64,000 nucleotides of DNA. Origin: Callorhinchus milii. Lineage: Eukaryota. Below the pieces are notes generated by a model. The model was not told where the DNA came from. It was given only the letters and a program-made list of their open reading frames with translations, and searched no databases. Made by a program: the position numbers and the translations under genes. The stretch's first letter is position 1; each line of letters begins with the position of its first letter. The DNA lies in contig NW_024704743.1 in NCBI RefSeq assembly GCF_018977255.1, forward strand, positions 18,540,001 through 18,604,000, given 5' to 3'. This document shows positions 1-64,000 of the stretch, one piece after another.

Positions 1-455
1 ATTTTCCAGCTCGCAACTTCAGAATGCCTTTGGTGTGAAGTTGCAGAAGTCTGTAGAATTCCCTCGGCATGACATGAGCTGATTGCTTTGGTGGTACATT
101 GTCATAGTAATGATTGAAGATCTTCATTCCTTCCATGTTTTTCGAGAAGGGCCAGAATCCATATAGCCACACCTCGTCACAAAGCTCCAGTGCTGCACTC
201 AATACTATCAAGCCACTAGATAGTCGAGTCTCAGACACACCGACGGATTTCCAGAACTGAGTGATATTTACTATGTAAGAAGGGTTTAAATATATTGGCT
301 GCAGTTTTGAACCAAAATCTTCCAGTGTATAGGAAACTTTAAATACTATGCCAGTATTTGATAGATAAGAAAATGCAGGTAATAGAATAAATGCTTTCCC
401 ATAGACCTTTGTACTCTCCCAAAAGGGCTTTCTTCTAAAATTTAGACTTTGATAT
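1..455 (-). CDS. ST8SIA6: ST8SIA6-like alpha-2,8-sialyltransferase copy A, last coding exon (exon 7), truncated by window edge
   Basis: Acceptor tttttgcag| next to 455. Open frame YQSLNFRRKPFWESTKVYGKAFILLPAFSYLSNTG...RLSSGLIVLSAALELCDEVWLYGFWPFSK (sialylmotif S)...NHYYDN (motif III)...HVMPREF (VS)...GILKLRAGK. Near-identical inverted copy at 52106-52560. Orthology within the ST8SIA5/6/7 clade is not resolved without a tree. Confidence 0.93.
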
Positions 456-609
456 CTGCAAAAATAAGTTGTTCACAATGAAGTAATGAATTTAGTAAAC
501 AAACAGCAGTTATACACACATTGATTCAAATGATATATGCGCTTATTTTATTTTGCTTTTGTTTATTTGTCAGGTTGATAGTAGTAGTTAAGGTTAATAA
601 TTGTTTCAA

Positions 610-922
610 TTATAATAATAATAATCCTTGCATTTGATATAGTGCTTTTCACGTCTTCTAGACTTCTCAAGCGCTTCACAGTATATACTGTAAAGTGAAT
701 TGACTGTATATTTGTGGGCAAAACCGGCAGCCAGTTGCACACAGCAGTGTCCCACAAACAGTCATGGATTGAAGTGACCAATTTATTATACTTTTTTCTT
801 CTTGAGGGATTATTATCAGTTGTGTGGAGTAAGGAAACTTGCCCAAGGTTTTGCCCTGCCGGGAATCAAACCTAGGTCTCTCGCTTGGAAGGTAAGTGCT
901 CTAACCACTCAGCTACAGGACT
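610..922 (-). mobile_element. tRNA-derived SINE with L2-type 3' tail
   Basis: Reverse strand has the tRNA-like head gagtcctgtagctgagtggttagagcac...gtttgattcc and the tail ...aaatgcaaggattattatta. Confidence 0.85.
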
Positions 923-2780
923 CTGCCAATTGCCAAAGACAAGAGTCTTATCCTTACCTACAAGTCAATTCCATTATAATGTTAAACACCTCATTAGCTA
1001 ATCCTTTTATCTCCTCAGATCTAGGGAATACAAGATAAATTCATCAAGGCTCAACATAGCTAAAACTTTCCAGTTATAGATATTGGTGACAATATTAACA
1101 GTACAGTAAATCCCTACCTCACTGGACACTGGGTATCTGGAATTTGTACCCAGGCAGACCAGGCCCGAAACAGAATAAAAAGTAGTCCCCGGGCCCGCGC
1201 ACATGTAGTCTACCACTGGCCCACTCTCCTACTGAGCATCCCCGCCCCAGTGACCAGGGATATCAACTTTGACTCAGGAAGCTTAATCGCGGGAATCAAA
1301 CAATTACAACACTGGTATCGTAAATATATTCTTCCTAAAGTCAGCCACCAAAAACTAGACATGGGGTTGGTGGGGGGGGAAACAGAATTTCTTTGGGGCT
1401 GAGTTGGCTCTAAGGTGATATGCCTGGCAATGGAAGATCAGAACTGAACTGGAACCAAACTACAAAGACTTTTTGAGACAAGCAGGTCCACTTTACTCCA
1501 CTGCACTGTTGATTGCTGGCTCATCAACAGGATTCAGAGGCTTAGATCAATAACTGAGGCTAGGATTCTTTCCACTCAATTCTACTTGCCAATGGTTAGG
1601 GTGATCCTAGCTGGACATGTAGTGAGATGCTTGCCAATGATTATATTAGTAGCTGCATGTTTTGCCTAATTAAACTCCAGCACTACTGAAATGCACATTC
1701 TAGGTTCCCAAACGTTGGCTAATGCCAACCTGTGCTTGATAATCCTAAACTTTCTGGGGTGAAAATATACCTTCCGTTGCCATCTGCAAATGGAAAATAT
1801 GTGGAGTTTTCTCATAAGCATGATGATGGGTTTCCATGTGTGTCACACACTGAGGTAACAACCCTCCCCCCAAATATAATACAATACAATTTACAATACA
1901 ATTTATATAGTGCCTTTCATCAGGATCTGCCACTGTTAAGCTCTCTGAGACGCTGCCCTGCGTGGAGTGTGCTATATAAGTCCACGTTGTTCTTGTTTCA
2001 TGTCGGGAGGACATTTCAAAGTGCTTCACATGGTGGACTGGCAACTGAGCTGGGGGTTTTCCATAAGATTGCTGACCAGTGCCCTAAGTAATTCCAGACA
2101 AAGCCATAACTGGATTGAGTAGTATTCACAGAATCCTAGAATTCTTTGAAGGGAGTTTCTCCAGGTGTCCTGACCAACAGTCCCCCACACAAACTTCATC
2201 ATTTACTGTGACTGTCTGTGAGACATTGCAGTGGGCAAACTGGCTGCTGCATTTACCCAAACACAAAACAGTCACTCCACGTTACAGTAAATCTTGTGAA
2301 GAGCTTTGAAATGTCCTCCTGATGTGAATGTTGCTATATCAAATGTAAGGATTATTATTATAACCAGGAATCTCCTCGACTCTCTCCTTTCCCTCAACCC
2401 ATTCAAGGTCCGTCTCAAGACCTGTCTCTTTGATTATGCTTTTCGTCTTCCCCCCACCACCCTTGGGCATGCACTCCCAGCTTGGGTGACAAGCTAGTAT
2501 TGCTAAGTGCCTTGGGACATCCTTCCAATGGGAAAGGCACTATTTACATGTAAATTTGTATTAATTGTATTTCTACCCTGAATAGACATTTTGGGGGCTC
2601 CAAAGCCACTGAGTAGAATGAAAAAGCATCTCAACCCTGATAGGTTCTGGTGGGATGTCCAGAGTCTCTCCTTCTAGGCCAATGAAATGCATGAACCACT
2701 GAGATCAGCTTATGGGACCCTCATGTCAACTGCAATATCAACTCATTAGATGCTAAAAACGAGATAAAATGAAAACTTAC

Positions 2781-2870
2781 TTAATTGACATTATGGATGG
2801 GTTAGCTGTCACCAGGTCAGTTTTCAATCCCACATCATCTCCTCTGCCAACAATAGGAGCAAGATTACAC
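2781..2870 (-). CDS. ST8SIA6: ST8SIA6-like copy A exon 6 (90 nt; second half of sialylmotif L)
   Basis: ttttacag|G TGT AAT... = (R)CNLAPIVGRGDDVGLKTDLVTANPSIMSI(K), donor |gtaagt, phase 2-2. Confidence 0.93.
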
Positions 2871-4670
2871 CTGTAAAAAAGTACAAGTTTGCATTACTGT
2901 TGGGAATCAATAAACTTATCTCAGAAGACACAGACAAACATAAACTTTATTTCATGATGATAATCTTCTGATTTTTGATGGAGCACTTCATTGAATATTT
3001 AGATAAATTCCAAAACACACCTTGCGTGATCGAATGATTAAAAATAACTCTTTGAACAAGATTTTGTTGTGGTCAGCAGCTGGGTATCTGATACATGTGG
3101 GAACCCATCAGCATGGTTTTGAATATTCAAACAAGACTGAGAGTTCCATATATGTACACTAACCACACAGGAACATTTTCCTGAATCTGGAATGAAATAC
3201 ATAGTCTCTCTCCCTGGAGAGACACACAATGCTTAACTAATCGTGGAAAGTATTAGGCACAGTTTGGTGAGAGGCAAGGCTTTGGGGACCTCAGAGAGTG
3301 AATTGTGGTACCAGTGGAGTTTAACCAACTAAAACTGCAGAGAGCCCTACCTGCCAGGTTGCCATTGAGAGCAGTTTGGCAGGATTCCTGTTGGTTCAGA
3401 AACTGTACATTCAAGACTGCCCAGAAGGTTGACTTGATTCTAACATTCCACAAAGGACAATTTCAGGAAGGATAGCAGAATTTACCCACAGAATAATTAA
3501 TGACTGCAATAGGTTGTCAAGAAGGGTGGTTGATGCTGTAATGGGAAAATAGTATGGTCGGTATTCTGACCAAGACCACAACGGAGGGTTGACCCATTCC
3601 AACATTCTGCAGGAAAGTGTGTTACTTTGAAGCCAGCTCAGCTAAAAGGATACTGCTTACTCCCTGTCCCCAAGGAGAATAGTCACTAGTTGATCATTTG
3701 ACATCTCACAAGTACTGGTTTGAACCCTCATTGAATGAATAGCAAATACTATGAACTCTCGGAAGCTTCCTGGTGAGCCACACCGCTCATGATAAATTGC
3801 ATGAAATTGCATGAGAGAACATTGCCACCGCCGTTCCTCCTACAGTTCAAGACACAATCCCTATTCAATGAATAACTGTTCCACCAGTTGGAGATGCAGA
3901 GCTTGAACAATAGCTGCTTACCTTTCTGCCTATCAATCAAGGATGAAATGCCCTAGATATATGAATGCATGTACACAAACCAAGACTCTAGTCTATCCTG
4001 AGGTACCTTATTACATTAGTGGTGCTATAATTGTACTCAATGCCCCTGGGGGAGGGGGAGGGGGAGGGGAGGAGATAGCCGAAGGCACAGTTTTTATAAA
4101 AATCTTAATCTTAAATTTGAATGGAGTTAGGAAAGCAGAGAGGGAGAATGACCCTTTACACCTGGCCTCAGCATATGGTTGCATCTGAGAATTTCTACTT
4201 TGCATCTAAGATCAGGATATAATTGTTACATTTGGTATAGATTCTCTCAATTCAGAATGACATCTCAAACCTCCTGGATGTACCGAAATGCCAACTTAGC
4301 TCAGTCAATAAGTTCATGTGAAGTTGCATCAAATGCTATTTCGAGGACCTGAAAACAAGTTTGGACCTATTTTGTCACCAGGCAATTTTTAAAAAAATTA
4401 TCCGAACGAGTCAAAATTACACATAATTTTTACAGAATTGGTGTTTGGTTCCATGGGCAATCTTTAAAGAAGTAAAAAAAAATCATAACAAATTTGATAA
4501 TTATTGAAAGAAAGATAAAGAGTGGGAGGGGAAGGGGGAGATATTCTGTTATGAAATATCACACATTTCATTGCGATAGTTTTGAATTTCTGTTACCTTG
4601 GAAAGACTTAATTATCTCAAATGAATCAGCAGAAATAAATCCAGCTATATTTCTCCATGTTACTTCTTAC

Positions 4671-4783
4671 CTGAACACAAAGTCAGCCTGATCTATTTCC
4701 TCTCCACAGCTGCTATTAGTTAGAATTCCTCCATTTCCCACCACAGCACAGAGTTTAGATAACGGTAATTTAAAAGGCTCAGT
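4671..4783 (-). CDS. ST8SIA6: ST8SIA6-like copy A exon 5 (113 nt; start of sialylmotif L)
   Basis: atcag|ACT... = TEPFKLPLSKLCAVVGNGGILTNSSCGEEIDQADFVF(R), donor |gtaaga. Confidence 0.95.
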
Positions 4784-5144
4784 CTGATAGATAAAAAATG
4801 CAATTAGCAGTTTCATGACAATTCAGAAGGTCCTTTGATTTACAGAAATTTATGACAATCAATATTTAATATTCATTTTACCAAATAAATCGATATATTT
4901 TTAAGATGTATTGCATAGAGACATGTAGAACTTTACAGCATGGAAACAGGCCATTCACTACTCCACATGACCTTCCAACTCTCCTAATCCATGCTCCCAA
5001 ATCCCTCTATTCCCTTCTCAATTGAATGCATCAGGTTTCTTTGCAAAAGCATACATTGATGCTTTCAGTTTCAACCAAGACTTGTGCGTTTCATGTTCTC
5101 ACTACCTTCCTCATCAATTTGTTTGTGTTCAGCCGGGTATCTGA

Positions 5145-5385
5145 CATAAGAACATAAGAAATGCTAGACAAAAAAAGACCAAGGTCCATCTAGTTCACCT
5201 TCCATCTTCCTGGCGATCGCATGCACATAGTACTATATCCTATTATGTTATTTCCTAAAAGAAAACTACCTAATCTGTGTTTGAAAGAATCAACACTTCC
5301 TGCTTCAACCATCTGCCTCGGCAGCCTGTTCCACAGGTTCACTATTCGTTCACTGAAATAGTATTTGCGTAGGCGTGAAGATCTG
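5145..5385 (-). mobile_element. CR1-type LINE 3' fragment
   Basis: ORF 5190..5393 LRKYYFSERIVNLWNRLPRQMVEAGSVDSFKHRL is a typical CR1 ORF2 C-terminus. Short tandem tail (acataaga). Confidence 0.8.
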
Positions 5386-6085
5386 ATGGACATATGTGGA
5401 AATCCATCAGAGTATGCTTAAGTGTATCCAAATCAAACGAAGAGTTCCAGGCATCCTGCCTATTCATGGAAATTCCTGAGGTATTTGTTAGAGTGGAATG
5501 CACACTCTCTCCCTGGAGGGACATATCCTGCCTACCTAATCCTGGGAGTAGGTACAGTCAATTCACTTTACAGTGTGTTCTGTGAAGCGCTTTGGGACGT
5601 CCTCCCGACGTGAAAAGCGCTATATCAAATGCAAGGATTAATTATTATTATTATTATAGGTTGGCAAGGTCCCCAGAGTGTGTGTTTGGGTACTGCTGGA
5701 GTCTGCCCTGCATAGCCTTCAATTGATAGTACTGTCTGGAAAGCTTTCCCACTAGTTGTCCAGCTAGTTCAGTTCCAAGGAGACCCCCCTTACTTTCCCT
5801 CCCAAGGACAATATTTGCATAAAAATGTTCCTCCTAAAGTCCCTTTAGGTCTGCTACTCAATATATACTGCCCTTGTTTTGGACTGAACAAGTGGTAACA
5901 GGCTATTAATATCCACTTTTGTTTAAACACCTCTATCGGATTGTCAATTGTCTCATCTATAACCCGTCCAATCTTTATTGACATGCTAATTGTATCATGC
6001 TAATTGCTCAAATTACAACAAACCATAATGAATTTGATTGTGCAAGTGTAGAAATACAAAACTTACCAGTAAGACGTAAGAACAC

Positions 6086-6580
6086 ATCACTCCCACCCTC
6101 GCTCGCCTCCACTGGCTCCCCATCCCCCAGAGGATCGAATTCAAGATCCTCACCCTCACCTACAAGGCCATTCACGGCCTTGCTCCCTCCTACCTCTCCG
6201 ACCTACTATCCCCCTACTTACCTGCCCGTACCCTCCGTTCCTCTGGCTCCGGTCTGCTCCACATCCCCCGCCCCAACCGCCCTACCATCGGTGGCCGGGC
6301 CTTCAGCCTCTCAGCCCCCAGGCTCTGGAACTCTATCCCCCAGTGCCTTCACCGCCTCCTCCCTTTCCTCCTTCAAGGCCGGTCTCAAGACCTTTCTCTT
6401 TGACCGTGCCTTCAGCTCCCCTCTTGACTCTCTACCCCCTCCTCGCTCCCTCCCTTCCCTCCCCTCACCCTGACCATTTCCCCCCTGCTCGGGTCCTGAC
6501 CCAACTGTACAGCGCCTTGGGACGTCCTCCCGACGTGAAAGGCGCTCTATACATGGAATCTTGTTGTTGTTGTTGTTGTA
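6086..6580 (+). mobile_element. L2-clade LINE 3' end (young)
   Basis: LHWLP..RI.FK, GGRAFS...LWN, FKAGLKTFLF. Tail gggacgtcctcccgacgtgaaaggcgct...(ttg)n. Absent at the matching site in the right arm (~45450). Confidence 0.88.
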
Positions 6581-7436
6581 GTTGAGGGAGTAGTCAGAAC
6601 TGAAGTCTGAGAGAAATCTACAGGTGTAGGAAAAAGTCTGGCTAAAGAAAATGGACAGTGAAAGAAATGACAGAGAAACAGACAGGCAGGTTTAAGAAGA
6701 AACTACGAGAGTTAGAAAAGCTAAAGGAAGTGGACAGTGAAAGAGACCACAGAGAAACTGCATATTTTGTGTCCAACTATTGAACAAAGTCAGGGAGATA
6801 TATTCACAGCAAACATGGACGGAGTGGAATTAGCTGTGATGTGATAACTTTATTGCTGGCAAAAGACAACAACATCTTGCATTTATATCGCACCCCTCCC
6901 ACACGGTAGCGTCCCAGAGCACTTGACAGTGTTGGAGCACTATTCCGAGCCAGGAAAGGGGGGGGTGACCATAAGCACAGTTGAATAGGAAGGTCTTCAG
7001 GCATGACCTGATAATGGGGAAGGAAGGGGCAAAGCGGAGGGATAGAGGAAGAGTGTTCCAGGGTATCCGGGTGTAGTGGCTGAAAGCGAGGATCCCAATG
7101 GTGGAATGGAGGGCACGGGGTTCATGAAGAAGGCCGGAGCCAGTCGAGCGGAGCCAGCGGGTTGTGGGTTGGGGGATAAGCAGGTCGAAGAGGTAGTGAG
7201 GTGCCAGGGCGTGAAGGGATTTGAAAACAAGTGTGAGGATCTTGAAATCGAGCCGTTCTGTGATGGGGTGGAGACAGTGGAGACATCAGTGATAATTAAC
7301 ACATCACAAGTCACTATTAATAGTACACAGATAATTACTGTTAAGGTTTTTTCTTTTTCTGAAAAAAATATTTCTACTTAAACAAATTTCTGTACTTCTG
7401 AAAACACACACTTTCACACACTCACTCACAACTTAC

Positions 7437-7581
7437 CTGAGGAAGCAAATTAAAAATATCTTCCGTGATCGTTATTTGCTTTTTAGGTTGTGCATCATAA
7501 GTTAGATTTGCTCCTAGTGCTGTGTTGACTTGTGTAACAGTAAAGTTTTGGATTGCATTGCAGCAATTTGTTAGCCGTGCT
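7437..7581 (-). CDS. ST8SIA6: ST8SIA6-like copy A exon 4 (145 nt)
   Basis: ttccag|A GCA CGG... = ARLTNCCNAIQNFTVTQVNTALGANLTYDAQPKKQITITEDIFNLLPQ, donor |gtaagt. The CC..Q.N..G...Y pattern is typical of ST8SIA5/6. Confidence 0.92.
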
Positions 7582-8589
7582 CTGGAAGATAAGACATTTC
7601 ACGTGTTTGGATCAGAACTTATTCCATAGAACCTTCCTCCTTGTAGCTATTCTATTTCCATTAAATATATACGACTGTTTCAGATACAGGTACACATAAT
7701 CTTCTGTGCTGTAAATTTCAATTGTTCTATGTGGGATAGAAATTCCACTGGGTCTAGAATTTACTCTATTCGTGTAACCAGAAATTTGACGAATTGTTGA
7801 ATGCAGCCTTAATTCAGAAACTGAATTTCGGTAAGTTATTTTAAGACCTGCAATGAAAAGGCTTCAAAGTTAAGATTGAATTCAACAATTTGCTAAATGC
7901 TGGACCTTCTGAAATGTTATATAAATAGAGTAAGCTAAGTTCAGTTGGAATTTCTCTCCATAATCCCTTTGTCTATTGTTTAACAGTGAATAGTGCAAAG
8001 TAGGCCATTTGTTATAAAAATGTTATTGTAGTATTTGCCATCGATATTTTCAAGTATGCACAGATTTTTTTCTGACTTTTCTGACCCCTTCTCTTTCTTT
8101 GAGATCCTCCTGATCACACAGCTGTATCTAACAAGTGACAAAAATTAGGGTTCCTCTTATGATTATATTCAGAATTGGTGTAGTGTACAATTAAATCCAG
8201 AGAAGTGTAGCTTAATCATAGCTACAAAAATCTCTTCCAATACAGTATCAGATTAAAAAGCATATTACGAACATCAGTTTCCAGATACATCCTTTGCATT
8301 TTTACCATATAACGTTAGTAGGTAACATCTATATTCCCAAAATACAAATACAATTTTACATTTATATAGCAGTTTTCACATTGGAATGATTTTTCTAAGA
8401 GCTTTGCACCCCATCATGTTTGGTGTTTGCCAGGCTCTACTGACTTTCCTTTTGATTGTGTTTATGGTCACCTCACCCTCTCCCTTTCCCCTTGGTTCGG
8501 GGTTTAGACTCCTCCACCGTCCACTGCTCAGGGATGCTACCCCGCATGAAGGGCGCTATATAAATGCAAGTTGTTGTTATTGTACTGAA

Positions 8590-8945
8590 ACAACAACAAC
8601 AACAACAAGATTCCATTTATAAAGCGCCTTTCACGTCAGGAGGACGTCCCAAGGCGCTGCACAGTTGGGTCATGACCCGAGCAGGGGGAAATGGTCAGGG
8701 TGAGGGGAGGGAAGTGAGGGAGCGAGGAGGGGGGAAATGGTCAGGGTGAGGGGAGGGAAGGGAGGGAGCGAGGAGGGGGGAAATGGTCAGGGTGAGGGGA
8801 GGGAAGGGAGGGAGCGAGGAGGGGGAAGAGAGTCGAGAGGGGAGCTGAAGGCTCGGTCAAAGAGAAAGGTTTTGAGACCGGCCTTGAAGGAGGAGAGGGA
8901 GGAAGCAAGGCGAAGGCACTGGGGGATAGAGTTCCAGAGCACAAG
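8590..8945 (-). mobile_element. L2 LINE 3' end with three tandem ~45-bp G-rich units (8684-8825)
   Basis: LWNSIPQCLRLASSLSSFKAGLKTFLF. Unit gggggaaatggtcagggtgaggggagggaagggagggagcgagga. Confidence 0.85.
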
Positions 8946-10174
8946 ATTGATTTGGATAAAGAAGGCCCTTTGGACCATTTGACCTCATCCTTCCAGATCA
9001 TCTATTCTGCCATCCTCCCATCACAGCAATAATTTTTTTAAAAATGAGTCCTAGCCTCAGTGACTCTTATTGGTTACCTGTTCCGGTCAGACAGGCCAGG
9101 TATCTCTCCTGAAATTTTTCTTTGAAACTCTAAACCTACCAACTACCATCTTGATGCATCCTAAAGTGTTGTTCTGGGTTTACTTTTTCAATCATGTCAA
9201 TTGTCAACTCTGTGTCACTGTTATTTCTTTATTTTCATTATTGGAAAAAATAACAAAAAGATTAGGTCATGGAATCTTTCAATGATGTAAAGAGTTTGAG
9301 ACATGAAAGGTATTGATGTGAAAGGTATGGTATGTGTTGACTACAGATGCTACCTATTTCCTTTTGATAGTACACATACATCTTTCTTGTCAAAAGCATA
9401 CTTTTCTTTTTCAACACTTTAATAGCCTGTTACCTCTTCATTTATAAACGGATTACGTCTTGCCTATTATTCTCAACAGAGGCACCATTGAATGTAACCA
9501 AAAACATTTTGCTGTAACTTATTGGGGTTAAAAATATACATGTTTAGGACAGCCCCAATGGTGCAATGGACAGAGCTATAGTTTACAGACCAGGAGATCG
9601 CTGGTTTGAATCCTGATCTGTGCTGAGATTGCGGTCACAGTTGGGGCTGGATGGGAACGTTAAGTTGTCCTTGGGCTTCTCAGGGATAAGGAAAGAAAGA
9701 ACAGATCATTGCTCTTGATCCCTCTGTTGAGGCATGTGTGTGGTAGCCAGGTGGGGAAAGACTCACTGCCAAGGCTCTCACACATGAACGATAGCCACTA
9801 GGCTGGGAATTGGGAGGAGAACCAGTGCCATTGAAACCAACCTCCAGCAAGTGGTGTCCAGACCATCAGCAGAGAGGCATGTACCAGTGGGGAGAAAATT
9901 AGAAAAAATAATCAGCCACTCTAAATTTATTTTTAAATTACATTTTGCACAGTAAAATTCACGAAGGATTCATGCTGAGGTGAAGAGCACTATGTAAATG
10001 TAAATTTGTATTGTATTTTATAACTATTGAAATCAATTGGTCAGCCCCAATGGTGGAGTGGATAATGCTATATCCACTTTGTGTGCACCATTTTAATCTC
10101 ATTGGAACTCAACAATCTCCTTCCAACCATGTTCAAGCAGAGTTCCTGCATGTATAACATGAAGTACATCCAAC

Positions 10175-10856
10175 TACAACAACAAATTACATTTATATTG
10201 CGCCTTTCACGTCGGAAGTACGTCCTAGGGCACTGGGAAGTCAAGTTATGCAACTGAGGTGGGGTTGGACCTTGAAGGAGCCAAAGGAAGGATCAAGGTA
10301 AAATAACTCTAGGATGGGGGTTCCAGAGAGTGAGGACAGAAAGACTGAAGGTCCAACCATTGATAGTGAAGCAGGCCAGTGCCTGCTGAGTGGAGGAAGC
10401 TGGCAGGTATGGGAGAGGACATGATCTGCAGCTCGTGGAGGGAAGATTTGGGAAGTTTGGCAAGTGGAGAGTTGGCACAGTCAAGTGTGGATGTGATGAA
10501 AGAGTCTCAGCGGCCCAAGGGGAGAGGAAGTGCCAAAGGCAGGAATATTGTGGAGGATCTGGAAAGCTGAGTGGGTCAAGGCACAGATGTGGGGTTTAAA
10601 TGACAGTAAAGAGTCAAACAAAACACCAAGGTTCCATACAGGCTTGGAGAAGTGGATTGTGTATCTGTGTATAATGATACTGTCTGTGCCTGAAGTGAAA
10701 ACGTGTTGATGGGAGCTAAGCAGGAGAGCCTCTGTCTTGTCGACATTCAACTGGCTCTCAAAAGTTCGCTCTCATCTGGAACTTGATGTCCGACAGGCAA
10801 TCCATCAGGACACCAGTTATCCTGGAATCAAGGCTAGAGGGTGGAGGCAGAGAGAT
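10175..10856 (-). mobile_element. Degenerate L2 ORF2 fragment shared by both arms (counterpart ~42330-43050, +)
   Basis: LNVDKTEALL...NLGVLFDSLLSF.PHI peptide present in both copies. Confidence 0.82.
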
Positions 10857-10894
10857 GTATTTCAACATATCAGATAAGGGCAAAACAAGTTATA

Positions 10895-11225
10895 ATAATC
10901 CTAATAACAATAATAATAATCCTTGCATTTGATATAGCGCTTTTCACGTCGGGAGGACGTCCCAAAGCGCTTCACAGAACACACTGTAAAGTGAATTGAC
11001 TGTATATTTGTGGGCGAACGCGGCAGCCAATTGCGCACAGCAATGTCCCACAAACAGTTATGGATTGAAAATGAACAATTTATTATTGTTTTTTGTTTTG
11101 GAGGGATTATTATTAGGCTCTGTGTGGAGTAAGGAAACTTGCCCAAGGTTTCGCCCTGTGCCTGGAATTGAACTCAGGTCTCTCACTTGGAAAGCGAGCG
11201 CTCTAACCACTGAGCTATAGGACTC
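10895..11225 (-). mobile_element. Full-length young tRNA-SINE, left-arm specific
   Basis: Head, body and (tta)n tail present. Nearly identical to 23933-24265. Empty site at ~41870-41880 in the right arm. Confidence 0.9.
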
Positions 11226-11739
11226 AGTCTAACTGTATAACTACAGTTATATGAGTTAATTCAAGTTGTAATTCAAGTTACAACATGCTTAGAGTCATAG
11301 GAACAGAGGAAACCAGGAACAGGAGGATTCCATTCACCACAATAAGCCTTTTCCACCAATTTATTAGGTTCATTTATATTAGCTGGAAGAACAATAATTC
11401 AATTTCCGTTACATTTCTGATATCACTTTTTGGATGGGGAGGGGGTCCAGATTTCCCTGGGGTTAGAACTCCTTTCACTTGGCTCCTTACAATGTCCTAA
11501 CCGGAGGGTAATCCTAACTGAACAAGTTAATTATAACATAGTATTTATAGCTGGCATTTCATAAGTTTGTGTATTTAAATCCTCCCGAGTGGCTGACCAC
11601 AGACCTGCCAGTATGAACAATCCTGCAACCATGAGTCAAAACTTTTTTCTTAAACTGAAATTCCAATAGGTTTTCAGGAATCCTTTTAAGAATCCAGCTT
11701 CTCTTCTGGAATAGTTAATTCTGCAATTCAAACATTCAC

Positions 11740-11826
11740 CTGAATTTCTGGTTTGCTTCAGAATTTCTATACCATGTACATTTCTGTGTTTTCTTGAAGA
11801 GGTCGATAAAATCATCATCCTTAAAC
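11740..11826 (-). CDS. ST8SIA6: ST8SIA6-like copy A exon 3 (87 nt, stem)
   Basis: ttttctag|G TTT AAG... = FKDDDFIDLFKKTQKCTWYRNSEANQKF(R), donor |gtgaat. Has the C-x-W stem motif. Paralogous exon at 41134-41220. Confidence 0.88.
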
Positions 11827-11949
11827 CTAGAAAAAGTAAAGTCAAATACTGATATTGCATCAATGAACAATAAGAAGATTTAAAATAATGAGTCTCAAGA
11901 CACCAAATGTCACACTTTTGTAGGCTTAAGACCATTGTCTTACATCTTT

Positions 11950-12625
11950 CTAGCCCACATCTTTACAGTGACCCGTTCTGCTTTCCCCCACCTCCGCACC
12001 ATCGCCCGGCTTTGCCGCTGCCTCTCACCTCAGGCTACCGAGACCATCATCCATGCATTTATCACATCCAGGTTCAGCTACGCTAACTCCCTGCTTGTCG
12101 GCCTTCCCAATGTTTTCCTCCACAAGCTGCAGATCATCCAAAACTCTGCAGCCTGTGTCCTCTCCTGCAGCAGGCTCCGTGACCCCATCACCCCCATCCC
12201 CCCTGGGACCACTGGCTCCCCATCCCCCAAAAGATAGATTTCAAAATCCTCCTCCTCACCTTCAAAGCCCTCCACTGCCTTGCTCCTCCCTATCTATGTG
12301 ACCTGCTAACTCCATGTTGACCTGTCCGCTCCCTCCGCTCAGCAGGCTCCGGCCTGTTACATGTGCCCATCCCACCCACCAGTCAGGCCTTCAGCCTCTC
12401 TGCCCCCACCCTTTGGAACTCCATCCCACAGTCCTTTTGCCTTGCTCCCTCTCTTGCCTTCTTCAAGACCCATCTCAAGACCCTCCCCTTCGACTGCACC
12501 TTCGGTCACCTTCCTACACCTACCCTCCCTTCCCTGCACCCCTCGTTTTCCCAATTCCCAGCTTGGATCCAAATCTCTAACTGTCCAGCGTCTTGGGACA
12601 TCCTCCTGACGTGAAAAGCACTATT
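11950..12625 (+). mobile_element. L2 LINE 3' fragment (counterpart ~40300-41000, -)
   Basis: ETIIHAFITSRFSYANSLLVGLP...LQIIQNSAA. Confidence 0.85.
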
Positions 12626-14100
12626 AGGGTACTGCTGGAGTCTAACCAGCTAAAACTGCATAGCTTGCCATTGAAAGCACAGCCTTGCAAATTTTCTACC
12701 TTACCAGTTGGGGCTTTGGCTTTCAGAAATAATGGGAACTGAGTGGGAAGTCCCTGCCTCTTGTGACTGGTCTGCCTCGATGAGCCAGGCTGAGTAGGCT
12801 GTCATCAGCAGTGCCTTGGAGTACTGCAGCCTTGCCTGGCTCAAGAACTGGACTACCAAGATCACTGCAGACCTCGTGCAGCTCCGCGGAGACATGACAT
12901 CTAAAAGATGTCCACCTGACCAAAGAAAATTATTGCCTCACACTGTTTTATATAGTGAGTAATAAGTCAACTTGTTCTATGAGTGATAAGATTCTAAACC
13001 AAGATTTTCTTCAATGTTAGGAGAAACTTAACAGGATGACCCTTCAATGTAGTACTGGGGGGATTCAGCTTTGACAGAAATGCTGTCCTTTGAATGTTAT
13101 GTTAAACAAAGGTTTAATCTGTCTGGTCTGGACGAGGATGTTAAAGATCGCATTACATTATTTGAAAAAATAAGTTTTTCCTGTTGTCCAACAATTCTGC
13201 AAATCAATTGTTCATTGACCTAATCACTGTTTTGTGGGATTTTGCTGCTCACAAAATGGGAAATCAGATGTTTGGAAATAACCTCAGCATGCCTTTCACA
13301 CTGGCAGGAGCTCTCAAAGGGCTTTGCAAGATTTACTGTAAAGTGTAATTACTGCATTTTTAGGGCGAAAATGGCAGCCAATTTGTGCCCAATAATGCCC
13401 TACAGAGAGCCACAAAGTGAATGATTGATTTTATCTGGGGAATTATTGGTCAGGACAACCTAAGAAACATTTTTCTCTTTTTGAATAGTGCCATGGGAAC
13501 TGTAACATCCATCTTAACAGGCAGATGGGACCTCAGTTTAAAAGAGCACCTCCAACAATAAAGCATACCCCCAGCACTGTACTGGAGGGTCAGCCTGGAC
13601 TGTGTAATTTCAAAGTTCAAAGTCCCATCTGTTCCCCCATCACTGCATCAAGCTGCTTTTTTAAATGAAGCCACTGTCCTTGCCTCTACCACCTTTCTTG
13701 GCAATCTGTTCCAGATGTTGATTACCTACTGAGTAAAGAAAAAGACATTGACAACACAGCACAGAAACAGGCCATTTGGTCAACAGTCCTTGTCGGTGTT
13801 TATACTCCATATGAATTTGCACCCACTCCCTACTCCCTTCCATATCCCTCTATTCCCTTCTCCCTCGTGTATATCCAGCTTCTGTACTAAATGCATCTGC
13901 ACTATCTATTTTTATCCAACGTTTCGGGCAGGGAGTTCCACATCTGAAGTAGATGGGTCACTAAAAGCTTGCATTGCATTTCTTTTCCTGCCTCTGCTCC
14001 CCAGCACACACACTCATCACACAATCTTAATGTATACATAATCAGTCTTAACATTGTTTGTATATGATTTCGTAAGGTTTTGAAAAAAAATCTGTTTGAC

Positions 14101-14199
14101 CTCTTAGGCGTAAGAGTAAGCAACTTGCTGAGCTCCACACACTCTGGTGGATTTGCCTTTTGAGTAGCTAAGATTTGTCTTATTTGCTCCTTATTGACC
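14101..14199 (-). CDS. ST8SIA6: ST8SIA6-like copy A exon 2 (99 nt, stem)
   Basis: ttgttacag|G GTC AAT... = VNKEQIRQILATQKANPPECVELSKLLTLTPK(R), weak donor |gtcaaa, phase 2-2. Paralog at 39593-39706. Confidence 0.82.
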
Positions 14200-14596
14200 C
14201 TGTAACAAAAGAGTAAACAGTGATCAAAAGAGATTTTATGAACAATAATAACACTTGCCATAGCTCCTTTCACACCAGGTTGACAACTTAAAGCTCTTCA
14301 CAGAATTTACTGCAAAGTTTATTACCTGTGTATTTTGTAAGCAAATAATACAGAAGATTTTTCAATGCAGGCTTTTCATCTCCTTGCTATTAAGCTAGGT
14401 ATTGAATGATGGGCACAGCTAGGTCCAAACAATAGCAATATAATGAAAAACAGGAAGAGCAGCTTATCGGTATCGCTGACATTTAGCTCCAGTCACATGC
14501 AAATCACTCACATGCAGAAAGTAGGATTTTAACAGTACAATTATGCCTCTTTCGTCAACATCTTTTTGTTTGGTAAAAGCTGTTTTATTCACCTAC

Positions 14597-15140
14597 TACA
14601 ACAACAACAAAATGACATTTGTATAGTACCTTTCACGTCGGGAGGACGTCCCAAGGCATTGGACAGTCAGTGTTTCGGACTTGAACTGGGGCTTGGGATC
14701 AGGGAGGGTGGAGGGCAGTGGGGGAAGGAGGGTCATTGAAGGCACGGTCGAAGAGGAGGGTCTTGAGATGCGTCTTGAAGGAGGCAAGGGAGGGGGCGAG
14801 GCGGAGGGACTGCGCTATGTTCCAGAGTGTGGGGGTAGAATGGCTGAAGGCCCGCCCGCCAATGGTGGGACAGGCAAGGCGGAGGGAGCGGGTAATATGG
14901 TAAGGTTTAGGAGGTCGCAGAGGTAGGGTGAGCGAGGTCATGGAGAACCTTGAAGGTGAGGACCAGGATCTTGAACTGTATCCTCTGTGTGATGAAAAGC
15001 CAGTGGAGTCGGGTGACAGAGGCTGACAGAGTCATGGAGCCTGGTGTGGGAGAGGAACCAGGCTGCAGAGTTCCAGATGATCTGCAGCCTTTGGAGGGAG
15101 GAGTTGGGGAGGCCGACAAGTAATGAGTTTGCATAGTCAG
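14597..15140 (-). mobile_element. L2 LINE 3' fragment
   Basis: LHWL..RIQFKILVLTFK, GGRAFS...LWN...FKTHLKTLLF and the L2 tail. Confidence 0.85.
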
Positions 15141-15704
15141 ATCGTTAGCCAATTTGCACATAGCAGTATCCCAGAAACCGCAATGAAATGAAAGCCCAAT
15201 TTTATTTGGGGATTATTGGCCAGGACATTACATTACATACTAGACACAGAAGGAGATTTAATTTGCATTCATTTTCAGCTGTAAACTAAAGCATTTATGT
15301 GGAAATATGGCACTGGGGAAAATCTACCAGAACTGTGCCAGGAAGTGTAGTTTTTCCATAACCCCAACTTTGCTTCCTATTTACACACATTTTTGTTTTA
15401 AGGATTACATTTTTTAGAGATTATTTTCTAATGTGAATTTTAAAAAAAAACTTATTTTGAGGAAACATTAATATCCCTAAATTCTCTATGGTACAGTCTA
15501 AAAGCAACATAACATTACAATAACACAGAACAGCTAAATATTCATGTACGATTGCTTTTTTTTCTCTGAAAGCACTTCTGTTACAAATCACTCCTGCATA
15601 GATCTAAACAATTTGAATTGTTGAGTTTAGTTGTCAATTTTACAACATTGTCCCTCTGCATTTAAACAAACTCTACATTTTAACATTGAAAAAGTAAAAT
15701 ATAC

Positions 15705-15817
15705 CTGATGTAACTTAAACTGAAAGTCTTCACATCAGTTCGATTCATCAAGTTGAAGATCAAGCCAAAAAGAAAAATAATTCCTGTCACAATGACAAAA
15801 TAACTCCATAATTTCAT
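15705..15817 (-). CDS. ST8SIA6: ST8SIA6-like copy A first coding exon (proximal exon 1b; type II signal anchor)
   Basis: gcaacATG start, MKLWSYFVIVTGIIFLFGLIFNLMNRTDVKTFSLSYI(R) with a hydrophobic TM. Phase-2 donor AG|gtatat is compatible with exon 2. Confidence 0.85.
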
Positions 15818-17391
15818 GTTGCACACCGTGTAATATTTCAACAGCAAATTAAATCAATTATCTAATGACTGAGTGTGTGCAGCACATCGTTCATACACAC
15901 AAGACTTATCAGAGAGCTTTACGGAGCATCCTGTTAGAACTGAAACTGAAAACAAAACTCATCTTGAGGGGAAGTGTACTTATCTTTTTCCTTGAGTTCA
16001 TAATAGAACTCATTTGCAGGCATACAAATGTGGCTGTCTAAAAATGTGGCTGTTCCTTGATAGGGCCATATGTAGGGGTGAGCGTATACAACAACAACAA
16101 CAGCTTGCACTGATGACCTATTGAATCTGGTCAAGCACTTAAAGAAACATGTTATGAGTTTCCTCACTCACAACCCTTTTTGAGGAAAGAGGCTCCCTGA
16201 AATGTCGGTCTCCAGGATTTCTATTCATCCAAACAAGAGTCAAAAGGTATGGTTGTTGTGGGTAAACAGCTCCTGCCATGGTTGAGATACCTATCTTTTA
16301 CATCACCAGAAGTTCTTTTCTTCTGATGGGAAAAAAAAGGAATTAAAGAATGTAGGGTTAGAGTTAGGAGCTGCACCTTTTTTAGGTCACATAGTTAAGT
16401 GTGTGGGTGGGATGGTGTGGAGAGCAACATATGGGTCTGAAATACTGGTAGAACAACAACAACAACAAGATTACATTTGTATAGCACCTTTCACATCGGG
16501 AGGATGTCCCAAGGTGCTGGACAGAGTATAGTATTTCAAACCCGAGCTGGGGTCATGGGGAGAGAAGGAAGGAGAGGGGAAGGGGCGTTACCTTAAGACT
16601 GCTCTTTTAGAAATCCACAAAGTTTATATTCTAAATTAAATGGAAAATGTGCAGAGCATACTGAGGTTGAATCAGAAAAACAGGCTAAGACTCGGTAGAC
16701 TTTCAGACCTCAGTTTCCATATCTAATAATAATAATCCTTGTATTTGATATAACATCTCATCACATCGTCGAGACGTCTCAAAGTGCTTCATAGAATATG
16801 CTGTAAAGTGAATTGACTGTGTATTTTGTGGGCAAACCGCAGCAGTCAATCGCGCAGAGCAGTGTCCCACAGACAGTTGTGGATTGAGTGACCAAATTAT
16901 TATTTTTTTATTGTTATTTATTATTCTTTAAAAACAGGATTATTACCTCTGGAAAAGTGAGCCGCCAATCAAATAACAACCAGGTTCCTACTTACTGCTA
17001 GGTAAAGAGAGGAGTGTGGAGTAAGGAAACTTTTCATTTTGCCCTGCCTGGGAATCAAACCTAGGTCCTCTCGCTTGCAAGGTGAATGCTCTAACCACTA
17101 AGCTCCACATATTATTATTATTATTATATAACAAGATCACAACATTTGGGATTGGATGAAGAAGGCCCTTCTTATCTCATCCCTTCAGAATACCCACCAC
17201 ACTTGAAACTGCTTTCCAAATTAATCCAGTATTAATTACCTTCTGGTATCTGCCCTGAAATTGTCTTTTGGAAGGACACCTCTAAACCTATGCCCTCTTT
17301 TGCTACAGTTTTTGTGCCTCCTCAAGTATTGATTGGTGTTTAACATTTTACATACCTCCACAAGATGCCCTGAGATGCCACCACCACCCTT

Positions 17392-17430
17392 CACACACAC
17401 ACACACACATACACAAACACACACACACAC
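17392..17430. repeat. Imperfect (CA)n microsatellite
   Basis: Seen directly. Confidence 0.9.
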
Positions 17431-19099
17431 GTTTTATACTTCTTGGCAGTTCTGACTGTACAATGGGACCAACTGACATTTATCCATTGACCTTGACCTT
17501 GCCCGACTCAACTGGCTTCCCATCACTCAGAGGATACAGTTCAAGATCCTCTGGAACCCCACCTCTGGTCCAAAATACTGACTGTCCAGCACCTTGGGAC
17601 GTCCTCCCGACGTGAAAGGCGCTTTACAAATGTAATTTTGTTGTTGTTATGTAAATTGCACGTGTTTGGACATTGTTGACAACAGCAAAAAGCCTCAGCT
17701 CTAATGTCTTCCACAATCAATTTGTTTTCCAATACTCCCTTCACTAAATTCTACCTCATACCTTTGAAGTATAAATGCAATATTATGTGGCCTCAAAAAA
17801 AGCAACAAAAGGTAAAAAGATTTTTTTCTGTACAGAATGGTGTAATTACACCAATTTCACCTGAGCTCACTGCTAACTGTTTTTCTACATTGGTTTTAAA
17901 TTAGTTCCACATTTTAACGTTTTTATGGCAACAACAAATGTCACCAATAGTTAAGGACTGTGTATTTTTATGCTTTTAAAGTGCAAAACCTATCAAATAA
18001 TTGCAGCAAATTAGAACTAAATTGAATATAATTCTGGAATACAGCAGTTAACAGGTTTAACAAGCTGTTAATTTGTAGGCAGTTAATTAACACCCATGAG
18101 CTAAGACAGATGCTACAGCACATGGTACTGTATATCGGATAACAGTGTTGTAAGCAATATTGTTACTATATCAAATGATGAGAATGACTTGTAGAGGCTG
18201 TTGTGCTGGGGTTCAAAATATTTCTGAAGCACTTTACTAAAATAACTTTACTGGAGAACAATGTATATATTACAATACACAACGTGATTGTATTAGTTTT
18301 TTTTGGGTGCAATGTGTAAGAAATGTGCTTATCACAGCTGTAGCTCTCTTGTTAATTATTGATGTAACGGACCTGCATTGTTTTAATCAAATTCAGCTCA
18401 TGGATACCGTACCCAAGGGCGGTCTCAGCTTGTTCAAACCAACCTGTAAACAACTATCGGACTTGTGAGTATGTGCAGCTTCGCACAGACCATCCATCGT
18501 GATGTTAAAAAGAGACAATGATAAAAGAGGTATAGCTAAGCTATGCTTTGGTCAGTCAGAATTGGTCATATGAGCTATACAAATGTAATTTGTTGTTGCT
18601 GTTGTCGTCATGGTATTTGGACTGAGGTGGTGAGAGCAAGTGCATCTTTCACTTCCCATGCTCTGTGACAGCGCCACCGGATCTTGATTGTTCCTGTTAT
18701 TTCAGCGACATGAGAAGAAAATGAAAGAGAAGAATGACAAAATAGGAATTCAGCTGAAAAGAGAGAAGGATTTTTGTTTGCTTAATTCAATGTTATCATC
18801 AGCCTACCAATTCCACAGATAATGCACACTCATCTCAGAGAAACTAGAAGGAAGAGATCTTGAAATTTTTCACCTGTTGCTTATGAATTTATGAACTTTG
18901 ATATTGCCATTACAGTAACATTGCTGTACACTTGAGTATAACAGCCAATATTGTTGGTGTTAACGTGTCTATTGGTACTATGTTTATTGAACTAATGCAA
19001 CTATTCTGCCATATTAATTAAACAAGCTTTGAATATAAAACACAGGTGACTTTGGTTCCTCTGTTCACGAATTCTAATATATAAATTCCGGCAAACAGA

Positions 19100-21530
19100 A
19101 TAAGATGGTCTTTCAGATTTCAACACTGGAGAACTCCACTGCTAATCGTACATTGGAACCCAACATTTTGGGACCCCAGATGAACCAAAGTTCACAGATA
19201 AGAATATAAAAAAATGCTGGGTGTCAAATGGGAGGTGTGTTACAAAAGTGTTAACGCACTTAAGTTTATAAAAGCGTCAATACGTCAACTGTCACAAAGT
19301 TAAGGAGTCCTGGGTCCATGGCTGATCTCAAAGGGTATTATTAATTTGTAACCTGCACTGGAGGAATGCTGAATATGATACATGAGTTAATCAGTGAAGC
19401 TTCAGAAGGCTTAAAACGAAGCAAAGAACTAGAATAAGTAAAAAAAAAACTAATATTTATTAAGAATTAATAATAATAATCCTTGCATTTCTTATAGCCC
19501 CTGATCATGTTGTTGAGATGTCTCAAAGAACTTCACAAAGCAGTGACTGTGTATTTGGTGGCGAAATGTGACAGTCAATTGCAAATAGCACCCTCTTGAA
19601 CATAAGGTTGGAATCTTCTCAAATTGAGTCAATGACAAATTGAGTATGGTTAAACATGACAATTCCCAATTGCAAGAAGACAATGGCCAATTGCAAGGCA
19701 AGATAGATCAGTACTAGGCAAAGATAATCGCTGCAGATGATCGAGTACAAGCTCGGAGCAGTGAGTTAGGAAAATAATTGCTGACTGAGCGGGCCTTAAG
19801 AGAACCTCAAAGTTCAAATTTAGTGACTGGATCCGAAATACCTATACCAGATGCTGCCGCTGCTTTTATGCATCCCTCAAATGAATTAAAATATGTAGTC
19901 TCTAATGCTGGAATATTTAAGCCTGAAAAACAATCATGTTTTATGCATCTGAGATGTGTGCAGAGTGCTTGTCAATTATATGGGATCCTTGATGAAATGA
20001 ACAAACTTGTGGTTCTCCAAATGACACTGCCGTTAACCCTCTGGCATCAGTTACCTGTCAGACTATGCTCTGATGATCTAAATTATCAGGAAGTTTTTAC
20101 AGAACTGCAGACGCTCTGTAGTACAAGAACTTATAGAACTGCTTTGCCTCTGTTTACCAAGCAGGAATCTAATGTTCACCCTCAGGGTTTCTTAGAACGA
20201 TTTACTGATGTGTATACTTCTGGAAGCACCCAGAGGATCTTTATTTAAGCGATTATTATGAAGTAATCTAAGCTCTCCTATTAAAAGGCTAAATAGACAG
20301 GATTGTTACCTGTTGGAAAGTATAGTTAAGCTGCGATCAGATTTTTCTGAATATTATGATTAAGGAAGAAGAAAGGAAGCAGTCTAAGGAGGAACTTTCC
20401 TCGCTCTAAATCAGACAAGAATGAAGTAAATTTTGTACAAGGGACCTCGTGTAGTAGATGGATCAGACCCTCCACAAACTCAAAGGTGGAGAGAAATATT
20501 TAGGGGTTCACGGGAACAGTCCTGAGATTTTGATACCAGGAGTAATAGTCAATGATCATCGGGGTGCGATGAGTACGGTCCATTGGAAGTAGCTATGTAG
20601 GTTATAAGAGCACAATGGATAACCAGTCATCAAAATAAAGGAAGAAGAGGTAGAGGAAATTTTAGTGGTCAAACTTGTGGAGGTCCACAAGGTGTTACGT
20701 TTGACTCTAATCTCCTACCGATGAATATTTTGAATCAGGTACCAGACCTAAACCGGTATCAAAGGTATTGTGGCCAAACTTATGTGATTAATATTGAACC
20801 ATATGGTAAAGAGTCTGCAGCTCTGAGAGATTCTGGAGAAGCCATATCACTGATGTCACACGAGTTGCTGCTGTAGAATTTCATCCTGTATTATCATAGA
20901 GGCAACCTTGCCCCGCTGGACGTATTTAGTGGGACTCAACAGATGCCATAAGGGAAGGTACAGTTTTAAGTTCTTTTGGTTCCTATCGGGAACATTATTT
21001 TTAGATCAGATGTTTTAACCACTCTGGGATGTGTCACAGACTTCCCCATATTTTATGGCAACAGGATGAATTGAGGTTAATACTCCGGCTAATGCCCAGA
21101 GTGATGATTACTGTCCTTTGTCAGTGCTATACAAGCGCAATTTGCTGTTGTTAGTATCACTGAACTATCCCTGATGATTCTCAATGATAAGGGATATGTA
21201 ATTATTGTTTAATACCAAGAATTTTACAACATTTCTGAAAAATCTCTGCTGTGAAATGTGAGCTTCTATCCTAGTCTATGGGACAGTGGGAAACCCCAAT
21301 TAGTAAATTCTTGCGCCACCAAGACTCTGACCATTGTAAATGCTGAATTATCCCAGTAGGAATTGCCCCTATCCAATTAGAAAAAGAGACAATTATAACA
21401 AGGCTAAATGTATCCCCATTAGCTGTGGTTGGTAATGGACCTGTTTAATCAATTTGAATGTGAGACTATGGTCCGTCCTTTGGTACAGAACATAGAGGAG
21501 CTTCTGATCTTCTACGTATCGGATTATTTT
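19100..21530 (+). mobile_element. Highly decayed LTR-retroelement-like relic (gag-like ORF plus aspartic protease remnant)
   Basis: 156-aa ORF 19778..20248 extends upstream in frame through stops. YVINIEPYGKESAALRDSGEAISLM at ~20781-20855 resembles the retropepsin L-x-D-S-G-A motif. Boundaries uncertain and no LTR pair identified. Confidence 0.5.
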
Positions 21531-23399
21531 GCACACACAACAAACAATTTCACAGTATCTCCAAATATTTCTTGCGATTTTCGGCCATCACTGAAGTCCT
21601 CAAGCTCAGTAGTTAGCGCACTCCCCTCACAAGCGAGAGGACCTGGGTTTTATTCCCAGCAGGGAAAATCGTTGAGTAAGTTTCCTTATACTGTAAAATT
21701 AATTGACTGTATATTTGTGGGTGAAATGTGGCAGCCAATTGTGCACAGCAGAGTCCCACAAACAGTCATGGATTGAGTGACCAAATTATTATTATTATTT
21801 ATTTTACTTTTTTGAGGGATAATTAGCCCCAGAAAAGAATTCCGTCAATCGACTAACAATTGGGTTCCTACTTACTGCTACGTAAACAGAGGCATATGGA
21901 GTAAGGAAACTTGCCCAACATTTTGCCCCACCTCTCTTTTAGCAATAATATCCATGATTGATGATGAATATTTATATAGACCCAGGTATTAATCGGGTTG
22001 CATTTAAAAACAAAGAGGGCGAGACAATTGAATAGTGTTAAACCCTGTAATAGCTGTAAAGTGTTTAATCGCCCATACTGCAACAAGAAGATGTTTCTCA
22101 CATGTGTTCAATTTCATTTCTACTGGAGTACGGACTCGACTGGTATAAGCAATTGCTCACCCTTGGTCGTGTACTGTCTGTGAAAGGACTGCAGAATTAT
22201 GTGTATCAGAGCACTGTGGGGGGCGATGTATAAATGCAAGTTGTTGTTGTAAAGTGAAAAGGTTTTGAGAGATCTAGAATAGCTAAGCAAGCAGCAGTGG
22301 TTAGAGTCTTTTTCAGCTGCTGTACAGCTCCAATCTGTGCTTCATTCAACTCTCACAGAATATTTTGCTTTAACAATTTAAAAGTAATAATAATAATCCT
22401 TGAATTTGATATAGCGCTTTATCATGGCTTTCAGACGTCTCAGAGCTCCTCACAAAATATACTGTAAAGTGAATTGACTGTATGTATTTTGTGGGAATAT
22501 ACAGCAGCCTATTGCACACAGCACTGTTCCACAAACAGTTGTGGATTGAGTGACCAAATTATTATTATTTTTTTGAAGGGATTAATACTCCTGGAAAAGC
22601 GATCCGCCAATTGCCTAATAACTGTTTCCTACTTACTGCTAGGTAAACAGAGGCGCATGAAGTAAGTAAACTTGCCTAATGTTTAGCCCTGCCCGGGAAT
22701 CAAACCCAAGTCCTCTCGCTTGTGAGATGAGTGCTCCAACCAATACATTACAGTTTGTACAAAGGCCTCGCATGTTCGGCAAAATTTGGGACGAACTGAA
22801 GAGAAAATTCTGAATTACCATTCTGAAAATGGAACAAAGAGAAGTCAAATCCACTAGTTCTGGGATTATTAAAATAGTTTCCATCCAACCCAAAACGATC
22901 ACCCCAGGTGGTTTACTTTGTAAGTGGACAGGTTGGTTAGTATGTCACGAAGGTAGGGCGGAACAAGGTTGTGGAGGGCTTTGAAGTTGAGGACCAGGAT
23001 CTTGAACTGTATCCTCCGAGTGATGGGGAGCCAGTGGTGCCGGGCGAGAATGGGGGTGATAGGCTTCCAGAACCTGATGCGACATTGAGTTGCCAAACAT
23101 GGTCGTTGTATTTTACCCTGATCCACGTTTTTCTCATACCTCGGCTTAAATACCCACTGGTTGATGGACTCTCTGGCTCTTCCCCGTACTGATTATTCTG
23201 AACTATGCATCTCATGTCCTCTCCCACACCAAGCTCCGCTATTATATCACGTTGCTCAATTCCACTGGCTCCAATACCCCAGCAGATCAAATTCAAGATC
23301 CTCACGTCAACATCAAATCCCTTCATGATCTCACCACACCCTACCTCTGTAACCCCATCCCCATCCATCTCCTTACCTTCCAGCTCCACCTCCTCACCC

Positions 23400-24500
23400 T
23401 TCTTCTCTCTGACACCATCAATCTCTCCCTTTCATCTGGTACCAAACATTCCCTTCATGAGCCCCTCCAATCGGGGTTCCATGCGACTCACAGCACGGAA
23501 ACTGCTCTGGTCAAGGTGACAAGCGACATTTTGTTCATCTGTGACCAGGGCTCCCTCTGCCTCCTTGTCCTCCTCAACCTCTCTACTGCCTTCGATACTA
23601 TGGACCACTCCATCCTCCTCCACCGTCTCTCCTCTCACCTCAATGTTCAAGGCTCTGACCTTGAATGGTTCAGGTCTTATCTCTCACACCGCCACCAATT
23701 TGTCTCCGTCAATGGTTTCTCTTCCAGCCCTCACACAGTCTCATGTGATGTTTCTTAGGGCTCTGTCCTCAGTCCCCTCCTCTTCAACCTATACATGCTC
23801 CTCCTTAGTGACATCATCCGCAGATATGGGGTCAACTTCTACATGTACGCGGATGAAACCCAACTCTATCTCTTTGCCTCCACCCTAGATTCCAGGACTA
23901 CTGAGGTCCTGACAGATTATTTGTCTGACATCAATAATAATAATAATAATAATAATAATCCTTGCATTTGATATAGCGCTTTTCACGTCGGGAGGACGTC
24001 CCAAAGTGCTTCACAGAACACACCGTAAAGTGAATTGACTGTATATTTGTGGGCGAACGCGGCAGCCAATTGCGCACAGCAATGTCCCACAAACAGTTAT
24101 GGATTGAAAATGACCAATTTATTATTGTTTTTGGTTTTGGAGGGATTATTATTAGGCTCTGTGTGGAGTAAGGAAACTTGCCCAAGGTTTCGCCCTCTGC
24201 CTGGAATTGAACTCAGGTCTCTCGCTTGCAAAGCGAGTGCTCTAACCACTGAGCTACAGGACTCTTCAGTTGTTTTGTATTAACACTCTTCTGTTTTTTT
24301 GTATTAAATACAGGAATGGCTAAAGCCACTTTTTATTGTCTTTCCAGCTGCAATATGAGTAATGGCGTAATCGAGTCCTGGATGAGAGCCAACTTTCTAC
24401 AGCTGAATGTCAGCAAGACTGAGACCCTCCTGATCGGCTCGTGCCAGTGCTTCAGCATCTCAGGAACTGGCAGCATCAGCATCCACGGTTGCATCAGCAT
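23400..24500 (+). mobile_element. L2 RT fragment interrupted by a SINE
   Basis: QSGFHATHSTETALVKV, LLNLSTAFDTMDH, degenerate [23 protein letters not shown]. Confidence 0.88.
23933..24265 (-). mobile_element. Full-length young tRNA-SINE
   Basis: Same family as 10895-11225, long (tta)n tail. Confidence 0.9.
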
Positions 24501-25670
24501 TCCGCATGAAAACGATCACCTGCTCCCTCGAACCCATCCCTAGCCCTTTCCTTACTTCCCAGATCCACCTCCTTGCTCACTGACATCATAAACCTCTCCC
24601 TGTCCTCTGGTAGTTTTCCCTAGCCATTAAAAACTGCCTCCTTCAAGACCCTCCTTTTTGACTGTGCCTTCAGCCAACCTCCTACCTCCTTTATCCTCCC
24701 TCATCCCAACCCTGCCCTCCATGCTCGGGTCCTGATCCCTGACAGTTCAGCGCCTTGGGACGTCCTCCCAGCATGAAAAGGGCTTTACAAATGTAATTTT
24801 ATTGTTGTTGTTGTTCATTCCTACCAATCCAGCCATTCCCTTCTCTCAGTAAACACTGCCTTGCTTCTTGTCCCCTACAGTATTAGCCCACCATCAGAAG
24901 GTGGGCAATCAGCCATTCTATCCCACTCTCTGGAAGTCCAACCCATAATCCCTTCAACTCGCTGACTCCCTCTCCTCATTTCAGTGCTCGTCTCTTTGAC
25001 CACTCTTTTGGTCATCTTTCCTTTCCCCACCCCCTTCAGCTCCCAACCACAGTTCAGGTATGCAGCCAATATTGTCAAGCGGTTCGAGCCATTCTAAATT
25101 CATAAATGACAATTGTATTGTATTATTGTATTATACTTTAAACAAGTTGATAGTTTTCTGTATTTATCAGACACCTGGCTGACCCAAAAAAATTCAGCTT
25201 GAGGCAAATAGTTTGCTGAATCTTTTAAACGGTATTTTGGCTTTGTTCTGAAAGTGCTCAAAATCGCATACATTTACAGTTCTTCAGCTTTCCACCAACC
25301 GTTAATGCTGTGTTTCCTAAGCTCTGAGTCCATTTACAATAATGCGGTGGATCAGGCTACACTTCTCTACTCTTTCAGTACCCCTGCCAGATCAAAGTCC
25401 TGAAGGTGTGCGAAAATAGCTTTGATACAGTTTGCATGCTTATCCTACCTTGACTAAGAATAATTTGCACAAACAGCTTTATACAGTACCTCTGCTACCA
25501 AAACTCACATTGTTCCATGACCAGAAAAAAACAATGCAACATAAAAATTATACTATTGTGCAGTAACCAGTCAACTCCACCAAACGTGTATTCTAACCTT
25601 TTTAGGTAGCAAGCTACAAGAGTTTAAAATTAAATTAAATTTAAAATAACATTTAAAATAAAAAAAGTAT

Positions 25671-26032
25671 CTAAAATATTGTGGCTTAATTGTATTCAAC
25701 CAGCCTGCAAAATAGCCCAAACCAAACAATATGCAAATCCAGGCAGGGCGAAACCTTGGGCAAGTTTCCTTACTCCACACGCCTAATAATAATCCCTCCA
25801 AAAAAACAAAACAATAATAAATTGGTCATTTTCAATCTATGACTGTTTGTGGGACATTGCTGTGCGCAATTGGCTGCCGCGTTCGCCCACAAATATACAG
25901 TCAATTCACTTTACAGTGTGTTCTGTGAAGCGCTTTGGGACGTCCTCCCGACGTGAAAAGCGCTATATCAAATGCAAGGATTATTATTATTATTATATAT
26001 TATATCCAAAACAAAGTCTTCCTCATTGTCAT
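25671..26032 (-). pseudogene. Disrupted distal first exon (1a) of copy A
   Basis: ATG at 26032 gives MTMRKTLFWI then TAA inside an inserted SINE (~25742-26003). It resumes as WICILFGLGYFAGWLNTIKPQYF(R). The donor reads AG|atac versus AG|gtat in copy B. Homolog of 33057-33151. Confidence 0.88.
25742..26003 (+). mobile_element. 5'-truncated young SINE inserted in exon 1a of copy A
   Basis: ggcagggcgaaaccttgggcaag...aaatgcaagga(tta)n, flanked by atcca at 25737-25741 and 26004-26008. Confidence 0.9.
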
Positions 26033-27973
26033 GTTGCTCCTTATGTAAATTGTGTGCTTAAAAGTGTTACTATTCTCTGTGTTGTAAAAACCTCACTACA
26101 AATAAGCCAAAAATACACTGATATTGCAAGTGAATGGATCCTTCTTGAAACTGGAAGTTCCAGTTCTTAGTCTTGCAGCAATTCAGGAAATTCCTACCAC
26201 TTTCAGATGCAAATTAACCTGGGTGGGTTTTATTTAGTCATAGATTTTCAGCATTTACCGTTTTCTGTGTCCAGTTTTTGTATATTTTCCCAATATGTTC
26301 TATCTAAGAGGCTGAACAGGTACAACTGAAATAACTGATGATGCAACCTGTGCAGGAAATTTTAAACCCTGGTTATCAACCCACGAAGACCTTTCACAAT
26401 AAATACAATCTTTGTATTCGATATAGCGCTGTATCAGGTCTTTGAGACATTTCAAAAGATTTAACAGAATATACTGGAAAGTGTAAGTGACTGGGTGTTT
26501 GGGGGCAAAACGCAGGAGCCAATTGTGCACAACAGTGTCCCAAAAAGAGTTGTGGATTGAGTGACCAAATTATTTTTATTATTGTGTTTGAACGTTTTTT
26601 TTCCCCTGGAAAAGTCTAATAACTGGGGTCTTCCTTCCTGTTAGGTAAACAGAGTTGTGTGGAGCAAAGAAACTTGCCTAAGGTTTCACTGTACAAATCA
26701 AAGAAAATTTACGGTAATAATAATATTTTCATTTGATATATCGCCTCTAATGTTCAAAGATCGCAAAGCCTTTTACAGAGGATTGCTGCCAAGTGTGGTG
26801 ATTGCATTTATGGACTTAAAAGCACTCTTCTGTTTTTTTTGTAATAAATACAGGAATGGCTAAAGCCACTTTTTATTGTCTTTCCAGCTGCAATATGAGT
26901 AATGGCGTAATGAGTAATGAGTAAAGTACTGGCGCTAACTCATGTGTATCTCTCCAGTCTAATTTTAATCTTTTACTTATGACTCCAGATGTTTTCTCAA
27001 TAATTCTTCTATCAATGTGAGGGATGTGTGAAGTCGCCCTTCCCTTCAGAATATTACTTCATCTATGTATTGATGTCATAAAACTTTCAACACAATTATG
27101 TCTTATCATTCTCTCGGGTGTCGAAACCAACCTTCGCGATTTTTCCGATTGACTAACACATAACTTAGAGTGGAAAAAACTGGCAACTATGCCTAAAATT
27201 AATCATCAGCTCTCAGTCATTTTTCTAGTTCTGCAGCTGTTACGTTTGCAGGACTCAGAAAGAAATATGTTTGTCTGGAATGAGGGGAGTTGTCAGTGTC
27301 AAAAGACTTTCCAATCCCCACCCCCTTTCTCTGTGACTTTCTAAACCCTATCAACCTGCCTGTTCCCTTCGCTTGGCGGGCATTGGCCTGCTTCACATCC
27401 CCAGCCCTGCCCGCCCGCCCCATCATCGGTGTTTATGTCTTCAGTCTTTCCGCTTCCACCTCTGGAACTCCTTTGGCTCCTTCAAGGTCCACCTCAAGAA
27501 CTTCCTCTTTGACCATGCCTTTGGTCATCTTCCCACCCGCAACCAGACACCAACTTGTTCAAAACTTCGCTGTCCGCATTCTCACTGGCTTGTTGAATCA
27601 AAACGAGGCAAGACCACTCAAAAATGGTAGATGCCCTTTCATAACCGATCCTCTGATGCCGCCTCTGACTCAAGGTTCTTGTCAGGAAAAGTACTAAATT
27701 AAAACTTATGGATTGAAAGGCAAATCGGGAAGCTGGATTGAAACCTGCCACCCCATCCCGTACATATCTCTCCCTGTTTGGGCTGGATTAGCTGCATAGG
27801 ATTTGAAGGCTCAGCCACTGACGATGGTGCAGAGAGGGCAAGTGATATGCAGTAACCGCGAATTAGCTGAGCAGAGATGGCAAACACTGGAGTAGGGTAA
27901 GAGGTGATCGTAGAAATAAGGGAGTGGACAGATTTGGTCACCCTAGGCTAGGAGCTTCACAGCCACTCTAGTG

Positions 27974-28228
27974 GAGTCATGTATTTCAGTGGTTAGAGCA
28001 CTCGCCTCACAAGCGAGAGACCTGGGTTCGATTCCCAGCAGGGCAAAAAATGTTGGGCAAGTTTCCTTACTCCATACGTCTCTGTTTACCTAGCAGTAAG
28101 TAAGAACTCGGTTGCTAGTGGACTGGCGAATCACTTTTCCTTCAAAAAAAAGTATATTCCATGAAGCGCTTTGAGATGTCTTGAAGATGTGATAAGGCAC
28201 TATATCAAATGCAAGGATTATTATTATA
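27974..28228 (+). mobile_element. tRNA-SINE, internally deleted
   Basis: A/B-box-like head tcagtggttagagc...gggttcgattccc and the SINE tail. Confidence 0.8.
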
Positions 28229-31200
28229 TTGGAGGAGGGGCATGGGGAAGTATGGGGAGGTTTGGTGCTGCTCTAATGAGGTGGGGGGGGGGGGGGGGGG
28301 GTTAGGTGATTTGCCTAAAACAATGCTTAAAATGTCTAAGAGTTGGACATTATTTTAGTGATGTCAAAATTAGCTCTGAACCATCTCCCATGTACATTTT
28401 TAATTCAGCAACAATTCTTAATAAATATATTATATCATGTAGTATTAATATTATATTATTGTTATTTATATGATAATTGATCAATTGATTTATCAGCTTG
28501 TTTGTACATACTAAATTTGCCAATTACCTCACTTGTTGTATTTCAGGATCATGTCATTTTAAGACTTTTATTTCCTGTTTATTTTCATTTTATTTCATTT
28601 ATTTGGGCAAAGATTGTAAATGTTTACATTATTGTGTTAAAATTTATTTAGATTTATATGAAATGGTTTATGTATTGTACATATTACTATTACAAGCCTT
28701 GGTTCTTGCAAACCTTCACCGAATACTCTCTTGAACTTTGATAATCCTTGCATTTGATAATCCTTGCATTTCATATTTTGTCATTGAAACATCTTGAAGC
28801 ACTTCACAAGATTTTACTGTGTCGTGATGGTCTTTGTAGATTAGCGTAGCAGTCAAATTGCACACCACAATGTCACATAAACAGCCATGTAGTGAATGAC
28901 CAATGTTTTATCTGGGGTGGGGATTGTTGTCCATGATACCCTTCTCAAATAGTGTCATGGGATCTTTCATGTCCACCTGAACAGCAGACAGAACCTCAAT
29001 TTCATCCCATATTTGGCACCTCCAACAAAGCAGCAAACATCCAGCATTGTATTGGAGAGACAGCCTAAACTGTGAGGTCAAAGTCTCCAGTTAAGGACTG
29101 AACAACCTTCTGATTCAGAGGCAAGAATCCTACCAGTTAAACAATTTTTTATTGACGTCAGCCAGTCTTGGTTAAGCAGGGTGTGTTCCTCCAAGGGAGA
29201 GTGTGCATTCCATTCTAGATAATAATTCCATTCAATTTACAGTGAAATTTCCATAAGTAGATGGTATAGATATCCGGAACATTTTGGTTTGGATACACTG
29301 TAGTTACTTCTAAGTACAATTTTGTTACTCGGCTTCTCACTCCCCAATCACAACAATTAGTTGTTGTGTTAAATTCTTGACTTGTGAGAAACTGTTAGGA
29401 GAAGCTGGACTCCTGTAGGTGAATGTTAATTCATGGAATTAATGCTGAGTTGCTACAAACTGCTCTGAGAGGGAAATCTTACTTTGTCAAGCCAGGAACC
29501 CCCAACTACCCTTGGAGCTGCCCTTCTAGCCTTGGTCAACAGGATTCTTTCTGAGGCTCGTACTCTGTCAGTGATCCAGAATGCAATTGTGGTTTCTATC
29601 CACAAGAAGGGTCACTCTTGTGAGACCGAGAGTTACAGACGAATCTCATGGATTTCAGTGGGCTCTTAAAGTGGTGCTTTGGATGTGTATCGTACACATT
29701 CTTGACTCATCATTTGATCAGGAAGGCTGACTTCCGTTCTCTTGCCACATTCACCTACATAATTACTGCAATTGACATTAAATCCTGATAAGCGCTTTGT
29801 TCATGATGTGATAAGGCATGTTATGAAGTTCAAGGATTATTGTTCGTCATTGTACGCAATACAAAAACTAAAGTAATTACCACACATGTTTTAGATTCAG
29901 TATTGCGGACTACAACTTTTACCTCCAGGTCTGCTGATGTTCTGTCAGTTTTAGAGTGAGAAGGAGTGCAAACTTCTTGCAGATAAATGTCGATAAGACG
30001 GAAGCTATACTCCTTGGATCCTGTCAATATCTTTCTCCTGTGGCTCTGACCTCTTCAACCTCCCCGGCCTGTGTCTCAGACTCACCAAACCTAGGTGCAA
30101 CCTAGGAGTCAGATTCAACCCACAGATGTCCATCCTTCCCCAATCCGGTCCCTGACCAGAACAGCTTTCCTCCACCTCCAATACATTGACCGCTTCTTAC
30201 CAAACACAGCCGAAACACTCATCCATGCATTCATCACCTCCCACCTTGACTATTCGAATGCTCTCCTCACCGGTCTCCCCAGCTTCACTATCCACAAAAT
30301 CCAACAGATACAAAACTCCATCACCGCACTGAACTCAGTGCCCCCATCACACCAGTTCTAATCAGGCTCCACTGGCTGCCTATCACTGACTGAACGGTCA
30401 CCTCCCCACTCCCCCCGGCTCAGTGTCGTGCTCCGCCACTGTCAAGAGCTCTGGGACGCTACTCGGAGTGAGGGGTGCTGTATGAATGCAAGTTACTTAT
30501 TACTTATTTAGCGATGTCACTCCAAATTGTCCAAAGTACATTTAGAAAAAAGCGACCTCAGTTACAATGTTTACAATCTGCAATGTTGAGACCTGCAACA
30601 ACTGCAGAAATGCTGGAAATACAGAGGGCAACAGCAACAATTACTTATTTTCTTGACATATTTTACACACTCAATGGGAAGCCGGGCTGCAGGTTGGTGG
30701 GTGGGGGGGCTGAAGAGGGGAGGGGAGGGGAACACTGAAAACACAGTGCAAGAAATGGATCTAAAGGTGGGTTTTGAAGGCTCAGAGTGAGGTAACAAGG
30801 AATAGAGTTTCAGAATGGGGACAGATTGGCTGAAGGCTTGGAGGCAATTACACTTGGGATGTGAAGCAGGGTGTTATCTACGTCAGTCAGCTACATAACC
30901 ATTGTGGTTATTTTGTGTGTTTGCAGAACAATGCTGGTTTCTGAATAAATAATGTTCTGTAAACAATTGCTAAAAAAAAGTGACACAGAGAGGGTTAAAC
31001 ATTTCCAGCTCTCCTACACAACTTTTGTAGAAGCACGATCTTTGTCTACGTTGGTTTCGCTAAACTTTCATTCCTATTGTTCTATCTAATCCTGAAATCA
31101 ATATTTGGCAAAGGTCTTTAACTATAGGGTCTTGTCGAATTCTGTAGGTGTGTTTCTTGCCACATGACATTTGAAGCAAAGTTACTCAGCTAAATAAATA

Positions 31201-32849
31201 CAAGATGTTAGCTGATACATGAGGTAACCCAGCCTGCCAGACATCAAGTCCTGGATACAATACACATCACATTACAATTTATATTTTAGGAATAATAATT
31301 AGTACAATGCCTTTCGCATTGGGAGGACATCGCAAGGCAATAATAATGGCTTGGCACCTGAGCTGGGGATGGGAGCCGCTGGTGGGGGAAGTGGAAGATG
31401 ACTGAAAACACAGTCAAAGAGGTAAGTCTTGAATGAGATGAGGGAGGTAGTTTCTTTTCCCTCTCCACTGTCTTCAGTCCCCACCAATCATTATTGCTCC
31501 AGGCCATGCTCTGACTATTATTCACTGTCACACAGAACAGCATCATGAAACAGACTGCCCCTTCCAATTCTTTGTGTGTCTCTGACAGATGAGATCCATT
31601 GGCTTGTTAGAAGCAAGCTTTGAACATGTTTGCTTTCGATACAGTCATGTTTAGTCTTGAGGCAAACCTTGAAGGAGGCAAAGGGACTCTACTGTGGGGC
31701 TCCAGAAGTGGGGGCAGAAAGACTTAGACAAGACCGCCGATGGTGTGGCAGGTAGGGTGGGGGACATGAAGCAGGCTATTGCCTGCCAAGTGGAGGGAGC
31801 GGGCAGATTACTAGGGTTTTCGAAGGTTGCACAGAAAAGAGGTGTGGGGGGTTAAGAATTTAGAGGGTCTTGACATTGCCAACTCCCCTCGCTCCAGACA
31901 TGCATATTTCTTTCTGAGTTCCGCAATCTCAACAGCTGCAGAAGTAGGAAAATGTCTGAAAGCAGATGTCTAATTTCAGGTTCACAGCTTCTGCCACTGT
32001 AAACTGGGTGTTGCTTGGTTGGAAAAATCAAGAAAGTTTTGACATCCGAGAGTAAGATAAGTAATTGTGTTAAATGAGCTATGACCTCAATGCATGGATG
32101 AAGTAATATTGTGAAGGGTAGGGCGACTTCACACATTCCTCACATTGACTGAAGCATTATTAGCAAATATCTTAAGTGAAAGATTAAAATTAGACTGGAG
32201 AGATACACATGACGTAGTGTCACAACTTGAGCATGACTCATATTGCAGCTGGAAGGACAATAAAAAGTGGCTTTAGCCATTCCTGTATTTAATACAAAAA
32301 AAAGAAAAGTGCTTTTAAATCCATAAATGCAATCACTACACTTGGCAGCAATCCTCTGTAAAAGGCTTTATGATCTTTGATATATCAAATGAAAATATTA
32401 TTAGTATTATCGTAAATTTTCTTTGATTTGAACGGTGAAACCGTAGGCAAGTTTTTTTACTCCAAGCAACTCTGCTTACCTAGCCAGAAGGAAGAACTCA
32501 ATAATTTGGTCACTCAATCCACAACTCTTTTTGGGACACTGTTGTGCACAATTGGCTCCTGCGTTTTGCCCACAACACCCAGTCACTTACACTTTCCAGT
32601 ATATTCTGTTAAATCTTTTGAAATGTCTCAAAGACCTGATACAGCGCTATATCAAATACAAAGATTGTATTTATTGTGAAAGGTCTTCGTGGGTTGATAA
32701 CCAGGGTTTAAAGTTTCCTGCACAGGTTGCATCATCAGTTATTTCAGTTGTGCCTGTTCAGCCTCTTAATGGATCATATTGGGAAAATATACAAAAACTG
32801 GACACAGAAAGCCAAACGGTGAATGCTGGAAATCTATAACTAAGTAAAA

Positions 32850-32870
32850 CCCGCCCCGGTTAATTTGCAT
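32850..32870 (+). promoter_or_regulatory. GC-box plus octamer (CCCGCCCC...ATTTGCAT) ~200 nt upstream of exon 1a
   Basis: Motif match only. The octamer is also present in the other arm (ATGCAAAT 26207-26214). Confidence 0.3.
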
Positions 32871-33056
32871 CTGAAAGTGGGAGGCATATCATGAATTGCT
32901 GCAAGAAAAGAACTGGAACTTCCAGTTTCAAGAAGGATCCATTCACCTGCAATATCAGTGTATTTTTGGCTTACTTGCAGTGAGGTTTTACGGCATAGAG
33001 GATAGTAACACTTTTAAGCACACCATTTACGTTTAGTGGACTGTACAAGGAGCAAC

Positions 33057-33151
33057 ATGACAAGAAGGAAGAGTTTGTTTTGGATTTGTATATTGTTTGG
33101 TTTGGGCTATTTTGCAGGCTGGATGAATACAATTAAGCCACAATATTTGAG
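33057..33151 (+). CDS. ST8SIA6: ST8SIA6-like copy B first coding exon (distal exon 1a; type II signal anchor)
   Basis: gcaacATG start, MTRRKSLFWICILFGLGYFAGWMNTIKPQYL(R): basic cytoplasmic tail plus TM. Phase-2 donor AG|gtatgt. Joined with the six downstream exons it gives a 1125-nt open frame. Confidence 0.82.
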
Positions 33152-33674
33152 GTATGTTTCTTTTTTTATTTTAAACATTATTTATAAATTTAACTTTAAA
33201 CCATTGTAGTTTGCTACCTGTGGATAATTTTTGTCTAGTTGCTTACATTCGATTTCAAGATTCTCTCACTCGTTCTCAAATCCCTTCAAGGGCTCGCAAA
33301 TCCCCACCAATCTGACCTGCTTATCCCCCACTCCACCACCCGCTGCCTCCGCTCAGCTGGCTCCGGCCTCCTGTTCGTCCTTTGTCCCTTCCGGTCCACC
33401 ATCGGTAGCCATGCCTTCAGCTACTATGTCTCGAAACTCTGGAACTTCAAATCCAACCTTAAAAACCTTCCTTTTTGATTGTGCATATGGTGACCTCCCC
33501 ACTCCCTCTTCCCCTGGCTCGTTGTCAGACTCCGCCATTGTCAAGCGCTCCTGGACACCACCCTGTGTGAAGGGCGCTAAATGAATGTAAGTTGTTATTT
33601 TTAAAACAAAAACTTGCAATACATGTTTAGTGGAGTTGACTGGATTCTGCACAATAGTATATATATATATATTT

Positions 33675-34234
33675 TTAAGCGGGGTCTCCTTGGAGCTGAA
33701 CTATCTCCAAGGTGACATGCTTGGCAACGGAATGTCGGAATTGAGCCAGCCATCCGTGGCTGTCTCGGTAGTCCGGTTCCTGAGCCAGGCGGGTCCACAG
33801 TATTCCAGGGCAGACCTGGAAGGTCAGACCAATCACTCGGGACAGGGAATCCTTCCACTTAGCTCTTGTTACCCCTGCAAGCCAAAGCCCTAACAGATAG
33901 GGTAGTCCTAGCTGGACAAGCAGCGGGAAAGCTTGCCAGACAGCAATTTCAATGGCAAGCTATGTGGTTTTAGTTGGTTGGACTCCAGCTGTACCCCCAT
34001 GCAAACTCTATGGTCCACAAGCCTTGACTCTTGCTTGCCCACCAGCACCTAATACTTACCGGAATTAGGTAAGCAGGATGCATCCCTCCGGGGAGAGAGA
34101 GAGCATTACAACAATCTATCTCTGGGATTTCTATGTGTAGGTGGGATGCATGGAATTATCAGTTTGGTTTGGACACTCTTTAGTATGGTGATGGGTTTCC
34201 ACATGTGTCAGCCAACCAACTGCATCTAAAAAAA
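33675..34234 (+). mobile_element. Unclassified interspersed repeat (~550 bp family)
   Basis: Starts ttaagcggggtctccttggagctgaact and ends gtttccacatgtgtcag...A-run. Related pieces at ~3075-3400, 5385-5790, 12625-12900, 45741-46066, 47810-48020, 54350-54630, 58240-59121. Confidence 0.7.
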
Positions 34235-34959
34235 TGTTTCACGTTGCACTGTTTTTTTCTGGTCATAGAAAAATTTCAGTTTTAGTAGCAAAGGTAATGT
34301 ATAAAGCTGTTAGTACAAATCATTCTCAGTGAAAAAATATTGGGATAAGCATACAAACTGTATCAAAACTGTTTTTGAATACCTATGGGACTTCGCAGGA
34401 ACTGAAAGACTTGGAGGGACATTGCTGTGTGCAACTGGTTGCCAAGTTTCACCCACAAAATACACAGCATTATTTATGTGTGTCAATGATGCCTTCACTC
34501 TTGTTTCCAGAACCACTGTAGTTAGCGTACTTCAACTGAATGTCAACAAAGCCAAATCCAATGCATTATGAATCATTGGAAGTTTCACCACTACTTTTTC
34601 TTGCTGTAGGAAATACTTGGGTCAATTCCAAAACAACCAAATTAAGATATAATTAGGCCAACCAATAACGTTCGCCCACAAATATACAGTCAATTCACTT
34701 TACAGTGTGTTCTGTGAAGCGCTTTGGGACATCCTCCTGACGTGAAAAGCGCTATATCAAATGCAAGGATTATTATTATTATTATTGGCACAAATGTGGA
34801 TATTAATCCCATGCCTGCAGGTGATATCTCCAAGAAAGGTATACAAACAAGGAAAGGGAGTTGACCAAGAATAGAGCTTTGAGGTATACCGCAAATGATT
34901 ATGCAAATGGGGGAGAACAGAAATATAAAACAACAATAATAGTAACCCTTGCATTTACT

Positions 34960-36440
34960 CCACCTCCTTGCCCCTCTACTCACAGACATCATAAATCTCT
35001 CCCTGTCCACTGGTACTGTTCAAACCCCATTAAAAACAGCTGTCATCACTCTTATCTTTAAAAAACCTTCCCTGGACCCATCACTGCTCTTAAACTACCG
35101 CCCCATCTCCAACCTCCCTTTCCGATCCAAGGTGTTATAATGAGCTGTTGCTTCCCAGCTTCACTGCTTCCTCTCCCACCACTCCCTTCATGAACCCCTT
35201 CAATCCATGCCGCCCATAGCACAGAAACAGTCCTGGTCAAAGTGACAAATAACATCCTGTCCATCTGTGACTAGGACTTCCTCTGCCTCCTCATCCTCCT
35301 TGACCTCTCTGCTGCCTTCAACACCGTTCTATCCTCATCCACCGCCTCTCCTCTCACCTCAACTTTCACGGCTTTGTATTTGAATGGTTCAGATCGTACC
35401 TCTCGCACCCCCTCCTCTTAATTTCTCTAAACGGTTTCTCCTCTAGCCCCCACACCATCTTGTGCGGCTTCCTTCAGGGCTCAGTACTTTGTCCCCTCCT
35501 CTTCAATATCTATATGCTCTCTCTTGGTGACATCATCCACAGACATGGGGTCAACTTCCACATGTATGCGGATGACACCCAACTGTACCTTTCTGCCTCC
35601 ACCCTTGACTCCAGGACCACTGCTGTCCTGACTGAATGTCTGTCAGACATCGAGTCCTGGATGAGAGCTAACTTTCTTCAGTCGAACGTCAACAAGTCCG
35701 AGGCCCTCCTGATTGTCTCCCGTCAGCGCCTCCTCACCTCAGGCGTTGATAGCATCACCATTCAAGGATGCACATTCCACCTTGCTAAGCCAGTCCAAAA
35801 CCTTGGTGTCTTGTTTGACCCTCAACTATCCTTTCTACCCTCCATCCATGCCTTGTCCGGCTCTGCCTTCCCCCACCTCCGCAACATCACCCGGCTCCAT
35901 CACTGTCTTACACCCCTGGCCACCGAAACCCTCATACATGCTTTCATTACATCAAGGCTCAACTATGGAAACTCACTGCTTGTCGGCCTCCCCAACACCT
36001 CCCTCCATAGGCTGCAGATCATCCAGAACTCTGCAGCCCGTATCGTTCTCCCGCACTAGGCTCTGCGATCCTATAACCCTCATCCTCGCCCAAGTCCACT
36101 GGCTTTCCATCGCACAGAGGATACAGTTCAAGATCTGTTCAAAGCCCCCCATGGTCTTGCTCCCCACTACCTCTGCAACTTCTTAACCCTTACCAACCTG
36201 CCTGCTCCATCCACTGAGGGGGCTCCGGCCTGCTTCACGTCTCCCACCTTGCCTGCTCCACTGCCTTCTGCCACTCTACCCCCACCCTCTGGAACTCCAT
36301 CCCGCAGTCCCTCCATCTCACCCCCTCCTTCATCACCTTCAAGGCCCACCTCAAGACCCTCCTCTTTGACCGTGCTTTCGATCTCCCTGCTTCCCCCCCT
36401 GCCCTCCCCCATCCCCCACCCTGACCCTCAGCTCGGGTCC
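34960..36440 (+). mobile_element. Longest L2 ORF2 (reverse transcriptase) relic in the window, frameshifted
   Basis: KKPSLDP...NYRPISNLPF, QGSVLCPLLFNIYM, YADDTQLY, NLGVLFD, HAFITSRLNYGNSLL (ORF 35460..36059). Confidence 0.92.
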
Positions 36441-36619
36441 GTAACTGTTGTGTTGTTGATACCTTGCATCCTTGTCATTGGTACAAGTGTATAACACTGT
36501 GTATTTTGTGGGTGAGATGCGGCAGCCAGTTATGCGCATCAATGTCCCAGAGTCGTGTTGTTGAGATGCTTCAAAGTGCTTCCCGAGATGTACTGTATAT
36601 TTTGGATCCCCCAATTGCC

Positions 36620-36955
36620 CTTTATAAAGCCTTTATTACCTGTGTAGCTACTTTCAGAGATTTGTTGATCTGCATCTCTTTGCTCCTCTACTCTTAGATT
36701 TTATCATCCAGACTATAAGCGCTTTCTTTATTTTTCCTTGCAAGTGAATTACTTCATATTTTCGTATGTTAAACTGAATTTGCCTCTATCTTCTCATTCT
36801 GCTAACCTATTATGTTTTGTTGCATTATTCTGTAATTCCCTTCACTGTTTACCATGTCCCCCCAGTTCCATCTGCAAATTTTGACAGCACACCTCCTATA
36901 CCTGAATCCAAATCATTTATGTATATGGTGAACAACTGCAGTCCTAATACAGACA
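36620..36955 (-). mobile_element. CR1-type RT fragment
   Basis: SVLGLQLFTIYINDLDSGIGGVLSKFADGT (degenerate FADD). Confidence 0.7.
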
Positions 36956-38029
36956 GTGAGGAGGCAAGGAATTGGTCTGTCCTAGAGGTGCCAGTGCCTG
37001 CTGAAGCAACGACTGGATTGGTAGAGTTTGAGAAGATTGCAGGCACCATAGGGTGAGGCGAGACCTTGGAGGGATTTAAAGATTAGGATGAGGATTTTGA
37101 ACTCGAGCCAATGGGGGATGGGGAGCCAGTGAAGTTAGACAAGGTTGGGGTTGATAGGTCCGGGAGCCTAGTGCAGGAAGGAAATGAGCTACAGAGTTCT
37201 GTATGATCTGTAGCTTGAGGTGGGCAGAGTTGGGAACTCCAGCAATCATCAGAACAGCATTGAAAGACTCCTCTCAACTGGTAGCAGTTTAGCCCAGTTT
37301 TTCCTGTTTTTGTTCTTGTAAAAAGATGCAAACTTTGCAACATTGTCTTTGGTATATAATAATAATAACAATCATAATAATCATAATCATAATCTTCGCA
37401 TTTGATATAGTGCTTTTCACTTCTATGCAGGCAGGTATTGCTCTGAGTTATGCAAGGAGGATGGAGAGGAAGGGCCAATTGAGTTGAGAAGGTGCATATT
37501 TTCTTTTAGGTCAGGTGGGTGTGTCACATGTGTGGAGACCTATCTTCATGCTTAAGGATATCCAAACCAGAGAGTTGCATATATATGTATGTTACCTAGA
37601 CAGGAAAATTCCTTGTGTCTGGAATGAAATGTACATTCTATAATAATAAGAATTATTATTATTATTATTATTATTAAAATTAGCTGTACCCTTTGCAGCT
37701 ACGTCTGATCCACCAAATCCTGCCTACACGCAGGCTGCCTCATCTATCATCCACAGTGCCCTGAGGTACTGACCTACCTGACACAGGAACCAAATTACCA
37801 AGACCTCCACAGAGGATTGACTCGATTCTGATGTTCCATTGCCAAGCTCCTCACCATGGAGCGAGTCCTGCTCTGTAAAACTCTAATCCATATCTTTATC
37901 ACCTGAAGGTTAAATTTCTCCAGTGGTGCTCTTTGCCAAAATCCTTTGCTTCATTCTTCACACGCTCACGTCAAAGTTCTGCTGCCCATGATCATTAAAT
38001 CTCTCTGGTCTCTTCATCAGTCTGCTGTT

Positions 38030-38220
38030 GTCTTGTTTGTGTGAACGATGTGCTCCACACACTGTTGTTGATAGGGAATTGTGTTATTAAGTTTTAATTT
38101 GCTGTTGGGAGAGCTAAAAATGAGTGAAAATTAAATCTTCTGCTGTGTCTAGTATTAGTGAATCAAGTAAAGTGCTGGCCAATAATCTCCAAATAAAAAT
38201 TGGGTTTTCATTTCATGGCT
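38030..38220 (+). pseudogene. Deletion scar of proximal exon 1b in copy B
   Basis: 38030-38107 matches the reverse complement of ~15839-15906 (upstream of copy A's ATG). 38112-38220 matches the reverse complement of ~15181-15280 (intron). The intervening ~560 bp containing exon 1b is absent. Confidence 0.8.
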
Positions 38221-39592
38221 GTTTGTGGGACACTGCTGTGTCTAAATTAGCTGCCCCATTACTTCCAAAAATATACATTCACTCCACTTGTTAGTAAATC
38301 CAGTGAAGTACTTTGGAACATCCTCCTGACATGAAAGAAGCAAGAATTATTATTATTATATATAATGAGGCTGCAAATAGATTATGTTAGAAAGTGATGT
38401 CCAGGTGGGAATTTTTTTCAAGAAGGTTATTCAGCTACATTTTTCGATGCAGTTTTGAAAATTGTAAAAATTTTCTTTGTATTTCCTTTGTGTAGCACGA
38501 TAATTTAAACTAAAGATTCCATGTAGTGTGATTGATATGCGAATGTATAAGTAGGGAGCTCTAATTTTTTTGTCCTAATTTTAACCACAAATTACCCATT
38601 TCTGTGGGGGACAGTCTATCTGTAAAAAAAACTATTTTCTCTGAAGAAGCACAATTTCTCTTAACAGCTTTTTGGCTTTTTTAAACTTGTGTGATTTCCA
38701 TAAACTCCTGTGTTATTACCTTGGAAACTGGTGTGCCCAACCTTGAGGAGGAAGCAAATCAAGATGTAAGTTAAAGTGGAATCGCAGCAAAGGTGAATTG
38801 GAGTTACATAGGAGTTACAGCAGCAGAAAAATGATAACATTGAGGAGCACTGGAAAAGGGGATGCAAAACATAAATAATACAAAAAAAACATAGAAGGGA
38901 TCTGTTTTATTGGTCCTATGCTCCTTTTTAATCTAAAATAGAACAAATAAAATAGAATTTGTCAATGTGAGCAGCAGGCAAAATATTTGGAAGTATTGTG
39001 TGGTATTGTAAGTCAGCTACAGGAAAGGCAAAGAAGCAAATGTGATTTTCCCTCATGGCAGACAGTCATTCCCGATGCAATGCTGAGAAACTGATATGAG
39101 AATAAACAGTGATATGGCATAAGCTAAAAGCTGGTTTCTTATCAAGTATGAAATAGAAGCATTAGGTGAATAAAACAGCTTTTGCCAAACTGTACATAAA
39201 AAAGATGTTAATGAAGATTAATAAGATTAATAAGATTAATAAGAGGCATAATTACTTATCTTGTTAAAATCCTGCTTTCTGCATGTGAGTGATCTGCATG
39301 CAACTGGAGCTGAATGTCAGCGATACTGATAAGCTGCTTATATTGCTATTGTTTGGACCGAGCTGTGCCCATCACTCTATACCTGAACTTAATAGCAAGG
39401 AGATGAAAAGCCTATGTTGAAAAATCTTTTGTATTATTTGCTTACAAATACACGGGTAATAAACTTTACAGTAAATTTTGTGAAGCGCTTTGAGTTGTCA
39501 ACCTGGTGTGAAAGGAACTATGTGAAGTGCAAGAATTATTATTATTATTATTCGTAATTCTCTTCTGATCACTGTTTACTCTTTTGTTACAG

Positions 39593-39706
39593 GGTGAATA
39601 AGCAGCAAATAGATCAAACCTTAACTACTCAAAATAAAAATAATTTGAAGCCAAATCCACCAGAGTGTAAGCAGCTCAGCAAGTTGCTTACTCTTATCCC
39701 TAAGAG
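39593..39706 (+). CDS. ST8SIA6: ST8SIA6-like copy B exon 2 (114 nt, stem)
   Basis: ttgttacag|G GTG AAT... = VNKQQIDQTLTTQNKNNLKPNPPECKQLSKLLTLIPK(R), donor |gtaaaa. Confidence 0.83.
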
Positions 39707-41133
39707 GTAAAAAGCTTTTTTTCAAAACATAATGAAATCATACACAAACAATATTCTAACTCGTTATGTATCTATATTAACATTGTGAAATGAGTGTGGA
39801 ATACAAGCATTTATTGACCCATTGACTTCAGATGTGGAACTCGCTGCCCAAAGTTGTGGTTGAAGCAGATAGTACAGATGCATTTAAGAGGAAGCTAGAT
39901 ACACCCTGCATGAAGTAGTTCCTCCTAAATTCTCTTTTATGGTCCCTGGTTACGGACTCCCAAGATCAATGGAAACAGCCTATTATGTTAATTTTATCAA
40001 ACCCTTTTATAATTTAAAATATTTGTATGAGGTTCCCCCTAAAACATCTCTTCTGTGATGAAAAAGAGCCTAACCTTTCCTGTCTATACTGATAGCAAAA
40101 AGCTGCCAGCCCTGGTATCATTCTCACAAACCTATGCTGGACTCTTTCCATTGCAGTTATATCCTTCTTATTGTGTGGAGACCAGAATTGGAAAATTCAC
40201 TTTCCCACACTAACAGAACTGCAGAAAATCAACTTCCAGATGAAAGCTAAAGCTTATCCAAAATTGCTTTCCAAAATTTCAATAAACCCTATTTCTTAAG
40301 ACAACAACAAATTGCATTTATATAGAGCCTTTCACGTAGTGAGGATATCCCAAGGCACTGGACAGTTAGGAATTTGGACCCAAGCTGGGAGTTGGAATCA
40401 GGAGGAGTGAAGTACAGGGACGATAGAAGTAGGAGGGTGACCAAAGGAGGTCTTGAGACGGGCCTTGAAGGAGTCAAGGGAGGAGGCGAGGCGGAGGGAT
40501 TGTGGGGTCGATTTTCAATGTGTGGGGTCTGTGTGGGTCTGCTCGCCAATGGTCGGGCGGGCCACTCGGGGGACATGGAGCAGGCCAGAGCCTGTTGAGA
40601 GGAGGGGCGGACAGGTCAATATGGAGTTAGCAAATCACAGAAGTAGTGAGGAGCAAGGCAATGGAGGGTTTTGAAGACGAGGACGAGGATTTTGAAGTCT
40701 ATCCTCTGGAGATAGGGTGCCAGTGGAGCCGGGTGAGGATGGAGGATGGGGAGCCAGTGGAGTCCGGCGAAGGTGGGTATGATGGGGTCATGGAGGCTGG
40801 TGCAGGAGAGGACACAGGCTGCAGAGTTCTGGATGATATGCAGCTTGTGGAGGGAAGAGTTGGGAAGGCCAACAAGCAGGGAGTTCGCGTAGTCAAGCCT
40901 GGATGTGATGAATGTGTGGCTGAGGATTTCAGCGGCCTGAGGGGAGAGGCAGTGGGAGAGCCGGGCGATGTTACGGAGGTGGGGCAAGGCAGAGTGAGTC
41001 ATGTCACGGAGGTGGGGTAGAAAGACGTAAGATAAGCCTACGAACATGTGAATTTTTGTGTCTTGAGACCCATTTTTGTTATCTTCTAATTGTTCATTGA
41101 TGCCCTATCAATACTTGATTTTACTTTTTCTAG

Positions 41134-41220
41134 GTTTAAAGATGATGATATCATTAAAGTCTTCAAGAAAACAGAGAAATGTACATGGTTTAGCAATTCT
41201 GCAGCACACACGAATTTCAG
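41134..41220 (+). CDS. ST8SIA6: ST8SIA6-like copy B exon 3 (87 nt)
   Basis: tttttctag|G TTT AAA... = FKDDDIIKVFKKTEKCTWFSNSAAHTNF(R), donor |gtaaat. Confidence 0.88.
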
Positions 41221-43048
41221 GTAAATGTTTGAACTGCAGAATTAAATAATCCAGAATAGAAACTGGATTCTTTAAGGTTATTCATGAAAACCAATTGGAG
41301 TATATTTTCCATTCAGTTAAAAAAAACATGTCCACTCATGGTTTCAGGGAGGTTTGTGGTCAGCCTCGTACTTTGTGGAGCCACTCGGGATGATGTAAAT
41401 GTGATAACCCAGATACACAAACCTATGAAATGCCAGCTGTAATACTATCCTACAATTAACTTGCCCAGCTAGGGCTAACCTCTGGTTAGGACATTATAAG
41501 GAGTTAAGTGAAAGGAGTTCTATCACCAGCAAAAATTCTACCCTATCTCCAAACCACTTATAAGGCCATGCAGACTGGTCAGTCTTCACCAATGCCCTGG
41601 ATTTCAGAAGAGCTACTTGCCTAAACCTTAGGTAGTAAATCATGTCTACCAGAGTTGACTTAGCACCATTCACCCTTTGCAAAGGATATCACCTTAGAAA
41701 GCCAAAAATGTAATACCAGAAAAGAAATGGAAATGGAATTATTGTTTTTCTAGCTAATATAAATGAATCTAATAAATTGGTGGAAAAGGCTTATTGTGAT
41801 GAATGGAATCTTCCTGTTCCTGTTTCCCCTGTTTCTATGACTCTAAGCATGTTGTAACTTGAATTAATTCATATAACTTGTTTTGCCCCTTAATCTAATA
41901 TGTTGAAATACATTAAAAGAACTATTATTCAATTATGAAAGCATGGGATGGTTTGAGGCAAGAGAAAATTACTGTAGATTTAGTAAGGAACTAGTTGCCT
42001 AAACTCAACTGGGGGACAGAAAAGAAACAAGTTGACACAACTCTCCAACCGCACACATCAGTGATAAGGGCTCCATGAAGCAGTGAACATTCTGCACTCT
42101 GTACCATTAGGACCGCAGTTGTCCTGGAAGCAAGGCTGGAGGCCATCGATTTTCATCTGCTTGTATGTGAAACAATGGGAAAGTATCCAAATTATCTTAT
42201 AAAATATCCTCTCTGTAATAAGAATCAAATGATCCCTTGCATGACTCTTTGTTACAAAAAAACGCTTTGACAGTGTCTTCTGCACTTGACCCAAGACATT
42301 GGGATCAATAATGGAGGATTGTCAAACATCACATTCTGCTCGGTGATGTCATCCGCAGGTATGGGGTTGACTTCCACATGTTTGCCAATGATGCCCAACT
42401 CTATCTCTCTGCCTCCACCCTCTAGCCTTGATTCCAGGATAACTGGTGTCCTGATGGATTGCCTGTCGGACATCAAGTTCCAGATGAGAGCAAACTTTTG
42501 AGAGCCAGTTGAATGTCGACAAGACAGAGGCTCTCCTGCTTGGCTCCCATCAACACGTTCTCACTTCAGGCACAGACAGTATCATTATACACAGATACAC
42601 AATCCACTTCTCTAAGCCTGTATGGAACCTTGGTGTTTTGTTTGACTCTTTACTGTCATTTAATCCCCACATCTGTGCCTTGACCCACTCAGCTTTCCAG
42701 ATCCTCCACAATATTCCTGCCTTTGCCACTTCCTCCCCTCGGGCCGCTGAGACTCTTGACTGGGCCAACTCTCCACTTGCTAGACTTCCCAAATCTTTCC
42801 TCCACGAGCTGCAGATCATGTCCTCTCCCATACCTGCCAGCTTCCTCCACTCAGCAGGCACTGGCCTGCTTCACTATCAATAGTTGGACCTTCAGTCTTT
42901 CTGTCCTCACTCTCTGGAATCCCCATCCTAGAGTTATTTTACCTTGATCCTTCCTTTGGCTCCTTCAAGGTCCAACCCCAGCTCAGGTGCATAACTTGAC
43001 TTCCCAGTGCCCTAGGATGTACTTCCGACGTGAAAGGCACAATATAAA

Positions 43049-43367
43049 TAATAATAATAATAATAATCCTTGCATTTGATATAGCGCTTTTCACGTCGGG
43101 AGGACGTCCCAAAGCGCTTCACAGAACACACTGTGAAGTGAATTGACTGTACATTTGTGGGCGAACGCAGCAGCCAATTGTGCACAGCAATGTCCCACAA
43201 ACAGTCGTAGATTGAAATTGACCAATTTATTATTGTTTTTGGTTTTGGAGGGATTATTAATAGGCGTGTGGAGTAAGGAAACTTGCCCAAGGTTTCGCCC
43301 TGCCTGGAATTGAACTCAGGTCTCTCGCTTGCAAAGCGAGTGCTCTAACCACTGAGCTACAGGACTC
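43049..43367 (-). mobile_element. Full-length young tRNA-SINE, right-arm specific
   Basis: Inserted in an L2 tail. Empty site at ~10190 in the left arm. Confidence 0.9.
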
Positions 43368-44835
43368 CACATGTAATTTGTTGTTGTAGTTGGATGTACT
43401 TCACGTTATACATGCAAGAACTCTGCTAGAATATGGTTGGAAGCAGATTGCTGAGTTCCAATGAGATTAAAATGGTGCACACAAAGTGGATATCGCATTA
43501 TCCACTCCACCATTGGGGCTGACTAATAGATTTTGATAGTTATAAAATACAATACAAATTTACATTTACATAGTGCTCTTCACCTCAGCATGAATCCTTC
43601 GTAAATTTTACTGTGCAAAACGTAATTTAAAAATAAATTTAGCCTGGCTGATTATTTTTTCTAATTTTCTCCCCACTGGCACATATCTCTCTGCTGTTTG
43701 TCTGGACACCACTTGCTGGAGGACAGTTTCAATGGCATTGGTTCTCCTCCCAATTCCCAGTCGAGTGGTCATTGTTCATGTGTGAGAGCCTTGGCAGTGA
43801 GTCTCTCCCCACCTGGCTACCACACACATGCTTCAACAGAGGGATCAAGAGCAATGACCATGGCTGTTCTTTCTTTCCTTATCCCTGAGAAGCCCAAGGA
43901 CAACTTAACGTTCCCATCCAGCCCCAACTGTGACAAGCAATCTCAGCACAGATCAGGATTCAAACCAGCGATCTCCTGGTCTGAAACTATAGCTCTGTCC
44001 ATTGCACCATTGGGGCTGTCCTAAACATGTATATTTTTAACCCCAATAAGTTACAGCAAAATGCTCTTGGTTGCATTCAGTAGTGCCTCTGTTGAGAATA
44101 ATAGGCAAAATAAAATCACCATATGAATGAAGAGAAAACAGAAAAAATGTATGAGAAAGCAAGCAATTCAAGTGTTGAAGAAGAAACATATGTTTTTGAC
44201 AAGAAGCACATCCATTACAGACACATCCTTTGCATGTGTACCATAAAAAGCAAATAGGTAGCATCTGTAGTCAACATCTCTAATACAATGTCTTTCACAC
44301 CAATATATATAATATCTTTCAGATCTCAAACCATTGTGCATACTTGAAAATATTGATAGCAAATACTGCAAATAACATTTTTATAACAGTTGGCCGGCCT
44401 TCTTTGCACTAACCATGATGAAACAATAGACCCAGGCATTACTGGCGAGAAATTCCACCTGGACGTAGCTTTACTCTATTTATATAAAATTTCGGAAGAT
44501 CCAGGAGTTAGCAGATTGTTGAATTCAGTCTTAACTTTGAAGCTTTTTTGTTGTAGTTTTTAAAATAATTTACAGAAATTCAGCTTCTGAATTAAGGCTG
44601 CATTCAGCAATTTGCTAAATTTCTGGATAATCTGAAATGTTACATAAATAGAGTAAATTCTAGACCCAGTGGAATTTCTATCCATGTGAAACCATTAAAA
44701 TTTACAGCACAGAAGAATATATGTACCTATATCTGAAACAGTCATCATATATTTAATGGAAATAGAATAGCTACAAGGAGGAAGGTTTTATAGAATAAGT
44801 TCTGATCCCAACATGTGAAATGTTTTATCTTCCAG

Positions 44836-44980
44836 AGCACAGCTAACAAATTGCTGCAATGCAATCCAAAACTTCACTGTTACACAAGTCAACACAGCAC
44901 TAGGAGCAAATCTGACTTATGATGCACAGCCTAAAAAGAAAATAACGATCACGGAAAACATTTTTAATTTGCTTCCTCAG
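44836..44980 (+). CDS. ST8SIA6: ST8SIA6-like copy B exon 4 (145 nt)
   Basis: ttccag|A GCA CAG... = AQLTNCCNAIQNFTVTQVNTALGANLTYDAQPKKKITITENIFNLLPQ, donor |gtaagt. Confidence 0.92.
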
Positions 44981-46462
44981 GTAAGTTTTGAGTGAGTTTG
45001 TGCAAGTGTGCATGTTCAGAAGTATAGTAATTTGTTTAACAAGAAGTAGGTTTTTTCAGAAAAAGAAAAAATATTAACAGCAATTTACCTGTGTACTATT
45101 AATAGTGGAGTGAGAATTGCGACTTGTGATTTGTTAATTGTAACTTGCCTTCAATGAATTTATCACATCACAGCCAATTCGACTCAGTCCATGTTTTCTG
45201 TGAATACATCTCCCTGACTTTGTCCCAATAGTTGGACATGAAGCATTCTGTTTCTCTGTGGTCACTTTCACTGTCTACTCTCTCTAGTTTTGCTAACTCT
45301 CGTAGATTCCTCTTAGACCTGGCTGTCTGTTTCTCAGTCGTCTCTTTCACTGTCCATTTTCTTTAGCAAGACGTTTTCCTACACCTGTAGTTTTCTCTCA
45401 GACTTCAACTCCGACTTATCAAATGCTCTGCTCCTCCCTCAACTACACTTACCTGTTGGTAAGTTTTGCATTTCTAGACTTTCACGTTCAATTTCTTTAT
45501 GGTTTGTCGTATTTTGAGCAATTAGCATGATACAATTAGCATGTCAATAAAGATTGGACTGGTTATAGATGAAGCAATTGAGAGAGGATCTGATAGAGGT
45601 GTTTAAACAAAGTGAATATTAATAGCCTGTCACCACTTGTTGTTGAGTCCAAAACAAAGGCAATAAATATAGTGAGTAGCAGATCTAAAGGGACTTTAGG
45701 AGGAAAGTTTTAATGCAAATATTCTTCTTGGCGGGGGAGGTAAGCAGGGTCTCCTTGGAGCTGAACTAGCTGGACAACCAGCAGGAAAGCTTGCCAGACA
45801 GTGCTATCAATGGTAAGCCATGCGGTTTCACCTAGTTAGACTACAGCTGTACCCCAACGCCCGCTTTGGCTCTTGCCAACCTGTGCTTAATAGTCCCAGA
45901 ATTAGATAGTCAGGTAGTCCCTCGAGAGAGAATGTGCGCATTGCACTCTTAACAGACACCTCAGGAATTTTCATGTATAGGCAGGATGCCTGGAACTCTT
46001 AGTTTGGTTTGGATCTTCTTAAGCATACGCTGATGGATTTCCACATATGTCAGACACCCTGCTGACCATAAACAAATCAATGCAGCAGGTAGTGAGAATG
46101 TGGAACTCACTGTCGTAAGCTGTGGTTGAAACTGAAAGCATCAATGTAAGCTTTTGTAAAGAAACCTGATGCATACAAGAGGGAGAAGGGAATAGAAGGG
46201 TTTGGAGAGTAGATTAGGAGGGGTGGAGGCTCATGCGGAGTATGAACACAACCACAGTCCAGTTGGGCTGAATGGCCTGTTTCCATGCTGTAAAGTTCTA
46301 TGTATCTCTATGCAATACTTCTTAAAAATATATCTATTTATTTGGTAAAATGTATATTAAATATTAATTGTCATAACTTTTAATTGTATTTTAATTTTAA
46401 TTGTAAATCAAAGGACCTTCTGAATTGTCACGAGAATGCTAATTGCATTTTTTATCCATCAG

Positions 46463-46575
46463 ACTGAGCCTTTTAAAGTCCCCATATCTAAACGCTGTGC
46501 TGTGGTGGGAAATGGAGGAATTCTAACTAATAGCAGCTGTGGAGAGGAAATAGATCAAGCTGACTTTGTGTTCAG
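46463..46575 (+). CDS. ST8SIA6: ST8SIA6-like copy B exon 5 (113 nt; sialylmotif L)
   Basis: catcag|ACT... = TEPFKVPISKRCAVVGNGGILTNSSCGEEIDQADFVF(R), donor |gtaaga. Confidence 0.95.
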
Positions 46576-48034
46576 GTAAGAAGTAACATGGAGAAAGATC
46601 TGGATTTATTTCTGCTGATTCATTCGAGATAATTGAGTCTTTCCGAGGTAATAGAAATTCAAGTAAACTATTGCAATGAAATGTGTGATATTTCATAACA
46701 GAATATCTCCCCCTTCCCCTCCCACTCTTCATTTTTCTTTCAATAATTATCGAATGTGTTATTCATTTTTTTTCCTTCTTTAAAGATTGCCCATGGAACC
46801 AAACACCAATTCTATGAAAATTATGTGTAATTTCAGCTCGTCTGGATAATTTTTTTTAAATTGCTGCTCACTTCCCTGCTGACAAAATAGGTCCAAACTT
46901 GTTTTCAGATTCTCGAAGTAGCATTTGATAGCTGAACTAAATTGACATTTTGGTATGTCCAGGATTTCCTTCCGATGTGAGAGACTCTATACGAAATGTA
47001 TCCTAGTCTTCTCTGCAAAGTAGAAATCCTCAGGTGTAACTATATCCCGAGGCCTGATGCGGAATGTCGTTCTCTCTCTCTGCTTTCCTAAACCCATTAA
47101 AAACACAGTTTATTATGAAAACTGTGACTTTGGCTACCTCGTCCCCTATTCCTCTTCCAGGGACATTAAGTGCAATTATAGCACCACTGATGCAATAAGG
47201 TACCTCAGGATAGACTAGAATCTGGGTTTGTGTACATACATTCATATATCCAGGGCTTTTCATTCATCTTGATTGATATGCAGAAAGATAAGCAGCTGTT
47301 GTTCAAGCTTCGCACCTCCAACTGGTGGATCAATTGTTATTTGGGTAGGGATTGTGTCTGAACTGTAGGCGGAAGGATGGTAGCAATGCTCTCTCATGCA
47401 ATTTATCATGAGCTTTGAGGCTCACCAGGAAGCTCCCGAGACATCATAGTATTTGCTATTCATTCAGTGAGCGTTCAAACCAGCACTTGTGTGATGTCAA
47501 ATGATCAACTAGTGACTATTCTCCTAGGGGGAGGGGGTAAGCAGTGTCTCCTTGTAGCTGAGCTGGCTCCAAAGTAACAGGCTTTCCTGCAGAATATTGG
47601 AATGGGGTCAACCCTCTGTGTGGTCTTGGTCAGAATACCGACCATACTATTCTCCCATCACAGCATCAACCACCCTTCCTGACAACTTATTGCAGTCATT
47701 AATTATTCTGTGGGTAAATTCTGCTATCCTTCCTGAAATTGTCCTTTGTGGAATGTTAGAATCAAGTCAACCTTCTGGGCAGTCTTGAATGTACAGTTTC
47801 TGAACCAACAGGAATCCTGCCAGACTGTGCTCTCAATGGCAACCTGGCAGGTAGGGCTCTCTGCAGTTTTAGTTGGTTAAACTCCACTGGTACCACAATT
47901 CACTCTCTGATTATGCCTTGCCTCTCACCAAACTGTGCCTAATACTCTCCGCGATTAGTTACGTAGTGTGTGTCCCTTCAAGGCGAGGTATTCCATTCCA
48001 GATTCAGGAAAATGTTTCTGTGTAGTTTGTATAC

Positions 48035-48922
48035 CCCATTTCCGTGCCATGACCAGCTCTGCCTTCCCCCACCTCCGCAATGTTACCCGACTCTGCCACT
48101 GCCTCGCCCCTCAGGCTGCCAAAACCCTCATACATGTATTCACCACCTCAAGGCTTGACTATGGAAACTCCGCCTTGTCAGCCTCCCCAACTCTTCCCTC
48201 CACAAGCTGTGGATCATCCAGAACTCTGCAGCTCGTGTCCTCTCCCGCACCAGACTACATGACCCCATCATACCCACCCTCGCCTGGCTCCACTGACTCC
48301 CCATCCCTCAGAGGATAGAATTAAAAATCCTCATCCTCACTTTCAAGGCCCTCCATGGCCTTGTCCCCTCTTACATCTCTGAGCTGCTGACCGACCCCCT
48401 ATCAACCTGTCCGCTTCCTCCTCTCAGCAGGCTCCGGCCTGTTCCAGGTCTCCCACCCAACCCGCCCTACCATTGGCAGCCGGGCTTTCAGCCTCTCTGC
48501 CCCCAGTCTTTGGAACGCCATCCCACAATCCCTTTGCGTTGCTCCCTCTCTTGCATCCTTCAAGGCGTGACTCAAGACCCTCCTTTTTGACCATGCCTTC
48601 AACCGTCCTCCTACCCTTCTCTTCAACCGTGCCTTCACCTCCCCTCTCGACTCTCTATCCCCTCCTCGCTCCCTCCCTTCCCTTTCCTCACCTTGACCAT
48701 TTCCCCCCTGCTCGGATCCCGACCCAACTGTCCAGTGCCTTGGAACGTCCTCCCGACGTGAAAGGCGCTCTATAAATGCAATCTTGTTGTTGTTGTTCCC
48801 ACTCTGCCCTCCCTCACCCCAACCCTGCTCCCCACGCTCAGGTCCTGATCCCTGACTGTTCAGCGCCTTGCGACTTCCTCCCGACTTGAAAGGCACTTTA
48901 CAAATGTAATTATGTTGTTGTT
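48035..48922 (+). mobile_element. L2 3' fragment with a nested younger L2 3' end (~48620-48797), right-arm specific
   Basis: L2 ORF2 C-terminal motifs and two successive L2 tails. Empty site at ~3160 in the left arm. Confidence 0.85.
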
Positions 48923-50035
48923 GTACACATATATGGAACTCTCAGTCTCCTTTGAATACTCTGAAGCATGCTGACGGGTTTCCACATGTGTCAGACATCT
49001 GGCTCCTGACCACAAAAAAAAATCTACTTCAACGAGTTACTACTTATCATCAATTTATTGTCCAAGATGTGTTTCAGAATTTATCTAAATATTCGTTAAA
49101 ATTCTCCATCAAAAATCAGAAGATTATAGTAATAATAATCCTTGCATTTGATATAACGCCTTATCACGTCTTCAAGACGTCTCAAAGCGCTTCACAGGAT
49201 ATACTGCAAAGTGAAATGACTGTATATTTTGTGGGCGAAACGTGGCAGCCAATTGCGTACAGCAGTGTCCCACAAATCTCACTCTCTTATCATCAGTCCT
49301 ACACAATTGAGAAATACAGAAGATAATTGATTGCGGCTGCAGCAAGTGGAGACAGACTCACAAAGTGGCTTGTGAAACGACTTACAGACAGTATGAATTT
49401 GTTAAATTAAAAAGCAATTTAAAATGCACATTTTTTGGTAGTTATATTCCTTCCAGTTATATTTTTGAAAGACACTGCTTTTTTAAAAAAAATTAACAAA
49501 TGCTCATTTTTACTTTAGACGTTACTGGATGATCAAACTATTGCAGTTAGATTGTGAATGTACCTGAATTTAAAGGGCACTTTAGTATTTGAATGATGCA
49601 ACTGATCGGTGATTAATCAGCTCTAAAGATAAAGAATACAATATTTTCTGATTGCAAATGGCCACTAGGATTATGGAACGAGTTTTGCATTTTTAATGTT
49701 AAATATCTTGACCATAGTGTGTAGCTTTTAACCAAAAACTCTTTAACAAACTTTTCTGTCTGATCTACAGATTGTTAAAAAAAAAGGCAGGAGCGAAAAC
49801 TGTGCTAATAAGATCAAATGGAAAGTCATACAACAAAGTTTGTCTCATTATAAATAATAGCATATTGATTTTTCCTATTTTACATACAACTGTCCTTGCT
49901 AATATAGATGCACAATCTGTGAACTGGAGGCTCGTACACTTTGATCATCATCAAATAAAGATTATGTTTGTCTGTGGCTTCTGAGATAAGTTTATTGATT
50001 CCCAACAGTAATGAAACTATTGTACTTTTTTACAG

Positions 50036-50125
50036 GTGTAATCTTGCTCCTATCATTGGCAGAGAAGATGATGTGGGATCGAAAACTGACCTGGTGACAG
50101 CTAATCCATCCATATTTTCAATTAA
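50036..50125 (+). CDS. ST8SIA6: ST8SIA6-like copy B exon 6 (90 nt)
   Basis: ttttacag|G TGT... = CNLAPIIGREDDVGSKTDLVTANPSIFSI(K), donor |gtaagt. Confidence 0.93.
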
Positions 50126-52105
50126 GTAAGTATTCCGTTTTATGTCTTCTTTAGCATCTAATGAGTTGATATTGCAGTGGACATGAGGGTCCCATAAGCT
50201 GATCTCAGTGGCATCAGCCTGGAAGGAGAGACTCTGGACATCCCACCAGAATCTATCAGGGTTGAGATGCTTTTTCATTCTACCCTCTCAGTGGCTGTGG
50301 AGCCCCAGAATTGTCTATCAGGGTAGAAATAAAACACGGTACAAATTTACATGTAAATAGTGCCTTTCCCATTGGAAGGATGTCCCAAGGCACTTAACAA
50401 TACTAGTTTGGCACCCAAGCTGGGAGTGGAAACCAAGGAGTGGGGAAGGGGAAGATGAAAAGCACAGTCAAAGAGACAGGTCTATTGAGATGCATCTTGA
50501 ATAAGTTGAGGGAAAGGAGAGACTCGAAGAAATTCCTGGATGGAGTTCCCAGAGAGTGGGGGGAGAAAGGTCAAAAGCCCACCTGCCGAAAGTGGGACAC
50601 GTAGGTAGTGTCTACTGAGTGACGAAAGTGTCTGAGAGTGTAGGGCTTGAGGAGGTCGCAGAGATAGAAATTCCATGGTTTCATGGGTCTGGAAAGGTGG
50701 ACAGAGACATTCTATTAGGTTGAACACAGAATTGGAACAGTTTAACAGCAGGGTACATAGCAAATAATAATAATCCTTACATTTAGTATAGCAACATTCA
50801 CATCAGGAGGATGTCTCAAAGCTCTTCACATGATTTACTGTAAAGTGTCTTGTGTGTGGGCAAATGAAGTAGCCAGTTTGCCCACTGCAACATCTCGCAA
50901 ACAACAACAAGTGAACGATGAAGTTTGTCTGGGGCACTGTTGGTCAGGACACTTGGAAAACTCCCTTGATAAAATTCTAGGATTCTGTGAACTCCACTCA
51001 GTTAAGTTATGACTTCATCTGGAGTTACTTAGGCCACTGGTCACCGATCTTTTGGAATACTCACCCCCAGCTTGGTTGCGCATCCAGCACTGTGAAGCAC
51101 TTTGAGACGTCCTCCCGACATAAATTGTATTTTATAATATTTGGGGGCTGGGTTGTAGTTGGGTGTGCGGTTGAGAGCATCTAAACTAAACGGCCAGAAT
51201 GCCACATATTTTCCATTTGCGGATGACATTGGAGGGTATATTTTCTCCCCAGACAGTTTGGGAGTATCAAGCAAATGTTGGCAAGAGCCAAGACTCGGGG
51301 ATCCCAGAATGTGCATTGGAGTAGTGCTGGAGTTTAACTAGGAAAAGCATACAACTTACTAATTCAATCACTCCTACATGTCCATCTCAGACCACCCTAA
51401 CCATTATCGAGTCGAATCGACAAGGAAGAACCCCAGCCCCAGTTATTGATCTAAACTTTCAAATCCTGTTATCAACAGTGCAGTGGAATGATTTGGACCT
51501 GCTTTGCTCAGGAATCCATTTTGGGCCTGGTCTGGCTGAGTACTAATACAGATACTCATGCAGGGGTTTACTGTACTGTTAATATGTCAGCACCTGAGAA
51601 CATCCTCCTGACGTAAAAGGCGCTTTAGAAATTTAACTTGCTGCTGTTGTTGTCACAGATTAATTTCCCCCACAAAATATACAGTAAATTCACTTTACAG
51701 TATATTCTGTGAAGCTCCTTGAGACGTCTCGAAGATGTGATAAGGCGCCGTATCAAATGCAAGGATTTATTAATTATTTATTTGTTATTTATTTATGAGT
51801 TATTGATACCTAGAAGTGAAAAGGTGTTATGAAACTTGATGAATTTATTTTATATTCCCTAGATTTGAGGTGATTAAAGGATTATCTAATGAGAGTTTAA
51901 TATTATGATGGAATTGACTTGAAGAAAAGGATGACTCTTGTCTCTAGCAATTGAAACAATTATTAAACTTAACTACCACTATCAAACTGACAGTTAAACA
52001 AAAGCAAAATAAAATAAGCTGCATATGTCATTTGCATCAATGAGTGTATAACTGCTGTTTGTTTACTAAGTTCATTACTTCAATGGGAACAACTTATTTT
52101 TGCAG

Positions 52106-52586
52106 ATATCAAAACCTAAATTTTAGAAGAAAGCCCTTTTGGGAGAGTACACAGGTATACGGAAAAGCATTGATTCTATTACCTGCATTTGCTTATTCAG
52201 CACATACTAACATGGTATTTAAAGTTTCCTACACACTGGAAGATTTTGGTTCAAAACTGCAGCCAATATATTTAAACCCATCTTACATGGTAAATATCAC
52301 TCAGTTCTGGAAATCCGTCGGTGTGACTGAGACTCGACTATCTAGTGGCTTGATAGTATTGAGTGCAGCACTGGAGCTTTGTGACGAGGTGTGGCTGTAT
52401 GGATTCTGGCCCTTCTCGAAAAACATGGAAGGAATGAAGATCTTCAATCATTACTACGACAATATACCACCAAAGCGATCAGCTCATGTCATGCCGAGGG
52501 AATTCTACAGACTTCTGCAACTTCACACCAAAGGCATTCTGAAGTTGCGAGCTGGAAAATGCAAGAACAAGCCAACAGATATTTAG
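52106..52586 (+). CDS. ST8SIA6: ST8SIA6-like copy B last coding exon (481 nt including stop)
   Basis: tttttgcag|A TAT CAA... Contains sialylmotifs S, III (HYYD), VS (HVMPRE) and the C-terminal Cys (GKC) typical of ST8Sia. TAG at 52584-52586. Corresponds to ORF 52044..52586, whose first ~20 aa are intronic. Confidence 0.95.
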
Positions 52587-52740
52587 AAGGATGGGGTACA
52601 AGGCAAACATACATAGAAGTTCAAATCTGTAAAACTGAAACCTAGCTAGTTTTCTGAATGTGATTTCTCTTTTTACCACTTTTTATCTTCCACTCATCCA
52701 AATACTACTTTTTACCTTCCACTTATCCAAATACAGTCAC

Positions 52741-52746
52741 AATAAA
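52741..52746 (+). promoter_or_regulatory. Candidate polyadenylation signal of copy B
   Basis: AATAAA 155 nt after the stop. Alternatives at 53721 and 53848. Confidence 0.35.
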
Positions 52747-53109
52747 ATCATGAGAAGTGCTTTGAAATGTTGCAACAATAAGATGTTATGTTAAATGCAG
52801 GAATAATTATTTTTGTCTTTTGAAGATTTTTGAAATTATTTTTTCTTCTAATGGTGGTATGGACCTGTGGGTGCTGGTTACACTCTGTTTTCTCACCAAG
52901 GTGTGTTCTTTATGTTGTGGCTCTGACCGTCTTTGTTGACAGACTGTTCAACTGCAAGGATCATCATAGTCAATTATGAACCACTGTTCGCCAAATGACC
53001 ACACACATACATCTAGCTGTGTCTTCGATAGCAATCAATCAAGATCAGGAACCCTGATTAATTTTCCTTATTTAACTCTTGGACGCTAAGGCTGATTTTA
53101 GCCCCCTTC

Positions 53110-53500
53110 CTGACACCGAATGGATCGACTTCAAGGTCCTCACTCTCGTGTTCAAATCCATTCACTTCCTGGCACCTCCCTACCTCTCCGACCTCTTCAC
53201 TCCCCAAACCACCACCCGCCACCTCTGCTCGACTGGCACCATCCTCCTGCTCGTCCCTCGCACCCTCTGCCCCACCATCGGAGGTCGTGCTTTCAGCCAC
53301 TATGCCCCCAAACTCTGGAACGCTCTCCCTCAATCCCTCTGCCTTGCCCCCTCTTTCAAGTCCCGCCTGAAGACTTTCCTGTTCAACCGTGCTTACAGCC
53401 ACCTCCCCCTGACTTGGAGACAGGCTCCGACACTGCTAAGCATTCTGAGATGCTACCCTGCATGGAGGGCGTTACATAAGTGCAAGTTGTTGTTCTAGTT
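53110..53500 (+). mobile_element. L2 3' fragment
   Basis: IDFKVLTLVFKSIHFLAPPYLSDL...GGRAFSHYAPKLWNALP. Confidence 0.85.
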
Positions 53501-54684
53501 GTTGTTGACTAAGATCAGCTAACAGCACAGTCTGGATTTCAAACCAGCAACCTATTTGATCTATTGCATTTACAATAAGGCTATCAAGGAGATTTCTGAA
53601 TATTAGATTACTGTGAAATGTGCTGCATCTTTGAAATAAGTGATATTTTACATACTGGAGTAGGTTTTTATGTATCTGGATGTTATGACTGTGAAATCCT
53701 GAGGACGATAGATGTCAGTGAATAAACTTTATTATATAGCAATGTTCTAACGTCTGAACTGATCTTGTTGATGTCTTCTGGAATGTCAAGTACTTTTCTT
53801 CTGAAGTTTGAAGGATCATGATTTGTAAATATTATAAGGCAGTAACAAATAAAGTGTTCAATTTATTTCAGCAGAATTTATTTCATAATTTATACAACAC
53901 TTTAAGCCGTCCAGCATGAAGAGTGCTATATAAATGCAAGTTGTTGTTGTCATACCATAATTGGATCTCATTTTCTTACTTTCAATATAAGATATAATGC
54001 CATTCAGAAGGAAATTTGACTGTGAATCTGATAATATTTTTGAAGCGATTGTGCGAGTAAAATAAGTTTTGATATATTTCTAAATTATATTCTGGGTTCA
54101 AAATATTTTAAACAGCATTAAAAGGAGTGAGTGGTCCAGCTCAGAGCTGTAGTTACACTAACTGATAATCTGAATCTAACCTCACAGAATTCATCAGTGT
54201 GTACAAGTACTGGACATGACTTAATTACTGAGCAGATTGAGTCGCCGGATCTCACTTGCACTTTGCCCCTGAGATTGTCTGGGAAATAAGTATCTAAAAT
54301 GGATAGTTCCAGTACGAGGTGGAGGCCTCAAACATAATGAGTTTTTTTNGTTCAGCCGGGTGTCTGACACATGCGGAAACCCATCGCCATGCTTAAGAGT
54401 ATCCAAACCAAACACAGATTTCCACGCATCCCACCTACACATGGAAATCCCAGAGATAGATTGTTGGAATGGAATGCGCACTCTCTCCCTGGAGGGACGC
54501 ATCCTGCTTACCTAATTCCGGAAAATATTAGGCGCAGGTTGGCAAGAGCCAAGGCTTGGGGACTCCAGAGAGTGCATTGTGGTACTGCTGGAGTCTAATC
54601 AGCTAAAACCGCATAGCTTGACATTGATAACTGTAGGAGAATTTAGCAAGAGGTCGTAAACCAGCTTGTTCCTTCCTGATCAAA

Positions 54685-55715
54685 CCACAACAACAAAAAG
54701 ATTACATTTGTAAAGTACCTTTCACGTCGGGAGGATGTCCCAAGGAGCTGGACAGAGTTATGGACCCGAGCTGGAGTGGGAGATGGTGGAGGGCAGGGGG
54801 GAAGCAGGGAGATCGAAAGCACAGTCGAAGAGCAGGGTCTTGAGATGGGTTTTCAAGGTCTTTAGGAGGTCGCAGAGGTAGAGGTGAGCAAGACCGTGGA
54901 GGGCTTTGAAGGTGAGGACCAGGATTTTGAACTGTATGCTCTGTGTGATGGAAAGCCAGTGGAGTTGGGCAAGGATGGGGGGATAGGGTCGCGGAGCCTA
55001 GTGTGGGAGAGGACACAGACTGCAGAGTTCTGGATGATCTGCAGCCTGTGGAGGGAGGAGTTGGGGAGGCCAACAAGTAATGAGTTTGTATAGTTGAACC
55101 TCGATGTAACGAAAGCATGTATGAGGGTTTCGGCGGCTTGTGGTGTGAGACAGTGTCAGAGCTGAGTGATGTTGCAGAGGTGGGGGAAGGCAACAACAAC
55201 AAGATTGCATTTATAGAGTGCCTTTCATGTCGGCAGGACATCCCAAGGTGCTGGACAGTTGGGTCAGGACCCGAGCAAGGGGGAAATGGTCAGGGTGAGG
55301 GAAGGGAGGGAGCGAGGAGGGGGTAGAGAGTCGAGAGGGGAGCTAAAGGGGAGAGGGAGGGGGAAGTGACCGTAAGCACAATCAAAAAGGAAGGTCTTTA
55401 AGCAGGATTTGAAACTGGGGAAGAAGGGAGGGGGCAAGGCGGAGAAATTGGGGTAGAGAGTTCCAGAGCTTTGGGGCCTTTGATGGGTTGATGGGAGCCA
55501 ATGAGTATGGATTCTGTCTTACCGACATTCAGCTGCAGGAAATTTGCACTCATGCAGGCCTTGATGAACCTCAGGCAAGCTGACAGGACATCAGCGGACA
55601 GTGAAGTAGGAGGAGTAGATTTGGGTGTCATCAGCTACATGTGGAAGTTAACCCCATGTCTGCAGATGGCATTGCCATGAGGGAGCGTATAAATGATGAA
55701 AAGAAGGTGACCAGG
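54685..55715 (-). mobile_element. Cluster of nested L2 fragments
   Basis: Several L2 tails and ORF2 pieces (LQLNVGKTE). Confidence 0.8.
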
Positions 55716-56409
55716 CGGCAGCGGGAGGAGAATCCAAGATAAATTGTTGTCGATTAATCAAGTAGGATTCGAACCATGCGATTGCGATCCCACTCTTAAG
55801 GATTCTCTTGAGACGGTATTAAGTCGGTAAAGCAAAAGTCTTTCATTAAAATTGACACAATCAGCTGTATTGTAACATTACAATACATTTCAGCAATAGA
55901 CAGAATTGAGATCATATTAACAGATCCCAGGTGGGGTTGGAACTCAGTCAGTTGTTCCTCCCCCAAACCTCTGGCCTGAGTACACAACTCCACTTCTTTT
56001 TATAACAGTAATTTAAGTGTGTGAAACTTGAGCCATATAAAGGGTTGTTTCTACACAGCAATGCTCAAAGCCGGATCTGCTCATCCTGTCCTTTAATTTG
56101 GGATTTTTATCACTTCCTCAATCTTGCAGTTATGTCCCTTTGTCCCTCACAACGCAATCATTATCACACCTATCACATTCTGTGGGGAAGCAGAACAAAC
56201 TGATGGGTGTGAGAATATGTTGCTTCCATCTACCGCAACCTTAAAAATAACTCCATACAAGCAAGACCCTGATTCAGCAGTTGCTCACTTTCATCCTGGC
56301 TTCCTAGACCCTTAATTCATTTCAATATTACTACTAATACATTCTTTAATAAGGCCTTATACATAACTCCATAATTATCACACTTAAGCAATTATTCTCA
56401 ACACCACTA

Positions 56410-57200
56410 AAGTGAATAAGGGAGGAGAGGTGGTGGAGTCGGATGGTGTGATCGACTGAGGTCGAGGAGAATGAGGAGGCAAAGGGAGCCCTGGTCACAG
56501 AAATAGGAGACTTTGATGAACACTGTCTCTATGCTGTGGGCAGGGCAAAAAACAAACTGAAGGGATTCGAGTAGAGAGTGGAGGGAGAGGTGTGAGTGGA
56601 GTTGATTGGCAACCACTCGTTCCAAAGTAGTGGTCAGAAATGGCCTTGTCTGTGATGGACAGATCAGTGATGCCTAGGCCATGGGTTATGACTAGGTCGA
56701 GGAGACGGCCACAGATGTGGGTCGGGGAGTTCATGTGGAGAATGAGATTTAAAGTGGAGTAGAGGCAGGCAAAGCCAGAGGAGATGGAGCAAAGGGAATT
56801 TAGATGGAGGTTGAAATCACCCATTATGAGCAGGCACTTTATGCAGAGGGACAGGGATGAGAGGAGATATCCGTGAGGAAGGAGCCAAAAGGTTTGGTGG
56901 GTGTGGTAAACTAGAAGGATTTTGAAGGAGAGAGAGTTCGGATAGTAGAGGGTGAGGTGTTCAAAGGAGGGGAAACAGACAGGCGAGTAGGGGGATAGAC
57001 CGAGGGAGGTTTGGAAGATGAGAGTCACCGCTCACGTTTATTTGGGCAGGTGGTGTGGTGCGAAATATAACCAAACGGGGAGGCTTCTACAAAGGGGACA
57101 GGGTCACCGGGGGATAACGAGATTTCCATGAGCCCAATAGCAATGAATTTATCCTCCAGAATGAGGTGATGGATTAGAAGAGATTTATTAGCGAGAACAA
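56410..57200 (-). mobile_element. L2 fragment with AP-endonuclease domain remnant
   Basis: LLIMGDFNLH, PTH..G..LDLV and SDH are APE motifs, joined to an RT fragment. Confidence 0.82.
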
Positions 57201-58581
57201 ACCCTGCTTACTCATGACTGCTTGACGTTATCAAAACTTGTTTAGCTGGTAGGACTCTCGCTTCTGAGTCAGAATGTTGGTCAAACCCAACCTGGGGACT
57301 TTGAGCTCACAATCTAGGCTGACATTTCAATACAATGCGTTTCCTGTATTGTTGGAGGTGCAGTATATGGATGAAACAGGTCCTGTCTGCCTGTTCAGGT
57401 AGACATTAAAGATGCCATGAAATAAATTGTTAGAATGGAATGCACACTCTCTCACTGGAGAGAAACCTCCTGCTTACAGTGGGGACAAATGACCATTAGC
57501 CTTGGGGTGTAAGTTGCACGTGTTTGGACATTGGGTGACAACAGCAAAGAGCATCAGCTCCAATGCCTTCCACATTCAAATAGTTTTCCAACACTTCCTT
57601 CGCTAGAGTCTATCTCATACCTTTGAAGTATAAATGCAGTATTATGCAGCAATGTATATGGCCTCAAGAAAAGCAATAAAAGATAGAAACAGATGTTTTT
57701 TCTGTACAGAAGGATGTGATAAAACCAATTATGCCTGAGCTCACTGGTAACTGTTTCTCTGCATCATTTTTAAATTTGTTTTATGGTTTTAGGGTTTTAA
57801 ACAGCTTTTTTTAAGGCAGCAACAAATATTACCAATAGTTAAGATCTGTGTAAAATATATTTTTAAAGTTCAAAACCTGCCAAAGAATTGCCTTCATTGA
57901 GAGCTAAGTTAAATGTAATGCTGGAATGCAGTATTATGTAATCATGAAGTTATGATTTCCAGCCCAAAGTTGTGAATTTGACCTTATGGTGTGAATCCCT
58001 GATTGTCCAGCGCCTTGGGATGTCATCCTGACATGGAAGGCGTTATACAAATGTAATTTATTGTTATTTTTAATGTTGGTTTGGGTTGAAATTCCAATGT
58101 TGCATTGCCGCCTTTTGTCAAGATGTCAAACTGAAATCCTATCTGTCCCTGTTCAAATGGATGCTAAAGACCCTCAGATTCTCCTCTCTGCTCCTCTCTG
58201 TAGTCTCTTTGAATCACTTTCTATCCTCCTTTGGGGGAGTTAAGTGGGGACTCCTTGGAGCTGAACTAGTTCCAAGGTAACGTTTGGCAACAGAATGTCG
58301 GAATCAAGCCAGCCCTATGTGGACTCAGTAGTCCAGTTCCTGAGCCAGGTGGATCCGTAGTATTCCATGGTACTGCAAATGACAGCACATCCAGTCTGGC
58401 CCATTGGCAGGACTTGGAACATATTCAAGACTGAGATAGATAGATATCTTATTGTAAAAGGGATTAAAGGATATGGGGATAAGGCAGGGTTAGGTTATTA
58501 GCTGGAGTTAGATTAGAAGATCAGCCATGATTGAATGGCGGTGCAGGCTCGAAGGGCCGAATGGCCCACTCCTGCTCCTAC

Positions 58582-58654
58582 ATGTTATGTTATGTTATGT
58601 TATGTTATGTTATGTTATGTTATGTTATGTTATGTTATGTTATGTTATGTTATG
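58582..58654. repeat. (ATGTT)n pentanucleotide microsatellite at the tail of a CR1-like 3' end (~58420-58580)
   Basis: About 14 perfect units following gcaggctcgaagggccgaatggcccactcctgctcct. Confidence 0.9.
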
Positions 58655-59609
58655 GAAGGGCAGACCAGTCACTACAGTTCTTGGAAATTTCCGAGATGTT
58701 TATTGGAATGAATGTCCAGAACGTCCTCCTGACATGAAAGGTGCTATACAAATGTAATTTTGTTTTTGTTATCCACTTTCTCCATGGAGCGATGCACCCT
58801 GCTTACCTAATCCCGGAGAATATTAGGCACAGGTTGGCAAGAAGCTCGGCTTGGGACCCCAGAGTGTGCACTGGGGGTACTGCTGGAGTCTCACCAGCTA
58901 AAACCACTTAGCTTGCCATCGATAGCATTGTCTGCCAAGCTTTCCCGCGGCTCATTCAGCTTGGACTATTCTACCCATTAGGGATTTGGGTTGCAAAGTC
59001 AACAGGAGTTCCTGCCCTTTGTGACAAATCTGCCATTCCAATTCCTGCTGAAGAGCCAGGCTGGCTCAGGAACTGGGCCACTAGGACCTCGGATCCATTT
59101 CAGCTCCAGGGAGACCCCACTCGAAACCACTCCACCCCCCCATCCCGCCCCCACCCCACCCCACCCCCCCCCCCACCCCCCCCCCCCCCACCACCCCCGT
59201 GAGGAGAGAGTGAAGAGAGAGGTGAGAGCAAAGCTGGTTAGCGACACCACATTCCAGAGCATGGCATGGAAGGGCAGGTTGGAAATGGAACGGTAATTTG
59301 TGATGTTGGAGGGGGTCAAGGTTGGGTGTTTTAAGGAGGGAAGTGATGACAGCGGAAGAGAGTCACTAGTTGGTCAATTGACATCTGCCAAATGCAAGTT
59401 AGAACCCTCACCAGGAACTCCCTTCCGAGTGGGCACCACAGCTCAGTATGAAATGTGTGACAGCATTGCCTCCATGTTCCTACCAACATCTCAGACACAC
59501 GTCCCTTCCCATTAAGCGATGGTTCCACCCGTTGGAGGTGTGGAGCTTAAGCAGTGTGGCTTACATCTTTGCAAACCAATTAAGGTGGACTCCAAGCCTT
59601 GGATGTACG

Positions 59610-60425
59610 AACACGTGTTCTGCCTTCTCATCCTCCTGGACCTCTCCGCCACATTTGACACAGTCGATCACGCCACCTTCATTCACCACCTGTCCTCCTT
59701 CATCCACCTTAGTAGGACCGCACTATCCTGGTTCAAGTCCTATCTATCTAGCTATCTAGCTAACTAGCTATATATATATATATATGCAATGGTGGAAGAC
59801 ACAGAATTCTTCTTCTGTCCAGTTGCAAGTCCAGGTCCAGTGTGTAACCTAGGCGTCAGGTTCAACCAACAGCTGTCCAAAGCTGAAAGACTCTCCCTGC
59901 TTTTGTCACCTGCTGACTCAACTTTTCAGATGCCCTCTTTGCCAATCTCCCCAGCTCCAACATACACAAGATCCAGCTGATCCAAAACTCTGCCACCCAC
60001 ATACTCACCATCACTAAACTCCATACCCACATCACACCAGTTCTAGCCAGGCTCCACCGGCTCCCTATCGCTGAGTAGATCGATTTCAAGAACCTCATAC
60101 TTGTTTTCAAATCCCTTCATGTCCTGGCACCTCCCTACCTCTCCAACCTGCTTATCCCCCAACCCACAATCTGCTGCTTCCGCTCGACTGACTCCAGCAT
60201 TCTGCATGTCCCCTGTGCCCTCCATTCCACAATCGCTGGCCCCGCTTCCAGCCACTACACCCCGAAACTCTGGAACACTTTTCCTCTATGCCTGCAACTT
60301 GCCCCTTCCTTCCCCATCTTCAGGTCATGCCTGAAGACCTTCATATTCGACCGTGCCTACATTCAACTTCCCCTTCCCCCGGCTCGGAGTCGTGCTCCAC
60401 CACTGTCTAGCGCTGTGAGACACTA
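59610..60425 (+). mobile_element. Old L2 fragments
   Basis: [15 protein letters not shown] followed by ORF2 C-terminal motifs. Confidence 0.75.
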
Positions 60426-61349
60426 CCCAACCCTCCTCCAGATGCTCAACAGCTGGTCGGTGTTGGTCGGAGCACTCCCTGTAGTCACTTCCTGTGTTTG
60501 CCAACAATCCACCTTACTGACTGATTTTGCAAATGGATTGTAGGAAGCCTCTATGCTGCATCCCCAGGATTTCAGAATCGTAATCAGCCTCATTACAGTC
60601 ACTCTTCTTGGATAAATACCTCAGTTGCACTCTGTAACACTGACGGAGTACGTGTCTGACCAAGAATCTTGTTGTTGACCAGTGCTAGCAGGGCAGCTCC
60701 CAGATATTTTGAAGGTTTTGAATATCTCAAAGCGCTTCACATGATCGAATTACTAAATAAAAATAATTATTGCGTTTAATATGGCGCCTTATCATGTCTT
60801 CAATATATCTCAAAGCGCTTCACGGAATATACTATAAAGCAAATTGACTGTATCTTTTTTGAGCGATACGCAGCATCCAATTACGCACATCAATGTCCCA
60901 CAAACAGTCGTGGACTGGTGACTAATTGATTATTAATTTTTTTGAAGGAATTATTAGCCCCAGAAAAGCAATCCGCCAATTGTCTAACAACTGAGTTCTT
61001 ACTTACTGCTAGGTAAGCAGAGGCGTGTGGAGTAAGGAAACTTGTCCAACATTTCGTCCTGCTGGGAATCGAAGACAGGTCTCTCGCTTGCGAGGCATTG
61101 TATTAGTGACAGGCTTCATAGAGTGGTTAGCTCCATTCTGAAAGTCTTCATGCATGACCTGAAGATGGGGAAGGAAGGGGCAAAGCGGAGGATGGAGGAA
61201 GAGTGTTCCAGAGTTTCGGGAAGTAATCGACAACCAGATCAGGTTGCCAATTCTTTACTGGTTGTTGATTACTCTGCGCAAAGAAAACTTCCTAGTACCT
61301 GTCCTGAAGTTACCCTTTGTAACTCTAAATCTATGCTCTCTTGTTCTAC

Positions 61350-61885
61350 TGGAGGTGGGAGAAGGCAGAGCCGGTCATGTCACGGATGTAGGGTAGAAAG
61401 GATAGTTGAGGGTCAAACAAGACACCAAGGTTCCGGTCTGGTTTAGTAAGGTGGAGTGTACATCCTTGAATGGGAATGCCATCAGCGCCTGAGGCGTGGA
61501 AATGCTGACGGGAGCCAATCAGGAGTGCCTCAAGCTTGTTGACGTTCAATTGAAGAAAGTTAGCTCTCATCCACAGCAGTGGTCCTGGAGTTGAGAGTGG
61601 AGGCAGAGAGATTTTCAATCCATGATTGTTTGTGGGACATTGCTGTGCACAATTGGCTGCCGCGTTCGCCCACAAATATACAGTCAATTCACTTTACAGT
61701 ATATTATTTGAAGCGCTTTGGGACGTCTAGAAGATGTGAAAAGCACTATATCAAATGCAAGGATTATTATTATTATTATGTGGAAGTTGACCCCATGTCT
61801 GTGCATGTCACCAAAAGGTAGCATGTAGATATTGAAGAAGAGGGGACCAAGGACGGAATCCTGAAGAATGCCGCACAAGATGGTA
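61350..61885 (-). mobile_element. L2 RT fragment with an inserted truncated SINE (~61612-61778, +)
   Basis: SVLGPLFFNIYMLP, LQLNVNKLEALLIG, NLGVLFD, and a SINE (tta)n tail. Confidence 0.82.
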
Positions 61886-64000
61886 ATATATTGATAATGT
61901 AATGATCTGGATTTACTTCTTCAATCCCATTGAAAATTTAATCAAGATCCATCTCATGACACAGTTGAGGGATAGTTATAATATCTTTAATGGTTTCAGA
62001 ATTCTTCCCCTTTCATCAGAAGATCAATATGTTTTTTTACTGTACATTATTGTTCATCATAGTCAAATCAAAACAACATCTTTCCTAGAGAGGCTGCTGC
62101 TTTTTCAGGTTTAATCCTTTTAAGCATAAACATTGACAATGCCAGTTGCTGTCCACTCCTATTAGGAGGCACTTGATGAGGAATTATGAAATATGAATTT
62201 ATATTCTCATAAATTACATTGATTTAATGATTCATAAGTAATGACTTTACAAATGAGTTATGACATCCTCCCTTCTGGAAATATATCATGATTCCAATGA
62301 AAAGTTCATTTTACACCACACATAAAAAAAACTACTGAGCTCATGCAGTAACAAATACTATTTTCAAAGTTACTGATAAATATGTGGAACTAATGAAAGA
62401 CTTAAGACAAATATTAAGCTGCTTTATGACATTATGACATTACGAGGAAACCTCCTCAACATCAGAGAAGCTATTTTGATATCATGAAGAAAGTAACGGC
62501 CATTAAAATAAAAAACAATACGATCATCATACAAGGAAGAAATTAAATTCATAATTTTGAATGAATGCAATGCACAGGATAAAATGACATTACAGTTTGT
62601 ACCATTTTTAAATCTTCCACTTGTGGGAACACTTCTACTGTGTTCTTACAATAATATCAAACCAGCTCCAAATGCTTTTCAAAATCATCCTTTTTTGACC
62701 TTTTGAGTTGAATGACTTGATAACTCCTTCCCAACCTCAATTCAGAGCCAGTGTAAAAGCTAAGAAAATCCCTGCTGCTCGAAGTCTTGTTTTTTTGACG
62801 TGCAATATGGTTGGTTAGGCAGACAGTTAAATATGTGGTGCAGGAGGCAAAAATATATATATATATTTCTGTGAACCCGATAAAAGTAATGAAATTAAAA
62901 TTTCCTGTATCAAAATACACTAATCGCTCTTTAACCAATTCAATCAGAACACAACTACAGAAAATATTTTTTTAAAGTACATTTAAATTTGCTGGTGTCT
63001 CAGTAAACTATTGATGCGGGTGTATTCATATTATTCAATGGACATAGCTAAAATAATTAGGGAAAATATATACTTGGCTTAGAATACTATGGTTTAAAAT
63101 GTTTCATTGGATCAATAGGTCTGTAGAAGTCAATTAATTAAGTAGTTGTTTGGTACTTTGGAATTTTATCAAGTTTTGCTTTTCTCCAGAATCAATAACA
63201 TTCAAATATAATAAAGACAGACAAAGTCTTGTTATATTAAATAAAGGCAGAAAATCCTGGAAATGCACAGGTCAATCAACACCTAGCAGAGAAAGGTAGG
63301 TTGACATTTCAGGTCATCCTTCATCTACAATGGGGGTATTTTTATATAAAAGGCCACTCACATTCAAAAATGTGATCCAGTTAAGCGACACTGGGTTTGG
63401 GTGCAATGGTGAGTCTTCACACAACAAAACTTACATATATAAAGAATCAAAACGCTGGCCTAGAAATCAGCCTTTTCAGCCCTCTAACTTCAGAGGACTC
63501 TAATCTGCAGAAAGTATGTGATTAGGTAGTCAAATAAAAATAATCTAAAGGTCTACCTATCTCAATGTATACTTCCTGATATTTGGATCAATTGAATGTA
63601 ATTTTTTTTTGTTTTAATTTTGAACAAGTTCATTATTGAAATGCATTTAAACCATGTTACATATATTATATATTTGTCTACTTCTTTGTATTGAATGAAT
63701 TGGGGGAGCATTCTGAATGATTTTTTGTCAATATATGCTCAATACAACTCTGGAACACTCTCCCTCAATCCCTCTGCCTTGCCCCTCTCTCCTTTCTTTC
63801 AAGTCTCGCCTGAAAACTTTCCTCTTCAACTGTGCTTTTGGCCACCACCCACCTCCTTCCTGGCTCGGAGTCAGGCTGCGCCACTGTTAAGCACTCTGAG
63901 ATGCTACCCTGAGTGGAGGCTGTTATGTAAGTGCAAGTTGTTGTTTTTGTACAAATGTTTTCTTCTCCAATCTTTTGAATCCTTAAAAAGGTCACAATGA

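Follow-up and report, generated by a model that had tools for sequence, protein, structure and literature searches.

The elephant shark, Callorhinchus milii, carries two intact st8sia6 copies, A and B, arranged head-to-head in the window analysed here (the whole stretch of 64,000 nucleotides), and each begins with a different signal-anchor exon. The question raised by this locus is how each gene came to be left with one of the two kinds of exon. A first-pass annotation had proposed the reciprocal loss of two alternative first exons after duplication of an ST8SIA6-like gene, and had read the outcome as isoform partitioning by complementary degeneration (DDC subfunctionalization).

Identity of the genes

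Copy A lies on the reverse strand and is described by a seven-exon model, with exon 1b at 15705..15817, exon 2 (stem) at 14101..14199, exon 3 at 11740..11826, exon 4 at 7437..7581, exon 5 at 4671..4783, exon 6 at 2781..2870 and exon 7 at 1..455, the last extending 26 nt beyond the window. The corresponding model of copy B, on the forward strand, comprises exon 1a (33057..33151), exon 2 (39593..39706), exon 3 (41134..41220), exon 4 (44836..44980), exon 5 (46463..46575), exon 6 (50036..50125) and exon 7 (52106..52586). Neither model contains an internal stop, and the translations are identical to proteins in the database, P0002 for A, with 375 aa, and P0001 for B, with 374 aa. A Pfam search found the Glyco_transf_29 domain (PF00777) in B, A and a third copy, C, with E-values of 3e-64, 2e-61 and 1e-60, respectively; exon 5 of copy A holds the start of sialylmotif L. 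All three copies have a predicted N-terminal type II signal anchor, with a hydrophobic stretch starting from residue 6–9 that is weakest in 1a. The motifs NPSI and GFWPF, which PMC6387029 gives as ST8Sia family motifs, are found in P0001, P0002 and P0021.

Contig C2 carries vimentin at 18.457 Mb, a PTPLA/HACD-family gene at 18.61–18.62 Mb and a CACNB gene at 19.05 Mb whose best matches are beta-2. VIM and HACD1 are neighbours of human ST8SIA6. The ST8Sia VI locus is placed in the CACNB2 block, with CACNB2B named, in PMC6387029. The assignment of A and B to ST8SIA6 is supported by this synteny, in line with the name that the first-pass annotation had given them. Searches of contig C2 for the DNA methylase TRDMT1, and of contigs C2 and C23 for nebulin repeats, returned no match. 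It was suspected at first that the genes were ST8Sia VII, or at any rate not orthologues of ST8SIA6, and the CACNB2-block synteny spoke against this. In a tree of 46 rows, A, B, C and eight shark and ray proteins form one clade (99/100), whose join to the tetrapod ST8SIA6 clade is an open fork; several copies of st8sia6 are present in sharks and rays too. The elephant-shark genes share with vertebrate ST8Sia VI, a mono-alpha2,8-sialyltransferase (PMC6387029), the GT29 domain, the NPSI and GFWPF motifs, the type II anchor and the CACNB2 block; what sets them apart is that they form a tandem array of three and use two kinds of anchor.

Two specialist datasets include an elephant-shark 'ST8Sia6' whose sequence belongs to another gene, located on contig C23. 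A single st8sia6 is listed in one specialist elephant-shark ST8Sia table (supplement of PMC7014012); since the listed sequence is this other gene on another contig, the inventory of elephant-shark ST8Sia genes is hereby corrected. No description of the present cluster was found in the literature on elephant shark or ST8Sia outside subscription journals.

Intact and dead first exons in the two arms

The two arms, one with A and one with B, align collinearly from a point upstream of 1a to past exon 7, with 87.8% identity over 13,138 aligned columns, and the arm alignment leaves an unduplicated spacer at 27500..31654 between them. Both exon loci therefore lie inside the duplicated unit. Each arm retains one intact first exon, at the coordinates first proposed. 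The intact exon of copy A, 1b, has 113 nt and an ATG start, while that of copy B, 1a, has 95 nt; both possess a GTAT donor, end in phase 2 and fit exon 2.

The other exon of each arm is dead, and the SINE, the donor change and the deletion first described are confirmed. Exon 1a of copy A (25671..26032, reverse strand) is interrupted by a SINE, has a stop at codon 11 and has lost its donor, with AT in place of GT at 25670-25669; with the SINE insert set aside, it differs from 1a of copy B at 6 of 95 nt. The SINE (25742..26003) is 5'-truncated, lies on the forward strand, antisense to gene A, and is bounded on both sides by 5-nt target-site duplications. It is young, and much younger than the A/B duplication, because it is 95–96.5% identical to its closest relatives, six other copies in 154 kb, compared with 88% for A/B non-exon DNA. 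The donor change carries no datable signal. In copy B, the expected place of exon 1b is occupied by a scar (37988..38252, forward strand), in which a 5' flank running to 38107 and a 3' flank starting at 38112 are joined through about 4 filler bases. Identity to copy C is 89.9% over 119 columns for the 5' flank (37988-38107), and the 3' flank (38112-38252) is 83% identical to A 15280-15147, which bears out the earlier reading of a deletion with fused flanks. The segment of copy A at 15281..15838 (reverse strand) has no counterpart in B, which lacks these roughly 558 nt, including the entire exon 1b. Genome-wide DNA searches returned three matches for the 1a region (B, plus A in two halves) and two for the 1b region (A and C), so that the reciprocal pattern is not a matter of chance.

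Transcript contigs were sought in 14 runs listed for 52100-53000, of which 10 are presumed to be RNA; four (X1, X2, X3 and X5) were aligned to 14060-33900, a stretch that stops short of exon 2 of B (39593). Contigs of X1 and X5 cover exon 2 of copy A, which has a non-consensus GTCAAA donor. The junction of exon 1b with exon 2 that the first-pass annotation had proposed to look for (15705 to 14199) is seen in one X5 contig (record 25), which joins 15784-15704 to 14198-14099 with no mismatch. An X1 contig (record 1) that starts at 14202 fits splicing from 1b and an unspliced intron alike. In copy B, an X2 contig (record 16) covers 32987-33152 and ends its match at the donor of 1a, continuing for 9 letters off-genome; the donor is apparently used. 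Transcript support among the four aligned runs thus amounts to one contig each for A-1b and B-1a, from different runs. No joint from A-1a is present among the matches listed, and as matches to the SINE swamp the site, this weighs neither way.

Copy C and the order of duplication

Just beyond the window lie copy C, a third full copy with an intact 1b, the same donor and no 1a, and a fragment, D, of which only decayed exons 3 and 4 are left. In a three-way comparison of 2,664 intron columns, 236 are unique to C, 137 to A and 120 to B. A LINE-like insertion occupies the same site in intron 2 of A (11954..12624) and of B (40301..41024), and the site is empty in C, a marker in favour of an A+B clade. 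Copy C probably split first, and A and B later. The branching order of the three is not firm: with exon 1 excluded, the protein tree leaves the three copies in a trichotomy (AU p 0.39 for A+B, 0.48 for A+C), the full-length tree, exon 1 included, groups A with C (92/73), and fragment D, with 2/4/2 informative sites in 618 columns, does not settle it. With C as the probable outgroup carrying an intact 1b, the ancestor of A and B would have held 1a and 1b, both intact, and the lesions in A and B agree with the reciprocal loss first proposed.

Judged by their DNA similarity, the two exon types appear to have arisen from one exon by an old duplication. With ATG and donor held fixed, the similarity of 1a to A-1b has a z-score of 2.8 and was reached by 11 of 2000 shuffles, and that of 1a to C-1b a z-score of 3.3, reached by none of 2000. 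The six ray and skate first exons tested resemble both (z 2.2–3.9 for 1a, 1.1–3.7 for A-1b). Among ray and skate records with an anchor, no gene with both exon types was found; each has one type, with several genes per chromosome. Shark models show no recognisable anchor, and the search gave no second chimaera sequence. An octamer stands upstream of 1a in both A and B, and an ISRE-like 10-mer upstream of A-1b only, as unscored motif matches. Seven out of seven ORFs between and around the exons have no Pfam match, and part of A 18050-21590 is dispersed repeat.

Origin and meaning of the partition

We consider it slightly more likely than not that a tandem duplication of the anchor exon was followed by local gene duplications and then by reciprocal loss of 1a and 1b. 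The first step would have been a tandem duplication, within the chimaera lineage, of the one signal-anchor exon that st8sia6 then had, giving a distal 1a and a proximal 1b on one gene body. A direct duplication may then have produced copy C, which took or kept 1b only, and a later inverted duplication of the entire gene with 1a and 1b may have given A and B. Copy B would have lost 1b through the deletion of about 558 nt, a lesion seen in the scar, and copy A would have lost 1a through the donor change and the late SINE insertion, both also visible; the outcome would be three single-anchor genes, with 1b in A and C and 1a in B. Both losses were probably passive, probably took place at different times and were probably tolerated because a neighbouring copy made the same isoform.

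A rival account, which we rate as unlikely though the interval between the two exons lends itself to the idea, derives 1a from an older tandem paralogue distinct from the 1b gene. Deletion of that paralogue's body would have left its first exon, 1a, stranded upstream of the 1b gene; duplicated together with the latter, 1a would have become the first exon of B once 1b was lost, and a long-lived gene with two isoforms would never have existed. Over most of its length the 1a-1b interval (9.4 kb in A, 3.6 kb in B) has no unique DNA common to the two arms, and large deletions could have removed another gene body, which counts against the account we favour. Partial copies do occur in the cluster, as D with its two exons and C with no 1a attest, and rays and skates have one anchor type per gene. 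However, a search that did detect the decayed exons of D found no remnant of exons 2–7 in the 1a-1b interval of A or of B. In addition, A-1a is 94% identical to B-1a and its frame is open but for the SINE, which would be unlikely in an unused orphan, though gene conversion could explain it. The region upstream of A-1a (26033..27050, reverse strand) is 91–94.5% identical to B, and an old repeat inside it is 98.3% identical to its B counterpart, from which recent gene conversion between A and B appears probable; such conversion may lower the A-B distance and refresh A-1a, again to the detriment of the favoured account.

Strict DDC would have the 1a and 1b isoforms serving distinct tissues or Golgi positions, with A and B preserved because neither was dispensable after the complementary loss; it seems to us less likely still. 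The losses are exactly reciprocal, the frames of exons 2–7 are open in both copies with dN (0.066) below dS (0.100), and 1a is the less hydrophobic of the two anchors (best 19-residue mean 1.43, against 2.35 for A-1b); the first exons themselves (dN 0.19 and dS 0.25 for 1b of A and C; 0.063 and 0.086 for 1a of A and B) offer too few sites to inform. Yet copy C also encodes a 1b-anchored enzyme. In terms of exon content, B is now the sole source of the 1a-anchored enzyme and A is not the sole carrier of 1b, so that of the DDC interpretation in the first-pass annotation the reciprocal loss stands, and strict partition between two copies does not. The presence of 1b in C, the youth of the SINE in A relative to the duplication and the multiple copies in sharks and rays all weaken DDC as the reason for the survival of A and B. 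The partition resembles DDC, set in a cluster whose copy number rises and falls, but probably does not account for the initial preservation of the copies. Least plausible, and in our estimation improbable, is that 1a and 1b are mutually exclusive internal exons behind a common, unseen non-coding exon, having no promoters of their own, and that splice choices alone were partitioned. Acceptor-like sites lie 60–200 nt upstream of each ATG, none of the four ATGs has a TATA box within 330 nt, and ray isoform models vary at the 5' end, some of them joining the anchor exon at an internal point. Against this, such acceptor-like sites occur in a fraction of 0.50 of 2000 random 330-nt windows, which is chance level, and homology between C and A stops about 150 nt upstream of 1b, yet C has a full database model.

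The reciprocal loss of 1a and 1b is a genuine and clean new instance of a known process, and its value is that of an example and not of a new principle. The fish duplicates mitfa and mitfb each represent one isoform of a gene with alternative promoters, whose alternative exons degenerated differentially (Altschmied et al. 2002, via PMC3677685); fungal SKI7/HBS1 and PTC7 duplicates each lost one ancestral isoform, the PTC7 isoforms differing in subcellular targeting (PMC3597508); and in the three-copy follistatin family of the pea aphid, duplicates keep one of the ancestral alternative promoters (PMC11874257). As in mitf, alternative first exons have been split among duplicates by complementary loss from a unit that contained both exon loci. 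The mitf genes derive from a genome duplication, have a single gene in mammals as outgroup and demonstrably differ in expression, whereas st8sia6 involves a local inverted duplication, three copies and membrane-anchor exons, with no known outgroup using both exons. The proposed difference between 1a and 1b is, like that in PTC7, one of targeting; the fungal cases concern splice choices and draw on functional tests and many outgroups, while the present one draws on sequence and two contigs. The aphid promoters are there tied to a phenotype, and the st8sia6 cluster is known from its exon content.

What distinguishes the cluster is that it forms an unusually legible fossil of isoform partitioning, with both dead loci and their lesions visible a few kb apart and with copy C as an internal outgroup for the A/B partition. 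Exons 1a and 1b are also ready anchor pairs for testing how the cytoplasmic tail and transmembrane segment control the Golgi position of sialyltransferases. We suggest, tentatively and as a possibility we rate well short of likely, that chimaeras duplicated the ST8Sia VI anchor exon and so gave one enzyme two putative Golgi addresses, one provided by 1a, whose anchor is short and weakly hydrophobic and whose tail is basic, the other by the longer 1b anchor, and that each address was then fixed in a gene of its own. If this is true, A, B and C would amount to a natural experiment, with their nearly identical catalytic domains placed in distinct Golgi cisternae or tissues and each sialylating acceptors of its own.

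Genomic setting of the elephant-shark st8sia6 cluster

The window contains two seven-exon genes in head-to-head orientation: copy A runs on the minus strand from 15817 to just past base 1, and copy B on the plus strand from 33057 to 52586. Both models translate without internal stops, into the database proteins P0002 (A) and P0001 (B; XP_007896374.1), and both contain PF00777; copy B's last exon matches the Callorhinchus milii protein P0001 at 100% identity, the best of 16 matches among 235 candidates. The cluster is bounded by vimentin (18.457 Mb on contig C2) and a PTPLA/HACD-family gene (18.61-18.62 Mb), and a CACNB gene with beta-2 as its best match lies at 19.05 Mb on the same contig. VIM and HACD1 are neighbours of human ST8SIA6. 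The setting therefore makes A and B st8sia6 co-orthologues by position, although the protein tree leaves open the join between the cluster proteins and tetrapod ST8SIA6. CACNB2B is named among st8sia6 neighbours in PMC6387029.

Protein P0144 is encoded at C23:27820-38694, 39 kb from a CACNB gene (C23:77846) whose best match is beta-1, and stands at the head of a 12-row shark and ray clade in the protein tree (90/98). St8sia8 adjoins cacnb1; because P0144 lies near a beta-1-like CACNB gene, unlike the window cluster in its CACNB2 block, it may be st8sia8. P0144 is the elephant-shark "ST8Sia6" of PMC6387029 and PMC7014012, which describe st8sia8 as lost in cartilaginous fish. The PMC7014012 supplement has one elephant-shark st8sia6 entry, which is this gene on C23 and not A, B or the third copy, C; our literature search found no description of the elephant-shark cluster. 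In the deposited elephant-shark "ST8Sia V" (P0051; NP_001279920.1 / CAM35867.1), residues ~101-148 match exon 4 of copy A (7437-7581), residues 186-219 best match a locus on contig C5, and the remainder matches C1:137.29-137.32 Mb; this sequence, also in the PMC7014012 dataset, looks chimeric.

Anchor exons, lesions and transcripts

As the first-pass annotation had proposed, each gene keeps one intact signal-anchor first exon, the proximal exon 1b in copy A and the distal exon 1a in copy B, both with phase 2 and a GTAT donor, and the reciprocal lesions that it described were recovered. Exon 1a of copy A is broken by an antisense SINE (26003-25742) with a 5-nt target-site duplication and by AT at the donor; it has an additional stop at codon 11 and differs from its counterpart in B at 6 of 95 bases. 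In copy B, exon 1b was lost with a deletion of ~558 nt, the equivalent of A 15838-15281, whose two flanks survive and meet at 38107-38112. Collinearity of the arms extends from 27499/31655 past exon 7, with 87.8% identity over 13,138 columns. A and B both retain a candidate octamer motif (26207-26214 and 32863-32870, respectively), ~190 nt upstream of 1a, and B additionally has a GC box.

Assembled contigs from four of the 14 listed sequencing runs, which are only presumed to be RNA, were compared with 14060-33900. The predicted 15705>14199 junction appeared in one contig of one run (X5 record 25), which follows 15784-15704 and then 14198-14099 with zero mismatch and is A-1b spliced to A exon 2; a retrocopy source is unlikely, because the 1b region occurs in the assembly only at A and C. 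One contig of run X2 (record 16) matches 32987-33152 without mismatch and has nine non-fitting letters on the donor side, as expected for spliced B-1a, the stretch compared having ended before the partner exon. Contigs of runs X1 and X5 lose their genome match at the non-consensus GTCAAA donor of A exon 2 (14095-14100), which suggests that this donor is used.

Branching order and gene conversion

A genome search and 154 kb of joined context yielded a third full gene, copy C (P0021; on the minus strand at window-relative -24386 to -43321), and downstream of it on C2 a fragment D, in which exons 3 and 4 of a fourth copy survive in decayed form (-46929 to -47095 and -55751 to -55893). A and C are oriented alike, with B inverted; 1b is intact in C and 1a is absent from it, genome matches to the 1a region being at A and B only. 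For 1b to have been a real exon in B's ancestor, C must lie outside A+B. This (A,B),C order is likely from intron changes and a shared insertion: C has 236 private intron changes versus 137 and 120 in the other two copies (2,664 columns), and a LINE-like insertion before exon 3 is common to A and B, with an empty site in C and a deletion there in D. Recent conversion would not explain the shared insert, because it is only ~74% identical between A and B (BLAST). Against this order, the full-length protein tree, exon 1 included, groups A with C (92/73); the tree without exon 1 gives a trichotomy, and D gives 2/4/2 informative sites in 618 columns. Given the (A,B),C order, the A/B ancestor would have had both 1b and 1a intact. 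Models P0018 and P0019 (UniRef A0A4W3JBJ3, A0A4W3JRG4) start as copy A and finish as copy C, the result of mis-joined annotation or else of read-through splicing across the tandem genes.

Within the 154 kb, the six copies closest to the SINE in A-1a share 95-96.5% identity with it, against 88% for A/B non-exon DNA, so the SINE inserted well after the A/B duplication. Just upstream of 1a, A and B carry an old repeat that is 98.3% identical in the two arms and at most 81% identical to other copies, which points to recent gene conversion between them; given such conversion, the closeness of A-1a to B-1a gives no date for the loss of A-1a. Further A/B intron patches of 95-99% identity (9311-10856 versus 42403-44305, and 3305-3504) are consistent with repeated conversion between inverted arms, and young SINEs at 10903-11225 and 43049-43367 are independent insertions within one such patch.

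Probable origin and partition of the two anchors

When DNA was shuffled with ATG and donor kept fixed (n=2000), the similarity of 1a to A-1b (z 2.8) was reached by 11 of 2000 shuffles and that to C-1b (z 3.3) by 0 of 2000. Both peptides also resemble ray and skate orthologue first exons (six tested), with modest scores (z 1.1 for one A-1b pair). From this mutual similarity and shared resemblance, 1a and 1b are probably old duplicates of a single ancestral exon. No remnant of exons 2-7 was found between 1a and 1b, a result more in keeping with a single gene bearing two first exons than with two genes, but most of the interval has no unique DNA common to A and B. The ray and skate records seen have one anchor type, in the shark models no anchor could be recognised, and the database matches included no other chimaera.

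We propose that the anchor exon would have been duplicated within an ancestral gene that came to bear two anchors, that C would have separated first and A and B later, and that the anchor losses would have been passive and asynchronous. The first-pass annotation had read A and B as a two-isoform ancestor divided by complementary degeneration (DDC). The lesions, the intact frames, one spliced A-1b junction and the third copy with 1b were observed directly, and that reading is partly supported. Strict DDC calls for every copy to be the only one with a given subfunction: B alone carries 1a, but A is not alone with 1b, which C has too. Heterodontus, Hemitrygon and Amblyraja show several 8F-like records per chromosome, which suggests that st8sia6 duplicates readily without anchor partition.

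The two anchors differ: the best 19-residue hydropathy is 1.43 for 1a, 2.35 (A) and 2.56 (C) for 1b, and 1.79-2.62 in rays and skates. The Golgi position of type II glycosyltransferases is influenced by the tail and transmembrane segment. Type II topology is confirmed in PMC10225777. Alternative first exons or isoforms are divided among duplicates in fish mitf (PMC3677685), fungal SKI7/HBS1 and PTC7 (PMC3597508) and aphid follistatin (PMC11874257). St8sia6 A and B resemble these cases; such partition among duplicates is already known, and the st8sia6 cluster is a new, well-preserved example of it.
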